Origin: Nemertoderma westbladi
Lineage: Eukaryota; Animalia; Xenacoelomorpha
Assembly: GCA_032718475.1 (NCBI GenBank)
Contig: JAUCBJ010008395.1
Coordinates: 1-64,000 of the forward strand
Length of the DNA: 64,000 nucleotides
Direction: 5' to 3'
Shown here: positions 1 through 64,000 of the stretch, piece after piece
Layout: the number at the start of each line of letters is the position of its first letter
How positions within the stretch are numbered: the stretch's first letter is position 1
Notes under the pieces: model-generated
Databases searched by the model: none
What the model was told of the DNA's origin: nothing
The model's input: the letters and a program-made list of their open reading frames with translations, nothing else
Program-made: the position numbers and the translations under genes

Positions 1-2150
1 AGCTTTATGCCAATCTCTAATCGGAAACACGAATATCAGCTACCTGAGTCTATGTTATTGCAATATACCCGGCAGTGCGGGGACAATTCTTGCCAAACTG
101 ATTAGTTCTACCACGTTGTCTAGTCTGTACCTAAATGGTAACAGCTTGGAGGTCGACGGTTTAACTGACATACTAGTTCCTCTCGTTGCTCAAGCGCAAG
201 TGGACAGCATCAAACGCCGGGAGAAAGCAGAGGCTGTACGGCGGGAGGCAGATTCCGCTACTGATATCGGTGAGTGTACTCTAGTAATTAACATCACCCA
301 CGACAAGAGCGAATGAATAACAATTCATCCCTCTCCAGGGGAAATTGGACGCAATTAACAGCTGATTACTCTCAAAAATAAAACAATTCCTGTTCAATTA
401 ATCTGTTCTATTGTGTTTAGTTTATTGTTTTGGTTAAAATAACGTGCCACTTTAACCTGCTCCTTTCACTAAATTGAAAATTTAACATTGAGGTGGGATA
501 TTAATTCGCCAAGGCGGGTTTTGCGTCCAGTCCCCCCCCCCCCCCCCCCCCCCTGTCTCGAGATCACAGTACTACATACCATGCATGATCATACAGCATA
601 TAGTCTCGTCAAATATTACATTAATATAACACTTTAAAATCCACGTTTAGGTGATACTACCGATGGCGATCTCGGAGGGAACCCAGAAAAAGTTGTAAAG
701 AAAAAGGTAAAGAAGAAAAAAAAAGGAAAGAAAAAGAAGAAATCAAAGAAACCACCCCCACAGGGTAAGAAACAATTACTGTATGGTTAGATTAAAGAAA
801 CAATTACTGTATGGTTAGATTAACGAAACAATTACTGTATGGTTAGATTAAAGAAACAATTACTGTATGGTTAGATTAAAGAAACAATCACTGTATGGTT
901 AGATTAAAGAAACAATTACTGTATGGTTAGATTAAAGAAACAATTACTGTATGGTTAGATTAACGAAACAATTACTGTATGGTTAGATTAAAGAAACAAT
1001 TACTGTATGGTTAGATTAAAGAAACAATCACTGTATGGTTAGATTAAAGAATAAACCACCAAAATAATAGTTTAACGACCACCACCTAAACATAAAATTT
1101 TCTCCCATTCATTTCATATATAAAGATTCGGATTGAATGATGAATTACGGAGAGATATTTGAACCGCGGTGTTTACTTCTTTACTTATTGTTGTATCTCA
1201 TTATTTTGTTTAACACAGTTGGTCCATGGCTAGAAACGCTCCACGTGGCAGATAACGGAATTGATGATTATTCTCCTACAACTAGTCTATCCCAGCCATC
1301 GTTATCCCTTTGTAAACAACTGCGAAGGTATAAAGTTAATAGTTAGAAACAAATATAAGGCGGGGGGGGACTTGTACACTACAATGTAGGTGGGTGGGAG
1401 TGAAGCAGTAGAATATTGAAATATTTAATTTTAGTTTTCTAGAAAACTCAGACGTTATTCGTGAAATCGACATAGACGACAATAATTTGGGAAATCTTTC
1501 ATGCAGCGAAATACTTGCGGGTTTAAACAAACGAAAGGAAGGTGAGTCATCAACTATTATTTATTATTGGTTTTATGGGTGAATGAGTCGTTTCATATTA
1601 TTATAACTTTTGTTGGGCACAGCTTTGCAAATCCGGCAATGACGTCCAGGTGGGATCGAACTGGTGACCTCCGGGTTGGAAGTCTGACGCTCTAACCATT
1701 CATCTAGCGGTTCAGGTAAAAGATAGAACTGGAAATACTACCTGATACCTTGTATGTCCGCAATTTACCTCCTCATGGCCTCCCATCTGTCTATACCATC
1801 ACCTACTGCCACTATATGCTCAACCCTATGGTACTTGGCCGTCTTTAACCACTCTCTACAATGAAAGTGCTCCCACCTGGACGTCATTGCCGACTTTGTA
1901 AAAAGCTGTACCCAACAAACCGTTTATAATTTTGTAATTATCAAGGTTTTCAACATAATAATTATATTATTTAATAATACATTATTGTTATATCATTTAT
2001 CTCCCCCGCATAGAAAAATTACCCGCAGTTAAATTGTCGGTGACGCACAGAATTCAAAATGAAATTTTCGTGAATATTCGAAAACTCGCCACTGGAGCTC
2101 GTCGAAAGAAAGGGAGAAAGGGGAAGAAAAGAAAAACTAAAAGAAAATAA
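1..2150 (+). CDS. 3' part of a spliced host gene encoding an RI-type leucine-rich-repeat protein with Lys-rich tracts; exons <1-269, 651-764, 1219-1327, 1435-1541, 2014-2150
   Basis: GT-AG introns with consistent phases (1,1,2,1) give one open frame: ISYLSLCYCNI..LSSLYLNGNSL..KKKVKKKKKGKKKKKSKKPPPQVGPWLETLHVADNGID..IREIDIDDNNLG..RRKKGRKGKKRKTKRK*. Four LxxLxLxxN/C motifs. Confidence 0.8.
767..1049. repeat. 29-bp minisatellite (AAGAAACAATTACTGTATGGTTAGATTAA), ~9-10 copies, intronic
   Basis: Directly visible tandem array starting at the intron 2 donor. Confidence 0.95.
1608..1919 (-). mobile_element. tRNA-derived SINE-like fragment with ~47-bp imperfect inverted repeats (1608-1655 / 1871-1919)
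   Basis: GGGATCGAAC..GACCTCC..GACGCTCTAACCA is the reverse complement of tRNA B/A-box-like sequence. GGCAATGACGTCCAGGTGGGA recurs inverted at ~1871-1891. Confidence 0.5.
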
Positions 2151-3494
2151 AGGGCTCTCTTTATATAATAATATAGTAACTCCAATTAGTATATAATAAC
2201 GAACCTGTCTTTAGACTGGGTAGTTTTTGTCTAAAGCTGAGGCCGGCAAAAACACGATGGATATATTTACCTATATATGTCACTATATCACTCACTATGT
2301 ATGTTCACCAAATGGCTTGAAACCACTTGCATGCATTGTAAAATTGTAAACGCAAGTATTTATCAATTGTTGTCTAGTTGTTGAATAAAAAAGTTGGGCA
2401 CGATTCGAAGTGCGATATTCGAAATATTTGCATATTTTCAACATTATTGAACGCGAAATTAAATACCCACAACTCCCTTGCTTGAAATGTTTTTCAGGTG
2501 ATTGATATTTAGCAATTATTATGAGGTTACTTACTACTGAAATCTGACAGAATGCCAAACGTATTATTATAGTTCTATCTCTATTCAGCCAGTTAGTGTA
2601 ATGTCAAGCAGTACATCATTTATATATCGTATGTATCTATAGGGCCTAATTGTCATCGTTATAATACTGTCATCAACTTAGGCTAAGCTCAATTGTAATG
2701 CAAAGGCTTAGTAGGTTTTGTATATCTGGGACGTTTACAACAGCTGTCGATTAAACTAACAAAACCATAAAACTGAACCAGGGTGGCTGCCAGCCGGGTA
2801 CCAACGGCTGTTGGGTAGACTTAAGGGAACATTTCACAAACTTTCATAGGATGCTTGTACATGTACATTATATTGGTTGCTCCGATGTTTTTATTAGGCT
2901 AACTGAGAATGTATCAGGTATAAATACTGTAATTATAGTGTTCTTTATTTTATTTATCTAATTCAGAAAGACCCCTCCGCAGAATAAACTGCTCTTTTGG
3001 GCCGTTTCTCAGGTTGCGGATATGGATACCATTTCACACATCATCGTAGCAATTGTGATTATGATTTGTTTGCCTAGGCGAATGTGTATTACATTAAATG
3101 GGAGGCAGTTTTTTGGTTGATGCAAGTCATTCTTGGTTTGCATCTTCCAATCCCATCTGTTTCTTGGAGTCTGTGTAAGACAGGTTCGTTTAAAGCCATC
3201 TTGATGGCGTTCTAGTAATATAGTAACTCCAATTAGTATATAATAATATATGTAGATAAAAAGGTAATTATTATAGAATACTCCTTACAAGTAAACATCA
3301 CATTTTTTTAGTTGTATAATAGTCTGATTGTTTGTTACCCTAACTACATAATAGGCCTTACGCTGTTAAAAGCGAAATCTCTAGTAGGCCTACTTCTGGA
3401 ATAGCAGAAGCGAAATCTCTAGTAGGCCTACTTCTGGAATAGCAGATCTCATTGGCCGAGACTTTGATTGATCTTTGGAATAGTCCGCGAGAAA

Positions 3495-3851
3495 TCTTCG
3501 CCCGCGCCCAATCATCGCCCGGAGCAATGTTCGCCGTCAAAATGAGCAAATGTCGCCCGGCGCCGGCGGATAAACCTTCGCCCGCAGGCAACTTCGCTCG
3601 CGTGCAACCTTCGCCCAATAAATAATTATTGTTTTGGTTTGAAATATCCGTCTCTGTAACCTGCTCCTTTTCCCTCAATTAGTAAAACCATCGTTTATTG
3701 TTTTGGTTAGAAAAAGCCGCATCTTTAACATGCTCCTTTCCCTCAATTTGTAACTAAAATGGTTACTAACACAAATCTTATTGGGCGAAGGTTGTGATTG
3801 ATTGCCTTGCGGGCGAAGGTTTCCCCGGGCAACGGTTGGACGCGGGCGAAA
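3495..3851. mobile_element. MITE-like element with TTCGCCC/GGGCGAA-rich inverted arms enclosing copies of the ~62-bp repeat unit
   Basis: CAACCTTCGCCCAATAA (~3606) vs TTATTGGGCGAAGGTTG (~3778); AAACCTTCGCCCGCA vs TGCGGGCGAAGGTTT. Confidence 0.55.
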
Positions 3852-3934
3852 ATAGCACCCAACCTTCAACATTAAAGTGGTCTTTAGTATTGGTTGAAAG
3901 ATAATAATGCAAGGATTCGGAATCATAACAATAT

Positions 3935-4103
3935 CTGTCCAGCACAAGTTAGGAGTGCCTATTGACGACCTGCCATAACATATATAGATCAACTTGAAAG
4001 GGATACTGAACTTGGGAGAAACGAAATTGTGACAACTATGGACAATCGGGAAGCCTGGAAGGATCTCATTTCCACTGTCCGAGTTCGCTCGACCTAGTAG
4101 TAG
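3935..4103 (+). mobile_element. 3' end fragment of an RTE-like LINE
   Basis: Translates RPAITYIDQLERDTELGRNEIVTTMDNREAWKDL..VRVRST*, a typical RTE C-terminus, followed by a (TAG)n tail. Confidence 0.65.
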
Positions 4104-5406
4104 CAGAAACAATATCTGATTTCAATGATAACTAACAGCAGGAATGGGAATTTTTGTATTTCCGCTGCGGAAATAATTTAATAAATAGGCCACGCATTAT
4201 ATTACGTTTCCATCAAAATGGGTTGTATTGTATTGTATTGGGTTGGAAAAGTCAATTTTTTAAATAAAATAACATATATCCGAAAAAATGACCCCTTAAA
4301 TAATTAATTAGAATTCTTTATTGTTTATTGATTGTTCTACATTGTAACATGTTCCTTTCCTTTAATGTTTTATTTTCCCCTGATCGATGTGAAAAGGCAA
4401 TTTACTTGCTGTAAAATAAAATAGGATTTCTTATTATACATATCGTAAGAAAGTAGCGATATGTTTGTTTATGATTGCATTTTTACGATTTCCAATTAGG
4501 GGGTCAATAAATAATTAGGTTTTTAATGCCATATAAGAGCTCCAGAGAATAATTTTTCCGCAGTCTGTTGAGCGTGGTTGGGATGCTCCATGACTAACTA
4601 ATCACTCAACATTCAAGGAAAATTACGATTATATGGAAAACTCCTTTTCTTACCATGACGTTTTCCAGTGAGGTTAATTATAACGAACCTGTCTTTAGAC
4701 TGGGTAGTTCTTGTCAAGAGTTGACCCGTTCAAAAACAAGATGTGTGTGTGTGTGTATAACCATCCAATATCACAAAAACTCAAGCAGGTACGCAAAAAT
4801 TTTTAACGCGACTATTTATCATTTAGTATCTAGTTGTTGAATAAATAAAGTTGGGAACGATTCGATCTGCGATATTCGAAATATTAGCATTATTATCAAC
4901 ATTATGGAACGCGAAATTAAATACCCACATCTACACTTTGACAGCTGAACAACATTTCACTACTTATTGTCAATTGGAGTTACGTACATTAATTATATCG
5001 TTAATTTATTGTTCTATCTCTATTCAGTCAGTTAGTGTAATGTCAAGCAGTACATCATTTATATATCGTATGTATCTATAGGGCCTATTGTCATCGTTAT
5101 AATACTGTCATCAACTCAGGCTAAGTTCAATTATAATGTAAAGGCCTAGTAGGTTTTGTATATCTGGGACGTTTACAACAGCTGTCGATTAAACTAACAA
5201 AACCAGAAAACTGAACCAGGGTGCAAGCCGGGTACCAACAGCTGTTGGGTAGATTGAATGGAACATTTCACAAACTTTCATAGGAAGCTTGTACATGTAC
5301 ATTATATTGGTTGCTCCGATGTTTTTATTAGGCTAACTGAGAATGTATCAGGTATAAATACTGTAATTATAGTGTTCTTTATTTTATTTATCTAATACAG
5401 AGAGAC

Positions 5407-5660
5407 CCCTCCGCAGTCTTCACCCTTTGTGGCCATCCTCATTGCGTAATCCAGCACAATTACAAATAGTAATGGTGCTAATTATCACTTTGCAGTACGC
5501 CAACCAGGATTGAGAAAAACTCAGTTTCACCATCTGGTGAGAGTACATGAGCTTCTGTGTCACAATATAATAATCCAATGCCAGCCACAATTACTTCTGG
5601 TATTCTATAAGCTCTTAGGATTTACAGCATTTTACTTCTATGGATGAAGTCGAATGTTTC
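5407..5660 (-). pseudogene. Degenerate RTE-like reverse transcriptase fragment
   Basis: Minus strand reads FDFIHRSKML*ILRAYRIPE..SPDGETEFFSILVGVLQSD/LAPLLFVIVLDYAMR, with a stop and a frameshift. Confidence 0.75.
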
Positions 5661-6007
5661 CGTTCCCTCAAGGCCTCCCTCGGGGCCCGTCTAACTGGTC
5701 CCAACTGGGCCGAGGTACTGCCTTGGGTCCTTCTCGGCCACCGCACAGCCCCCAAAGAGGATTTGAAATGCTTATGGTTGGAGTACGGTGCACCACTCAC
5801 CGTTCCCGGTGATTTTGTCACCAGACCCACCTCACTCGACAGCTTTCCTTCCGACCCTCCACGACCACGCTGGGCAGTTCGTTCCAACGCCGATGTCCCG
5901 TCACGGTGACCCCGGCTCGTCGGTACCCCCACAGCTGCCTACCAGCGAGTATGTATGTGTGCGCACGGATGCGCACCGCAGCCCCTTACAACGGTCCTAT
6001 ACTGGGC
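5661..6007 (+). pseudogene. Gypsy-type integrase C-terminal fragment
   Basis: SLKASL..WAEVLPWVLLGHRTAPKEDL..YGAPLTVPGDF and YVCVRTDAHRSPLQRSYTGP (GPY/F-like), frameshifted. Confidence 0.75.
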
Positions 6008-7217
6008 CAGAGGCGTAGCGAGCCCTTCTGGCGCCCAGGGGAATGGAGCTGAGATAGCCCCCACCCCCCCCCCCCCCCCCCTCAATAATTTTAACTTTTC
6101 ATTTATGGCGGTTTTTTAAATATTATATAACAGAATATAGTATTAATAAAAAACATCTAAAAAACATTTTACTAAAAGTACATAACTATATCAAATCTAT
6201 TATACACAAGTTTGATATAGTGAAATTATAATACTGTATATTTAATGGCGAGCGAAATTTTTAAATTTTTCGCTTATGACACATGTCCTGTATACTGTAT
6301 GACAATCCCTGAATTTTCACTGATTTGTGTTATTTTTACAAGAATACCCTGACATTTTCCATGATATTTGCCTGGCATTTCAGCGCCCCCGAATGAGTGC
6401 GCCCTCGATATCGACCAACCTGTAACAGTGACCGTCCCACCGTGTCGGGGTCGACCGCCACCACTTCAGGCCTCGGTTTGTAGATATCATTGGAATACTT
6501 GCGGTACAAGGGAAACTGGCCGCGGCGGGAGGAAAAAACCAATTGTTGATAGGATGATGCGAGAATAAACCAGGTTATCCTCACAGGTGACAAACCAGGG
6601 CTAAGCATGAGTACTGTACGACGCGGATATATCAAGAGGAGGAAAAGCAAATTCAAAATAAAATTACGTATTGCATTGAAATTAAAGTAGCTTTATTTCC
6701 CTTACGACCTCTTGGTATCGAATTATTGAGTTCGCTTGTTGACCCTCTCTCGTCAAGTCATAGTTCCCCTGGTTTTTCGGATTATTTATTTATTAATAAA
6801 CCGTCAGTCAGCTGCACCTGCCAACAGTTAATTTATTATTCATTGACACTCACGGCTGTTATGAACTTGTGTGTGTGGCTCCATATAAATGATTAATATT
6901 AATAAAATCAACCAATAGATATTTATTATACTGTATGTTATATACGTATGGATGCAGTACAAGTGCAGTAGTATACTTTAGGCCTCCAGAGCAATTACTA
7001 TCTGCCCATCACCATAACTGGTCCCGGTAACACTGAGAATATGTATCCCCATCAAGTTTATCCTGACTGCTTACCGTATATTAAGTACCGTATATTCTAA
7101 AATGGCCATCACAACTCTCATTTTTATTACTTAAAAAGTTACTTTTAAGTAAATTAAGTTTGTTACAATGAAGTCGTGATAAAGTTTGAGAATTTAACGT
7201 GTTACTCCCTGAGGCGG

Positions 7218-8711
7218 TACTACTACTAGGATCGGCATGCTGCATTGCAGCTGAATTTTTAAGAACGCTGTGCCGGCTTATCGACAAAATTGCACCGCCA
7301 CAACTCTCTATCACCCATGACATTTGCTAGATCATCCGCATCTTCAAGGCCAGTGTCCTTTAAGATGCGTCTCAAGAAAGTCATGGGCTGTCCACCATGC
7401 TTATTCACTCCATGAGGCTGCCAAAGTACAAGATTATGCACTGGCTGGTCCTCACGGCGAAAGCAATGTCCTGCAAAGCGGAGGCGATTTTGTTCTAGTG
7501 TCAAGCTTGGGGGAACCAATGAGACACCTCCAATGTTATATAGTGTCTGGTTGGGGATGTGTGCATTGTACTTGACACAATGAACCCGGCGTAGCATTCT
7601 TGTGAATGTGCCATCCAGAGATTTGGTGTCCTCAGTAGTTAGAGCCCAGCATGGACTCCCATAGAGGAGTACTGGAACTACTGCTGCTCTAAATAATCGG
7701 ACCTTAAGTTTCCGATTAATTCTCGGTGACTTCCAAATCCTGGAAAGCCTATTCAAGGCTGCCCATGCCTTTCCCTTACGTATTCGAAGGTCCTCTCCTG
7801 ACTTCCGGATCCATGATCCCAGGTAACAGAAGTCATCCACATGCTCAAGCATACCATCTTTTGAGCTTATGCTCATCCGATCAGAGACTTGCTGAGGACT
7901 TTCAAAGTTAACTGTCAAAATTTTGGTCTTTCTGGAGTTAATAAAAAGACCAACACTAGAAGCAGCATGTTCTAATGAGCTGAGGAGCCGTTGGGCTCCC
8001 TCTAGTGATTCTGAGAGTACTCCTAAGTCATCAGCAAAGTCTAGATCAGTTAGGTACTTGGCAGGATTTCCTCGACTTCTGGAGCCAGTAGGTGGAGTTA
8101 TCATCACCCCACCATCATTATGATGATCTAAGGAGATGCGTAGAACATAGTCAACAACAATTATGAACAAGAATGGTGCAAGTGTGTCTCCCTGGAGGTC
8201 GCCCCATAACACTTCAAATGGTTCTGTGTCACCGTCAACAGTAGACACAAATGTTGTCGAACCATCGTATACTGATCTGATTGCTGCAATAATTTCATCA
8301 GGAATCCCATATAATGAAAGTATGCTGAACATACGTGAGCGAGAGACTGAATCAAATGCCTTGAAGAAGTCAACAAAGATAACAGCCAGATGACTGTCTT
8401 TCTTTTTTGATAACTCTTCAATTATCCTTCTAAGTGCCAAAATGGGCTCCATGGTCCCACGACCTTTACGGAACCCATTCTGATTTCCACGGAGCAGTCT
8501 CTCAATGGGATCCCTGATGCGATTTAATAGAATTATATTGTATAGCTTTGCAGCAATCGAGATCAATGAGATTCCCCGAAAAGAACCATAGAGTGTTAGG
8601 TTGCCCTTCTTGTGAAATGGCACCAACTTATTTGTTTTCATTTCTTGTGGGACTCTTGTTGTTCGGTACATGTCTACTATGATGGGATATATGAGCTTTA
8701 AACACTCATGT
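7218..8711 (-). mobile_element. RTE-like LINE, 3' segment: RT domain and C-terminus (ORF stop at 7259), short 3' UTR and (TAG)n tail
   Basis: RT motifs FRGISL, QNGFRKGR, FVDFFKAFDSV, LQGDTLAPFLF, LDFADDL, FCYLGS. TACTACTACTAGG tail at 7218-7230. Removing element A and one TSD joins the frame to 30764-31293 (..PPEVFKIH|ECLKLIYP..). Confidence 0.92.
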
Positions 8712-9970
8712 TGTAAAAGCTTCTGTGGGATATAACTGGCCCTTTTGCTTCGCAATCCAGTTTCCCCCCTAGGCGCTGGAATACTCTAAAAGGCTCTATA
8801 ACTATATATATATTCCCCTCGCCCGCAAGGTACCGTTATAGGTGTTTTAACGGACATAAAAGTCATTCTGCTATATACGTGTTTTGGCGGACATGGTAAG
8901 GCAAAAAACCTGCAATGCACCAAATACCTTTCACAGCTTAGCCGTGATGATTCATATTACGACATCTAACAGCTGGTTGCTGACATTGAAACAGCCATTG
9001 GCCACATGGTTCTTTGTTTAGCTTAAGCCAATCAGAGCGATTTTTTCTGTCGACGTGTAGATATTCGGTCGATCATACTAGGAGTGTTCAGTCTTACTGT
9101 TTTTTGTGATACTGTTGTGTTGTTGCTATCTAGGCCAGGAACACCGGCTCTAGAGTCAACTCGTTCATACTTTAGAAGAAACATTAGTAGGCTTAAATTA
9201 TAGAGCGTATAACTGTTATCAGTGCAGTCCGACTCAATCGGCACATACATTGTCATATCATATCTTAACCTACCGTCTTAATGCTTTTTACTGTTGTCAT
9301 ATTTTGTATTAGTTGGTTGAATATTATTTGGAGAACATTTATAAAGAACCCAAATTTCCCAATTTTCTTGATACACTACAGGTTAGAGAGACGGGTTATA
9401 TATAGCGATTGCGACTTATATTATTGTGTATGTAGTGAATTTAATGCTATTTGATAAGCACTACATTGGTCCGTTGCTGTTCTCTCTATATATGATAAAA
9501 TTCATTGACGGTCGGCAAATTAGTGAGCAGTATTGTGTGTTACCGGTAGTGTGCATGATTGTGACTGATAACTAAGCATTTCCTAAAGAATGCGCCTCAT
9601 ACGTGAATCATAAGCCTTACCGACTTACCGTTGTGATTAGTATAAGTCATATCTCTGTTTACTTAGATAGAGCGCCACGTCCTAAAGGAACTGTTAATAT
9701 TTCCAGAAAGTGAATAATATTAGTCAGAAATTATTTATTAACGATCAATCGAATAATACAGTAAGCTTACACTGCAATAATAATCTAAGCCCTCAGAATC
9801 CAGCCCCCCGGGTATATCCAGCGGGTGAATGGACGCGCACTAGGCTGGCTTCTGCTAATGTTGTGTTTATTGGTATTAAATATTTGTCAACTTCTAAAGT
9901 ATATTTATAAACCAAAAGACATATAAATTTTGGCAGGTTAAACTGCTAAAGGTCTTCAAAAGCGCGTACA
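8712..9970 (+). repeat. 5' LTR of element A
   Basis: TGTAAAAGC...GCGCGTACA; direct repeat of 29505-30763. Confidence 0.97.
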
Positions 9971-9981
9971 ATAACAGTTAT
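9971..9981 (+). promoter_or_regulatory. Non-tRNA primer-binding site of element A (ATAACAGTTAT), complementary to LTR 9209-9219
   Basis: Abuts the LTR-terminal CA, has no TGG, and is the exact reverse complement of ATAACTGTTAT in the LTR. The function is inferred. Confidence 0.65.
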
Positions 9982-10036
9982 TGACTTTATTGCAGTAAGC
10001 AATAAAGTTGAAAGTACCGGTCAACCGGTAAACCTG

Positions 10037-10900
10037 AACCGGTACTTCTGTAGGTCAGTAGGCCCAACTGCCAGAACCGGTACTGCTGTAGGTCCGTAGG
10101 TCCAACTGTCAAAACCGGTACTTCTATAGGTCCGTAGGCCCAACTGTCCTAACCGGTACTTCCAGTATAAGTACATTAGTATTATTCGATTTTGATTATT
10201 GTATACCGGTAGGTCTCGATATTAAATCGGGGACGCCTGGTTTTTATTGAGATTTTACTTAGGTCTATTTCTGTCAGTTTTATTTCCTAGTAAGTTAATA
10301 TTGAGCTGAAGACGTGTAAGTCTGCTCAGATTGTCAGATAACTGTAGGCCGGACTGTTGTCGGATTGTTGTTGAGTTTGGAGAGATTGCGGCGTGTGTAG
10401 AGTTTGTCCGATAGAGTGCCAGTTAGTAAGTTGGGGCAGCCATAGCTGTAAGGTCAATCCCCTCTTAAAGAATAAGTCGTACTACCGTGTTAGAACGCAT
10501 ACTAACTAACAATTTTGGAATCTGCACATACTGTAGTTTATTTAGGCTTGACAGTATTCTGCCAGCGTTTTGGCCTGTGTTTGTTTGTGTGGTCTGTTCA
10601 GGTACCGTAATAGTTATTACTCAGATATTTTGTAGGCTGGATTGTTGTCTAGCTATTATTAGGTCTGAAGAGATTGCTGCGTGTGTAGAGTTTGTCTGAT
10701 AAAGTGCCAGTTAGTAAGTTGGGGCAGCCATTGCTGTAAGGTCAATCCCCTCTTAAAGAATAAGTCGTACTACCGTGTTAGAACGCATACTAACTAACCA
10801 TTTCGGAATCTACACGTACGGTAGTTTATTTAGGCTTGGTGGTAGTCTGCCAGCGTTTGGTTTGTATTTTGTTTGAGTATTCTGTACGGGTAGCGTAATA
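10037..10900 (+). repeat. Repeats in the 2.2-kb leader of A: ~38-bp unit x3+ (10037-10160) and ~290-bp direct duplication (~10380-10620 / ~10670-10910); mirrored at ~24570-25440
   Basis: AACCGGTACTxCTxTAGGTCxGTAGGxCCAACTG units. AAGGTCAATCCCCTCTTAAAGAATAAGTCGTACTACCGTGTTAGAACGCATAC occurs twice. Confidence 0.85.
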
Positions 10901-12199
10901 TTTATTATTCAGAGTTTATGCGATTATTCGCAACATTCATGTCCCCAAGTTTATTCCTACAGTAATTGTGTTTGTTACACATACCGTTATAGTTAAATTA
11001 ACCCCGGTACTACACGGGCTGCTTGGCGTAGGACAAGACTGGTGACTTTGTGCTCTGGTCACTCCAGCAGATGCCGTGGTTCTTTTAACTGTTCAAGTAT
11101 ATTTAACTACTGATTATTTGTTGTACCAGTGCTTGTACCTAATTTAGGGTTTAGTGTACAGTGCTTTCCGAAAGTAATTAGTGTGTAGGCAGTATATTTG
11201 TGTTGTAAAGTGGTTAATAGGCACGCTGGATCTGGTAGTCCGCGGTAATTAACTTCTAGGTAGGAACACTCCGTGATACATAACGTAGTACCTATAGCGA
11301 TACGGTTATAGGTCGTCAGGCGGTGGTATTTTCCTATCTGGACAGTGCAATATATTTACTACTACTTATTATTTCAAATACCGTAGTACCCTGTCCGTTG
11401 TAATAACCAGAATTCTAACCCTTTGTTAGGCTGGTTTGTAGACTTCCTGTAAAATTACCCTAAAATTTCGTACGTAATATTTTTGTTGTGTTTAATTAGA
11501 GAATTAATCTCACCCGTATCGTAAGTAATTTGTAGTATTAAGTAACTTAGGTAAATTAGAATTATCAGTTTTAGTGTCCCATAAGTAGCACTCCACTGAG
11601 AGCGCATAGCTTCTGTGTAGTGACCCCAGAAATAATAACATTTATTTCAAATATTGACAAAACCCATTTTAAACGGGTATATATCTATTATAAATCAACT
11701 TAAACGATTTATAAATAGTAGGCCTGCCATACAACAACTAGGTCTCAATATCAGTTGGACTACTGCTTAAATAACGGTAACAAAGTAAGTTAAAGTAACC
11801 AAGTAACCCTAAAATATTCAGAAATTCAATTATTCTAAAATAATTGACATACCGGTATTTACCATAGGCTTATTATATTTATTTCTATAAATTTGAGCTG
11901 AAATCATACCGGTACTCTGTAATTAATTCTAGTCCATAATTATACTTATATATACTATCAGTGTAAGCTGTATACCGGTATTCACGATAGGCCTATTATA
12001 TATTTATATATTTGTGCTAAAATTATATACCGGTACTCTGTGACAAACCTAGTTTACAATACTTATATATACTATAAGTGTATACCGGTATTCTAATATA
12101 CTGCGATAAATTACTGGTACTAGGCCAACGGTCATACTGAATTACTAGACTTGCTTTAACTGTAACTATAGCAGTAAGCATTCAACTGTATAGCTAAAC

Positions 12200-13938
12200 A
12201 TGTCTGACACTCAGCAAAACCTGTCAGACAGTCTAATCGATACAACCATCTGTGACACAGATAGGAGTGTGGAGCGATTAAGAAAGGAGTTCAGCTCACC
12301 TCCTACTGAAAGAAAAGTCATCCCTCCAGTAGTGGTATCGGACCCTAAGCTAATCCAACACCGTAGGTCTATCATCGGCACTCGGGCCCAAGTCAAACGG
12401 AACCAGGAAGCAGCTGTCCCACAGCAGCAACAGCCTAGTCAAGAAACTTGTTCCCAGCGATCCGATAGCTCCAGTAGTTCGGATACTGTCGAGCTGACCC
12501 CCGAACGCGGATTACAGATGACGGCTAAAGCCTACTCTGACCCCCTTCTCACCCTTCCTGCCGCAGTGCTAACTACTATATTGATTGCGGTGGAGGAACA
12601 TCAAGCCGACTGGGCGAGAAATAAGCGAGCGACCCAAGATAATTATGCGGGATACGCCAGGGAAGAATTGATGTCTATTGTCGAGTCACAATGGAACTTT
12701 CCCGGACCCGGACTCCCGTTAGATCTGTCCGAGGCTACTTGGGAAGATATACACAGGATGGGAGTGGCTAAAGATACGATGGATCCAGCTGTTTGGAAGA
12801 GGTCGGCAGCAGGATATGTGCAGGGATTCTTCGGCTCCTTAGAGCGATTAGAAGAACAACTGTTTCGACAACCCCAAGGACCTCAAGAGCAGGAAGAACT
12901 GCTATATCAAGTACGCAAAAGAACCCTATGCATTCGACTAATCCTATCAGCTTTTGAGGAAACTTCCAAAAGAAGACAGGACACGTCGCTGCAGGTAGCT
13001 GTCAAAACTTGGTTCCAGCGGGTAGGTCTCAAAGTACAAGAAACGGACCAGTGGAAATCCCAGCTGTCTGAGAGACTAACCTATGAAGAACCAACCGATG
13101 CCACCCTTTTTCAAGTGGAAGGCGAAGACACCGCAGAGAGACCACGAACGAGAGAAGCCATCGACATATATCTGTCCGACTATCAGCGATTCCTAGGAGA
13201 CGAAGAGTTGAGGAGACGGCTGTCTGGACTTTCCCCTAATAGTGAAGGAACCCAGCGTGTGTTAGACTCAATCGATGCTGAAATGTTAGCTGCTAACCAA
13301 GCTGAGTTTGATGAAAAACTCCGCCTCACTAGAGTCCAATAAGAACTAGTAAAGAAAAAAAGGATAGAGGACCGAAAGGCAGCTGCAGTAACAGCGGCAA
13401 TGGCCGAAGTGGAAGCAGAAAGAAAGGCAGCTGCAGTAACAGCGGCGGCAGAAGCAGAAGCAGAAAGAAAGGCAGCGGCGGCAGAAGCCGAAGCAGAAAG
13501 AAAGGCGACTGTGGCAGCAGCAAAGGCAGTGGCAGAAGCAGAACGGAGAGCCTCTGAGGAGACTACCCAACTGGAGTTGGAAAATCTGCAAGAGACGCAA
13601 GAAAACATAAATAAACAGTTAACTGCTAGTCACATGCAGATGATGAGAAAATCTACTCCCAAACGCCAAGGATATACGTCATCGGAGGAAAGCGAAACCA
13701 CCGATCCTGAAGGCGGAGGAAATAGATCTCGTCTAAGCAGGCGTAGAAAAACATCTTACCGTCACAAATTGCCTGATTTGCCCCCAGCTGTTAGAAGACA
13801 ATTAGCTAGCACAGACTTGAGTAGTATAGAACCTACAGACCAAATTATTAAGGTCAAAAGACTCCCTACTATAGTTGATGAGCCTGAAATAATTAGGCCT
13901 GTCGTTCCCAAAGTCACTCCTGTGTTAGAGACCCCTGT
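12200..13938 (+). pseudogene. Truncated gag of the A family (N-terminal ~580 codons, in-frame TAA at 13340-13342)
   Basis: Near-identical to the start of ORF 23276->20763, which has GAA at the position of this stop. The sequence switches to LTR sequence after ..GAGACCCCTGT. Confidence 0.93.
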
Positions 13939-14714
13939 TATAGAGCGTATAACTGTTATCAGTGCAGTCCGACTCAATCGGCACATACATTGTCATATCA
14001 TATCTTAACCTACCGTCTTAATGCTTTTTACTGTTGTCATATTTTGTATTAGTTGGTTGAATATTATTTGGAGAACATTTATAAAGAACCCAAATTTCCC
14101 AATTTTCTTGATACACTACAGGTTAGAGAGACGGGTTATATATAGCGATTGCGACTTATATTATTGTGGTTTGTAGTGAATTTAATGCTATTTGATAAGC
14201 ACTACATGAATCCGTTGCTGTTTTCTTTATATATGATAAAATTCATTGACGGTCGGCAAATTAGTGAGCAGTATTGTGTGTTACCGGTAGTGTGCATGAT
14301 TGTGACTGATAACTAAGCATTTCCTAAAGAATGCGCCTCATACGTGAATCATAAGCCTTACCGACTTGCCGTTGTGATTAGTATAAGTCATATCTCTGTT
14401 TACCTAGATAGAGCGCCACGTCCTAAAGGAACTGTTAATATTTTCCCGAAAGTAAATAATATTAGTCAGAAATTTATTAACGATCAATCGAATAATACAA
14501 TACAGTAAGCTTACACTGTAATAATAATCTAAGCCCTCAGAATCCAGTCTCCCGGGTATATCCAGCGGGTGAATGGACGCGCACTAGGCTGGCTTCTGCT
14601 AATGTTGTGTTTATTGGTATTAAATATTTGTCATCTTCTAAAGTCTATTTATAAACCAAAAGACATATAAATTTTGGCAGGTTAAACTGCTAAAGGTCTT
14701 CAAAAGCGCGTACA
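13939..14714 (+). repeat. 5'-truncated, chimeric A-family LTR (3' LTR of nested copy A')
   Basis: Matches the LTR from ~position 488 to the terminal GCGCGTACA, followed by AATAT (TSD). Confidence 0.92.
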
Positions 14715-15162
14715 AATATCGCACGAAGCAATGTCAGTGTGAAGAGGCAAGTCGTTTCCAAGGTCTACCCAGAGCTTGGCTTAGCCGAGACACGAGGATC
14801 TGAACTTTGCATTCCTAATACTCTGCCTACCAATAATACTTGAATATAGTAGTGGCTTTATTGTACTTTAAGAAGTACGGACATTTCATCTTACTGTAGT
14901 CACGTATTTATAATATGATACGGACAGTAAGGAAAGAGAAAAATAATTATTTTCTCGCCGTCGCACTAAATATATATTATAAGTAATTACGTACGTAATA
15001 AACACTAATATATTGCACTAATCTACTAAATAATCACTAAAATAACATTCTACTAAATAAAATTGAATAAAAACGATTATAATAAAGTACATAATAAAGT
15101 TCTCATATAAAAATATAACAAAATAGATAAAATAATATAGTCATACACCCACTCCAGACGTA

Positions 15163-18100
15163 TCACGTGGGGGAATCCCTAGATGTTTGAGGAATTAGGG
15201 AGGTGGTCGTGGGAAGAGTGTCTTGCCTTCCATAGTTCCCGGAGAGTTCTCTGTCTCTTTCCAGTAAACATAAACGACCAACTGGGCGATTGAGTTGTTG
15301 CGTCTCAAAGATTATGCCTGGCTTCTTGAAGTTACGCCGCATGACGATGAGTTCTACCGAGCGTACTAAACCATCATCTGAGATGTGGGTCTCGATGATA
15401 CGACCTGTCTGCCACCGTTTACGTGGGAGGTCTGGATCTACAATAAGCACCATATCTCCGGCGCTGACGTTTTCTTACTGCGCAAACCACTTAGTTCGAA
15501 GCTGTAGCGTGGGCAGATAATGTTTCTCGAAATGGTCAGCGAAACGACGGGATAGCAGCTGCATAAGTTGCCAAGTTCGACGGCAGTATTCGTCTCCGTC
15601 GGCAATCTCCGATCGTGGGAGCATGGCTACAGGTTTCTTCAGTAGGAAGTGCGCGGGTGTTAGCGCTTCCAGGGAATCGGGACTCGATGAGACTGGCATA
15701 AGCGGTCTCTCGTTGAGATAGGCAGCTATTTCCTCCATTAATGTCCGCAAAAGTTCGTCGGTGAGATACGCGCGGCATGGCACTATAAAGTGAAATGCCG
15801 TCTTGACACTTCTAATTAATCTCTCCCAACTTCCTCCCCACCAAGGGGCGTCGGCGGCGTTGAAGGTCCAGCTAGACGCTGTTATCCTTAGCTGGTCGTC
15901 CACCTGTCTTTGGTTCCAGTCCTTCACGTAAGCCTGTATTTCGTTGTTGGCACCAATGAAGTTCGTTCCCTTATCCGATCTCATGGTATTACTCGTCCCG
16001 AAGCGAGCGATCTGTCGTCGTAAACTTAAGACGAAGCTGTTGGTAGATAGATCGTTCACCATATCGAGATGGATGGCTCTACAAGTCATGCACACGAAGA
16101 TGACACACCATCTCTTGACTATAGTCCTCGCACGATATACTTCAATAGGGCCAAATAAATCTACACCAGTATTAGTAAAAGGTGGTTCATAGAAGCTTAC
16201 TCGTTCCCTAGGTAATTCTGCCTCTCGCTGTGTTAAAGGCCTACTGAATGCTTTCCTACAGGGTATGCAGTTCCTAAGAACTTGGTTCAGAGCTCTACGG
16301 GGTTTATCAAAATAATAGCGAGTTCGAATTTCGCTAAGAATTCGTTCTCTACCAGCATGATAAAGTTTACTGTGAACATCTACAATCATCTTGATTTGTA
16401 CTTCAAGATTTCTAATAAGTATGGGGAATTTGGTGTCAAAGGATAAGGGCGCGTTGGTGAGTCTTCCTCCAACACGTATTAACCCATCTATCATTGTGCT
16501 CGAGAATCGATCCCTTAAGCGCATCTGCGGGTTTCTCAACAACAGGAAATACTTATCGGAATCCTCAAAGCATTGCAGGAGTCTCAGTATCTGCTTATTT
16601 GTTACTTCATGCTCCTGGTGACTAATTTTCTCCTTTAGAAAACGGTCAGATGTCTTATATTTGGGTAAATTTTTAATAACATGAACTTGTGCAGATGTCA
16701 ATGGAGCGTTATCACTAGTGGTCTTCGTCCTGGAGTAGTGATGATGAAAACATCGTCTTAAATATGTGACGGCTTTACAGAGCCGATTCCAGGAACTGTA
16801 ATGATGCATTGCTCTCTGCAGCATGGGTGAGATTCCTTGCGAGACGTCTGGTATTCCAGATTTCCAATCTCTATCTCTAATTTCCACAACAGACTTATTT
16901 GTGTTGAGGGATTGTGGATCCGAAGCATCATTCCCGGAAGTATGTAATACAGATAGATCGATAGTCGGTTTAAATAACTTCGATTTACTCGCCCGGGTTT
17001 TAGGTTTGACTGTCTCCGCTCCCTTGGCTTGTCTAATCTCTGCCGTAGTAAGGTGAGGAGGCCATTCATCCTCTTCCTTGCTCAGGAAGTCGGGTCCACC
17101 CAACCAATCTGGAGTATCTATCAGTTCCTGTGGAGTTGCTCCCCTGGAGGCGATATCGGCTGGATTAATCATACCAGGGCAATGTCTCCATTGATCTATC
17201 TTTGTGCGACTAAGAATAATAGCTACTCGGTTAGTAACAAAAACGCTGAACTGACAGACTTCGTTGGTTAGATACTCCAACACGAGTAAAGCGTCGGTCC
17301 AATAAACCGTTTTCTCCAGTGGGTAGTCGATTTGTTCCGTTACGTTCCGGCCGATGGCTGTAGCGTATAAAGCCGCCTTTAACTCCGCTCGAGGAACCTT
17401 TAACTTGTTGTTAATCAACGCCTTAGAGGTAACCAAGGCGACTTTGATTCCATCCGGGGTTTCGACTCGCAGATATGCTACTATACCTATTCCCATGTCG
17501 CTGGCGTCTCCAAACACGTGGAGTTGATAGGAATACGTAGGAAGAACATGGCCAAAATATGCACGGGAAATTATAAAGTTCTCGATGGCAGGTAGAGAAT
17601 CTTCCCATTTCATCCATTTCTTTAACAATTCTCCCTTAAGCGGATCATCCCATGAGTGGTTTTCAAGCCACATTTGTTGCACTAAACTCCGAGCAATCAA
17701 TATAACTGGGCTAATAAATCCCAATGGGTCGAAATAAGTGCTCAGGATGCTTAAACAAATCCGTTTGGTCCGAACTGGATTATCTCGCTGTTTTAACTGA
17801 AAAAACAGGATGTCTCTTTCAGTGTCCCACTTCAAGCCTAGTGTCTTGGTTTCAGGAAGATCGTCCTTTATTAAGTCTAGGTCTTTCGTTCCTCGGTCTT
17901 CTACCGGTATGGCTTCCAGAAACTCACGGGAGTTGCTAGTGAATTTCGTCAGTCGAAATCCACCTCTTTTCAAACACTCCACCGTTCCTTTCGCGACAGC
18001 TATGGCTTCTTCTACTGATGGAAGGGACCTTAAATTGTCGTCCATGTATATATTCCGTTTGATGTTGTCAATCACCTCTTTTGAGAAGGAGTCTCGGTTG

Positions 18101-21100
18101 TCATTCGCAGTGGTTCGCACCACGGAGCAGGCGTTGGAAGGGCTTGATATGATTCCAAAGGCCTGGATGGTCATCCAGTATTCTACCGGTTTCTGATTGA
18201 GGTCTCCTTCAGGCCACCACAGAAATCTCAGGCTGTCTCTATCTCTATCCAGCGCCTTGACTTGTAAGAACATTCCTTCGATATCGGAGGCGAACGCGAT
18301 GGAATATTGTCTTAATCTTAAAAGTATTCCCAACAAAGATTGGAGTAAGTTGGGTCCTGGTAACAACTCGGAATTGAGGGATTGGCCCATATATAGGGCG
18401 GAGCTATCGAATACGACTCGTACTTCGTGTGGTTTACCGGGTTTGGGAACGTAATGATGTGTTAAGTAATACGTTCTCTCAGTCACTGGTGTTCCTTCCG
18501 GTACTCGCTCCGCGTATCCCTTTGTTATAAATTTCTTCAGCTGAGTTTGGTACATTTCTTTCGCTGAAGCATTAGCTGTAAGGCGTCGATATAATTGAGC
18601 GATTCTTTTCTCTGCCAAGGGTCTGTTATTTATAAATCTAGGTTCTCGTTTTCGAAATGGTAGGCCGATTTCATACCTACCTTGGTCCTTTAAAAAACGT
18701 GTAGTTGTTTCCTGGATTTGCTTGGCTCTTTCTTCTTCTATCGATAGAGCCTTATCATATGAATTGGGCTCTACCAGTTCCTGAGTAAAGAATCGTACGG
18801 CTAGTTCGTCCCGAGTTCTAGCGTTGCAGCGCTCTATCTCATTGTTTAGTTCGTCATTGTAAGCGATGGGTTCCGATGGGCGAATCAGTTGACATAGGTT
18901 CACCTGATTTTTCCAAGTTTGGTTTTCTGTAAGTAGGTCGATGGTGTTCTCTTGATCGAAGAGTTGGTAGATGTCGTCATTATCTGAAGAGTATGGTGTT
19001 TCCTCAGTTAGTTCATCCACCTCACTGCTCTCCTCGCTCCAATCACTCACCTGGTATACTCGTTCTTGTGGCCTTCTCTCTTCGAGAGTCCTGCGGGAAG
19101 GGCCAGTAAAGTACCAACCTACTCTAGTTCTTACCGCATAGGTTTGCAGTGGCTGCGGTTGAGCAGGCCGTTTCTCTAATGTTTCGAGCGCCTCGTGCGC
19201 GTTTTGGCCGATGAGTATTTGCACTCCAGGATAATCTGTCTGGAATCGAGGTATCTTAAGATGTTGGATGCTCTCATCTTCGTCCCAATTATAAAGGTCT
19301 GCTTGAGTAGTAGCGAAGTTCTTTATAGCCACAATTTTTACTGACCTTATACCTTGTGCTCCTAACTTATCCTGGGGGGTGGACAACACACCTACATAGT
19401 AATCTGCCGTTAGGGTAGATTTCCAAACCTGCATAATTCCTGACATATTCAATTTAGTCCGGAATTTGGGTTGTCCAGCAAAGATATCTTCGGCTAATTC
19501 TTGATCGATGAATGTTCCTGTGCTGCCGGAGTCAAGGAGTGCGTTCACTATGTAACTGTGGTTAGGACCGTGAACTCTTACCTGCACTACAGGAAATTCT
19601 CTGATTCCTACGTTGGAAGTTGGAGCTTTCCAAGATGGTTGTTTGGCAAAAGTAGTTGGGGGAAACTCATTGTTGGTGTCCTTTTCATAAGTAAGTGCTC
19701 GATACACTGCGGTATTGATTAGATAACAGGATTCGTTGGCGTCGGAGAATTCGTCAGTATAGAATCCTTCCATCTCAGACTCCTGATCAGTGTCATTTAC
19801 ATCACTGAATTGGACATGTAGTTCGGGCTCACTTACCTGACTCTGTTTGTCTCGTTCGAACTCACTGTGTAACAAGATGTGATGTTTCGCGCCACACTTT
19901 GCACACTTTATGTCGGAGTAACAGGTTCGCCATTGGTGTCCTGGTCTGAGGCAATTATAGCATAACCGCTTGTCCCACACAACTGCACGTCTGTCTACAA
20001 GGGATTTCTTTAGAAATTCAGCACACGCACTCAAACGGTGGGTCCCGTCGCACAGCGCACAGTTAGGTTTTATGTTACTCACTTTACCTTGGGTAACTTG
20101 ATGCACTCTCGTTTTTTCTTCGGGTTTTCTTCGGTGCATTCTGTTAGGAGACTGAGGGGGGGTCTTGGCGACCTGTTCTCTCCTATCGTTGTTTCGAGCC
20201 TTGTATTTACTTACATCTTTTGATGTTTTGTCAACGTAGTAAGATCTCTCAGTGTCTTTCCCGCTATCCTCTTCTTGAGAAGCTTGGCTTTCGCCGTCGT
20301 CAGTGTAACACACCGGTGTTACTCTTCTCCTAGAAGCGGGTTTCTTACTTACCTTATTTTCCGATGTTTTCTCTCTGGACTGCTTGATGAGTTGTAGTTT
20401 TACCTCACCATCTAAGAAGGACATGAGATCAGCCATGGTAGGACTTCGTCGTTGTTGTTCATTCATGTACAACACTTTCTTGTCCCAACGTGTACATACT
20501 CCACCCTTGGGTAAAGTAGAGACTACTGCTCCAATAACCATGGAACTCTGATATTCATGAGACTTACCTAACCAGTCCAATTGTCTACAGATTTCCTGAA
20601 TTTCATCGGAAAACTCTATAATCCCGCTACTAAGGAAGTGTCGGGGGGCTACTAATTTTGCATACAAATACTTAGCTATGTTATCCTTGTTACCATACCT
20701 GATGTTTAATGTATCCCAAACTTGTCTCAATCCATCTGGATGTCCAATAAACTTTAACGCCATTAACCTGGGAGGTCCTTCCAAGCACTTGATGAGGAAC
20801 CTAAGTTTCTCTCCGTTAGATTAGATAGTACAGAGTTTTGTATGCTATCTTTGTAATATTTGTTGAAAGGTAACCATTTCATCTCATCTCCATTGAATTT
20901 GACGATCTCTCCCACTTTGACCGCTTGGCGGGCTTCTGTTCTAGCCATCTGACGCGTAAAGCTTTCTTGGGCCATCGTGTTATTTAATATCGAATTATCG
21001 GTATATAAATTTCTCGGATCATTGTCAGGTCTATAAGGGATATCATTGATAACAGGTCTATAATCACCCTTAATAGGGTTTGCTATAGGAGTTTCTACTT

Positions 21101-23276
21101 CACTAGCAGTATAGATGCGGGTAGGCTCCACACCTTGCGCATGTACTACTTCAGACCTAACAGGTTGACACAATTTTACAGGGGGTATTGGTATTCCCTT
21201 TTGGATATTGACTAATTTGTCGCGTTCTAGCGCGATACTTTGCTGCACTTCTTGCAATTCGGCCCTACCTTCCCTTACTGTTCCCTTAAGTTGGTAGACA
21301 GTCTCCTGCATCTGTCCGAGCAGGAGATTCATCCCCCACCGTCCCTCCTCTACCCACTCGACCGCCGAAGCGGGAGTCGCCAACATTGTAGCGGGCTGAC
21401 GTGGGGCGACGGGAGACAAATCTTTGATTTCTCTCTCAGCTTCCAGGACAGGGATATTCTCATGGACTGTTCTACCGGGCACAGGCAGTGTAGTACTGTG
21501 TAAAGGGAATTTAGAGTTAAGCTCTGGAAGTACAGGGGTCTCTAACACAGGAGTGACTTTGGGAACGACAGGCCTAATTATTTCAGGCTCATCAACTATA
21601 GTAGGGAGTCTTTTGACCTTAATAATTTGGTCTGTAGGTTCTATACTACTCAAGTCTGTGCTAGCTAATTGTCTTCTAACAGCTGGGGGCAAATCAGGCA
21701 ATTTGTGACGGTAAGATGTTTTTCTACGCCTGCTTAGACGAGATCTATTTCCTCCGCCTTCAGGATCGGTGGTTTCGCTTTCCTCCGATGACGTATATCC
21801 TTGGCGTTTGGGAGTAGATTTTCTCATCATCTGCATGTGACTAGCAGTTAACTGTTTATTTATGTTGTCTTGCGTCTCTTGCAGATTTTCCAACTCCAGT
21901 TGGGTAGTCTCCTCAGAGGCTCTCCGTTCTGCTTCTGCCACTGCCTTTGCTGCTGCCACAGTCGCCTTTCTTTCTGCTTCAGCTTCTGCCGCCGCTGCCT
22001 TTCTTTCTGCTTCTGCTTCTGCTTCTGCCGCCGCTGTTACTGCAGCTGCCTTTCTTTCTGCTTCCACTTCGGCCATTGCCGCTGTTACTGCAGCTGCCTT
22101 TCGGTCCTCTATCCTTTTTTTCTTTACTAGTTCTTCTTGGACTCTAGTGAGGCGGAGTTTTTCATCAAACTCAGCTTGGTTAGCAGCTAACATTTCAGCA
22201 TCGATTGAGTCTAACACACGCTGGGTTCCTTCACTATTAGGGGAAAGTCCAGACAGCCGTCTCCTCAACTCTTCGTCTCCTAGGAATCGCTGATAGTCGG
22301 ACAGATATATGTCGATGGCGTCTCTCTTTCGTGGTCTCTCTGCGGTCTCTTCGCCTTCCACTTGAAAAAGGGTGGCATCGGTTGGTTCTTCATAGGTTAG
22401 TCTCTCAGACAGCTGGGATTTCCACTGGTCCGTTTCTTGTACTTTGAGACCTACCCGCTGGAACCAAGTTTTGACAGCAACCTGCAGCGACGTGTCCTGT
22501 CTTCTTTTGGAAGTTTCCTCAAAAGCTGATAGGATTAGTCGAATGCGTAGGGTTCTTTCGCGTACTTGATATAGCAGTTCTTCCTGCTCTTGAGGTCCTT
22601 GGGGTTGTCGAAACAGTTGTTCTTCTAATCGCTCTAAGGAGCCGAAGAATCCCTGCACATATCCTGCTGCCGACCTCTTCCAAACAGCTGGATCCATAGT
22701 ATCTTTAGCCACTCCCATTCTGTGTATATCTTCCCAAGTAGCCTCGGACAGATCTAACGGGAGTCCGGGTCCGGGAAAGTTCCATTGTGACTCGACAATA
22801 GACATCAATTCTTCCCTGGCGTATCCCGCATAATTATCTTGGGTCGCTCGCTTATTTCTCGCCCAGTCGGCTTGATGTTCCTCCACCGCAATCAATATAG
22901 TAGTTAGCACTGCGGCAGGAAGGGTGAGAAGGGGGTCCGAGTAGGCTTTAGCCGTCATCTGTAATCCGCGTTCGGGGGTCAGCTCGACAGTATCCGAACT
23001 ACTGGAGCTATCGGATCGCTGGGAACAAGTTTCTTGACTAGGCTGTTGCTGCTGTGGGACAGCTGCTTCCTGGTTCCGTTTGACTTGGGCCCGAGTGCCG
23101 ATGATAGACCTACGGTGTTGGATTAGCTTAGGGTCCGATACCACTACTGGAGGGATGACTTTTCTTTCAGTAGGAGGTGAGCTGAACTCCTTTCTTAATC
23201 GCTCCACACTCCTATCTGTGTCACAGATGGTTGTATCGATTAGACTGTCTGACAGGTTTTGCTGAGTGTCAGACAT
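15163..23276 (-). pseudogene. BEL/Pao Gag-Pol polyprotein of element A (~2700 codons), disrupted by a frameshift at ~20810 and an in-frame TAA at 15475-15477
   Basis: Three Gag knuckles (CALCDGTHRLSAC, CYNCLRPGHQWRTC, CAKCGAKHHILLH), protease LLDSGS, RT YMDD, RNase H FGDAS, integrase HSKLYH..CIPC, DLFGP, SDKGTNF, WERL, and C-terminal DDGLVRSV. Order PR-RT-RH-IN. Confidence 0.95.
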
Positions 23277-25506
23277 GTTTAGCTATACAGTTGAATGCTT
23301 ACTGCTATAGTTACAGTTAAAGCAAGTCTAGTAATTCAGTATGACCGTTGGCCTAGTACCGGTAATTTATCGCAGTATATTAGAATACCGGTATACACTT
23401 ATAGTATATATAAGTATTGTAAACTAGGTTTGTCACAGAGTACCGGTATATAATTTTAGCACAAATATATAAATATATAATAGGCCTATCGTGAATACCG
23501 GTATACAGCTTACACTGATAGTATATATAAGTATAATTATGGACTAGAATTAATTACAGAGTACCGGTATGATTTCAGCTCAAATTTATAGAAATAAATA
23601 TAATAAGCCTATGGTAAATACCGGTATGTCAATTATTTTAGAATAATTGAATTTCTGAATATTTTAGGGTTACTTGGTTACTTTAACTTACTTTGTTACC
23701 GTTATTTAAGCAGTAGTCCAACTGATATTGAGACCTAGTTGTTGTATGGCAGGCCTACTATTTATAAATCGTTTAAGTTGATTTATAATAGATATATACC
23801 CGTTTAAAATGGGTTTTGTCAATATTTGAAATAAATGTTATTATTTCTGGGGTCACTACACAGAAGCTATGCGCTCTCAGTGGAGTGCTACTTATGGGAC
23901 ACTAAAACTGATAATTCTAATTTACCTAAGTTACTTAATACTACAAATTACTTACGATACGGGTGAGATTAATTCTCTAATTAAACACAACAAAAATATT
24001 ACGTACGAAATTTTAGGGTAATTTTACAGGAAGTCTACAAACCAGCCTAACAAAGGGTTAGAATTCTGGTTATTACAACGGACAGGGTACTACGGTATTT
24101 GAAATAATAAGTAGTAGTAAATATATTGCACTGTCCAGATAGGAAAATACCACCGCCTGACGACCTATAACTGTATCGCTATAGGTACTACGTTATGTAT
24201 CACGGAGTGTTCCTACCTAGAAGTTAATTACCGCGGACTACCAGATCCAGCGTGCCTATTAACCACTTTACAACACAAATATACTGCCTACACACTAATT
24301 ACTTTCGGAAAGCACTGTACACTAAACCCTAAATTAGGTACAAGCACTGGTACAACAAATAATCAGTAGTTAAATATACTTGAACAGTTAAAAGAACCAC
24401 GGCATCTGCTGGAGTGACCAGAGCACAAAGTCACCAGTCTTGTCCTACGCCAAGCAGCCCGTGTAGTACCGGGGTTAATTTAACTATAACGGTATGTGTA
24501 ACAAACACAATTACTGTAGGAATAAACTTGGGGACATGAATGTTGCGAATAATCGCATAAACTCTGAATAATAAATATTACGCTACCCGTACAGAATACT
24601 CAAACAAAATACAAACCAAACGCTGGCAGACTACTACCAGGCCTAAATAAACTACTGTATGTGCAGATTCCAAAACGGTTAGTTAGTATGCGTTCTAACA
24701 CGGTAGTACGACTTATTCTTTAAGAGGGGATTGACCTTACAGCTATGGCTACCCCAACTTACTAACTGGCACTTTATCAGACAAACTCTACACAAGCAGC
24801 AATCTCTTCAGACCTAATAATAGCTAGACAACAATCCAGCCTACAAAATATCTGAGTAATAACTATTACGGTACCTGAACAGACCACACAAACAAACACA
24901 GGCCAAAACGCTGGCAGAATACTGTCAAGCCTAAATAAACTACAGTATGTGCAGATTCCAAAATTGTTAGTTAGTATGCGTTCTAACATGGTAGTACGAC
25001 TTATTCTTTAAGAGGGGATTGACCTTACAGCTATGGCTGCCCCAACTTACTAACTGGCACTCTATCGGACAAACTCTACACACGCCGCAATCTCTCCAAA
25101 CTCAACAACAATCCGACAACAGTCCGGCCTACAGTTATCTGAACAATCTGAGCAGACTTACACGTCTTCAGCTCAATATTAACTTACTAGGAAATAAAAC
25201 TGACAGAAATAGACCTAAGTAAAATCTCAATAAAAACCAGGCGTCCCCGATTTAATATCGAGACCTACCGTTATACAATAATCAAAATCGAATAATACTA
25301 ATGTACTTATACTGGAAGTACCGGTTAGGACAGTTGGGCCTACGGACCTACAGAAGTACCGGTTCTGACAGTTGGACCTACGGACCTACAGCAGTACCGG
25401 TTCTGGCAGTTGGGCCTACTGACCTACAGAAGTACCGGTTCAGGTTTACCGGTTGACCGGTACTTTCAACTTTATTGCTTACTGCAATAAAGTCAATAAC
25501 TGTTAT

Positions 25507-26791
25507 TGTACGCGCTTTTGAAGACCTTTAGCAGTTTAACCTGCCAAAATTTATATGTCTTTTGGTTTATAAATAGACTTTAGAAGATGACAAATATTTA
25601 ATACCAATAAACACAACATTAGCAGAAGCCAGCCTAGTGCGCGTCCATTCACCCGCTGGATATACCCGGGAGACTGGATTCTGAGGGCTTAGATTATTAT
25701 TGCAGTGTAAGCTTACTGTATTGTATTATTCGATTGATCGTTAATAAATTTCTGACTAATATTATTTACTTTCGGGAAAATATTAACAGTTCCTTTAGGA
25801 CGTGGCGCTCTATCTAGGTAAACAGAGATATGACTTATACTAATCACAACGGCAAGTCGGTAAGGCTTATGATTCACGTATGAGGCGCATTCTTTAGGAA
25901 ATGCTTAGTTATCAGTCACAATCATGCACACTACCGGTAACACACAATACTGCTCACTAATTTGCCGACCGTCAATGAATTTTATCATATATAAAGAAAA
26001 CAGCAACGGATTCATGTAGTGCTTATCAAATAGCATTAAATTCACTACAAACCACAATAATATAAGTCGCAATCGCTATATATAACCCGTCTCTCTAACC
26101 TGTAGTGTATCAAGAAAATTGGGAAATTTGGGTTCTTTATATATGTTCTCCAAATAATATTCAACCAAACAATAGTAAATAGCAGTATAATAATGTATAT
26201 TGAACCGATAATGTAAAACTGAATTGCGATCAGTTGTTATGATAAGATAAGTTGATTGTTATGCACTGATTGTTATGTTATGATAACAGTTATACGCTCT
26301 ATAATTTAAGCCTACTAATGTTTCTTCTAAAGTATGAAAACGAATTGACTCTAGAGCCGGTGTTCCTGGCCTAGATAGAAACAACACAACAGTATCACAA
26401 AAACAGTAAGACTGAACACTCCTAGTATCATCGGCCGAATATCTACACGTCGACAGAAAAAATCGCTCTGATTGGCTCAAACCAAACAAAGAACCGTGCG
26501 TCCAATGGCTGTTTCCATGCCAGCAACCAGCTGCTAGATGTCGCAATCTGAATCATCAAGGCCAAGCCGTGTAAAGGTATTTGGTGCATTGAGGGTTTTT
26601 TGCCTTACCATGTCCGCCAAAACACGTATATAGAAGAATGACTTTTATGTCCGTTAAAACACCTATAACGGTACCTTGCGGGCGAGGGGAATATATATAT
26701 AGTTAGAGAGCCTTTTAGAGTATTCCAGCGCCTGGGGGGAAACTGGATTGGGAAGCAAAAGGGCCAGTTATATCCCACAGAAGCTTTTACA
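25507..26791 (-). repeat. 5' LTR of nested copy A' (1285 bp, diverged variant)
   Basis: Reverse complement runs TGTAAAAGC..GCGCGTACA. Flanked by ATATT (26792-26796). PBS-like ATAACAGTTAT at 25506->25496 and its complement at 26293->26283. Confidence 0.95.
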
Positions 26792-27977
26792 ATATTGCTC
26801 TTCTACCTTATATTAAATAATACATATAGTAGCGTGATGTCCCTCTAACAGTAGCGTAAAACGCAAATAAATCTGTTAAACCTTTTGACCATCTGTAATT
26901 CTAGTCGATTAAGATATCGTGGCACACACCGATATACTTGAAAGACAAATTATAGAATCAGTGGTTAATGTCCCCAGACAGGTTCTGGAATAAATCGGTG
27001 CCCATCTTAAATATTAATTTAATATTTAGTAAAATCTGTAAAATTCAGATCCGTTAACAATTCTAGTCGATTAAGATATCGTAGCACTTACCGATACTCT
27101 TAAAAGGACAAAATTCCTAGAATCAAGGATCCAAGTCCCCAGACACGTTCTGGAATAAAATTGTGTCTATTTAATATTAAATAATAAAATTCACGGGAAT
27201 AAATTTAAATTCATATTTTTAAATGAATTTCATAAATTGTCATTTTGTACAATTTATAACATTCCCAAAATTCCATTAATTAATAGATCATGGGAGCGGA
27301 GATTCATCCTATTGAGTGTATTAGAGTGCGAGAATCTCCAACATATAGTCAATAGCCAATAAAATTAATAAAATCATGTATAAAGAGGATATTGACAATT
27401 AAAGAATTATTATTAAATAGCATTCCAGATCTGTATGCATGAGAATTACCCTAATTCTACAGCTAGCATTCCATAATGTCACCATAGCAACACCCACGCT
27501 AGAATTAGAAGCAAGTTAAGAGAACAATAGAAAGCTTGTCCCATTGCATAGCATAGAGAATACATAACACACTGTTAGTATCCAAGGATACACAGTAATA
27601 ACGTGACATTCTGGAATGCACTGACTAACGGACAAATGGCCTGTATGTGTACAATTGGTGACAGTTGTGTGGAATTTGTGCGTTTGTAGGTGAATGTTAC
27701 TGCTAAGGTGTGTTTACAGTAGCTAGTCGCAATTGTGAAAGTAGCCCAACTCTCCTATAGAAAGAACCTAAAGTGGATTCAAGCCTTTGTGACGGACAGT
27801 GGAGTGACTTGTGCCGGTTATCGTTGTCGTGCTGTTGCTACATGTTGGCGTAAACACCGCGACGACGGTACATCGGCGCTGAGAATCCCACTGTCTGGGG
27901 GCAAAGAGAGGTAGGCAGCGACGTCCGCTCGCCTAAACATAAACTCATTTCGATATTAACAAACTCAGATAGCAGAT

Positions 27978-29426
27978 ATGACGGAGTTGATAGAAGATGA
28001 TCTTGGTATCAGGGAGCGATATACTCTACCTTTACAAGCATTTGTGGATAGCTTGATACGCGGTGAAACCGATCCAACCATTACGGAGGACGATGGTCGT
28101 TATATCGAACCGCCGATGTCCCAAGAGCAACTTACGCGTGAATTGGACTATCGAAAATTCACCGCTCGCTATACGCATCGTAATGGTACGTATATGGACT
28201 TCCTAACTACCGGCCATCCTATCGATTTACATGATACGGACGATGTAGACACCGAAAGGGAAATGGTTCTATTTAAATATCATACCCAGCGGAGTCGTAA
28301 CGATAAACCGAGAATAGATCACGAAAATTATATTCGTAACAGACTGGGAAGACGAACCAATATGCCTAGAATCTGAGGAGATTCAGCCTATCGCGCCCGG
28401 AACAGCGACAACGATTACATCCTAGAATGGTATCAAGGTCCACAGTGTCTCACTGCGTACGATTATCGCCATGCCAACTATGTTTCTCGGCAACGTTGTC
28501 GGTTATGCGCATCGAGAGACCATGTTACGCCCATGGACACAAACGTCCGCTGTTCCTATTTCCACGAACGACCGGCGATGGAAATTTATTGCGCGTATTG
28601 CAGACTCAATAACTTGCATATTTTTGCGGTTTGCCCTCAATTTATGACTCAATGTCACCGTTGTCGGCTAAAGGGACACGCCAGTTTCGATTGCCCTTTT
28701 AATCACGATTTAGAAAGCGTAGATGAAATGATCACACTACGTTACATCAGAGCTTGGGAAGCGAACGCTGATTTACATTGTGATTCGCGCCATCGCTATT
28801 ATCCCGGACGCGCTTACGAAGGAGTTTATGCGTTCCATCCTTATCTATTCGCTTCGGTTGAACAGAAATCACGCATATCGAGTTACGAACTACTGAAGCG
28901 CGTCGGAGAATGTATCTCAACCAAGTTCGTACGCAAATTTCTCAGGAGTGTTAATCCTAGCGACCTTCATTCCTATAACTTAATCAATTATATCCGTCAG
29001 GATCCGGACTATGGAGACTTGTTTGTTAACTCACACCCCGAGTTACAGGAAGTATATCGACGGCCTTACGAATACCGAGCCCGCGAACGCGAGTTGGAAA
29101 GAACCATTAAACCCCGGAGGTTTCTAACTGCCTATGGTCCACCCACGGCCCTCGTTCAGACCACTCGTAAAGGACCCGTAAGAGCGGCTGTCTGGAAACG
29201 AGCTCTCAAAGCCGTTAGACCCCTCTCCCCTGACGTTGATGTCAATCAACCCGGTACTTCGACTGGCGGATACACCGACCATAATCCTACACCCTCTGAT
29301 GCAATCATATTGCACCCTTCACCCAGGAGTTATAGCCCTCCTTGTAAAGTGGCTCGCCCCAAGGAGAAAAGGACTCTGGCTAGCTTTAAGAAACTGCATA
29401 AACGCCGTCCGCGCAAGAAAGACTAA
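27978..29426 (+). CDS. Accessory ORF of element A (~482 codons, one in-frame TGA at 28374-28376): zinc-knuckle protein with a basic C-terminus
   Basis: ORFs 27978-28376 and 28533-29426 share a frame and the gap between them has no stop. Motifs CRLCASRDH..C, CAYCRLNNLHIFAVC, CHRCRLKGHASFDC; tail KKLHKRRPRKKD. Confidence 0.75.
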
Positions 29427-29504
29427 CTGTTTAGAGTATTTACGTATATTAGAAACTGTGATTTTGTATATTTTATAGACTCAAATCCCATTTTCTGGGA
29501 GCGG

Positions 29505-30763
29505 TGTAAAAGCTTCTGTGGGATATAACTGGCCCTTTTGCTTCGCAATCCAGTTTCCCCCCTAGGCGCTGGAATACTCTAAAAGGCTCTATAACTATAT
29601 ATATATTCCCCTCGCCCGCAAGGTACCGTTATAGGTGTTTTAACGGACATAAAAGTCATTCTGCTATATACGTGTTTTGGCGGACATGGTAAGGCAAAAA
29701 ACCTGCAATGCACCAAATACCTTTCACAGCTTAGCCGTGATGATTCATATTACGACATCTAACAGCTGGTTGCTGACATGGAAACAGCCATTGGCCACAT
29801 GGTTCTTTGTTTAGCTTAAGCCAATCAGAGCGATTTTTTCTGTCGACGTGTAGATATTCGGTCAATCATACTAGGAGTGTTCAGTCTTACTGTTTTTTGT
29901 GATACTGTTGTGTTGTTGCTATCTAGGCCAGGAACACCGGCTCTAGAGTCAACTCGTTCATACTTTAGAAGAAACATTAGTAGGCTTAAATTATAGAGCG
30001 TATAACTGTTATCAGTGCAGTCCGACTCAATCGGCACATACATTGTCATATCATATCTTAACCTACCGTCTTAATGCTTTTTACTGTTGTCATATTTTGT
30101 ATTAGTTGGTTGAATATTATTTGGAGAACATTTATAAAGAACCCAAATTTCCCAATTTTCTTGATACACTACAGGTTAGAGAGACGGGTTATATATAGCG
30201 ATTGCGACTTATATTATTGTGTATGTAGTGAATTTAATGCTATTTGATAAGCACTACATTGGTCCGTTGCTGTTCTCTCTATATATGATAAAATTCATTG
30301 ACGGTCGGCAAATTAGTGAGCAGTATTGTGTGTTACCGGTAGTGTGCATGATTGTGACTGATAACTAAGCATTTCCTAAAGAATGCGCCTCATACGTGAA
30401 TCATAAGCCTTACCGACTTACCGTTGTGATTAGTATAAGTCATATCTCTGTTTACTTAGATAGAGCGCCACGTCCTAAAGGAACTGTTAATATTTCCAGA
30501 AAGTGAATAATATTAGTCAGAAATTATTTATTAACGATCAATCGAATAATACAGTAAGCTTACACTGCAATAATAATCTAAGCCCTCAGAATCCAGCCCC
30601 CCGGGTATATCCAGCGGGTGAATGGACGCGCACTAGGCTGGCTTCTGCTAATGTTGTGTTTATTGGTATTAAATATTTGTCAACTTCTAAAGTATATTTA
30701 TAAACCAAAAGACATATAAATTTTGGCAGGTTAAACTGCTAAAGGTCTTCAAAAGCGCGTACA
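29505..30763 (+). repeat. 3' LTR of element A
   Basis: Direct repeat of 8712-9970, preceded by PPT GGGAGCGG. Confidence 0.97.
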
Positions 30764-31293
30764 CATGTATTTTAAAGACCTCAGGGGGAACACCATCTAC
30801 TCCACTGGCACGATTGGTCTTAATGCTCTTTGCAGCAGCCTTCACTTCTGCAAAGGAGATATCACCAATGGGAATATCTGGGAGTTCAGACTCAGACACT
30901 TTTACTTCTATAAAGTTATCAGGCAATACCCTGTCATTATTGAGGAGCTGTTCAAAGTGGGCCTTCCAACCATTGAGGCGATCGGCTGGTGATTCAGCCT
31001 TAACCTTGGTGGTTGGTTGGCTTTTCGACCAGCAAGCAAGTTGATCGATCTCCATGCCTGGGATGATTGCCTGCTGTCGTCAGCATCATTGATGGCATCA
31101 ACCTGTTGGTTTATTAGCTCCTGTAAATTAACAGAGTACTGCCTGTTCAGGGACCTAGATGCAGCCTTAACTACATTCTTGGCCGCTGTAGTCTGTTTGA
31201 GTCGGGACTCTTTCTGCGCCTTGTAGAGGTCATTTCGGCACTTCTGAATTTTGTTGTCAGTCCAGGGGGCCCGTTTCCTGTTTCGAGGGTATA
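30764..31293 (-). mobile_element. RTE-like LINE, middle segment between the two BEL insertions
   Basis: WKAHFEQLLN..ISFAEVKAAAKSIKTNRASGVDGVPPEVFK (pre-RT linker); joins in frame to the 7259-8711 segment. Confidence 0.92.
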
Positions 31294-32251
31294 TGTTAAA
31301 CTGGGATGGTAATAATGGGCCTCGCCCTGATTACTTTGTTTATTATCTGATAATAATTGACTGCCAATCTCTGTAGATAGTAGCTCCCACATTTCCTACT
31401 TTCTATTGGTACAGTACAAGGTGCTAATAGTTATGATCAGCTGTTCTGGCCCTACCATTGAATGCCTTGTAACGATAGTTAAGGAATTATTGCGGTCAGG
31501 TGGTACCTCAGCTTTCATGTAATAGTGTTGCTTTCATGTAGTCAGGTTGTACCTCTACATTGATAATACCGTACTAAACATATTTGAACTTATTTATATT
31601 TAGATATATTTCATATTTATATTCAGTCAGTGGCTACCTAGTACTCGCTGTGCTGTACGAGGCGACCCAGTCTTGCCTGGTGCTTTTCCTCAACCGAGCA
31701 GTTTACCGTCCGCGTGAGTTATCCGGTCGCGGTCACGGTCGGTGCGTCTGGATGGTTGGTGGCCCCCCTTGGCCCCAACGGCAACCACCGATAGCTCAAC
31801 AAACTCTATTTCATTCGGCCTTGCCTATTCGCCTGACATAACGGCATAGGGAGCCATACTTTCCTTTAACGTGTTATCTTTCACGATACAGATAACCCAC
31901 CTATTGGGTTTCTGGGATCATTATATTATGATATAAAGTACACCCTCAATCGTACTGATTGTCGGGCCTGTTTGTGTTGGTTATTATTGTGAACGGTGCT
32001 ACACAGCGGAGGCCAGTTAAACAAACAAAGTGAGTTTCAAACCACATTAATAGGTTTACCCTGCTTGGTGTCTTGTAGCTCTACCGTAAAGCCATAAGCT
32101 GCCCCCTTATGACCCTTTTGTGTAAGATAGTTTAAAATAAGTGTGCGAATGTCCCCTATCCACCCCGGAATTCGACCTGTCAGTCACGTCGTACCGAGAA
32201 AGTCGGGTGTCAGGTTCTTTATTAACTGTCTAACAGTCACCGACTTTGACA
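31294..32251 (+). repeat. 5' LTR of element B
   Basis: TGTTAAACT...CTTTGACA; direct repeat of 41496-42453. Confidence 0.97.
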
Positions 32252-32263
32252 TTAAAGGAAAGT
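32252..32263 (+). promoter_or_regulatory. Non-tRNA primer-binding site of element B (TTAAAGGAAAGT), complementary to LTR 31858-31869
   Basis: Abuts the LTR-terminal CA, has no TGG, and is the exact reverse complement of ACTTTCCTTTAA in the LTR. Confidence 0.7.
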
Positions 32264-32876
32264 TAGATTTTTCAATTAATACCAGTTACCTGTAATTGAT
32301 ATTAATTGGAGAAAGTGCGATCCTCATTCGCCACCTTTCTGTGTGGTCTGATTTTACTTACAGTACCTTTAAAGTGAGATATATATTAAAAAAAAATATA
32401 TAAGGGTTAATTTTTTACTGTTGCTGGTAATATCTAAGTTTATATATATACTGTACTGTTGTATATATGGTGTGTTTACATAGAGTAGATATACCGGTAG
32501 TATACATAATTAAATTGACTTGGGATTCCAATGATATTTGACTGTGGAATGTCTGCATACTGGCAACCTTAATAAAATTACACACCTTTGATTAAATTGA
32601 TAATTGGTTTAATTTCGTAAATTTAAATATATTGAAATTGGCCTAAAACGAATAGTTTTGTTTCCGCAGCGATTTGTTGCAGATATTGTTTACTATTTCG
32701 ACTTACTACTAACCGCTAACCGCTGTATAGTTTCTCATTTAAATTTAGGCTATAATGTAAAAGGTTGACCTGAAAAAATTGGTTATTAAAAAGATAAAGG
32801 CTAATTTATTTTATTTTACAGGCCTACATAATCAATTATTAATTTATATAAATAACAATTCCCACAAGTATTAAAT

Positions 32877-35800
32877 ATGAGTGATTATAGTAAAACTAGT
32901 CAAAGGTCAACCCAAAGTCAGCAAGTCCTAAGTCCACAGCGAACCAAACCAAAGGTTATACAGGATAAAGTACAAGGTGGCCTTGGGGCACCTCCCACAA
33001 GGAACGCAGCTCATGTTGGGGCTGCGGCCGTAGCCAATCAAAACTTACCTGAGATTTTGGTTAGCCTAGCTGCACTTGGTCTCGACGCTGCCTCTCTGGA
33101 AACAGAGGGTTGGCGCAGGGCACTTGGTGGGGTCATTGGCTACCGCAACCGCCGAGTCAATGAAATTATTGCCTTGCAAAGGGCATGGACTGATGAGACT
33201 CCTATTGATCTCCTACGGGGTTATGGCATCGAGATGGAGGAGATATTATCAAAAAGACGGCATCTCAGTGAAACCTTGCTTCGGTATGCTAAACTTACAA
33301 ACCGTGAGCCCATATGCTTATATGTACAAAAGGCAGATGCCGAATTTACTGTCATAATCAATAAATTTTTTAATGCTATGCCGGGAGGTCTATACCCACT
33401 TAAAGCAGCCAAGTCTTTGGGAGAGGTGGTGCCACCAGTAGTGGATGAAATCACTGGTAAAGTTGCTGATATGACAATTTGCTCACCAACCAATATATCA
33501 GTTGTACCTTATGTTACACCAGTAAGTCGTTCTGTTGATGTAGCTACTGAATTAGCAGCTGATAACACACTCTGTCCAAACGACAGTGTTTCCCAAATAC
33601 CCGTAGGTTCTCACTGCAGCAACTCCAGTTCTACCGTTCGAGCCTATCTGGAGGCTGAGCAGAAAAGGGATGAAGCACACAGGGAGAGAGTTAGGCGCCA
33701 TGCTGTAATGGAGCAGGAGGAAGCTCTCCTCAAAGCCGAGGCTGTTAGGCAACGCGCTATTAAAGAGCAAGAAGAACAAATCTCTCGCGTTGATACTGCT
33801 ATAATCAAAGCACAGGCCAAGCGGCGTGCCCAAGAAAAAATGGATGAAGCTGAAATGGAGATTGAGCAGCGTAAATCTCGTAGAATCATTGAGTATGGTT
33901 CAGGTGGAAGTGCGGGATCAGGTCTTTCACGGGGAACATTTCCGCTCCGAACCCCAGATCGACATCCACATGTAACATCTACACTCACTTCAACACAAAT
34001 CCCAGCGACTATGCCAGTGACATATAATAATTTGTCGCCACCTTTAGTGTCGGCTGTTAAGGCAGCCAATCCATCCATAACACCATTAAATCCAAAGGCA
34101 GTGCCTTTCCTGCCATTAAAACCATTACCAACTGGTCAATATCGGGTTCGAGAACCAAACCCAAACCATAGGCGAAGTATGCCTTCCTCTGCTGCCATAC
34201 CCATTCATCAAGATCCTGAAGCAGAGCGACAACCATTTGCCTCAGGTACTCGACCACCAATTGCGAGTAATCTTCCACAGGTAACCAAGAAATTTCCAGC
34301 TCAGGACATTCGGTATCTACCAGGAACTGCTTTAGGGTCAAATCCACATCGAGAATTCATGAACACTGACAATGGTCCTCCCATCCCACGATCACAAAAT
34401 CCAGTGTGGTATCCACATAATGCAAGAATGTCTGGGCCACCATATGGCTCGCAGCGACATCAATATCCAGAGGTATCCCGATATAATGATGTTGATCCAA
34501 TGGGATATCCAGAAATAGGGACTCAAAATCAAAATACCCAAAATATTGGACAATCACAATCTGGGCTTAACACTAGTCTAGAACAAGCCAGTATGCGAAT
34601 TTTGTCGCATACAGAAATCAATCGATTTCTACCATACACTAAATTTGTCACCTTCAAAGGTGACCCAGAACAATGGCCAGCCTTCTTACAGTACTTTACC
34701 ACAACTGTTCTTAGTAAAGGCTTGTCCTCTCAGGAAAATCTTAGCTTTTTGCTATCTGCAACTGCTGGGCCGCCCCACCTTGCAGTCACCCAACATATTG
34801 GAATCCCTGGGGGTTTTGAGAAGGCCTGGGCAAAACTTAAAAAACGCTATGGCAATCCGCGATGGCTTGCCAAAGAGTTATATCGCCAAGTTATTGAGTA
34901 TCCTGCTCTTAAAGGCCAGCAGGATATTACTCCATTTTTTGATACATTGGAGCGTATTGTAGCGCAATTAACAGCAATTGATCAAATAAATGAATTGGAT
35001 AACGCCCCAATTATAAGTACTATGGTCCAGAAACTAACTGGAGCATGTCAAGGTCGGTGGTTTAAGAATGTGAAACGTCTTGTATACCCCGAATCTGATC
35101 GTATTATGCCTCGTTCTGAGAATCTAAATGATTTTATGAAGTTTCTTGAATGGGAAGTTGATTTGGCTGAGTGCAGTGGTGCCCCAACAGCTGCTGCTAT
35201 AGATAAGGCAGCACGGAATCAACCTAGAACCGAATTACGGCCTTCTTATCGATGGCATCCAAAAAAGGCAGTTGAAGCAGCCTTTGCAGCCTCAGCAGCT
35301 GTAACTCCAGAAATTTATAATAAGTCAGCCGATGAGGAATCAGAAGAAACAACCTGTGCAGTAACAGACCGCAAATTGCCTTTACCAAGTAAATCAAAAT
35401 CCTCTAAACCAAAACTGTCATGTGAAAAACCCAAGTCAGTACCACCCGAATGCATCCGATGTAAAAATGGTAATCACCATATCTACCGCTGCGAAACATT
35501 TCACAAAGATGATGTTAAACAGCGCCGAGACTTTATATCAAAGTCTCGACTTTGTTATAATTGTCTTCGTTCAGGTCACACCACCACAGAGTGCCCTTCA
35601 GCACGAAATTGCAGAGCATGTGATAATCGCCATCATACCTTGATATGTCGAGACCCTAATGCTTCAACTGCTGTAGCTGTACTTACTGCAGAGTTGATTA
35701 CTGGATCAGATTCATCCTTTGTTGAAGATAGTCCAGGAGAGGTAGAAGCAGAGGCTGAGGCCTATATAGTTGAAATGGTAGACTCTCCATCCATTGCTAA

Positions 35801-38800
35801 ATCTTTCTTTATAGGAAAACGCAGTGTTAAAGAATATCCTATTCTTCCAGTTCGTGTCATGGGTCATGGCATTGAGCATCACTGCTTTGCTTTGCTAGAT
35901 ACTGGCAGTACTGCAACATTTTTAGATGAGTCTGTCTTTGACAAGATCTTCCCAGAATCAACTAGTCTTAGATTGACATTGCAAGGTATTTCAGGGGAAG
36001 AAGTCATGGGTACAAGAAAGGCATTTGGCTCCATTAGTTCTCTGGAGGGAAGCTGTACTGCTCGCCTCCCTCGTGTGCGAATGGTTCGCCTGAAGTTTGG
36101 TCAAGCTTGTGGTCAAGCATATGATTGGGCTTCAGACCCTTTTCCTGCAGAAGTTGGCTTGAAAGCACCAACTCTGCCTGATCCATCAGTTGTAATGATC
36201 ATTGGTGGTAATTGCTCAGAAATGCGTATTATATTAGAACAGCGCCCATCTAATCCTACTGCATATGGATGTCTAGCTACCCGAAGTCTACTGGGTTGGT
36301 ACTTTACAGGCCCCTCTCGACGAACTTGTATAGAACGCCAATGGCCAGTTGATGACATTGAATCAACAATGGCTGCTGATCGTGGTGATGCCTCTGCTGC
36401 ACTATGGGCACAGGAGGTTCCCCCCGGTGAGACCTCTGAGCTGCTTCTTCTTCAAGAAGAAGTATACCAAGAAGATGATGATACTGATGTACTATCTGAA
36501 ACTTCCTTTACCAACCTCATGGAAGAGTCTCTAAACATAATAAATACTGGTCTAGATCTTCTCTGTGATGAAGATAAATATGTACTTCAAGCTTTGGATC
36601 ATAGAGTTTCTGCCTGGATTGATGGTCTGAAATTGCAGCCCCATGATTTAGAGAAAGCTAGCTCTGTAGAAGAGCTCCGTGCCGCTGAAATACAAAGGAC
36701 TACACGACGTCTTCTCCCAGATGGCCATTATGAAATAGGCCTTCTCTGGCGAAAGCCTGAACCACGCCTCATTAATAATCGTCCACTTGCCTTAAGACGT
36801 CTAAATTCCCTTAAGAAACGTCTAATTGACAACCCTGAAGTAAATGTAATGTACCGCGCTGAAATGGACAAACTCTTAGCCAACGGATGGGCTATGCGTA
36901 TTCCAGATCACTTAATAGCACCAACTCCTCGAACTTATTACTTGCCTCATCATTTCGTTATAAATCCTAATAAGCCAGGTAAAGTTCGTGTTGTAAATGA
37001 TTGTGCTGCTGTATATCGTGGAATTTCTTTAAACAGTGAGATAATGAAAGGACCAAACTACCTTAGAAATATTGTAGGAATTCTTCTTCGATTTCGAATC
37101 TCAGCTATTGCTTACATTGCAGACATTGAAGCTATGTTCATGCAGGTCAGAGTTACTCCGGTAGACAGAGATTCCCTGAGGTATTTATGGTGGGAATCTG
37201 AAGACATGTCAGGGGATCCCATAGAATATCAAATGTGTTCTCAAGCATTTGGTATAATATCTTCTCCATCAAATGCTGGTAGCAGTGTTGTTGGTTGCGT
37301 TGCAGATAACCAAGACCTCACCGACTCACTGGGAGAGCCGTTTTACTCACCTGATGCTGCAAGTACATTACTTCGCGACATTTATATGGATGATATAATG
37401 AGTGCACAGCCAACAGTTGAACAGGCTATTATTGTTGCCCACCAGGTTCGTGACACTCTTGCACTAGGTGGTTTCAATCTTTTGAAGTTTGCAAGTAATA
37501 GTTCTAAGTTCTTAAAGTCTTTCAGTCCTGAGCTTCGCCAGGATGCTACTGTAGAACTTGGTATTGACCCACTTCCTGTAACGAAAGCTCTAGGCATTCT
37601 TTGGGATCCTACAAAAGACAACCTGTTCTTTAAGGTTAAGTCCTTTACCGATGGACCTCGGACAAAGAAGTCTTGCCTCTCTATACTAGCAACGACATTT
37701 GATCCTCTAGGATTGATTGCACCAGTCATTATGGCTGGGAAAATTCTTTTAAAGGATATCTGGGCTCATGGCTTAGATTGGGATGATCCTCTTCCTGGTC
37801 ACCTCTTAGCACAATGGTATAAATGGGAAACAGCCTTACACTATTTAGACACTATGCTCCTGCCACGTCAGTATTTGCCTGATCTTCAGCCTACCTCATC
37901 TGTGGCATTCCATATCTTCAGTGATGCAAGCAGTTTAGGCATGGGAGCGGTTGCATATCTTTGTTGGGATGATGAACAGAATATTGGTACTGCATTGTTA
38001 GGCAGCAAAACTCATATCATGCCTACGAAAGGACTAACCATACCCAGAGCAGAATTGCAAGCTGCAGTATATGCCGTTGAATTAGCTAGAACTCTACATA
38101 AAGAACTCATATGGCCTGAGGCCAAAATTACATTCTGGACAGATGCTTCTTTAGTTCTGCAGTACTTACATAACGAGACTACTCAGTTTGTAGTTTATGT
38201 TGCAAACCGAGTTCAAGCTATTCTCTCATTCACCACTGTGGCTCAGTGGAGACATGTACCAGGTGATCAAAACCATGCCGATTCCGCATCGCGTGGTTTA
38301 ATTTGTGACAAATTCTTAGACTGTAAACTTTGGTTCGATGGGCCAGAATTCTTACAACAAGGACCAGAGTACTGGCCTCCTCCCCTATCTGACACTACAC
38401 TCGGGAAGGGAGCGGAACTCAAGGTGAAGCCTCTGATATTGGCTGTTCCAGACTTCGATTCTGCATTACAAATTAAGGTTTCAAGCCTTAGTAATCTGCT
38501 GCGGATTGTAGTACCTTCAACTGGTAATGAAACCTTTCCTGATACTACAAAAAATGTTAGTCCCCTATTACTTGATCTTATACAGCATTATCGATCCTTT
38601 AATAGAGCTGCAAGGGCTATTACATGGATTAAACGTTTTATTCATTGGTATTTTGGTGGAAAACCAAAGTTAACACCCAATAAATTACCAAATATGGTTC
38701 CTCTGAAAGAACCAAATGCTGAAGACAATTCCATCCTTGAAGATACAAACAAGTGTAAAAAGCACAGAGTTTCAGAAGTGCTACTCACTTTACGTTCCTC

Positions 38801-40280
38801 GACTGTAAATTCAGCTATACCATCTTTGAAATCAAACTCAACCAAGACAAAAATCGTTATACCTTTAAATACTCATCAGGCACTCTTATGCCTCACACCG
38901 CTTGAGATAGATAGCTCTCAACGGCAATTACTACGCTTTATTCAGGTATACACTGTGCCTGAAAACTACCGACAGCTACAAACATTACAACGGTCTTATA
39001 TTCCCGATAGATTCCATGCTGTAATGCACAATGGCCTAATGCGTGTTGGAAGCCGAATTGCCGGTGCATATTCTAGTTACGAGCAACAATTTCCTATCAT
39101 TCTGTCCAATGCCACAGTTATGAGAGGCCTTATTTACGATTCACATCTTCGAAATCATCATGCAGGTCAAGAATATATTCTTGCAGATCTGCGTCAACAT
39201 TACTACTTAATCCGGCCATGGAGATCTCTCCGGTACATTTTAGATCAATGCCTACCCTGTAAACGGCTATTTGCACGTCCTTGTGCGCAGCTTCAGGCCC
39301 CACTGCCACCCGAACGTCTTCAAATAGGTAAGCCAGCCTTCACATCCACTGGTGTGGATATGTTTGGCCCCTTTAGTGTACGCAGGGGCTACCGTATATA
39401 TAAACGTTGGGCGATAATATTTACATGCTTTACAACTAGAGCAGTTTACCTTGATGTTGTCGATCATCCTGACATGCAAAGCTTTATGCTCTGCCTTCGG
39501 CGTTTTGTAGCATCGACAGGGGGTGCAACCAAATACCGTTCAGACTGTGGCTCTAACTTTATTGCTGCTGCCAGAGAACTGCAGCAGTTCATTGAGGACT
39601 GGAATGAACCTGTACTTAAACAGAAGTTGGTTGAATTCCAGTTGGTCTATCAACCATGGCACTTTAACCCACCCTATGCTCCATGGTATGGTGGTGCCTA
39701 TGAGCGGTTAATTCATTCAATCAAAGCCGCTTTGACAAAGATAATGCCATCACCACGAGATTTTTCGGATGAGATGTTCCGTACGCTCCTTTTAGAGATT
39801 GCAGATTCTATTAACCACCGGCCATTAATCCGAATATCCAATGATCCGGATGCCATAGAGGCAATAACCCCTGCTCATTTCATAAATCCCCGTCCATCGT
39901 CATTACAGGTATATGAACGCCATGACGATGGTGACACTCAAGCATACTACCTCCAAGCTTTATATAAGGCAGTCGCCTTACATGTAGATGTCTTTTGGGG
40001 TATTTGGAAGGATCACTACCTTCCCACAATTCAAACAAGAACAAAATGGTTTTCAAAAGCTCCAAACCTAGCTTTAAATGATCTCGTTATTGTTGATGAG
40101 CCCAATGTCCCTCGTCATAAATGGCTGCTTGCACTAGTACGGGAAATTCACAAAGGTGATGATGGTTTGGTTCGCTCAGTAACTTTACGGCTTTCAAATG
40201 GTTCAACATTACAACGTCCAATTCAACGTCTGGTATTGCTTGAGATGGCTGCAGGCCACCAAGGTAATTACGGACAATAA
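32877..40280 (+). CDS. BEL/Pao Gag-Pol polyprotein, 2467 aa, uninterrupted
   Basis: FKGDPEQWPAF (BEL Gag), three Zn knuckles, LLDTGS protease, DIYMDD RT, FSDAS RNase H, HLRNHH..CLPC, DMFGP/SDCGSNF/YERL integrase, DDGLVRSV C-terminus. Confidence 0.97.
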   Translation: MSDYSKTSQRSTQSQQVLSPQRTKPKVIQDKVQGGLGAPPTRNAAHVGAAAVANQNLPEILVSLAALGLDAASLETEGWRRALGGVIGYRNRRVNEIIALQRAWTDETPIDLLRGYGIEMEEILSKRRHLSETLLRYAKLTNREPICLYVQKADAEFTVIINKFFNAMPGGLYPLKAAKSLGEVVPPVVDEITGKVADMTICSPTNISVVPYVTPVSRSVDVATELAADNTLCPNDSVSQIPVGSHCSNSSSTVRAYLEAEQKRDEAHRERVRRHAVMEQEEALLKAEAVRQRAIKEQEEQISRVDTAIIKAQAKRRAQEKMDEAEMEIEQRKSRRIIEYGSGGSAGSGLSRGTFPLRTPDRHPHVTSTLTSTQIPATMPVTYNNLSPPLVSAVKAANPSITPLNPKAVPFLPLKPLPTGQYRVREPNPNHRRSMPSSAAIPIHQDPEAERQPFASGTRPPIASNLPQVTKKFPAQDIRYLPGTALGSNPHREFMNTDNGPPIPRSQNPVWYPHNARMSGPPYGSQRHQYPEVSRYNDVDPMGYPEIGTQNQNTQNIGQSQSGLNTSLEQASMRILSHTEINRFLPYTKFVTFKGDPEQWPAFLQYFTTTVLSKGLSSQENLSFLLSATAGPPHLAVTQHIGIPGGFEKAWAKLKKRYGNPRWLAKELYRQVIEYPALKGQQDITPFFDTLERIVAQLTAIDQINELDNAPIISTMVQKLTGACQGRWFKNVKRLVYPESDRIMPRSENLNDFMKFLEWEVDLAECSGAPTAAAIDKAARNQPRTELRPSYRWHPKKAVEAAFAASAAVTPEIYNKSADEESEETTCAVTDRKLPLPSKSKSSKPKLSCEKPKSVPPECIRCKNGNHHIYRCETFHKDDVKQRRDFISKSRLCYNCLRSGHTTTECPSARNCRACDNRHHTLICRDPNASTAVAVLTAELITGSDSSFVEDSPGEVEAEAEAYIVEMVDSPSIAKSFFIGKRSVKEYPILPVRVMGHGIEHHCFALLDTGSTATFLDESVFDKIFPESTSLRLTLQGISGEEVMGTRKAFGSISSLEGSCTARLPRVRMVRLKFGQACGQAYDWASDPFPAEVGLKAPTLPDPSVVMIIGGNCSEMRIILEQRPSNPTAYGCLATRSLLGWYFTGPSRRTCIERQWPVDDIESTMAADRGDASAALWAQEVPPGETSELLLLQEEVYQEDDDTDVLSETSFTNLMEESLNIINTGLDLLCDEDKYVLQALDHRVSAWIDGLKLQPHDLEKASSVEELRAAEIQRTTRRLLPDGHYEIGLLWRKPEPRLINNRPLALRRLNSLKKRLIDNPEVNVMYRAEMDKLLANGWAMRIPDHLIAPTPRTYYLPHHFVINPNKPGKVRVVNDCAAVYRGISLNSEIMKGPNYLRNIVGILLRFRISAIAYIADIEAMFMQVRVTPVDRDSLRYLWWESEDMSGDPIEYQMCSQAFGIISSPSNAGSSVVGCVADNQDLTDSLGEPFYSPDAASTLLRDIYMDDIMSAQPTVEQAIIVAHQVRDTLALGGFNLLKFASNSSKFLKSFSPELRQDATVELGIDPLPVTKALGILWDPTKDNLFFKVKSFTDGPRTKKSCLSILATTFDPLGLIAPVIMAGKILLKDIWAHGLDWDDPLPGHLLAQWYKWETALHYLDTMLLPRQYLPDLQPTSSVAFHIFSDASSLGMGAVAYLCWDDEQNIGTALLGSKTHIMPTKGLTIPRAELQAAVYAVELARTLHKELIWPEAKITFWTDASLVLQYLHNETTQFVVYVANRVQAILSFTTVAQWRHVPGDQNHADSASRGLICDKFLDCKLWFDGPEFLQQGPEYWPPPLSDTTLGKGAELKVKPLILAVPDFDSALQIKVSSLSNLLRIVVPSTGNETFPDTTKNVSPLLLDLIQHYRSFNRAARAITWIKRFIHWYFGGKPKLTPNKLPNMVPLKEPNAEDNSILEDTNKCKKHRVSEVLLTLRSSTVNSAIPSLKSNSTKTKIVIPLNTHQALLCLTPLEIDSSQRQLLRFIQVYTVPENYRQLQTLQRSYIPDRFHAVMHNGLMRVGSRIAGAYSSYEQQFPIILSNATVMRGLIYDSHLRNHHAGQEYILADLRQHYYLIRPWRSLRYILDQCLPCKRLFARPCAQLQAPLPPERLQIGKPAFTSTGVDMFGPFSVRRGYRIYKRWAIIFTCFTTRAVYLDVVDHPDMQSFMLCLRRFVASTGGATKYRSDCGSNFIAAARELQQFIEDWNEPVLKQKLVEFQLVYQPWHFNPPYAPWYGGAYERLIHSIKAALTKIMPSPRDFSDEMFRTLLLEIADSINHRPLIRISNDPDAIEAITPAHFINPRPSSLQVYERHDDGDTQAYYLQALYKAVALHVDVFWGIWKDHYLPTIQTRTKWFSKAPNLALNDLVIVDEPNVPRHKWLLALVREIHKGDDGLVRSVTLRLSNGSTLQRPIQRLVLLEMAAGHQGNYGQ

Positions 40281-41495
40281 GCAAAATCTGACAAAGGCTT
40301 CTGCTGTGAAAACAATGCCAGTGGGCCTTAAACTGTCTTCTACATAGCTTTACATTACAAGTATGTATGATTTATGTTAATTATGTGTTAGTGGGGGTAT
40401 GTGTGTGTTTGTACTACGTATATATGGGTATGCAAATAATTACCTAGACTTAAAAATTACCCCTTAGTGAATTTTGGGAGCGGAATCGAAATTATTACTC
40501 GACTGATGACAGACCGAGTTTTACTTCTGCCATTTCTCTGTTTGTAAAGAAACACGGGGCATGCATTAAAGAAAAAAAAAAAAAAAATGTCACATTGCAA
40601 TGTATAAGGGCTTGAATATGTTCTTATATTTGCTTTGGAACTTGCCATCTGTAATTAAAACTTAGTATTAGTAAAAGACACCAAGCAATTTTGAACCTCA
40701 TAGGTAATCCAGCTCACTTTGTCATAACGGCATAAGCTTATTAGTACTGAACACAATATGGCTGATGCTTCAGGCTTCGATTAATCTGAGAGATCCGATT
40801 CAGTGTTGGCGATGTTGGGGAGAAATGATGCGAGGCTACCCTCTGATATACAATAGCTTCAAGTCTCACATTCTCGTGCGTCTCATTTAGATATGTTTTG
40901 GATCACTATCTAACACGAGTTTCCATCTGTATCTGCGCCATTGTGGTCTGATTTCTCCAAGAAATCTGGATATGAAAACCGAAGAAACATTCTGAGGATC
41001 TCACTGCTGATGATGTTGTGGATCCACCACTGCTTACATCACCTCCACTTCTCAACCCCTGGGATCCGTTGCTTGGACGATTCTGGATCTACTACTTTGC
41101 ATGCAGGATGGTAGTCAGTGTGTTTGCCCGATCGATATTCGTACCAATACACAGGTTGCTCAGGAAGCATTGCCTTCAAAACCGAATCAGTACTCCAATT
41201 ATTCATATATATATATATTAAATACACCGTACTGTGTTCTGATTGTGCAATTTGTAAAATTTATGCTAATCTTATTCAACACTTGAAATAGAATAGGGCT
41301 TTTTCCGCTGTGTAGCTCCTTTTGCCCTTTCTAGGAGATATAATTTTTTGAGATATAAATTTTGTGCTTTGTAGATATTTTTAGTTTTGAGTTATTTCGC
41401 TATACCACTGAAGTCCACTTACTCCACTGAAGTCCAGTGCGAGTCCATCTTCCCTGACTATGGGATGCTACCTCGCGTCGTATCCCAGGGAGCGG

Positions 41496-42453
41496 TGTTA
41501 AACTGGGATGGTAATAATGGGCCTCGCCCTGATTACTTTGTTTATTATCTGATAATAATTGACTGCCAATCTCTGTAGATAGTAGCTCCCACATTTCCTA
41601 CTTTCTATTGGTACAGTACAAGGTGCTAATAGTTATGATCAGCTGTTCTGGCCCTACCATTGAATGCCTTGTAACGATAGTTAAGGAATTATTGCGGTCA
41701 GGTGGTACCTCAGCTTTCATGTAATAGTGTTGCTTTCATGTAGTCAGGTTGTACCTCTACATTGATAATACCGTACTAAACATATTTGAACTTATTTATA
41801 TTTAGATATATTTCATATTTATATTCAGTCAGTGGCTACCTAGTACTCGCTGTGCTGTACGAGGCGACCCAGTCTTGCCTGGTGCTTTTCCTCAACCGAG
41901 CAGTTTACCGTCCGCGTGAGTTATCCGGTCGCGGTCACGGTCGGTGCGTCTGGATGGTTGGTGGCCCCCCTTGGCCCCAACGGCAACCACCGATAGCTCA
42001 ACAAACTCTATTTCATTCGGCCTTGCCTATTCGCCTGACATAACGGCATAGGGAGCCATACTTTCCTTTAACGTGTTATCTTTCACGATACAGATAACCC
42101 ACCTATTGGGTTTCTGGGATCATTATATTATGATATAAAGTACACCCTCAATCGTACTGATTGTCGGGCCTGTTTGTGTTGGTTATTATTGTGAACGGTG
42201 CTACACAGCGGAGGCCAGTTAAACAAACAAAGTGAGTTTCAAACCACATTAATAGGTTTACCCTGCTTGGTGTCTTGTAGCTCTACCGTAAAGCCATAAG
42301 CTGCCCCCTTATGACCCTTTTGTGTAAGATAGTTTAAAATAAGTGTGCGAATGTCCCCTATCCACCCCGTAATTCGACCTGTCAGTCACGTCGTACCGAG
42401 AAAGTCGGGTGTCAGGTTCTTTATTAACTGTCTAACAGTCACCGACTTTGACA
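41496..42453 (+). repeat. 3' LTR of element B
   Basis: Direct repeat of 31294-32251. Confidence 0.97.
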
Positions 42454-43110
42454 GTATACAGGAACTGTTTCTACAGCTGCTAACTTAACTGCCTCTGTGA
42501 AGGCAGTATAGCCCTCACAGTGATCTGCCGCCTCAGAGGGAAGAACCTCATACCTGTTGCTCAGCTGTAGTGTGAAGCTGGACTCACACCTGGCTGTTGC
42601 AACAGAGAGGACAAGTCATGCCGCGGCAAGGCAGATTTCGTTGTTCTGCTAGCACGCCTGAATTTTGTTGTCAGTCCAGGGGGCCCGTTTCCTGTTTCGA
42701 GGGTATACAGGAACTGTTTCTGCAGCTGCTAACTTAACTGCCTCTGTGAAGGCAGTATAGCCCTCACTGTGATCTACCGCCTCAGAGGGAAGAACCTCAT
42801 ACCTGTTGCTCAGCTGTAGTGTGAAGCTGGATCTCACACTTGGCTATTGCAACAGAGAGGACCAGTCATGCCGCGGCAAGGCAGATTTCGTTGTTCTGCT
42901 AGCACGCAGACTAAGTCTTACCTTGGCCACAATAAGGCGGTGATCACTGGAGAAGGGTCGTAGTGTAAATGCATTACAGTCTTGTATAGAGCTCCTGTAT
43001 TTGCTACGAAACAGGATATGGTCTATCTGAGACTTGTGACCACTGGGTCCACTATGAGTCCATAGCTTTCCAGTTCGCTTCTTGAACTGGGTTCCAGCCG
43101 AAAACAATCC
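42454..43110 (-). mobile_element. RTE-like LINE, 5' segment (C-terminal half of the AP endonuclease; 5'-truncated; includes a ~250-bp tandem duplication)
   Basis: WTHSGPSGHKSQIDHIL..SSDHRLIVAKVRL endonuclease motifs. 42658-42907 duplicates 31244-31293 + 42459-42657. Confidence 0.88.
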
Positions 43111-43159
43111 ATTTCCAGAGATAAAATCCTAAAGATGGACGGAATTTCGGTTAACACTA

Positions 43160-43860
43160 TTGCTATAGACCCAGGGCGATGTAGGGGATTGGGTCTGAGG
43201 CGGTCGCAACGTCTATGAAGAGCTGAATTACTTTCAGTTTCGAAGTTTTCAGTCCCGTGGTTGTACTTGTTGGTTTCTGAACCAGACTTGTTGGGTTCTG
43301 TGTCAGTGATGGCGGGATTGTCTGTAGGAAGCGGCGATTCCGACACAACCTGCGCCCAGGGGAAACTTCACACTATAGTCACGATTTCTTCCTACCCCGA
43401 CTAGAGTTCCAATGTGAGTCCCGCGCTTTGATTTTGGGTCCTGAATCCTCGTTTCTGCTCCTATCTTAAGGTGGGAAGGTCGTGTGCTGATTGGTTGTAT
43501 CGGCCCGATCAGCTGTATCTTGCAAGACTTGCGCATATTTAGAATGGTGAGCAGGTAGTCGCGAACGGAGGAGACGCCCAAAAACGATTTCACTTGGAGA
43601 AATGTTATTAGCTCTCGGTGAATTTCCGATTTCCATCAAACGTTCATTAAATTCCTCGGAGTTTATGTCCGGTTGTTTACATTTGATATGCAGAGCCTTT
43701 AATCGTTTAACTGATGCCTCTGCGTGGCCATTGCTGGTGGGGTAATGGGGTGTACGTTGACCCCAGTTTACTTCCCAATGGTTGTAAAATGTTCTGGAAT
43801 AGTGAGAGTCGAATTAGGGCCCTCCATCCGTTCGCAGTCTGTTAGGGACGCCGAGGTGTA
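43160..43860 (-). pseudogene. Degenerate Gypsy-type integrase fragment
   Basis: Minus strand reads LGVPNRLRTDGGP*FDS..TPHYPTSNGHAEASVKRLK..SPSEIVFGR..RIQDPKSK..RNRRFL. Confidence 0.8.
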
Positions 43861-44111
43861 TGAAATACAATAAAATATAATCTAGTCCGTACCCTAATGA
43901 AATTGCAAGTGTTATTATTATATTATATTATTATTTGAGTACCAAAGATAAATTACATTAATTATTCCTCCCCAGGACCAAAACGAAATATACAGTATTT
44001 GGTAGGACCATGGGTTATTATCTTGTTGAGATTTTTACTCCAGAGATTTTTACATAATCAATCAGGATAACTATATTACAACTTATCCTATAAAGAAATA
44101 AACTCCTCATA

Positions 44112-47100
44112 ATGTATACTGGAGTCTTTGTTATCGCAATCGCTCTGATAAACAATTCGGTTGGCGAAATCTACATTAACAACTTCTGTACGAATCCCTC
44201 CGCTACTGCGTTCTCTACAACCTCCCCCTCTACCGCTTTATGTAACATTAATTGCGAACAAAGGGACCAGTGTACGGCTTTCAGTTACAACGAAGGGGTC
44301 TGTAAGCTTTACTACGATAGCTGTCTTGAAAGAATGGACAGCTGGTATGTTGATACATTAGAAAGAAGATGGATTAGTACAAAAAAAGGTGAGATGCGTT
44401 CATTATTTATCAGAAATTATAAAGTAAAAAATATTCTAGATCCAGTCGCATTGCCAGTTCACACAAATAAATTACAATTCTGTATATTGTATATCACGTT
44501 TGTTTCCATTCCAGTTGAATGGGTTGTAAAGTTTCGTCCTCCTTGCCGCAAACGTTTCCTAGGCGAAGTGAATCTAACGACTCAAACAGACATCAGCTCT
44601 TACAATGAATGTATGGAGGAATGCGGTGACAATCATCTATGCAGAGCGGTTGTTTGGGCCTGGAATGCAGTGAATTTCTGTGGATTCGAAACTGGCGGAG
44701 ATTCAGACACCAAACTTAGTACTATCGTCGACACCTACGGTGACGATGTCGCCTACTTTGATAAGATCGATGACATTCCATTTCTCTGTAAGTTTGAATA
44801 AATGTGCCTACAGTTCAATGACAGCAGATCTTTCTTTACTGTATAACAGGTAATATTCATCTACTGTATTCTAATGACCTCAATACCGGTACTTCTCTAT
44901 ATTTTAGGCCCAGATGAGGATCCATGCGATAATCTTTGTCCAGAAGGATACAAATGTGGAGAAATAAGGATAATATACAGGGGAGAACCGCTTTGTAATT
45001 CCTGTGCCAGCAGCTACGTACCACTCAATGACAATGCGAATGAAATTATATGCGGAGGTGAGGAGCTATAATATACTGTATAATATAATATACTATGTAA
45101 TATACTGTATAATATAATATACTATATAATATACTGTATCTATCTATTCGTGCTGGCAAAAATAGTGGAGTAAATCATATTTTTATTTTTATTCTTTATT
45201 TTATTGATACATTATGGCCTACTGTAGCTAGGGTCTAGTTGCGAATAAGTACAGAATCTCTCATTATATTTGAGCTCCTGAGCTCCATATTACAATTTTT
45301 ATCATGTAGGCCTACAACTACAGTAGGGGATAGTCTCTGAAAGCTGCAGTAGTGGAGGCGTTTTTATAACCAAAATAATAAACTAAACTATATTTCATAT
45401 GCGACCAATTTGTGATGTAGTTTATTATTTTATTTGAGACCAACTTGCGCCACTATCTGACATACACAATATCGTGGACCCTACAAAATGAAAACAGTCT
45501 TGCGAACTATCTTTCGATAGCTATGCTATCCGGGTAGTGGAGGGTAGGAGTGGACGCTACTCCTATTCCAAGTTTTGCTCCCAGTGATTCAACTTGTCCT
45601 CATTTTAGCGACACCATTGGATAAAAGAGGCTCGAACTGAGGCTCGAGAGCTGGGCTCGAACCTACAACCAATAGATTGTAAGCTCGGCGTCCAACCAAC
45701 TGAGCTACGGTACACCGCCTTTGCGGACCCTATAAATTACCTCTTAAATTCCACTAATTCCAGGAAACATTCCATACAGTAGGCCTACAATCGCGATAGA
45801 TTTATGAATCTTCGATTTCTCTTCGATTCGATTCCGACCCAAGAATACCACCGAATATTCTCCAACTTTCGGTAGTCGAACACGTACAGTACGTCTCCCT
45901 GTATGTCCGCGCCAACGTCTTCCTGTACGTACATTCTTGTTAACGTTAAAAGTATACGGCGCCCTCGCCATCATCATAGACAATGCAGTTCACGGAACAC
46001 CTTGCTTCTGGAACAAAATCATAACAGTATCATAACAAATATACAGTAGCTACAGTTTTTCTTTATCTATTTCCATTTTCTTTACACATCTACTCGATAC
46101 ATGTTAGCTTTATTTAGTATAAGCGACGATACAGTAAAATAAATTAAAGTGGTCGGTCGATTTACGTGTGTAACTCGAAACACCTGATACACCCCGAAGG
46201 CTCCTCTCACTTGGCTGTTACCTATAAGGCTGGGAGGGCGCCACGCTAACTCTCAATTCAACCCTATCTTTACTCCCACTAAAGAAGCCAGGTTCCTATT
46301 GTAACGAGGGTTTGCCTAAACACTAGTTTGTTGCTTAAGGACACTATCAGTTTGGAATTTATACAGCCTTTTGTCTTATTTTTGAACCTTATAGGCCTAC
46401 AGTAGCTAAACGCTATTGTGAAAGAGGTTCAGGCGCTGTATCCACTCGGACACTGCGACAGTGATAAATATTCGTAGTATGGCAATGATACAGGTTTGTA
46501 TTCTATAGACATTAATAGCTGTGTCCCCAAATACAGTATTACTTCCCATTATGGCATATCCTCATTTAAATTATTCAAATATTGTTTTTTCAGCGGATTC
46601 AAATTCTCCACAAACAAAGCTGGTTGCTTATTGGCCATTGAGTTTCAGATACAAAGGTAATGAAAAATTAGGACAACTCGATGGTAGTATCCATGGCAAC
46701 CTGGAATATAACAAAGGGCCGGGAGACGTCGATGGTCAGTCAGCGGATTTCGGTAGTGGGTATGTTTCCATCACCCATGGCAACGAGTTGCAAACAGAAA
46801 CTTTCACTATGATTGCTTTTATAAAGCAGACGACCAGTTCAGTTGGACCAATATTGGAATTTGGGAGTAGAGTGAGTAGTGGAACACATTTCTGGCTTTG
46901 GCCCGGTACAACAACACTTTACTACTGTTGCCAAGCAGGTAATTTCATCTTGGTCGACTCAATCTCTATAGACCAGTGGTATATGGTAGCTGTGGCATGG
47001 AGTGCAACTGCCAATAAGAGGTATCTGTACAGCCGCAGTATAGATAACATGGAACACAAGATAGTCGAGCAGGGGAATCTAATCGTAGATACAACGAGAC

Positions 47101-47267
47101 CGGATAAAGACTCGCTGAATCTTCTAATTGGGAAACGGGAAACAACGACGGAAAATTTTCCAGGTTTGATAGCTCATGTCCGATACTATCGAAGTTTTTT
47201 GACAGTCCGACAGTTGGACCAAGTCCTCGATGAAGTATTGCAACTTGAGAAACAAGAAGAAGATTAA
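44112..47267 (+). CDS. Secreted protein: signal peptide, two PAN/apple-like modules, Cys-rich module, LamG/concanavalin-A-like domain; exons 44112-44388, 44515-44787, 44908-45057, 46594-47267 (~457 aa)
   Basis: All introns are GT-AG phase 1. Motifs CNINCEQRDQCTAFSYNEGVCKLY, CMEECGDNHLCRAVVW..C, LVAYWPL..FTMIAFIK..QWYMVAVAW..LLIG..FPGLIAHVRYYRSFLT. The exon 3 to exon 4 join is inferred. Confidence 0.75.
45500..45720 (-). mobile_element. tRNA-derived SINE (same family as 49062-49330)
   Basis: TCTTTCGATAGCT..GGGTAGGxGTGGACGCTA..TCGAACCTACAACCAATAGATTG..TGAGCTAC shared with the 49-kb copy. Confidence 0.7.
46190..46345 (-). mobile_element. SINE-like fragment
   Basis: Shares ACCCGAAGGCTCCTCT with the 49062 SINE. 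Confidence 0.4.
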
Positions 47268-47654
47268 CTATTGAACTGATTGTGTCTGTAATGTCTCTGA
47301 TGGTGTCAAAACTTTTAATTCACTGTCTTTAGTGTAATTTATAAATATAAATAGCAATTTCTAAATTTTTTAAATAACTAGTTTATAAATATTTCTAAAA
47401 CAAATAATAACCAACAATAATGTAAATTTTCTGTACAATTTGAAATTCAAAAATTGATAAATTCAAAATTTAGTATTACCAACATTTTCTTGGATACAGA
47501 ATATGTCGATGATATATTCCATTTCCATAGCAACCATGTCTCCCCTGTTTACTACATATGATTTCAGAGTGCGTGCGTTGGTTATTATTCTTTCTATATT
47601 CACATATATTAAAATTAATTTTTAACCACTAACATGTACTGATCGATACCTTTA

Positions 47655-48732
47655 CATATATTTATACACTACTATATATACTATTTACACTATATTTATA
47701 TTTTATACACTATATATTTACACTATATTCTATATATTTACTATATTTATATTTTATACACTATATTTACACTATATTTATACACTATATTTACACTATT
47801 TTTTACTATATTTATACTATATTTCTACACTATATTTATATTTTATACACTATATATTTACACTATATTCTATATATTTACTATATTTATATTTTATACA
47901 CTATATTTACAATATATACTATATATTTACACTATATTTATATTTTAAACACTGTATTTACACTATATATATTTTATACACTATATTTATATTTTATACA
48001 CTATATAGTATATATTTATACAATATTTATACGCTATATTTACACTATATTTACTATATTTATACACTATATTTACTATATTTATACACTATATTTATAT
48101 TTTATACACTATATTTACATTATATTTATATTTTATACACTATATTTACACTATAATTACACTATATTTACTATATTTATACACTATATTTACTATATTT
48201 ATACACTACTATATATACTATATATTTACACTATATTTACTATATTTATACACTATATTTATATTTTATACACTATATTTACATTATATTTATATTTTAT
48301 ACACTATATTTACACTATAATTACACTATATTTACTATATTTATACACTATATTTACTATATTTATACACTATATTTACTATATTTATACACTACTATAT
48401 ATACTATATATTTACTATATTTATACACTATATTTATATTTTATACACTATATTTACATTATATTTATATTTTATACACTATATTTACACTATATTTACA
48501 CTATTTTTTACTATATTTATACTATATTTCTACACTATATTTACACTATATTTACTATATTTATATACTAATTTACTATATGTATACACTATATTTACAC
48601 TATATTTATACACTACTATATATTTACACTATATTTATACACTACTATATATTTACACTATATTTAAATTTATACACTATATTTACACTATATTTACTAT
48701 ATTTATACACTATATTTACGCTATATTTATAT
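47655..48732. repeat. AT-rich degenerate simple repeat (TACACTATATT / TACTATATT units)
   Basis: Directly visible; almost no G on the + strand. Confidence 0.95.
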
Positions 48733-49061
48733 ATTGGTGTTTCTATATTTGTTACTGTATAAGGTGGATAAGGCGTAATGGGCCTTCCCGTGTCGGTCGC
48801 CTGCATTCATTCCTGCATTCGTTATTACCGGTGCGACACTATATTCCGAATTCCAGGATATGGTGTATTGAGTTTTGCTCTCGAATTTTAACATCCCAAC
48901 TCGTGCCAAATCCAATACACTCGAGGACATGCGATGGAATATTGGTAAATTATAATTAGTGCTTTAAAAAGTGTTAACTTCCGACTTTATTTTCTTATTT
49001 ACTGGGGAAATTTATCTCTTTAACAGTAATATATATATCGTAAAAAAGCCAACACTCGGCA

Positions 49062-49330
49062 GAAGCGGGATGCGACCCGAAGGCTCCTCTTTCGATAGCT
49101 GCTACCCGAAGGGTAGGGGTGGACGCTAAAGGGTTCAAAATGGGATGTGATTTCAGGGTTCCAATTAGGGTTAGAACGAGGGTTCCATCCCAGTCTCAGT
49201 TTTCTTCCCAGTAATTCAACTGGTACTAATTTTATGGACCCTGTGCATGAGAGGCTGAATGGACCCTGGCGGTGTTCGAACCTACAACCAATAGATTGGC
49301 CGGCGCTCAACCAATTGAGCTACCCCGCCG
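49062..49330 (-). mobile_element. tRNA-derived SINE
   Basis: Minus strand starts GGCGGGGTAGCTCAATTGGTTGAGCGC..GTAGGTTCGAACACC (A and B boxes), followed by a non-tRNA body also seen at 45500. Confidence 0.78.
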
Positions 49331-49699
49331 ATATATTGTATTTTGTAAAATAAGATTCTAAATAGAGCTTTAATACTATTATTACTTATTAGCTATTAAG
49401 TACTGTGTTTTTAAAACGCTGATAAAAAAAACCATAGGCAAAATCGAAAATTCCGGCTTCATGTAGACATCGACGGTGAGTGGAACTACCGGTAGGTGTG
49501 TTTCAAATTTCAAGCAATGTGATAAAGATGTCTAGAAAAAGTTGGGGGGGGGGGGGACACAAAGTGTCATTTTCTGATGACATGTACCCCCCATACATGT
49601 CATCAGAAAATGACACTTTGTTACGGGTCATGGTGTAATTGTGTCATCCCTTGTTGAGTTTGTGCTGATCATTCTGATCACTGATTTTGATGTGTCTCT

Positions 49700-50131
49700 G
49701 TCCCGGATTTAATGCCATTGACATTCCCTGTACCATATGTAGATATCCGAGTCTGATATTTTTCCTGGAGAGTTTTTATAGTTTTTGGATCGTCTCCAAG
49801 ATCCAACTTATTGCCGACAAGTACGATCTGGACAATAATGCCCTGGATACCTCGGGGTACCACTTCGAAAGAAATTGTCCAAAATAATGACTTGGGTTGA
49901 TGAAAGAAAAGAAAACGTCGGTGTTTGGGAATGAAAGATGCCGGCCATGACCCATAATCCCAAGTTGATTGGTCTACCCTCAACCATCCTGTTTGCCGTG
50001 TAGTTGTCAAAAAACTTTAGGAATATATTCCCCTGGAAAACAATTCGTTGAGTAACTAATTAGAAGGGAGGTTTTACCGACACCTCCGTCGCCAACTACA
50101 ACACATTTAATATTTTAACTGTTTTTACCAT
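49700..50131 (-). pseudogene. rac: Intronless, frameshifted Rac-like (Rho family) GTPase pseudogene
   Basis: [72 protein letters not shown]; several frameshifts. Confidence 0.85.
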
Positions 50132-50674
50132 TAGTGGCGACAATGATGAAGGCTTTAGACCAAATAATGATTTACGTACTTGAAACATATTTATATTTTA
50201 TATAAATAGTAGAATACATGAAGGCTGTTTCTATTTGAGTTACAATAATATCTCATCACATATTATCAATTCATATCATCCCTTAATTGTCAATTATCTG
50301 CCAATGATTAATAGTCTCTCCCTTGATATGGTAACTTTGGGGGTGCATAATTTCGTTACATTTTTCATTAATTCAACAAATTACCTTACGCGCAAACTAG
50401 AAACACTATTTAGTCGTTGTGTCAAAAACTGTTTAATTAAACATTGTGTTAAATATAATTACATGTTCGAGAATAATTAATTATTTTCCTGGAGACCTTT
50501 TATCTTTCACCTAGCCCCTTATTCCCCTTTATTCCTTTTAATCTGTTTCCAACAGTACCCTAACACAAATAGTAATAAGTTATGAGAAAACTCTTTCACA
50601 ATAAAAATATTTTTCACTGATTTCTCACAGAATGAATTGGGAATTGGCTTCCTTACCCTCACTGGCGGTCTTCA

Positions 50675-51863
50675 ACCCCCTGGTCGGAACCACCGATGGG
50701 GGTCTGGTGCAAGGAGGCCGATATTCAGACCCCCTAGTCGGAACCATCGATGGGGATCTGGTGCAAGGAGGCCGATATTCAGACCCCCTAGTCGGAACCA
50801 CCGATGGGGGTCTGGTGCAAGGAGGCCGATATTCAGACCCCCTAGTCGGAACCACCGATGGGGATCTGGTGCAAGGAGGCCGATATTCAGACCCCCTAGT
50901 CGGAACCACCGATGGGGGTCTGGTGCAAGGAGGGCGATATTCAGACCCCCTCGTCGGAACCACCGATGGGGCTCTGGTGCAAGGAGGCCGATATTCAGAC
51001 CCCCTAGTCGGAACCACCGATGGGGGTCTGGTGCAAGAAGGCCGATATTCAGACCCCCTAGTCGGAACCACCGATGGGGGTCTGGTGCAAGGAGGCCGAT
51101 ATTCAGACCCCCTAGTCGGAACCACCGATGGGGGTCTGGTGCAAGGAGGCCGATATTCAGACCCCCTAGTCGGAACCACCGATGGGGGTCTGGTGCAAGG
51201 AGGCCGATATTCAGACCCCCTAGTCGGAACCACCGATGGGGGTCTGGTGCAAGGAGGCCGATATTCAGACCCCCTAGTCGGAACCACCGATGGGGGTCTG
51301 GTGCAAGGAGGCCGATATTCAGACCCCCTAGTCGGAACCACCGATGGGGGTCTGGTGCAAGGAGGCCGATATTCAGACCCCCTAGTCGGAACCACCGATG
51401 GGGGTCTGGTGCAAGGAGGCCGATATTCAGACCCCCTAGTCGGAACCACCGATGGGGGTCTGGTGCAAGGAGGCCGATATTCAGACCCCCTAGTCGGAAC
51501 CACCGATGGGGGTCTGGTGCAAGGAGGCCGATATTCAGACCCCCTAGTCGGAACCACCGATGGGGGTCTGGTGCAAGGAGGCCGATATTCAGACCCCCTA
51601 GTCGGAACCACCGATGGGGGTCTGGTGCAAGGAGGCCGATATTCAGACCCCCTAGTCGGAACCACCGATGGGGGTCTGGTGCAAGGAGGCCGATATTCAG
51701 ACCCCCTAGTCGGAACCACCGATGGGGGTCTGGTGCAAGGAGGCCGATATTCAGACCCCCTAGTCGGAACCACCGATGGGGGTCTGGTGCAAGGAGGCCG
51801 ATATTCAGACCCCCTAGTCGGAACCACCGATGGGGGTCTGGTGCAAGGAGGCCGATATTCAGA
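50675..51863. repeat. 54-bp GC-rich tandem repeat, ~22 near-identical copies, each with an internal hairpin
   Basis: Unit CAGACCCCCTAGTCGGAACCACCGATGGGGGTCTGGTGCAAGGAGGCCGATATT. Confidence 0.97.
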
Positions 51864-52493
51864 TCCGCAAACTCGCAGGTCTGCGGGTTTCGACCTCGCC
51901 GACTGGTGGATGGGATAAAATGTTGCAATATTGAAAGTTGTAATATAATACTATATTATAATAAACTGGCAATTACCATTGAGATGAAAACACGATTAGA
52001 AAAAAATTTAACATTTTTTTCAAAATAGATAAAAATCATTTTTTTTCAAAAAAAAAAAATTAATACACAATCCACTAAAACTTCGAACCCAACCACACAC
52101 TGAGTTTCGTAGCTACAGTGGCTGTATCTTTATCGTCAGACTTATATTAGGGTGGACTAACTAATTTGCTTCGACTTCGGTTTTGGTGTCACAAGTCCAG
52201 TTAGGGGACTGAATTATTGAACATGTTTAAAAATTTGTGTCCAAAACTCATATAAAGAACTTATAACTCGTTATTAAAACTCAGGATAGCCAGCTTACTG
52301 GACAAAAGCTTGGGAAGTACAAAACCTTAGATATTATTTAATCCAATCCCATGGAAATAAAATATGGGGTTATGTATAACATATTCTAATAGCCATGAAG
52401 ATGATGGGTCATTGTACAAAATAATATGAATGTCCTTGAAGTTGTTGAGATCAGTAATTTATTGAAGATAGGATTACGGTAGTACGAAGTACG

Positions 52494-55400
52494 TTATTGT
52501 AGTTTAAAGTTGGAATGTATAAGAATAGAGATAAGGAGCTGTCTCAATGTCTCCGGCTGGGCGTGTTCGTCTAGCCACCGCAGTTCCGTGGCGAACATTT
52601 CCTTGAGACTCGCCACGGACACTGATCTATTGAACGATGTAAACAATCGGTCCATTATCTTAGAAAACACCTGTAAAGCAAATACATTAAGATCATTAAT
52701 TATTGAAGACTTTATTTCAACATGATAATAAAATGTAACGATTATTAAAAATTATTTCATTGAAAAATAGTTAGCCAAACTTTTATAACAACAGTTTAGT
52801 AGTTAATACATTGACACCATTAATTAAAACGATTGCTAGACATTGACCTTGGTAATGCAGGTACAGTAGTTACAGAACTGAAAACTATGCGACATATTTT
52901 TATAAACTAACCTGAAATTTAATTAACGGAGACAAACAAACAAACGGCTTTAGTTCGGAGGATGTATCCTTGTTAGGGAGTTCAGACTGCTGATTGGTTA
53001 TTTTTGCTAACTCGTTAGCCATTATTCGCAGCGCGGTGGTTTGTTTGGTGAGTGAATCCAATGTATTCGCGTCCTCGGCTTGTTTGCGTTCTAAGTACGT
53101 CATGTATTCGATGGTTCGGAAGACCACAGATGAGTTGCTAATCTATAGTGAACGATTACATAAAAATACAACATCTATAACACTTTACAGTAAGCTAATC
53201 TTAGTGCTGATCTTAGCGCTAATCTTAGCGCTAATCTTAGCGCTAATCTTAGTGCTGATCTTAGTGCTGATCTTAGCGCTGATCTTAGCGCTGATCTTAG
53301 TGCTGATCTTAGCGCCAATCTTAGCGCTAATCTTAGTGCTGATCTTAGCGCTAATCTTAGCGCTAATCTTAGCGCTAATCTTAGTGCTGATCTTAGTGCT
53401 GATCTTAGCGCTAATCTTAGCGCTAATCTTAGTGCTAATCTTAGTGCTGATCTTAGTGCTGATCTTAGCGCTAATCTTAGCGCTAATCTTAGTGCTGATC
53501 TTAGCGCTAATCTTAGTGCTGATCTTAGTGCTGATCTTAGCGCCAATCTTAGCGCTGATCTTAGCGCTGATCTTAGCGCTGATCTTAGCGCTAATCTTAG
53601 TGCTGATCTTAGCGCTAATCTTAGTGCTGATCTTAGCGCTAATCTTAGTGCTGATCTTAGTGCTGATCTTAGTGCTGATCTTAGCGCTGATCTTAGCGCT
53701 GATCTTAGCGCTAATCTTAGTGCTGATCTTAGTGCTGATCTTAGTGCTGATCTTAGCGCTGATCTTAGCGCTGATCTTAGCGCTGATCTTAGAGCTAATC
53801 TTAGTGCTGATCTTAGTGCTGATCTTAGCGCTGATCTTAGCGCTGATCTTAGTGCTGATCTTAGCGCCAATCTTAGCGCTGATCTTAGTGCTGATCTTAG
53901 CGCTAATCTTAGCGCTAATCTTAGTGCTGATCTTAGCGCTAATCTTAGTGCTGATCTTAGTGCTGATCTTAGTGCTGATCTTAGCGCCAATCTTAGCGCT
54001 GATCTTAGTGCTGATCTTAGCGCTGATCTTAGCGCTGATCTTAGTGCTGATCTTTGTGCTGATCTTAGTGCTGATCTTAGTGCTGATCTTAGTGCTGATC
54101 TTAGCGCTATTCGTAGTGCTAATCTTAGTGCTGATCTTAGTGCTGATCTTAGCGCTAATCTTAGTGCTGATCTTAGCGCTAATCTTAGTGTTGATCTTGG
54201 TGCTGATCTTAGTGCTGATCTTAGTGCTGATCTTAGTGCTGATCTTAGCGCTATTCGTAGTGCTGATCTTAGTGCTGATCTTAGCGCTAATCTTAGTGCT
54301 GATCTTAGCGCTAATCTAAGTGCTGATCTTAGTGCTGATCTTCGCGCTAATCTTAGTGCTGATCTTAGCGCTAATCTTAGTGCTGATCTTAGTGCTGATT
54401 TTAGTGCTGATCTTAGTGCTGATCTTAGCGCTAATCTTAGTGCTGATCTTAGCGCTAATCTAAGTGCTGATCTTAGTGCTGATCTTAGCGCCGTACCTTA
54501 CATGACGACTACGATCGGGTGCGATTCTCTAACTTATTCTTTAAGTGATCCTTTATTTTTAAAATGAAAAGCTACTCCTAGTCAATCATTTTATTCAGTA
54601 ATTGTTAGTTTTATTTGAGACTAAACAATAAAACAATATCACTAATGAGCCGATATGATATATTCTAGTTTTACAGAATCTAATTGGTCTGTTTTTTTTT
54701 AATCTTAAGGAAATCCTTAATGCGAACCAAACCTTCCTGGTAGAATATCCGGGTTGGCAGTTGGGTAACAGTCCTGCGAGTTCCTCGTAACCCCGTCGGA
54801 TGGCGTTACGACGTCTCTGCTCGGCCTCTATGTGACGAGTTTTCCTGAGCAACTCGCGGGAGCTGCTCTCTGATTGGCTGGGCACTTCTTCGTCGCTTAG
54901 CGACATTAGACCTTCCCAATAGGTCGTCGCGGTAGAAGAGCTGGCAGTGGAAGCCGAACTATTACTACGACTCCTAATAAGTTAATTAAATGATGTCAAT
55001 TAGACAAGTCTTAGACTTAGACAAGTCTTACACTTAGGCAAGTCTTAGACTTAGACAAGTCTTAGACATAGACAAGTATTAGACTTAAACAAGTCTTAGA
55101 CTTAGACAAGGCTTCGACTTAGCTTAGACAAGACTTAGACTAGACAAGTCCTACAATTAGACAAGTCTTAGACAAGTCATAGACTTAAACACGTCATAGA
55201 TATAGACATGCCTTAGACTTAGACAAGTCTAACACTTAGACAAGTCTTAGACTTAAACAACTCTTACTTAGACTCAAACAAGTCTTTGACATAGACAAGT
55301 CTTAGACTTAAACAAGTCTTAGACATACACAAGTCTTAGACTTAGACAAGGCTTCGACTTAGCTTAGACAAGATATAGACATAGATATAGACATAGATAT

Positions 55401-57985
55401 AGACATAGACATGCCTTAGACTAAGACATGCCTTAGACTTAGACAAGTCTAACACTTAGACAAGTCTTAAACTTAGACAAGTCTTAGACTTAGACAAGTC
55501 ATAGACTTAAACACGTCATAGACATAGACATGCCTTAGACTTAGACATGCCTTAGACTTAGACAAGTCTAACACTTAGACAAGTCTTAGACTTAAACAAC
55601 TCTTACTTAGACTCAAACAAGTCTTAGACATAGACAAGACAAGTCTTAGACATACACAAGTCTTAGACTTAGACAAGATATAGACATAGACATAGACATG
55701 CCTTAGACTAAGACATGCCTTAGACTTAGACAAGTCTAAACACTTAGACAAGTCTTAAACTTAGACAAGTCTTAGAATTAGACAAGTCATAGACTTAAAC
55801 ACGTCATAGACATAGACATGCCTTAGACTTAGACATGCCTTAGACTTAGACAAGTCTAACACTTAGACAAGTCTTAGACTTAAACAACTCTTACTTAGAC
55901 TCAAACAAGTCTTAGACATAGACAAGTCTTAGACTTAAACAAGTCTTAGACATACACAAGTCTTAGACTTATACAAGATATAGACATAGATATAGACATA
56001 GACATGCCTTAGACTAAGACATGCCTTAGACTTAGACAAGTCTAGCACTTAGACAAGTCTTAAACTTAGACAAGTCTTAGACTTAGACAAGTCATAGACT
56101 TAAACACGCCATAGACATAGACATGCCTTAGATTTAGACATGCCTTAGACTTAGACAAGTCTAACACTTAGACAAGTCTTCGACTTAAGCAAGTCCTAGA
56201 CTTAAACAAGCCTTAGACATATACAAGTCTTAGACTAGACAAGTCTTAGACATAGACATGCCTTAGACTAAGACATGCCTTAGACATAGACATACCTTAG
56301 ACTAAGGCATGCCGTTGACTTAGACAAGTCTAACACTTAGGCTTAAAAAAGTCTTAGACTTAGACAAGTCTTAGACATAGCTTAGACAGGTGTTAGACTA
56401 GACAAGTCTTAGACTTAGACAAACGTTTGACTTGACAAGTCTTAGCTTAGACTTAGATATGTCATAGATTTAGACGTAGCTTAGACACGTCATAGACTTC
56501 GACAAGTCTCAGAAATAACTTTTTTAACTTTAGTATTTTCTATTTAGTACCAGTTTCTATGCTAATTGTCATTTGTTAAGTACAATTTTTCTTTGATAAT
56601 GATTAGTTAATAACGTCAAAACGTTAGTAACATTCAAAAACTGGATTCAAAATATTATACTATTCACGATGGCCTCATAAGTTTCAGATAAGCGTAAAAA
56701 AAATTCAGACCTAATCATAGACCAATGCTTCTTTAGCAATTCGCAAAAATAACAATTACATATTTCAAAGTTAATTGCGTTTTAGAGCAGAATAATAGAG
56801 AATGGGTTAGTTCACACAGTTAGTAACAAGAATATAATCTACTAAATAATACCTATATTTACCTACCGAACTCGTACATCCATAGAGAGTGAATCGGAAG
56901 TGGACCCCGAAGAGGCAGACGATCGTTGAACTGATGTTGCTGACGAGGGAAGAGTGAGTAAGGATTCGAGATTGGGTGTGGAAGAGGTAGAGTGTATAAG
57001 GAGAGACTGAACTAAAGGCACCGTGGATCTCCGTGAGTCTGAGTCCGTGGTAAAAGGGGAACGGGAAACCGAAGGAGTGGAAGTTGGTGAAGTATATGAC
57101 TGTAATAATTAGAGAAAAACATATAAAGAACGTCTAGACAACGGGTTGCCGGATAGCTGGTAAGAGCTAAGAGGGAATCCTGACACCTGGGTTCCATATA
57201 AGTTATTATAATTGTTATATTATATGTTATATATTATTTTTATATTAGTTATTATATATATTAGTTCTTCCTAATGATATACTCCATCGTTCATGGGAAA
57301 TCATACGTTACCGGTAACAGGTATAAATGTCTGACGGTACAAAAGTATGCAAAACAATCAGAACACAAAATAATAATAACCTTTATTTTAAATAATAATA
57401 TCAAATAATAATAACTAAACCAACCTCTCGCCCAACGTTTGGATAACACGATGCAGCGGACCCACCGGTACCGGTATAAAGTTTATGTTGACCGCTGGTT
57501 TGTTGAGACTCGGATATTATTGCACAATTTGTCGAATTTAATACTAATGGGGATGGCGATTCGTGTACGCCTGGTCCTCCTGAGTAAGTTGTTTCATGAA
57601 GGGGGGCTGGTTTCGGCATAAGAGGTGGTTGAGTCTGCCTAATTGGCCTACCGGTGGTACCGCGGTGGTTGATTGGAGTAATTGTGTTGCTAATGTTAGA
57701 CGGCGCGAAGGTAATTGATGGAGCTGGCGATGTCTGTTGGAATATATAAACAGGTTGTACAGAACCTGAGTTGGTTGAGTGGGGGATACGGGATATACCG
57801 ACACTTGTTTGATGTGATGCGATACTCGGGTTTATCTGCCGTGTAGCGCTCGTACTGGCGTCGGTTTGAATCGCTTCCTTGTAATACGATGAAGTGGATG
57901 TAGGGTTATTCGTGGCTGACAAGGAGATGGGAAATAAGACAAGTGGTACCGTTACAGTAATTCGCTCCGACTCATGTCTTTCCAT
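52494..57985 (-). CDS. MLX: Max-like protein X (MLX)-type bHLH-Zip transcription factor, ~480 aa; exons 57985-57425, 57099-56867, 54973-54733, 53142-52912, 52670-52494
   Basis: HIEAEQRRRNAIRRGYEEL..ISNSSVVFRTIEY..TTALRIM..KFQVFSKIMDRLFTSFNRSVSVASLKE..WLDEHAQPETLR follows the MLX bHLH-Zip plus C-terminal DCD. GT-AG introns have consistent phases (0,2,0,0). The first exon and start codon are less certain. Confidence 0.85.
53194..54492. repeat. 12-bp minisatellite (GCTRATCTTAGY)n, ~108 units, in MLX intron 3
   Basis: Directly visible. Confidence 0.97.
55001..56510. repeat. Degenerate 17-bp quasi-palindromic satellite (AGACTTAGACAAGTCTT) with higher-order blocks, in MLX intron 2
   Basis: Directly visible. 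Variant TTAAACAACTCTTACTTAGACTCAAAC recurs at ~55253, ~55592 and ~55880. Confidence 0.93.
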
Positions 57986-58789
57986 AATTATCAGTACTGG
58001 TAATTAGTTTGTCGGAAAATTACTGCATTATAATTAAGACTGGAGTTATGAGTTATCAACCATGGAAAGCGTGCATGCATAGGCTACCAACGCCTAAATC
58101 ATTGCATTGATCTGTAAAGACTGAAAGAGGCAGGACTGTAACAGGATAGTAACAGAATAGAGTAGATTAAGCGCCTGCTCAACTAACTATTACAGTACTG
58201 CAGTACTGCAGTAATACACAGCAGTCTGGCAGAATTATTTCTGTAATTGCTGTATTGCTTAGGCCCTGGTCACACAGGAGCTTTCAACTTTCAACATTCA
58301 AATAGGGTACCCGGTAACTAAAAGTCCCGGTTCAGTTGGCAGTTATAAAAATCTGCATTCTGGTACCGGTACCAGTATTGTTTTATAGATTATAAAGTGT
58401 TTTTTTTAAATAAAAAAAACTACCGGTAAACACAATAAATAAAAAAAAATTAAAAAAATAACTAAATCAATGACGTAATATTAGCATAATTATGAGTTAC
58501 CATCATATGCCATAGTTACATAGGCGGCGAAATAAACGCCGATATTGGGTTCACCCGATCAATCAAAAAATGGTTCCGGTTGTCGTACGGCGTTATCGGA
58601 AAACTTTCTGACTTTATCAAGATTTGCGGGCAGATGTTAATTAATGGTTAAATAATGGAATTATTTTAATTATATATACGATGTCAATTTCATCATTTTT
58701 GATGAATTACTCTCATCTATAGAACCGCATATATAGTGATAGAAAGTGGAGGAAGTCTATACCGGGCTATGCAAGAGCAAGACTACATA

Positions 58790-59235
58790 CAGTAGTAACA
58801 TATTTTTTATGAATCGAACGTAACCTCAATTATGTTACATTGCAGCATTGGATCCTATAACTATGTTACATTCGATCTACAAATTACTAAGCTCGAATGT
58901 AACATACATTTATTTCAGTTGTGTTTTGATTTCAGGAGTTAACCAATGAAATGCCTCGTTTATTTACAGGAAGAAACAGTTTGGTGAGTACAAAAGAAAG
59001 ACCCAAGACCCAATTAAGTAACCTGCATAATCTTGTAACATGTGTTTACCTTTCGTTTATTGTTTTGGTTCCCCCAACACGCCTCTGTACTGTAACCTGC
59101 TCCTATAAATGGCAATGTTACATTCGGGCTTAGTAATTTTTAGATCGAACGTAGGCCTAACATAGTTATAGGATCCAATTAAACATAATTGCGGTTACGT
59201 TCGATACGTCTAATAACTATGTTATATTCGATCCT
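58790..59235. mobile_element. MITE-like element with ~100-bp imperfect inverted arms
   Basis: ATCGAACGTAACC..TTGGATCCTATAACTATGTTA..AATTACTAAGCTCGAATGTAACAT vs ATGTTACATTCGGGCTTAGTAATT..TAACATAGTTATAGGATCCAA..GGTTACGTTCGAT. Confidence 0.7.
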
Positions 59236-60625
59236 GATTACGTTCGGTCATGTATCCCACATATGTTTGTATGTGTTGAATGTTGAAATTAATCTGTAAA
59301 CAATGTAATTGTTTATATATTGATGTTAATTATTATTGGGCAAAATATACTTATGAATGAATGAATTCTAACGTTAAAGGTAAAGTACCGGTGCCGGTAT
59401 GTAGCATAAATGTACGTGAGTACACAAAGTTGCCTAAAGCAGTAGGTAGTCAGGTAGTAGTAGCATCTTCTTACATTTTATATCATTTTCGATTTTTTTT
59501 TCAATTTTTTTTCTTTTGATTTATCTTTTTTTTTTCGATTTTTGCCCTGATTTTTTACCCTGCTTTTTGAAACAGACCCGGACCCGGAACCGGACCCGGC
59601 AAAATGTTCGACCCGGTCGTTTACTACCTACAATGTGTTTTTGTTCTATCTTTTTCTTTTAATTGAAAGTTTAATGTTGAAATCTAATCAGCTAATGTGT
59701 GACCCGGGCCTTTCCTTTATAGACACACTATGCAAATATAAATTATAGTAATTATGCTCCTAAACTTAATTACTGAATAAAGTATGAAAAGCAAGCGGGA
59801 GTGAAAACTCTGTGAATATGGCTGTATGGCATACCTGCATACTGTACTGTAGGCCTAATTACCGGCAGACAGCTCCTGTAATATCTGAATGTGGGTAGAC
59901 TGGCCGTCAGGACGTGGGGAGAAGGAAAAATAATGTAGGCCTATTAAAATAATAATGTTGCCTGCCTTAAAATAGAATTCTCATACAAATGATGGATCGG
60001 ACCTTAACTTTAGAGAAAGATGGTTAGTGTACAGTGTATGAGTGCAGGGCAGGCCTACATTTTGTACATAACTAACTACTGTATTATATGCTATACTAAC
60101 AATAGATCACAGAACAGACACGCCCCCCAGCAATAAAGGCACGCCCATCTGCAGTCACCAGCTGTCCTTTGATGACGTAATACTTCTACTATGTCAATCA
60201 CCTATGCAGGACTGCATTATTTAAAATTGGCAGTGATTTTTTATGTCCTTTTATTTGACATTTTTTGTCCTCCTTTTTTTACGAATTGTGCATAATGACA
60301 TTTGTTGTCCCTTTAATGACTTTTTATGTATGTATTTCTTCAAACTGTCAGACTGCTGATTTCTGGACTGTCAGACAGTTGATTTCAACATGCCTATGCC
60401 AAAACATTCAAAATTGTTGATTTCTGGTCTGTCGGACAGTTGGTTTCACTATGCATGTGTCAAAACATTCCATGATTCCATGATTTATAGACTATGAAAT
60501 AGATTTCAATATGCGCCTGTGGTAAAAGACTCTAAATTTAATAGTTTGTGGTTGTTGTCGATAATCGATTACCACATGACGTAGCAAAACACTCATTTTA
60601 TAGCCAAAAACAATTACCAATTGAT

Positions 60626-61280
60626 GGAAAGGAGCAGGTTAAGGCCGGATTTTCTAACCAAAACAATAAACAGTCACTTTACCAAATGAAGGAAAGGAGC
60701 AGGTTACAGAGGCGGGCCTTTCTAACCAAAACAATAAACGATCATTTAACTAATTGAGGGAGAGGAGCGGGTTACAGAGGCGGGATTTTCTAACCAAAAT
60801 AATAAACAGTCACTTTACCAAATCAGGGAAAGGAGCAGGTTACAGAGACGGGATTTTCTAACCAAAACAATAAACGATAACATTACCAATTGAGAGAAAG
60901 GAGCAGGTTACAGAGGCGGGATTTTCTAACCAAAACAATAAACAGAGTCACTTTACCAAATCAGGGAAAGGAGCAGGTTACAGAGACGGGATTTTCTAAC
61001 CAAAACAATAAACGATAACATTACCAATTGAGAGAAAGGAGCAGGTTACAGAGGCGGGATTTCCTAACCAAAACAATAAACGATCACTTAACTAATTGAG
61101 GCAAAGGGGCAGGTTACAGAGGCGGGATTTTCTAACCAAAACAATAAACAGTCACTTTACAAAATGAAAGAAAGGAGCAGGTTACAGAGGCGGGCCTTTC
61201 TAACCAAAACAATAAACGGTCACTTTACCAAATCAGGGAAAGGGGCAGGATACAGAGGCGGGATTTTCTAACCAAAACAA
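60626..61280. repeat. ~62-bp tandem repeat, ~11 units (GGAAAGGAGCAGGTTACAGAGGCGGGATTTTCTAACCAAAACAATAAAC...)
   Basis: Directly visible. Single units also occur at ~420-475, ~3625-3750 and ~59050-59105 (minus strand). Confidence 0.92.
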
Positions 61281-61437
61281 CCGGTCAGCCGGTAGGCCTA
61301 CCAGTACCGTATTTAAATGGTAGGCTACACAGTAGGCCTACAGCAGTTCCAGTGCCGGTACCGGTACTAAAATACCTAAAATACCTGCTTTATACCTACA
61401 TCTGTACATGCAATACTGCAAAATAGTGCTCTATATA

Positions 61438-61635
61438 CTAATACCGGTACTGATAGCCTGAGAGAACAGCAGTAGAGAAACCGGTAGCATGGAATCTAAC
61501 GGTAAATTTCTGGAGGACATAAAAAGTAAAAAAAAACTAATACCGGTAATGATAGCCTGAGAGAACAGCAGTAGAGAAACCGGTAGCATGGAACCTAACG
61601 GTGGATTTCTGGCGGACATAAAAAGTAAAAAAAAA
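61438..61635. repeat. ~100-bp tandem duplication
   Basis: TGATAGCCTGAGAGAACAGCAGTAGAGAAACCGGTAGCATGGAA..GGACATAAAAAGTAAAAAAAAA occurs twice. Confidence 0.85.
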
Positions 61636-62260
61636 AGGACAAAAAAGGGATTTAAACGGACAATAAAAATTATTGCGTTTAAAATTATGTTGTTATACTG
61701 TATTTCACTTTTATACATTGAAAGCGCGCTATTCTCAGTGGCACCTTGGATAAGTCCCAGCTTGGTGTGGCACGAATTGTATAAAGGGACCAGCCAGGGC
61801 GCATCTCTGCCTTGCATCCTTATAAATTGTAGCTAAATGAGTAATAGAACTTCCTCTGAGGATTATAATTCTGGGGGGGGGGGGGGGGGGGGGGTGGGCA
61901 CGGGAAATAAGTCGTCAGACTTTGTGCGTAATCCCTGACCTAACAAAATAATTAGTGTCGAAACTATAACTGCCCTTGAGTGATGTGACTTCAATACAAC
62001 CATTACACCATTGCCGGAGTAAATTATCAACCCAGGTAACCATCAACACATTGGGTGATTGATCTAAATGTATTTTTTGAGGCCCGTTTCCCCGAAAAGT
62101 GCAGCACTGCTAATCCGAACAATTGTGGTGTTATCAACTGATATAACGAATCATTTTATGGAAAGAAGGGTTTTGGAGGTCGACATATAGAATGAAATGT
62201 TACCAGTTGAATTATTTCCCATAATGGAGTAATATAATCATCCCATGGAGTCATATAATA

Positions 62261-63290
62261 CAGGGTGTCCCACAAAATTTGATACTTCTTGTACTGTATC
62301 TTGATTTGTCCAGTTCCATATTAATGATTTTCAGTAATTATGGTGTCAGTGGATAGCTGGAAAGTGCTATTTTTTGTAAACTGGTGATAAAACATAAAAT
62401 AGAGTAACCAACATGAATTGTTTTAATATACTAATTACATACATAAATAGGCTACTGTAATAAATGTAACAAGGTAATAAATGTTCTAATAGACATCATT
62501 ATGTCCTCCTCCAACAGTCTGAACTTTGAGTAACCTGGCAGACATTTAATTAAAGCTGTGAGCCACAAAAGGAGAGGGAATAGTGGTGAAGGCCTCTTGA
62601 ATCGCATCTTTGAGCTGCTCAATGCTGGTTAATGTGTGAGCGTACACGATATTCTTTAAAGAAATCACACGAAGTTAGGTCAGGAGACCTAGCCGGCCGC
62701 GGCCGTGTATTGGGCCATCACGACCTATCCAACGCCCAGGAAAAGTGCTATTAGGCAAGGCACGGACTATAAGACCCCAGTGAGGCGGAGGGAACCCCGT
62801 CCTGTTGGAATACGTAATTAACCTTATCAACCTTATCATCAGGCTGGTGGACAAAGAACTGAAGTAGCATTTCCAAGTAGTTGGTATACTGGTCACATTG
62901 TTAGTGAAGAAGAAAGGGCCAATAACTCTGGTTCTCGAGATGCGGCCCAGACAGTCACTTTGGGAGAGTCACGGACTTTTTGGGTAATTTTATGCGGGTT
63001 CTCTTTCCCCAAAATTCGGCAGTTCCATTGGTTAACATGCGCGGATAGATGAAATGTGGTTTCATCACTGAAAAACACATGTTCTGGTTATTTGTTGTTG
63101 AGGAACAATGCTATGGACTCGGCACAGCTTACTCGCTTACTAAAGTCACTTGTACATCAACCACGTAATATCTGTAACTTGTATGGCTTAAATTGCAGTT
63201 TTTTAATGACTCGTTGTGCGGTGCTTTTACTATTCCCAAGGCCTAGTCCTGCCCGCCTTAGAGAAGTTGTCTATAAAATGAGACTCGATT
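62261..63290 (-). mobile_element. Degenerate Tc1/mariner-superfamily transposon (transposase pseudogene with one TIR)
   Basis: FFSDETTFHLSAHVNQWNCRILGKENPH..RDSPKVTVW, IGPFFF, FPGRWIGRDGPI..SPDLT. TIR-like CAGGGTGTCCCACAAAA at 62261. Confidence 0.82.
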
Positions 63291-63399
63291 TCATTTATCC
63301 TACTTTCGCCAAGCGAGACCCGAACAGAACCATGTTTTATTAATAGAGTTTTCTCTGAGGTAAAATTTATGATAAGCCGTTTGATGTCAGTATTAGTAG

Positions 63400-64000
63400 G
63401 ACGGCGTTCCCCAGGGAATTGTTGTGCGCAAATTGTAAGACTGTTTGCCTCTGCGGACCAGTTTTGTCATGCCCCAGTGCGATGAGATGTTGTACGTTCC
63501 ACTGCCGCTGACGCTCGCTAGGAAGGGGAGAAATTGCGCCTTTCATTACATTTTTACATTACATTTTTTTTAATTAAGAGTGGATCGCGAAGGCCGATTC
63601 CCCCATGCCGAGTGGGCAATAGGACTAGAGATTCATCTGCCTCATTGAGAAAGGACACTCCAAAAAGGGCAGGGACAAGGTGATACAACAAAGCCTTGCG
63701 AATCGGTGCAAAGTCACTCAGATACTCTATTACTCTCATCACGTAGTCCCATTATGCTTGGAGACATCTAGTTGCTACTGTGTGAGATGTCTGAGGGTAC
63801 TCCCTTGCAACTTTTTAAAGAGTCTCAATGCAAGAAACCCAAGTTTCCACCTTATCTTTAAGGAATTTGCACCTTCCTGAAACACTTCCAATGAAACACC
63901 CCAGAAAACGCTGTCCTGAAACAACCTGAACTTCTGTACCAAACAGCTGTTGGCCCTAGCCTGGAAGGTCTTCTAGCCCTGGTTTTATGATCAAGAAGCA
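63400..64000 (-). pseudogene. Degenerate non-LTR retrotransposon fragment (post-RT region, CRE-like)
   Basis: HLVPALFG..LVLLPTRHGGIGLRDP resembles the LPxRxGGLG motif downstream of RT in restriction-like-endonuclease non-LTR elements. Confidence 0.5.

Follow-up and report, generated by a model that had tools for sequence, protein, structure and literature searches.

BEL/Pao retrotransposons are assumed to begin reverse transcription on a host tRNA, and this step is poorly understood; the ICTV profile of the Belpaoviridae describes an 18-nt site for tRNA-Arg or tRNA-Gly (PMC8742986). In Tf1, as passages of PMC7175516 describe, the transcript's initial 11 bases instead pair with the primer site, and RNase H cutting between bases 11 and 12 makes the primer. 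The 64,000-nt stretch of Nemertoderma westbladi DNA analysed here (the window) raises the question of how an element with BEL/Pao proteins but no tRNA site is primed. One element in it, A, carries after its 5′ LTR a short stretch complementary to its own LTR; it holds a nested, diverged copy of its family (A′) and is followed by an element of a second family (B). Feature coordinates are collected in Table 1.

Table 1. Features of elements A, A′ and B in the window.
Feature	Position	Strand	Remarks
5′ LTR of A	8712..9970	+	1259 bp, TG...CA; target duplication CATGT at 8707-8711
Initiator-like TCAGTC in A LTR	9088..9093	+	retained in A′; candidate (inferred) start ~119 nt upstream of primer motif
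LTR motif of A, predicted self-primer	9209..9219	+	complementary to A primer site; predicted cut after 9219
Stretch swapped for unrelated sequence in A′	9222..9299	+	swap starts 2 nt past predicted cut
U5 segment of A	9765..9780	+	can pair with 9987-10000 behind primer site, a candidate U5-leader helix that does not exceed controls
Primer-binding site of A	9971..9981	+	immediately after LTR CA; without TGG
Truncated LTR	13938..14714	+	starts at LTR position 9198/9199; motif at 13949-13959; followed by AATAT 14715-14719
Pol-bearing ORF, inverted middle part	15475..20820	-	end of Gag, protease, RT YMDD, RNase H, integrase
Upstream gag-region ORF	20763..23282	-	839 aa, no Pfam match
Primer-binding site of A′	25496..25506	-	read from sequence
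5′ LTR of A′	25507..26791	-	1285 bp; motif 26293->26283; ATATT at 26792-26796
Extra ORF ahead of A 3′ LTR	28377..29426	+	weak CCHC zinc-knuckle similarity
Polypurine tract GGGAGCGG of A	29497..29504	+	directly before 3′ LTR
3′ LTR of A	29505..30763	+	motif copy 30002-30012; CATGT repeated at 30764-30768
5′ LTR of B	31294..32251	+	958 bp; target duplication GTATA at 31289-31293
TATA-like and initiator-like sequences in B 5′ LTR	31591-31598 and 31623-31628	+	motif match
LTR motif ACTTTCCTTTAA of B, predicted self-primer	31858..31869	+	complementary to B primer site
Primer-binding site TTAAAGGAAAGT of B	32252..32263	+	immediately after LTR CA; without TGG
gag-pol of B, one open frame	32856..40280	+	2474 codons
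3′ LTR of B	41496..42453	+	GGGAGCGG before, GTATA after; motif copy 42060-42071

The two LTRs of A are 99.84% identical by self-comparison and alignment, and their ends are fixed by the second LTR together with the 5-bp CATGT duplication. Judged from LTR identities of 99.8% and 99.6%, the insertions of A and B are both recent. Host flanks lacking A and lacking B were found on one contig of run X1, so both insertions are absent there (30764-31293). This run was used as contigs and its RNA status was guessed; it contains diverged copies of family A, but gives no cover at 9123-9216 and none of B. Both elements landed in LINE-type DNA (7259-8785 on the minus strand, and 30764-31293) bearing an open reading frame with RVT_1 and DUF6451.

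Assignment to BEL/Pao, made in the initial annotation from the letters, was borne out by Pfam, which matched PF05380, PF03564, PF17921 and PF18701. As in Belpaoviridae, the two elements between them combine Peptidase_A17, DUF1759, DUF5641 and an integrase zinc finger with Pao-type Gag and Pol, three Cys-His boxes, Pol motifs in the order PR-RT-RH-IN, direct TG..CA LTRs, 5-bp target duplications and a short polypurine tract. PF05380 was present in all best homologs but one among the matches listed, and the best database relatives of A and B reach ≤42%. Neither a chromodomain match nor a Ty3/gypsy chromovirus Pol was returned by Pfam; A and B are BEL/Pao elements and not members of the Tf1/sushi group. 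What they lack from the ICTV profile is the 18-nt site for tRNA-Arg or tRNA-Gly, absent in A, A′ and B alike (no TGG in the first 12 nt). This was treated as no bar to membership in Belpaoviridae, the site being a descriptive trait and the family being defined by Pol phylogeny. The A unit is also longer than the 4-10 kb given by ICTV and includes an extra CCHC-like ORF. This frame follows pol and precedes the 3′ LTR of A. It spans 27981-29426 with one in-frame TGA at 28374-28376 and has three Cys/His clusters, a zf-CCHC_3 match that fell below the cut-off (E 0.0015) and, as a lead only, Atlas matches of ≤0.86 to AIR2/ZCCHC7-like zinc-knuckle proteins.

The 11-nt site ATAACAGTTAT that follows the 5′ LTR of A is the exact complement of ATAACTGTTAT within that LTR. 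Both lie where the initial annotation had placed them (9971-9981 and 9209-9219), and the site has no TGG in the first 12 nt and does not fit a tRNA 3′ end, in line with its statement that the complement is not a tRNA. Of 5000 dinucleotide shuffles of the LTR, 10 gave an anchored 11-nt complement at offset 0 and 27 did so when offsets of 0-5 were allowed; for A′, the same anchored test gave 8/5000. When internal positions of A were used as false primer sites, 7 of 3929 gave ≥11 nt, and the same-strand control for A gave only 5-6 nt. Taken on its own, the pairing in A is suggestive. The site is palindromic across the LTR end (CAATAAC-A-GTTATTG, 7-1-7) and can self-fold or dimerise, with a homoduplex energy of -14.2 kcal/mol compared with -10.1 kcal/mol for the primer duplex; the quasi-palindrome listed earlier as a caveat had been understated. 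No tRNA gene was found within the window by ARAGORN, and an Rfam search of the window returned two weak U12 matches only (E 0.24), which were taken as chance.

A′ lies nested in A on the opposite strand. From the truncated LTR at 13938-14714 and the 5-bp pair AATAT (14715-14719)/ATATT (26792-26796), the region 13938-26796 is seen to have undergone a nested insertion followed by inversion and partial deletion of the middle. In a contig of run X1, 14720 is joined to 26792 in opposite orientation, the two sides sharing 5 letters, which fits copies without the nested insertion. The Pol-bearing ORF in the inverted part stops ahead of the C-terminal DUF5641 stretch present in B. The complementary pair was located in A′ as first described (25506->25496 with 26293->26283), but had been given too much weight as evidence: A and A′ are 94.5% identical in U3 and 98.6% in U5 and the internal region, with both 11-mers unchanged, so that A′ adds little. 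As an independent covariation test it was ruled out, the flanks being 94-99% identical and neither 11-mer changed. Downstream of the motif a replaced stretch does exist, beginning 2 nt after it; the ~100+ nt first given for it holds for A′ (about 100 nt), whereas in A it measures about 78 nt (9222-9299). The truncated LTR is joined to gag-region DNA via 1 shared nt, 10-11 nt upstream of the primer motif; it is A-type at its start and shifts to A′-type within the first 230 nt. This junction may point weakly to a boundary close to the motif, or be due to chance.

A more informative comparison is provided by B. Its Pol is 35% identical to that of A overall and 48% in RT-RNase H, and no similarity between the LTRs of the two elements was detected by blastn. 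The site of B has a 12-nt complement in its own LTR, a length attained in 0/5000 shuffles at offset 0 and in 5/5000 with offsets, and this site is non-palindromic (homoduplex 0.2). With the same position and length but different letters in a sister family, B is stronger evidence than A′. What the sequences show is the complementarity itself, its location where the LTR ends, the absence of TGG, and a pairing that is kept in other families with other letters.

For relatives, a metagenome scan yielded 79 BEL/Pao loci, 48 without a terminal repeat and 31 with one. Among the latter, 13 had a boundary-fixed 5′ LTR end and 6 an inferred end; L020 and L021, which belong to the family of L027, were kept out of the final count, and 10 more were dropped as their repeat reached the contig end. 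The end of L007 was set by hand ~10 nt inside the repeat boundary after the match had been seen, that of L063 is ambiguous, and that of L024 is doubtful. Offsets were widened from 0-2 to 0-5 after the sequences had been inspected, the narrower range having missed L003, L012, L069 and L022; the controls use 0-5. No relative was found in two scans of viral contigs.

TGG was present in the first 12 nt after the 5′ LTR in none of the 13 relatives with a definable LTR end, and in 11 of them the element's LTR contains 10-15 nt exactly complementary to the primer site (offsets 0-5). The complement is contiguous in three (L022, L025 and L063), and in the remaining eight (L002, L003, L006, L007, L012, L027, L054 and L069) it appears only across a predicted GT..AG junction. 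Although only GT[AG] was demanded by the search, the donors were GTAAGT (four times), GTAAGC (twice), GTAAGG and GTACGT, and the acceptors were pyrimidine-rich. In the controls, ≤1/150 internal sites per element attained the observed length, and host DNA past the 3′ LTR gave a complement of only 4-9 nt. L076 has 7 nt exact, or 12 nt with one G-U pair when read by eye, and L024, with its doubtful LTR end, has no complement in its own LTR. Five of the six inferred-end loci give 10-11 nt across a junction, a partly circular result in which L055 belongs to the family of L054; the sixth, L060, gives 9 nt, which is not significant. Comparing primer site and LTR motif across other families had been proposed as a check on the pairing in A, and other letters do pair in B and in 11/13 testable relatives. 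The self-pairing trait looks old and widespread in aquatic BEL/Pao elements and not private to A; the earlier view of a feature special to the A lineage gives way to one spread over a large aquatic branch.

The paired stretch starts at or beside GT in L002, L006, L007, L022, L025, L027, L054, L063 and L069, so that the predicted primer ends in AC in most relatives; A and B differ from this pattern. Spliced primers were also considered for A and B and rejected. In A, the best junction gives 10 nt with a poor donor and merely re-reads the contiguous motif; in B, it gives 7 nt only, reached in 24/25 shuffles. ATAG occurs 5-8 nt upstream of the primer motif in both A (9198-9203) and B (31844-31849), and strong donors (GTAAGG/GTGAGT) lie further upstream in the LTRs, at 8896 and 31714. 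An LTR intron ending just before the primer, as in the spliced relatives, is possibly present in A and B, with weak candidate acceptors.

In RT-RNase H trees, A groups with B as its sister (1.0 and 100), the two forming a long separate branch, and together they join an aquatic group weakly (SH-aLRT 81, in a quick tree with midpoint root and no outgroup from another superfamily). The group comprises all self-pairing loci along with schistosome, mollusc, echinoderm, cnidarian and fish proteins, and lies apart from most insect and nematode ones; LTR data are absent for the insect and nematode rows, and origins of the trait cannot be counted from this tree. The branch is probably the Sinbad/Sailor or Suzu side, as placed in a tree without named reference elements.

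The position of the motif relative to the RNA start bears on how closely such priming would resemble that of Tf1. B carries a TATA-like box and, 32 nt from it, an initiator, which lie 233 nt upstream of the motif (LTR positions 298/330 vs 565), with a possible intron between. In L025, the corresponding positions are 101/131 vs 225, about 90 nt upstream, and in L003, L069, L007 and L076 a TATA lies 140-170 nt upstream of the donor. Counted in genomic nt, the motif of B and of most TATA-bearing relatives lies some 90-250 nt downstream of where transcription is predicted to start. L002 is an exception: its TATA is 36 nt before the donor, as would suit a primer at the extreme 5′ end. For A, the initial annotation had equated the motif with the transcript start at ~9209, and no promoter motif was found that points there. 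On motif matches, not mapped starts, which more often suggest a primer lying about 100 nt or more within the RNA, a primer formed by the 3′ end of a longer 5′ fragment is favoured over a start exactly as in Tf1. An initiator-like TCA is present at 9219-9221 of A and retained in A′; an RNA start at this TCA, just downstream of the motif, would count against a self-primer model and would explain the A/A′ swap point equally well.

Under an exact copy of the Tf1 scheme, transcription would begin at 9209 in A and at 31858 in B, and the RNA would supply its first 11-12 nt as primer. Such a copy would share its self-priming core with the explanation preferred here and depart from it in the start site alone. 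The length of 11-12 nt and the offset of 0 are those given for Tf1 in passages of PMC7175516, the motifs of A and B both start with A after T, and when folding begins at the first base of the motif, the motif is paired with a probability of 1.0 in B and, for short spans, of 0.8-0.87 in A. The geometry of L002 speaks for the same scheme, as does, as a weak boundary hint, the truncated LTR that starts 10-11 nt upstream of the motif. Set against these points, no canonical TATA lies about 30 nt upstream in either element, as already remarked for A in the initial annotation, TATA/initiator pairs are found 90-250 nt upstream in B and L025, and the first exon would have merely 4-9 nt in the spliced relatives. 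On balance, we consider an exact Tf1 copy unlikely, though the strongest of the alternatives.

Two other accounts depart further from self-priming by a 5′ fragment. The pairing could be real and the primer come from elsewhere: from cutting of the motif of the 3′ LTR or of the second packaged RNA, or from another host RNA, the duplex of LTR and site then being a switch that hides the site until that RNA primes. The motif is indeed present in both LTR copies (30002, 42060), the TCA at 9219-9221 could exclude it from the 5′ end of the RNA, and the palindrome homoduplex of A is more stable than the primer duplex. The site of B has no such palindrome, however, the letters change in nearly every family in a way that no single host RNA could follow, and an unspliced 3′ copy would not pair in the spliced relatives, so that we regard this account as distinctly improbable. 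The match could also be ascribed to chance or to a palindrome artefact in an AT-rich LTR, with priming by a tRNA half or at an unseen site. For A alone, taken from many features scanned, the probability of a chance match is ~0.2-0.5%, and some copia elements are primed by tRNA halves according to passages of PMC6317226. Yet the pattern is repeated with other letters in B (0/5000) and in 11/13 relatives against controls, and these two results bring chance close to refutation; very little credence is left to it.

Our preferred explanation, drawn from the combined analysis, is that A and B probably start reverse transcription on their own RNA and not on a tRNA, by a fold-back in which RNase H cuts out the primer; that they supply their own primer in some form is more probable still. 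By analogy with Tf1, the transcript would fold back so that 9209-9219 pairs with 9971-9981, and the RNase H of the element's RT would cut 3′ of the paired motif, after 9219 in A and after 31869 in B. The new 3′ OH would be extended through U5 and R as far as the cut, and the strong-stop DNA would then land in the 3′ LTR, immediately downstream of the motif. In contrast to Tf1, the motif probably does not have to open the transcript: a longer 5′ transcript fragment, with a candidate start in A at about 9090, would provide its 3′ end as the primer. This primer would be contiguous in A and B and assembled by LTR-intron splicing in many relatives.

Several observations bear on this scheme. The acidic residues of RNase H are present in A′ and B, cleavage itself being predicted. 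On folding, the primer site of B pairs with a probability of 0.61-1.0 in all six spans, while the result for A is unstable and varies with the span (0.68-0.88 where it ends at 9990-10010, 0.03-0.06 where it ends at 10060 and 0.0 where it starts at 9134). Flanking pretzel helices of the Tf1 type can be drawn in A, and in the best case for A/B 15/300 shuffles were as good; compared with internal controls, such helices were not above background in A or B (86-297/300 as good). The A/A′ swap, 2 nt past the predicted cut, fits a strand transfer joining two templates there. An intron downstream of the promoter would be inherited only if the strong-stop DNA ends at or after the spliced joint; a cut at that point would explain this, and tRNA priming to the cap would not. 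We weigh evenly for and against the broader proposal that the whole aquatic Belpaoviridae branch, from cnidarians to fish, has abandoned tRNA priming for a primer inside its own transcript, cut by RNase H some 100 nt from the cap, with pairing letters that would stand in the LTR itself in A, B, L022 and L025 and be built from an LTR intron by the host spliceosome in L002, L003, L006, L012, L027, L054 and L069. If primers are spliced in this way, splicing would act as a gate on reverse transcription and intron inheritance would be explained.

Passages of PMC4600332 and PMC5341516 describe self-priming for the Tf1/sushi and Tcn1 groups, and pretzel helices are described for Tf1 and Tosmo1-3 in part of bioRxiv 10.1101/2022.12.06.519325. 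Like Tf1/Tf2 of Schizosaccharomyces pombe, Tj1, Tosmo1-3 and the Tf1/sushi and Tcn1 groups of Ty3/gypsy chromoviruses, as far as these passages describe them, A and B have no tRNA site, carry after the LTR CA an 11-12 nt site complementary to their own LTR, and encode an RT with an RNase H that could cut. They differ from those groups in their proteins, which are BEL/Pao and not Ty3/gypsy and give no chromodomain match, in loops of 762 nt (A) and 394 nt (B) with flanking pretzel helices not above controls, and in a primer that is probably not at the very 5′ end and in many relatives would be formed only by predicted splicing. For the copia TAR lineage of plants (Houba, Osr-1), passages of PMC6317226 predict self-priming from sequence, from which it follows that a switch away from tRNA has happened more than once. 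A and B resemble that lineage in that self-priming is predicted outside the Tf1/sushi group, and differ from it in superfamily and hosts. A search of full-text literature gave no report of self-priming in BEL/Pao; an earlier remark may exist in subscription papers, Repbase or GyDB. By word look-up, the primer site is not treated in the parts so covered of the BEL/Pao surveys PMC3118150, PMC6238403 and PMC554778, and passages of PMC8220671, PMC6934838 and PMC3601003 make no link between BEL/Pao and self-priming.

Were the preferred explanation true, BEL/Pao would be the third superfamily with self-priming, after Ty3/gypsy and (predicted) copia, and this matters for deciding if self-priming goes back to a common ancestor or arose several times. 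Such elements would no longer depend on the supply of host tRNA or be open to silencing through tRNA 3′ fragments, and LTR finders that rely on a tRNA site may under-call them. For testing, a clean pair is at hand in the window: two young families that differ in their letters and have exact predicted cuts at 9219/9220 and 31869/31870.

Elsewhere in the window, a dispersed repeat occurs in two copies that match in part (85-95%), at 2193-2982 and 4677-5416, with no LTR hallmarks by eye. Host-like open frames with PAN and LamG domains are found at 44094-44801 and 46509-47267, and tandem arrays have units of 54, 12 and 17 nt at 50.6-56.3 kb and of 68 nt near 60.6-61.4 kb.

Follow-up and report, generated by a model that had tools for sequence, protein, structure and literature searches.

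Element A, a BEL/Pao retrotransposon of Nemertoderma westbladi, has an accessory coding region of its own, which, as judged from gaps and substitutions among related copies, is under purifying selection in the element family. The DNA analysed, hereafter the window, is a stretch of 64,000 nt (contig JAUCBJ010008395.1, positions 1 to 64,000). Within it the accessory reading frame runs from an ATG at 27978 to a stop at 29424-29426 and comprises 482 codons with one in-frame TGA at codon 133 (28374-28376), which separates ORF-a from ORF-b (Table 1). The first-pass annotation had proposed a non-env accessory gene in a BEL/Pao element, and this central claim held up: the region lies inside an element bounded by LTRs and target site duplications (TSDs), is selected, and has no hydrophobic segment. 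The TGA is likely no readthrough site but a side effect of a segment that lies out of frame. As for function, a CERV/Rev-like nuclear factor that would bind the element's own RNA is the reading I tentatively prefer, and it could well be wrong.

Table 1. Features of element A and of its accessory region (positions in the window).
Feature	Position	Strand	Remarks
5' LTR of element A	8712..9970	+	1259 nt; TSD copy 8707-8711 directly before
5' UTR and 5' part of gag	9971..14714	+	joins straight onto the LTR 3' fragment
LTR 3' fragment, deleted nested copy after inversion	13938-14714	+	inner TSD, repeat comparison
gag-pol of element A, inverted in the window	15163..23282	-	DUF1759, Peptidase_A17, Integrase_H2C2, DUF5641
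Nested-copy LTR, opposite orientation	25507..26791	-	91% to 3' LTR; inner TSD
Non-coding 3' spacer	26797..27977	+	~124-nt tandem duplication; indel-rich among copies
ORF-a (upstream ORF)	27978..28376	+	132 codons, acidic, pI 5.3; TGA at its end
+1-frame open stretch across the TGA	28318..28425	+	constrained frame at 28365-28386
ORF-b (downstream ORF)	28377..29426	+	349 codons, pI 9.5 (basic); no ATG before codon 53
Atypical Cys/His cluster CX2CX4HX9C	28497..28553	+	motif scan; not a canonical knuckle
CCHC knuckle pair	28590..28694	+	CX2CX5HX4C (28590-28634), CX2CX4HX4C (28653-28694)
Predicted all-helical region, fold unassigned	28719..29105	+	low confidence; pLDDT means 35.7, 44.3
Basic tail, putatively NLS-like	29388..29423	+	13/30 last residues K/R
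Polypurine tract	29497..29504	+	identical 8 nt in element B
3' LTR of element A	29505..30763	+	TSD copy 30764-30768 directly after

Host element and position of the accessory ORF

Element A spans 8712-30763, and its two LTRs (TGT...ACA) differ by 2 mismatches and are flanked by an identical 5-bp TSD. Pao-type Pfam families, the gag box, the LTRs, the polypurine tract and the TSD place it in BEL/Pao (Belpaoviridae). The gag box is a triple Cys-His box, a BEL/Pao trait according to the accessible part of PMC554778, and the spacings in this box and in that of element B (see below) both differ from those of the accessory ORF. The LTR length is slightly over the 0.2-1.2 kb range given for BEL/Pao, and of the 18-nt tRNA primer-binding site expected after the 5' LTR (PMC8742986 for both) no TGG-type start was found directly after the 5' LTR of element A. 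The gag-pol frame is broken twice, by a frame change near 20763-20820 and by a stop at 15475 within DUF5641.

The gag N-terminal region (20763-23282, minus strand) encodes ~800 residues without a Pfam match and includes a coiled-coil-like stretch rich in alanine and glutamate. The 5' UTR, ~2.2 kb long, has internal repeats; either the long gag N-terminus or the 5' UTR is a possible source of an upstream exon. The element is surrounded by RT-bearing LINE-like sequence that it splits (7259-8785 and 30687-31330, both on the minus strand; RVT_1, DUF6451).

In the window, gag-pol and the accessory ORF are on opposite strands, minus and plus respectively. This is explained by an inner, second 5-bp TSD (14715-14719 and 26792-26796) together with 5-kb inverted repeats within element A: a deleted copy would have inserted backwards in the 3' region and the stretch enclosed by the repeats would have flipped, whether in vivo or during assembly. 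The stretch 8708-26795 accordingly appears as a nested deleted copy of element A in opposite orientation plus an inversion, real or an assembly flip. Read in the sense of the element, the end of pol is followed by 1629 nt and then by the ATG of the accessory ORF, both in the same sense. One contig from run X4 extends 134 nt before 26804 and matches the pol-side sequence of the window by eye, which supports the linkage of pol and the accessory ORF independently of this assembly. At the other end, the stop lies 78 nt from the 3' LTR, in agreement with the distance annotated earlier. The region was also examined for hallmarks of a nested element, and around the accessory ORF there were no terminal repeats that would mark one.

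When the 2.7-kb region was shuffled 2000 times, no open frame of 349 codons arose. The composition of the accessory ORFs is unlike that of gag-pol, and their CpG o/e is 1.64 and 1.31 against 0.72-0.92 elsewhere in element A. The predicted lack of a signal peptide or TM segment was borne out by a crude test, the maximum 19-residue hydropathy being 0.46 in ORF-a and 0.83 in ORF-b. The basic tail, putatively NLS-like, was confirmed as well. The description as a triple zinc-knuckle protein was right in that three Cys/His clusters are present, but the first cluster is non-canonical and the Pfam match of zf-CCHC_3 to the knuckle region (E 1.4e-4, 22.1 bits) is under the cut-off of 27. Two single-sequence folds were obtained, and their mean pLDDT values were too low for a fold search.

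A second BEL/Pao element, element B, lies at 31294-42453, with an unbroken ORF of 2474 codons (32856-40280), near-identical LTRs and a 5-bp TSD; it has no long 3' ORF and, like element A, no TGG-type tRNA primer site. In both elements, the bases that directly follow the 5' LTR could pair with a position within the LTR: 9971-9981 to LTR position 498-508 in element A (11 nt, chance about 1e-3), and 32252-32263 to LTR position 565-576 in element B (12 nt, chance about 2e-4). Tf1 is the precedent for self-priming, and by analogy these matches suggest Tf1-like self-priming in two BEL/Pao families. Elsewhere in the window, an open frame at 44094-44801 with PAN domains is probably a host gene exon, and tandem-repeat arrays at 47600-56300 and 60574-61416 (units of ~11, 12, 17, 54 and 68 nt) give rise to long spurious ORFs.

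Selection among copies and the origin of the TGA

The stretch was present in six of nine listed public runs, from four studies and under two organism labels; four runs were analysed, and the best-matching one may be the source sample. None of the listed runs that contain the stretch is on record as RNA, and X4 is RNA by guess only. The pieces compared were the 32 longest of 33,361, and the variant rows the 40 best-supported of 788. Because of overlap and relatedness among the pieces, and of bias in the sample, the p-values given here overstate independence.

Among these 32 longest pieces, the 14 from ORF-b contained no gap in any case, with 535 substitutions over 3854 nt at 3-18% divergence (covering 28396-29288), while eight of nine pieces from the upstream non-coding region were gapped (Fisher p 1.8e-5, for non-independent pieces). 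This contrast argues for purifying selection on the accessory coding region. ORF-a was less uniform, with gaps in two of seven pieces, and two further pieces were mixed. All of the best 12 of 81 indel rows fell outside both ORFs. Outside the shifted segment described below, 8 of the 11 non-private variants listed were synonymous (p 0.01), and the three from ORF-a among the rows listed (28124, 28127, 28152) were all synonymous in its own frame. Left out of these counts were 28391 and 28392, which lie in an indel zone, as well as 28330, 28570, 28660, 28666, 29194 and 29398, at which the window departs from nearly all copies. The latter six are all second codon positions, which indicates that the lineage of this particular copy is decaying.

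All 30 bins of 26800-29500 were covered in each of the four runs. Both conditions under which the first-pass annotation would have been refuted came out in its favour: other copies have the region and show constraint in it, and no hallmarks of a nested element surround it. Deletion joints within both ORFs were seen in DNA runs, and deleted derivatives that cut the ORFs therefore exist. One such joint in ORF-a (28005-28215) occurred in runs of both organism labels, which suggests an amplified deleted subfamily.

The surroundings of the TGA (28305-28445) were inspected across the four runs, with letters listed at a frequency of at least 2%. At 28374-28376 no other letter reached this threshold in any of the four runs, while 28365, 28366, 28377 and 28386 were listed as variable. 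The TGA is therefore a shared stop, common to the majority class in four runs, and its earlier interpretation as a CGA>TGA mutation of this copy, a private nonsense mutation, had to be abandoned. The four variable positions were all synonymous in the +1 frame and none was synonymous in the annotated frame (p 0.009). Further downstream, two of four variant rows were synonymous in the annotated frame (28397, 28415), and the other two changed the amino acid in either frame. The open stretch of the +1 frame is limited to 28318-28425, contigs broke off at 28339-28352 and 28396-28404, and length variants at 28390-28395 made up about 4, 14, 16 and 22% of the summed depth in the four runs, a measure that is not a copy count. 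The majority class, with the split arrangement, accounted for 74% of depth in run X5.

In this copy and in the majority class, the reading register of a segment of ~50 nt (about 28340-28395) thus likely differs from that of both flanks, a conclusion drawn from n=4 variants with the upstream edge bracketed between 28318 and 28365. Given the +1-frame constraint around it, the TGA is likely an accident of the wrong frame. The annotated picture of one 482-aa frame with a single TGA consequently stands as regards its ATG, its lone TGA and its stop, but not as regards the constraint near the TGA, which lies in the +1 frame. As the majority class shares the split, the family amplified without needing an unbroken gene in cis.

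Homology searches and candidate functions

The accessory protein had no true homologue in the collections searched. None of 3020, 36 and 89 candidates in turn was relevant, none of 64 metagenome stretches was confirmed, and three exact 20-mer matches were all put down to chance. A search of 1.84 billion representatives returned one match, a generic multi-knuckle protein that aligned over the knuckles only. In a set of 5.8 billion, ORF-b alone was compared with shorter and longer proteins, and proteins of near length were reached via the read-through query only. ORF-a had no Pfam or PHROG match and no usable Atlas match, and PHROGs gave no match at all. Neither an AIR2-like Pfam family, nor a DNA-binding family, nor a glycoprotein family was matched. 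Against the PDB, full ORF-b found nothing at E 10 and the helical region nothing under E 0.5. The knuckle pair matched yeast Air2 knuckles 2-3 best (2LLI), weakly: E 2.1e-4 for the whole chain, with a best stretch at i-E 0.14. This alignment shares the CX2CX5HX4C-P spacing, and its score is summed over repeated knuckles. Atlas neighbours were zf-CCHC, Air2-like and ZCCHC7 clusters with scores of 0.78-0.86, below the 0.9 reliability line, and serve as a lead only.

The tentatively preferred CERV/Rev-like reading is built on the motifs and on the analogy with CERV. The split in the majority class, the deletion joints within both ORFs, the gaps in two ORF-a pieces and the failure to find a true homologue in the collections searched count against it. 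Because the accessory ORF begins 1.6 kb after pol, its RNA would probably be spliced or internally started. The zinc-knuckle product would likely enter the nucleus and, by analogy with CERV, likely bind the unspliced RNA of its own element, and this binding would help the RNA to escape retention or decay and so to be exported, as CERV does for Cer1. Split copies would make no 482-aa protein and would depend on the product of other copies in trans, or on ORF-b alone.

An unlikely but credible alternative is that the split arrangement is itself functional, with ORF-a and ORF-b as separate products or exons, and ORF-b spliced to ORF-a or to the gag N-terminus. The dominance of the TGA class in all four runs fits this, as does the finding that 7 of 8 intermediate-frequency variants on both flanks were synonymous (p 0.003), although recombination with other subfamilies could produce the same synonymous pattern. 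CERV is spliced from gag exons (PMC10309623) and rotifer ORF3s are expressed via spliced messages (PMC5408684), as far as the accessible parts of both papers go. Against splicing, no strong acceptor was found, the seven YAG sites in 28290-28500 having 6-10 pyrimidines in the 19 nt upstream; no canonical GT..AG joint was seen among the best 15 of 16 joints; and the +1-frame constraint at 28365-28386 would be left unexplained. A split or spliced arrangement is compatible with the CERV/Rev-like function.

It is improbable that the protein is a mimic of Air2/ZCCHC7, a captured TRAMP-type adaptor or decoy that would shield element RNA from the nuclear exosome. The alignment of the knuckle pair to Air2 and its equal spacing, the AIR2-like and ZCCHC7 clusters among the Atlas neighbours, and the high CpG o/e, which hints at a foreign origin, all point this way, but the i-E of the best stretch, the summation over repeated knuckles and the Atlas scores weigh against it, as does the lack of an AIR2-like Pfam family. 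Five knuckles and a Trf4-binding IWRxY linker characterise the Air proteins (PMC3384339, accessible part). The accessory protein resembles Air1, Air2 and ZCCHC7 of TRAMP in the spacing of its knuckle pair, but only two of its clusters are canonical knuckles, the IWRxY linker is missing and the score is weak. As the five knuckles and the linker are absent, the likeness to Air2 is one of resemblance and not of membership.

A trans-activator or anti-silencing factor that acts on the DNA or chromatin of the LTR is equally improbable: the basic tail, the Cys/His clusters and the predicted helical region would suit it, and plant elements have nuclear extra-ORF products (accessible part of PMC7264820), but CCHC knuckles typically bind single-stranded nucleic acid (accessible part of PMC3384339) and no DNA-binding family was matched. 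The chances are smaller still for a second nucleocapsid-like chaperone for packaging or self-primed reverse transcription. The tandem knuckles, together with the missing tRNA-type primer-binding site and the 11-nt self-complementary match of element A, speak for this, but gag already has its triple Cys-His box, whose spacing differs from ORF-b (motif spacing alone was compared), and the role in self-priming is weakened because element B has the same signature without a long 3' ORF.

Programmed TGA readthrough to a 482-aa protein, also raised in the first-pass annotation, is now highly improbable. The invariance of the TGA in the four runs and the single frame shared by its flanks speak for it. 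Readthrough would, however, call for a single constrained frame before and after the stop: the stop is conserved, but the nearby constraint lies in the +1 frame, with none of four nearby variants synonymous in the annotated frame. The 100 nt downstream of the TGA fold no better than shuffles (z +1.31), and an Rfam scan of 26797-30763 gave no match, so that no SECIS or readthrough structure was found. UGA-G is, moreover, not known as a typical leaky context. Lastly, the idea that the ORF rides along neutrally or came in with an unrelated element is barely credible and largely refuted, since the composition unlike gag-pol and the deleted derivatives are outweighed by frame-preserving divergence of up to 18%, by full coverage of the region in four of four runs, and by the lack of long terminal repeats of its own around the ORF.

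A wider picture, which I consider unlikely, is that of a 'complex' BEL/Pao lineage whose zinc-knuckle protein, possibly a captured Air2/ZCCHC7 module, would hijack nuclear RNA surveillance or export and serve the split majority of copies in trans. Independently of this picture, a selected non-env zinc-knuckle gene that lacks a detectable homologue would add the poorly studied BEL/Pao superfamily to the groups with regulatory accessory genes such as Rev and CERV, and would offer a handle on how unspliced element RNA passes nuclear surveillance.

Comparison with known accessory genes

Cer1 is a Ty3/gypsy-type element. For its CERV protein, splicing of the message and a role in export have both been demonstrated in C. 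elegans (PMC10309623, accessible part). The accessory protein differs from CERV in the superfamily of its element and in having CCHC knuckles where CERV has a C4-type loop.

For Cer7, Bowen and McDonald reportedly suggested an additional small ORF. Among BEL/Pao elements, roo, Tas, Cer7 and a mosquito BEL with a Chuviridae-like glycoprotein are described as having an env-like third ORF (PMC8742986, PMC554778 and PMC13524379). They share the superfamily and the extra-gene position with the accessory ORF, which is unlike them in having neither a hydrophobic segment nor a glycoprotein family but zinc knuckles and a basic tail. The ICTV profile of BEL/Pao gives gag, pol and env only (PMC8742986), and the extra BEL/Pao genes named in the accessible parts of PMC3118150, PMC13524379 and PMC554778 are env-like. 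Carriers of additional genes named in the accessible part of PMC2774666 are Tat-clade and fungal chromovirus elements, not BEL/Pao. In the literature searched, no CCHC accessory gene was described for BEL/Pao; such elements may be recorded in Repbase, in subscription journals or among the sequence supplements of PMC3118150.

The ORF3s of bdelloid rotifers (PMC5408684) and the additional ORFs of plant elements (PMC7264820) resemble the accessory ORF in that, within the accessible text, they are family-specific and 3' of pol, with some products nuclear and messages often spliced. Unlike it, they encode GDSL, DEDDy, TM or coiled-coil products or are antisense, and they belong to other superfamilies. 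Non-env extra ORFs occur in fly elements as well (PMC11952523, accessible part). Extra ORFs per se are already known in other LTR groups, and what would be new is a selected, non-env zinc-knuckle gene in a BEL/Pao element.

Follow-up and report, generated by a model that had tools for sequence, protein, structure and literature searches.

Element B and its genomic surroundings

The window (i.e., the entire stretch of 64,000 nucleotides analyzed here, from a contig of Nemertoderma westbladi) contains an intact BEL/Pao long terminal repeat (LTR) retrotransposon on the + strand at 31294-42453, termed element B, which was delimited by self-comparison of the window and direct inspection. Its main parts are as follows.

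31294..32251, + strand: 5' LTR of element B, TG...CA, 958 nt
41496..42453, + strand: 3' LTR of element B, 958 nt, 957/958 identical to the 5' LTR (mismatch at 32168)
31289..31293 (left) and 42454-42458 (right), + strand: target duplication GTATA, 5 bp
41488..41495, + strand: polypurine-tract-like GGGAGCGG, flush with the 3' LTR; an identical octamer precedes the 3' LTR of element A
32877..40280, + strand: single gag-pol open reading frame (ORF), 2467 aa, open over 32877-40277

The polyprotein carries the Pfam domains DUF1759, Peptidase_A17, and DUF5641, which are shared with 1,448 homologues, and its motifs follow the Pao-type order gag-PR-RT-RH-IN, with Cys-His boxes at aa 859, 893, and 912 and LLDTG at aa 1006. 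Within this ORF, we take the functional motifs to be the three Cys-His boxes, the protease LLDTG, the reverse transcriptase (RT) YMDD, four RNase H acidic motifs, and an integrase D-D-E. The domains, motif order, Cys-His boxes, and LTR pair with a short target duplication place element B in BEL/Pao. A triple Cys-His box combined with an LLDxG protease motif marks this group in the part of the survey consulted (PMC554778), and B has both; the spacing of its third box differs from the Suzu spacing given there. An earlier note on this DNA described the ORF of B as intact and its LTRs as near-identical, which agrees with a frame open over its whole length and a single LTR mismatch. Extra copies of the octamer GGGAGCGG occur in the 3' noncoding regions of B (40476-40483) and A (27292-27299), located 1.0 kb and 2.2 kb before the respective 3' LTRs, and possibly represent second plus-strand starts.

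Element B lies in a very abundant host repeat (31203-31293 and 42454-42907), for which the summed contig depth was 5e5 to 8e5, compared with 100 to 350 inside B. An uninterrupted copy of its target site is present approximately 250 nt downstream. To the right of B, there are PAN and laminin-G-like host coding pieces on the + strand (44094-44801 and 46509-47267). In a contig from run X4, position 31977 is followed by 783 other letters and then by the LTR start (31294-31977), possibly representing a short nonautonomous relative of B.

The primer-binding position and its match in the LTR

The two segments at the center of this study are the following.

32252..32263, + strand: primer-binding position (PBS) of element B, TTAAAGGAAAGT, flush with the LTR end, directly after CA
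31858..31869, + strand: predicted self-primer 3' segment of element B, 12 nt, exact complement of 32252-32263; the next base is C

The earlier note had described this 12-nt exact complement as flush with the LTR-terminal CA and followed by C, and both the coordinates and the geometry proved correct. TTAAAGGAAAGT is present once in the window, and the primer 12-mer recurs in the 3' LTR (42060-42071). The complementarity is real and far beyond chance: among 20,000 dinucleotide-shuffled versions of the LTR, one had a 12/12 match at offset 0, and 12 had one when offsets of 0-4 were allowed. Scanning the 9,232 positions inside B for 12-mers with a complement in the LTR gave five, the primer-binding position among them.

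The TGG of a tRNA site is absent at the LTR end of B, where the first TGG occurs at +56. Neither B nor A has the signature of tRNA-primed elements (i.e., a PBS starting with TGG within a few nucleotides of the LTR end), and both have the Tf1-type signature, a PBS-LTR complementarity of at least 10 nt (12 nt in B and 11 nt in A). The primer of B is of the uninterrupted form, with no strict GT-AG junction match and no AG within it. In DNA contigs from four runs (at most three samples, one of which is possibly the source), none of the listed differences fell in the B motifs; the B family varies little anywhere, so this lack of variation says little.

The earlier note also placed the primer segment in an initiator-like context. 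A YYANWYY motif does span 31854-31860, but it is one of 15 in the B LTR, and it was rejected as a means of locating the start site at 31858.

Element A and its family

The window includes a second element of the sister lineage of B, element A, with the following features.

8712..9970, + strand: outer 5' LTR of element A; 3' LTR at 29505-30763; target duplication CATGT
9209..9219, + strand: predicted self-primer segment of element A, 11 nt
9971..9981, + strand: primer-binding position of element A, 11 nt, flush with the LTR end
25507..26791, - strand: second A-family 5' LTR, with primer segment and PBS as in the outer A LTR

The 11-mer match of A at offset 0 was reproduced in 10 of 8,000 shuffles, and the duplex can be extended by six pairs via 9200-9205. 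No TGG occurs within 60 nt after the LTR of A, and no strict GT-AG junction match was found; its primer is uninterrupted, like that of B. However, the A 11-mer is an interrupted palindrome whose two sites differ only at the center base. Because of this near-palindromic motif, A lends weaker support than the earlier note implied, and its argument that A and B together amount to natural covariation is weak by itself. A and B are 49% identical to each other, and the identity of either to anything else sampled is at most 42-44%. Since A and B have no close sampled relative, the relatives described below support the group and not B directly; among the sequences sampled, there was no close relative of B with compensatory changes. 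Around the primer, the A-family LTR pair shows 100% identity over 24 columns, compared with 94% upstream, 45% in the adjoining 3' block, and 96% farther on. Among the difference rows listed (40 of 190), the sequence is replaced from 9220/9221 onward in contigs from three runs.

A separate RVT_1 reverse-transcriptase frame (7259-8785, - strand) adjoins the left end of A. Within A (8712-30763), a second A-family copy sits in its 3' region in the opposite orientation, flanked by the target duplication AATAT (14715-14719 and 26792-26796), and the segment between the two shared internal regions appears inverted. A 349-aa Cys/His-rich open frame with no Pfam match lies in the 3' region, immediately before the 3' LTR of A (28377-29426, + strand). 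A partial A LTR (13938-14714) overlaps gag by 1 nt where the two are joined. Its start corresponds to 9198/9199, where the extended duplex has its edge, 10-11 nt upstream of the primer segment. This copy is a chimera, with a first block 100% like the outer LTR followed by sequence 99.7% like the inner LTR. This partial LTR may be misjumped strong-stop DNA marking an RNA 5' end near 9200, or it may reflect a later deletion or an assembly error.

Predicted splice-junction primers in relatives

A metagenome scan yielded 79 BEL/Pao loci, of which 59 entered a blind scan and 20, being short or internal fragments, were omitted by eye; no relatives were found in a scan of viral contigs. Most loci with a repeat-defined LTR end lack a TGG start. 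In these relatives, short contiguous complements of the PBS start directly after pyrimidine-tract-AG sites, and the remainder ends at an upstream GT donor. The primer of most relatives thus appears to be split by a predicted LTR intron, a feature invisible to the earlier reader.

Eleven loci with repeat-defined ends were compared with shuffles of their own LTRs. In six, the PBS pairs with the element's own GT-AG junction over 10-15 nt (each P = 0.003, the floor of 300 shuffles), and the best match across elements was 7 nt. The other five comprise one locus with a contiguous match (11 nt), two with TGG sites and no self-match, and two with no match. One of the unmatched loci, L010, matched after the blind scan corrected its LTR end. 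Two further loci with uncertain LTR ends (L009 and L064), excluded from this test, gave no match. In the blind scan, junction matches of at least 11 nt (11-15 nt) were detected in 20 of 59 loci and of at least 10 nt in 22, compared with 0 for reversed sequences, 0 for complemented sequences, and 0-2 for 20 shuffles. The 20 matching loci represent 18 distinct ones, as two pairs are identical in RT. No spliced match of at least 10 nt was found in 37 of the 59 loci, many of which lack a full LTR. A contiguous-match version of the blind scan was non-discriminating (37 of 3,531 candidate ends with at least 10 nt) and was set aside; a contiguous match is credible solely for L016, whose end is repeat-defined, and perhaps for L019.

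The predicted introns of 19 tabulated families are 71-426 nt long, with the donor GTAAGT in 12, and 0-4 nt separate the LTR end from the start of the duplex. A C follows the duplex in both A and B, as it does in 13 of the 19 spliced relatives. The letters of the PBS differ from family to family, which a fixed host RNA cannot explain. For 16 loci, the junction and the LTR end could be placed on one copy; in 15 of them, A[AT]TAAA occurs between the two, 0-101 nt after the junction, versus 2 of 12 equal-length leader controls. A poly(A) signal after the partner site places the primer in the R region. The proposal in the earlier note of tRNA-independent self-priming in BEL/Pao is therefore strongly supported by comparison with many distant relatives, which keep the pairing at one position with different sequences and have a poly(A) signal after the partner. 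It is likely, judging from these sequence patterns, that BEL/Pao elements with own-LTR pairing begin copying with a piece of their own RNA.

The distance from the LTR end to the duplex correlates with that from the purine tract to the LTR start (rho = 0.62, n = 14; with kin collapsed, 0.73, n = 10), as expected if the end of the duplex is the end of the cDNA; in A and B, both distances are 0. These hand-read values were picked after the data had been seen, with three ambiguous loci omitted, and the correlation counts as modest support.

A and B were placed in a midpoint-rooted FastTree phylogeny of RT-RNase H (96 sequences) together with 22 database proteins and 72 of the 79 loci (7 shorter than 325 aa were dropped). 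The two elements are sisters (support, 1.0), with a support of 0.28 for their placement in this tree, which has no named BEL/Pao references. Junction-type loci are scattered over the tree. Ordinary TGG-type sites were observed in three relatives (L003:56-80, L011:18-42, and L055:406-425), and these loci share one weakly supported part of the tree with the junction-type L073. The two types of priming may thus occur side by side in near lineages.

Proposed priming mechanism and its alternatives

Two further features of the B LTR bear on where its RNA would start and end.

31932..31937, + strand: TATAAA followed by a GT-rich stretch; likely a variant poly(A) signal, alternatively a TATA box
31623..31628, + strand: TCAGTC, an initiator-like motif after an AT-rich tract; candidate alternative upstream start site

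B probably uses Tf1-like self-priming, in which RNase H cuts a duplex between the R region and the PBS. Transcription would start upstream of 31858, and within the particle the LTR segment 31858-31869 would fold onto 32252-32263. By analogy with Tf1, RNase H would then cut just 3' of the duplex, at or near 31869/31870, freeing a 3'-OH. The resulting strong-stop DNA would span only 31870-32251; after its jump to the matching part of the 3' LTR, U3 and the primer sequence would be copied anew from there, leaving both cDNA ends flush with TG and CA. Counting against this model, predicted folding varies with the start that is assumed. In B, the mean duplex probability was 0.93 for an RNA starting at 31858, 0.70-0.78 for starts at 31800 or 31625, and 0.00-0.05 for four other assumed starts; a local U5/PBS hairpin competes with the primer duplex. 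For A, the predicted duplex probability was 0 for a start at 9090. Contrary to the earlier note, the model does not require the primer to form the very 5' end of the RNA. At gathering thresholds, Rfam gave no match in the window.

In junction-type relatives, the primer would arise only once the 5' LTR copy is spliced, and the 3' LTR copy would usually have to stay unspliced for the intron to persist. Copying of a spliced 3' LTR could yield the uninterrupted state of A, B, and L016, although this direction is hypothetical. We give about even weight to a wider version of this model, namely, that in a broad group of BEL/Pao elements from aquatic animals, tRNA priming has been replaced by a self-primer, mostly made by the spliceosomal removal of a 5' LTR intron. 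Under this version, splicing would license replication and keep the unspliced 3' LTR copy off the PBS, and A and B would represent an intron-less state reached via a copied spliced 3' LTR.

An unlikely alternative is that transcription starts downstream of the motif, from a TATA box at 31932. The motif would then belong to U3 and be present only in the 3' LTR part of the RNA, and the primer would come from that copy, from a copackaged RNA, or from the 3' end of the RNA itself; a TATA box here would leave the 5' copy untranscribed and exclude 5' self-priming. The TATAAA at 31932 is the sole TATAWA in the B LTR, which has neither AATAAA nor ATTAAA, and A has a similar motif approximately 120 nt after its primer. 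Furthermore, wild-type Tf2 RNA mostly begins downstream of the self-primer, according to the portion of the source consulted (PMC5341516). On the other hand, the TATAAA of B, 63 nt past the primer, occupies the slot filled by the poly(A) hexamer in nearly all placeable relatives and precedes a GT-rich tract, and on these grounds we read it as a poly(A) signal. The TATA-like motifs found in 5 of the 19 relatives are upstream of the donor. Priming from the RNA 3' end is opposed by the absence of a poly(A) signal before the primer end in both A and B.

It is also improbable that the duplex is real but regulatory, acting in PBS masking, packaging, dimerization, or translation control, with a host RNA (e.g., a half-tRNA or another small RNA) as the primer. 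The near-palindromic site of A would suit such a role, given that dimerization signals are often near-palindromic. Half-tRNA primers without a TGG site are known in Ty1/copia lineages, as described in the consulted part of PMC6317226, and for B alone a host half-tRNA is possible. In the relatives, however, each of approximately 20 different PBS sequences finds its match in its own LTR alone, such that every one would need a separate host primer. The duplex also occupies the exact place of a primer, with an offset that tracks the opposite end of the element. Chance complementarity in AT-rich DNA is scarcely credible, for the A- and T-rich 12-mer of B and the four other internal positions with an LTR complement are outweighed by its rarity at a single position fixed beforehand, by the geometry shared with A, and by the frequency of junction matches in the relatives relative to the nulls.

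Comparison with known systems

The closest mechanistic parallel to the self-priming proposed for B is the Tf1/sushi group, including Tf1 and Tf2 of Schizosaccharomyces pombe and Tj1 of S. japonicus, which, like B, have no tRNA site. As described in the consulted portions of three reports (PMC7175516, PMC4600332, and PMC5341516), an 11-nt segment of the R region pairs with the PBS in these elements, and RNase H cleavage makes the primer. Tf1/sushi elements belong to Ty3/gypsy, whereas B is a BEL/Pao element with no chromodomain match in Pfam and is thus outside the Tf1/sushi lineage. A splice-built primer, such as that predicted for the junction-type relatives, is not described in the parts of the Tf1/sushi literature covered here.

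Self-priming has been reported for Tf1/sushi, Tcn1, and TAR/Houba/Osr-1, according to the sections consulted (PMC6317226 and PMC3601003). For Tcn1 and TAR, it was predicted from an LTR complement of at least 10 nt located 0-5 nt after the 5' LTR, as stated in the consulted part of PMC6317226. B has such a complement, but the Tcn1 chromoviruses and the plant TAR elements (Houba as well as Osr-1; Ty1/copia) belong to other superfamilies and hosts. Because this approach seeks contiguous matches, it would miss the junction-type relatives.

Among tRNA-primed BEL/Pao elements (Belpaoviridae), the LTR of Achilles is directly followed by an 18-nt tRNA-Tyr site, as given in the consulted part of PMC4580426. 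Such elements share with B a single ORF, a triple Cys-His box, an LLDxG protease motif, TG...CA LTRs, and the Pao peptidase, DUF1759, and DUF5641 domains; in contrast, the TGG/tRNA site is absent from A and B. Two BEL/Pao surveys (PMC554778 and PMC3118150) make no mention of primer binding, PBS, tRNA, or self-priming, and PMC13524379 makes no mention of self-priming. In the portions of the literature covered, self-priming is restricted to groups of Ty3/gypsy and Ty1/copia, with no case in BEL/Pao and no splice-built primer, although Repbase reports, subscription papers, and supplements may mention such cases. It is quite likely that B, which is outside the Tf1/sushi lineage, works like Tf1.

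Implications for BEL/Pao elements

Self-priming is documented in Ty3/gypsy for elements of the Tf1/sushi type, and two plant lineages are predicted to use it. If it also operates in BEL/Pao, this would point either to one more origin of tRNA-free priming, probably an independent one, or to its being ancient, and it would explain the BEL/Pao elements without a recognizable PBS. It would also improve the annotation of LTR elements, which currently seeks only tRNA sites or contiguous matches. As an intact element with an uninterrupted primer and a homogeneous family, B provides a simple reference case for testing the spliced families. A primer made by splicing, if it exists in those families, would directly link the onset of reverse transcription to RNA processing by the host.
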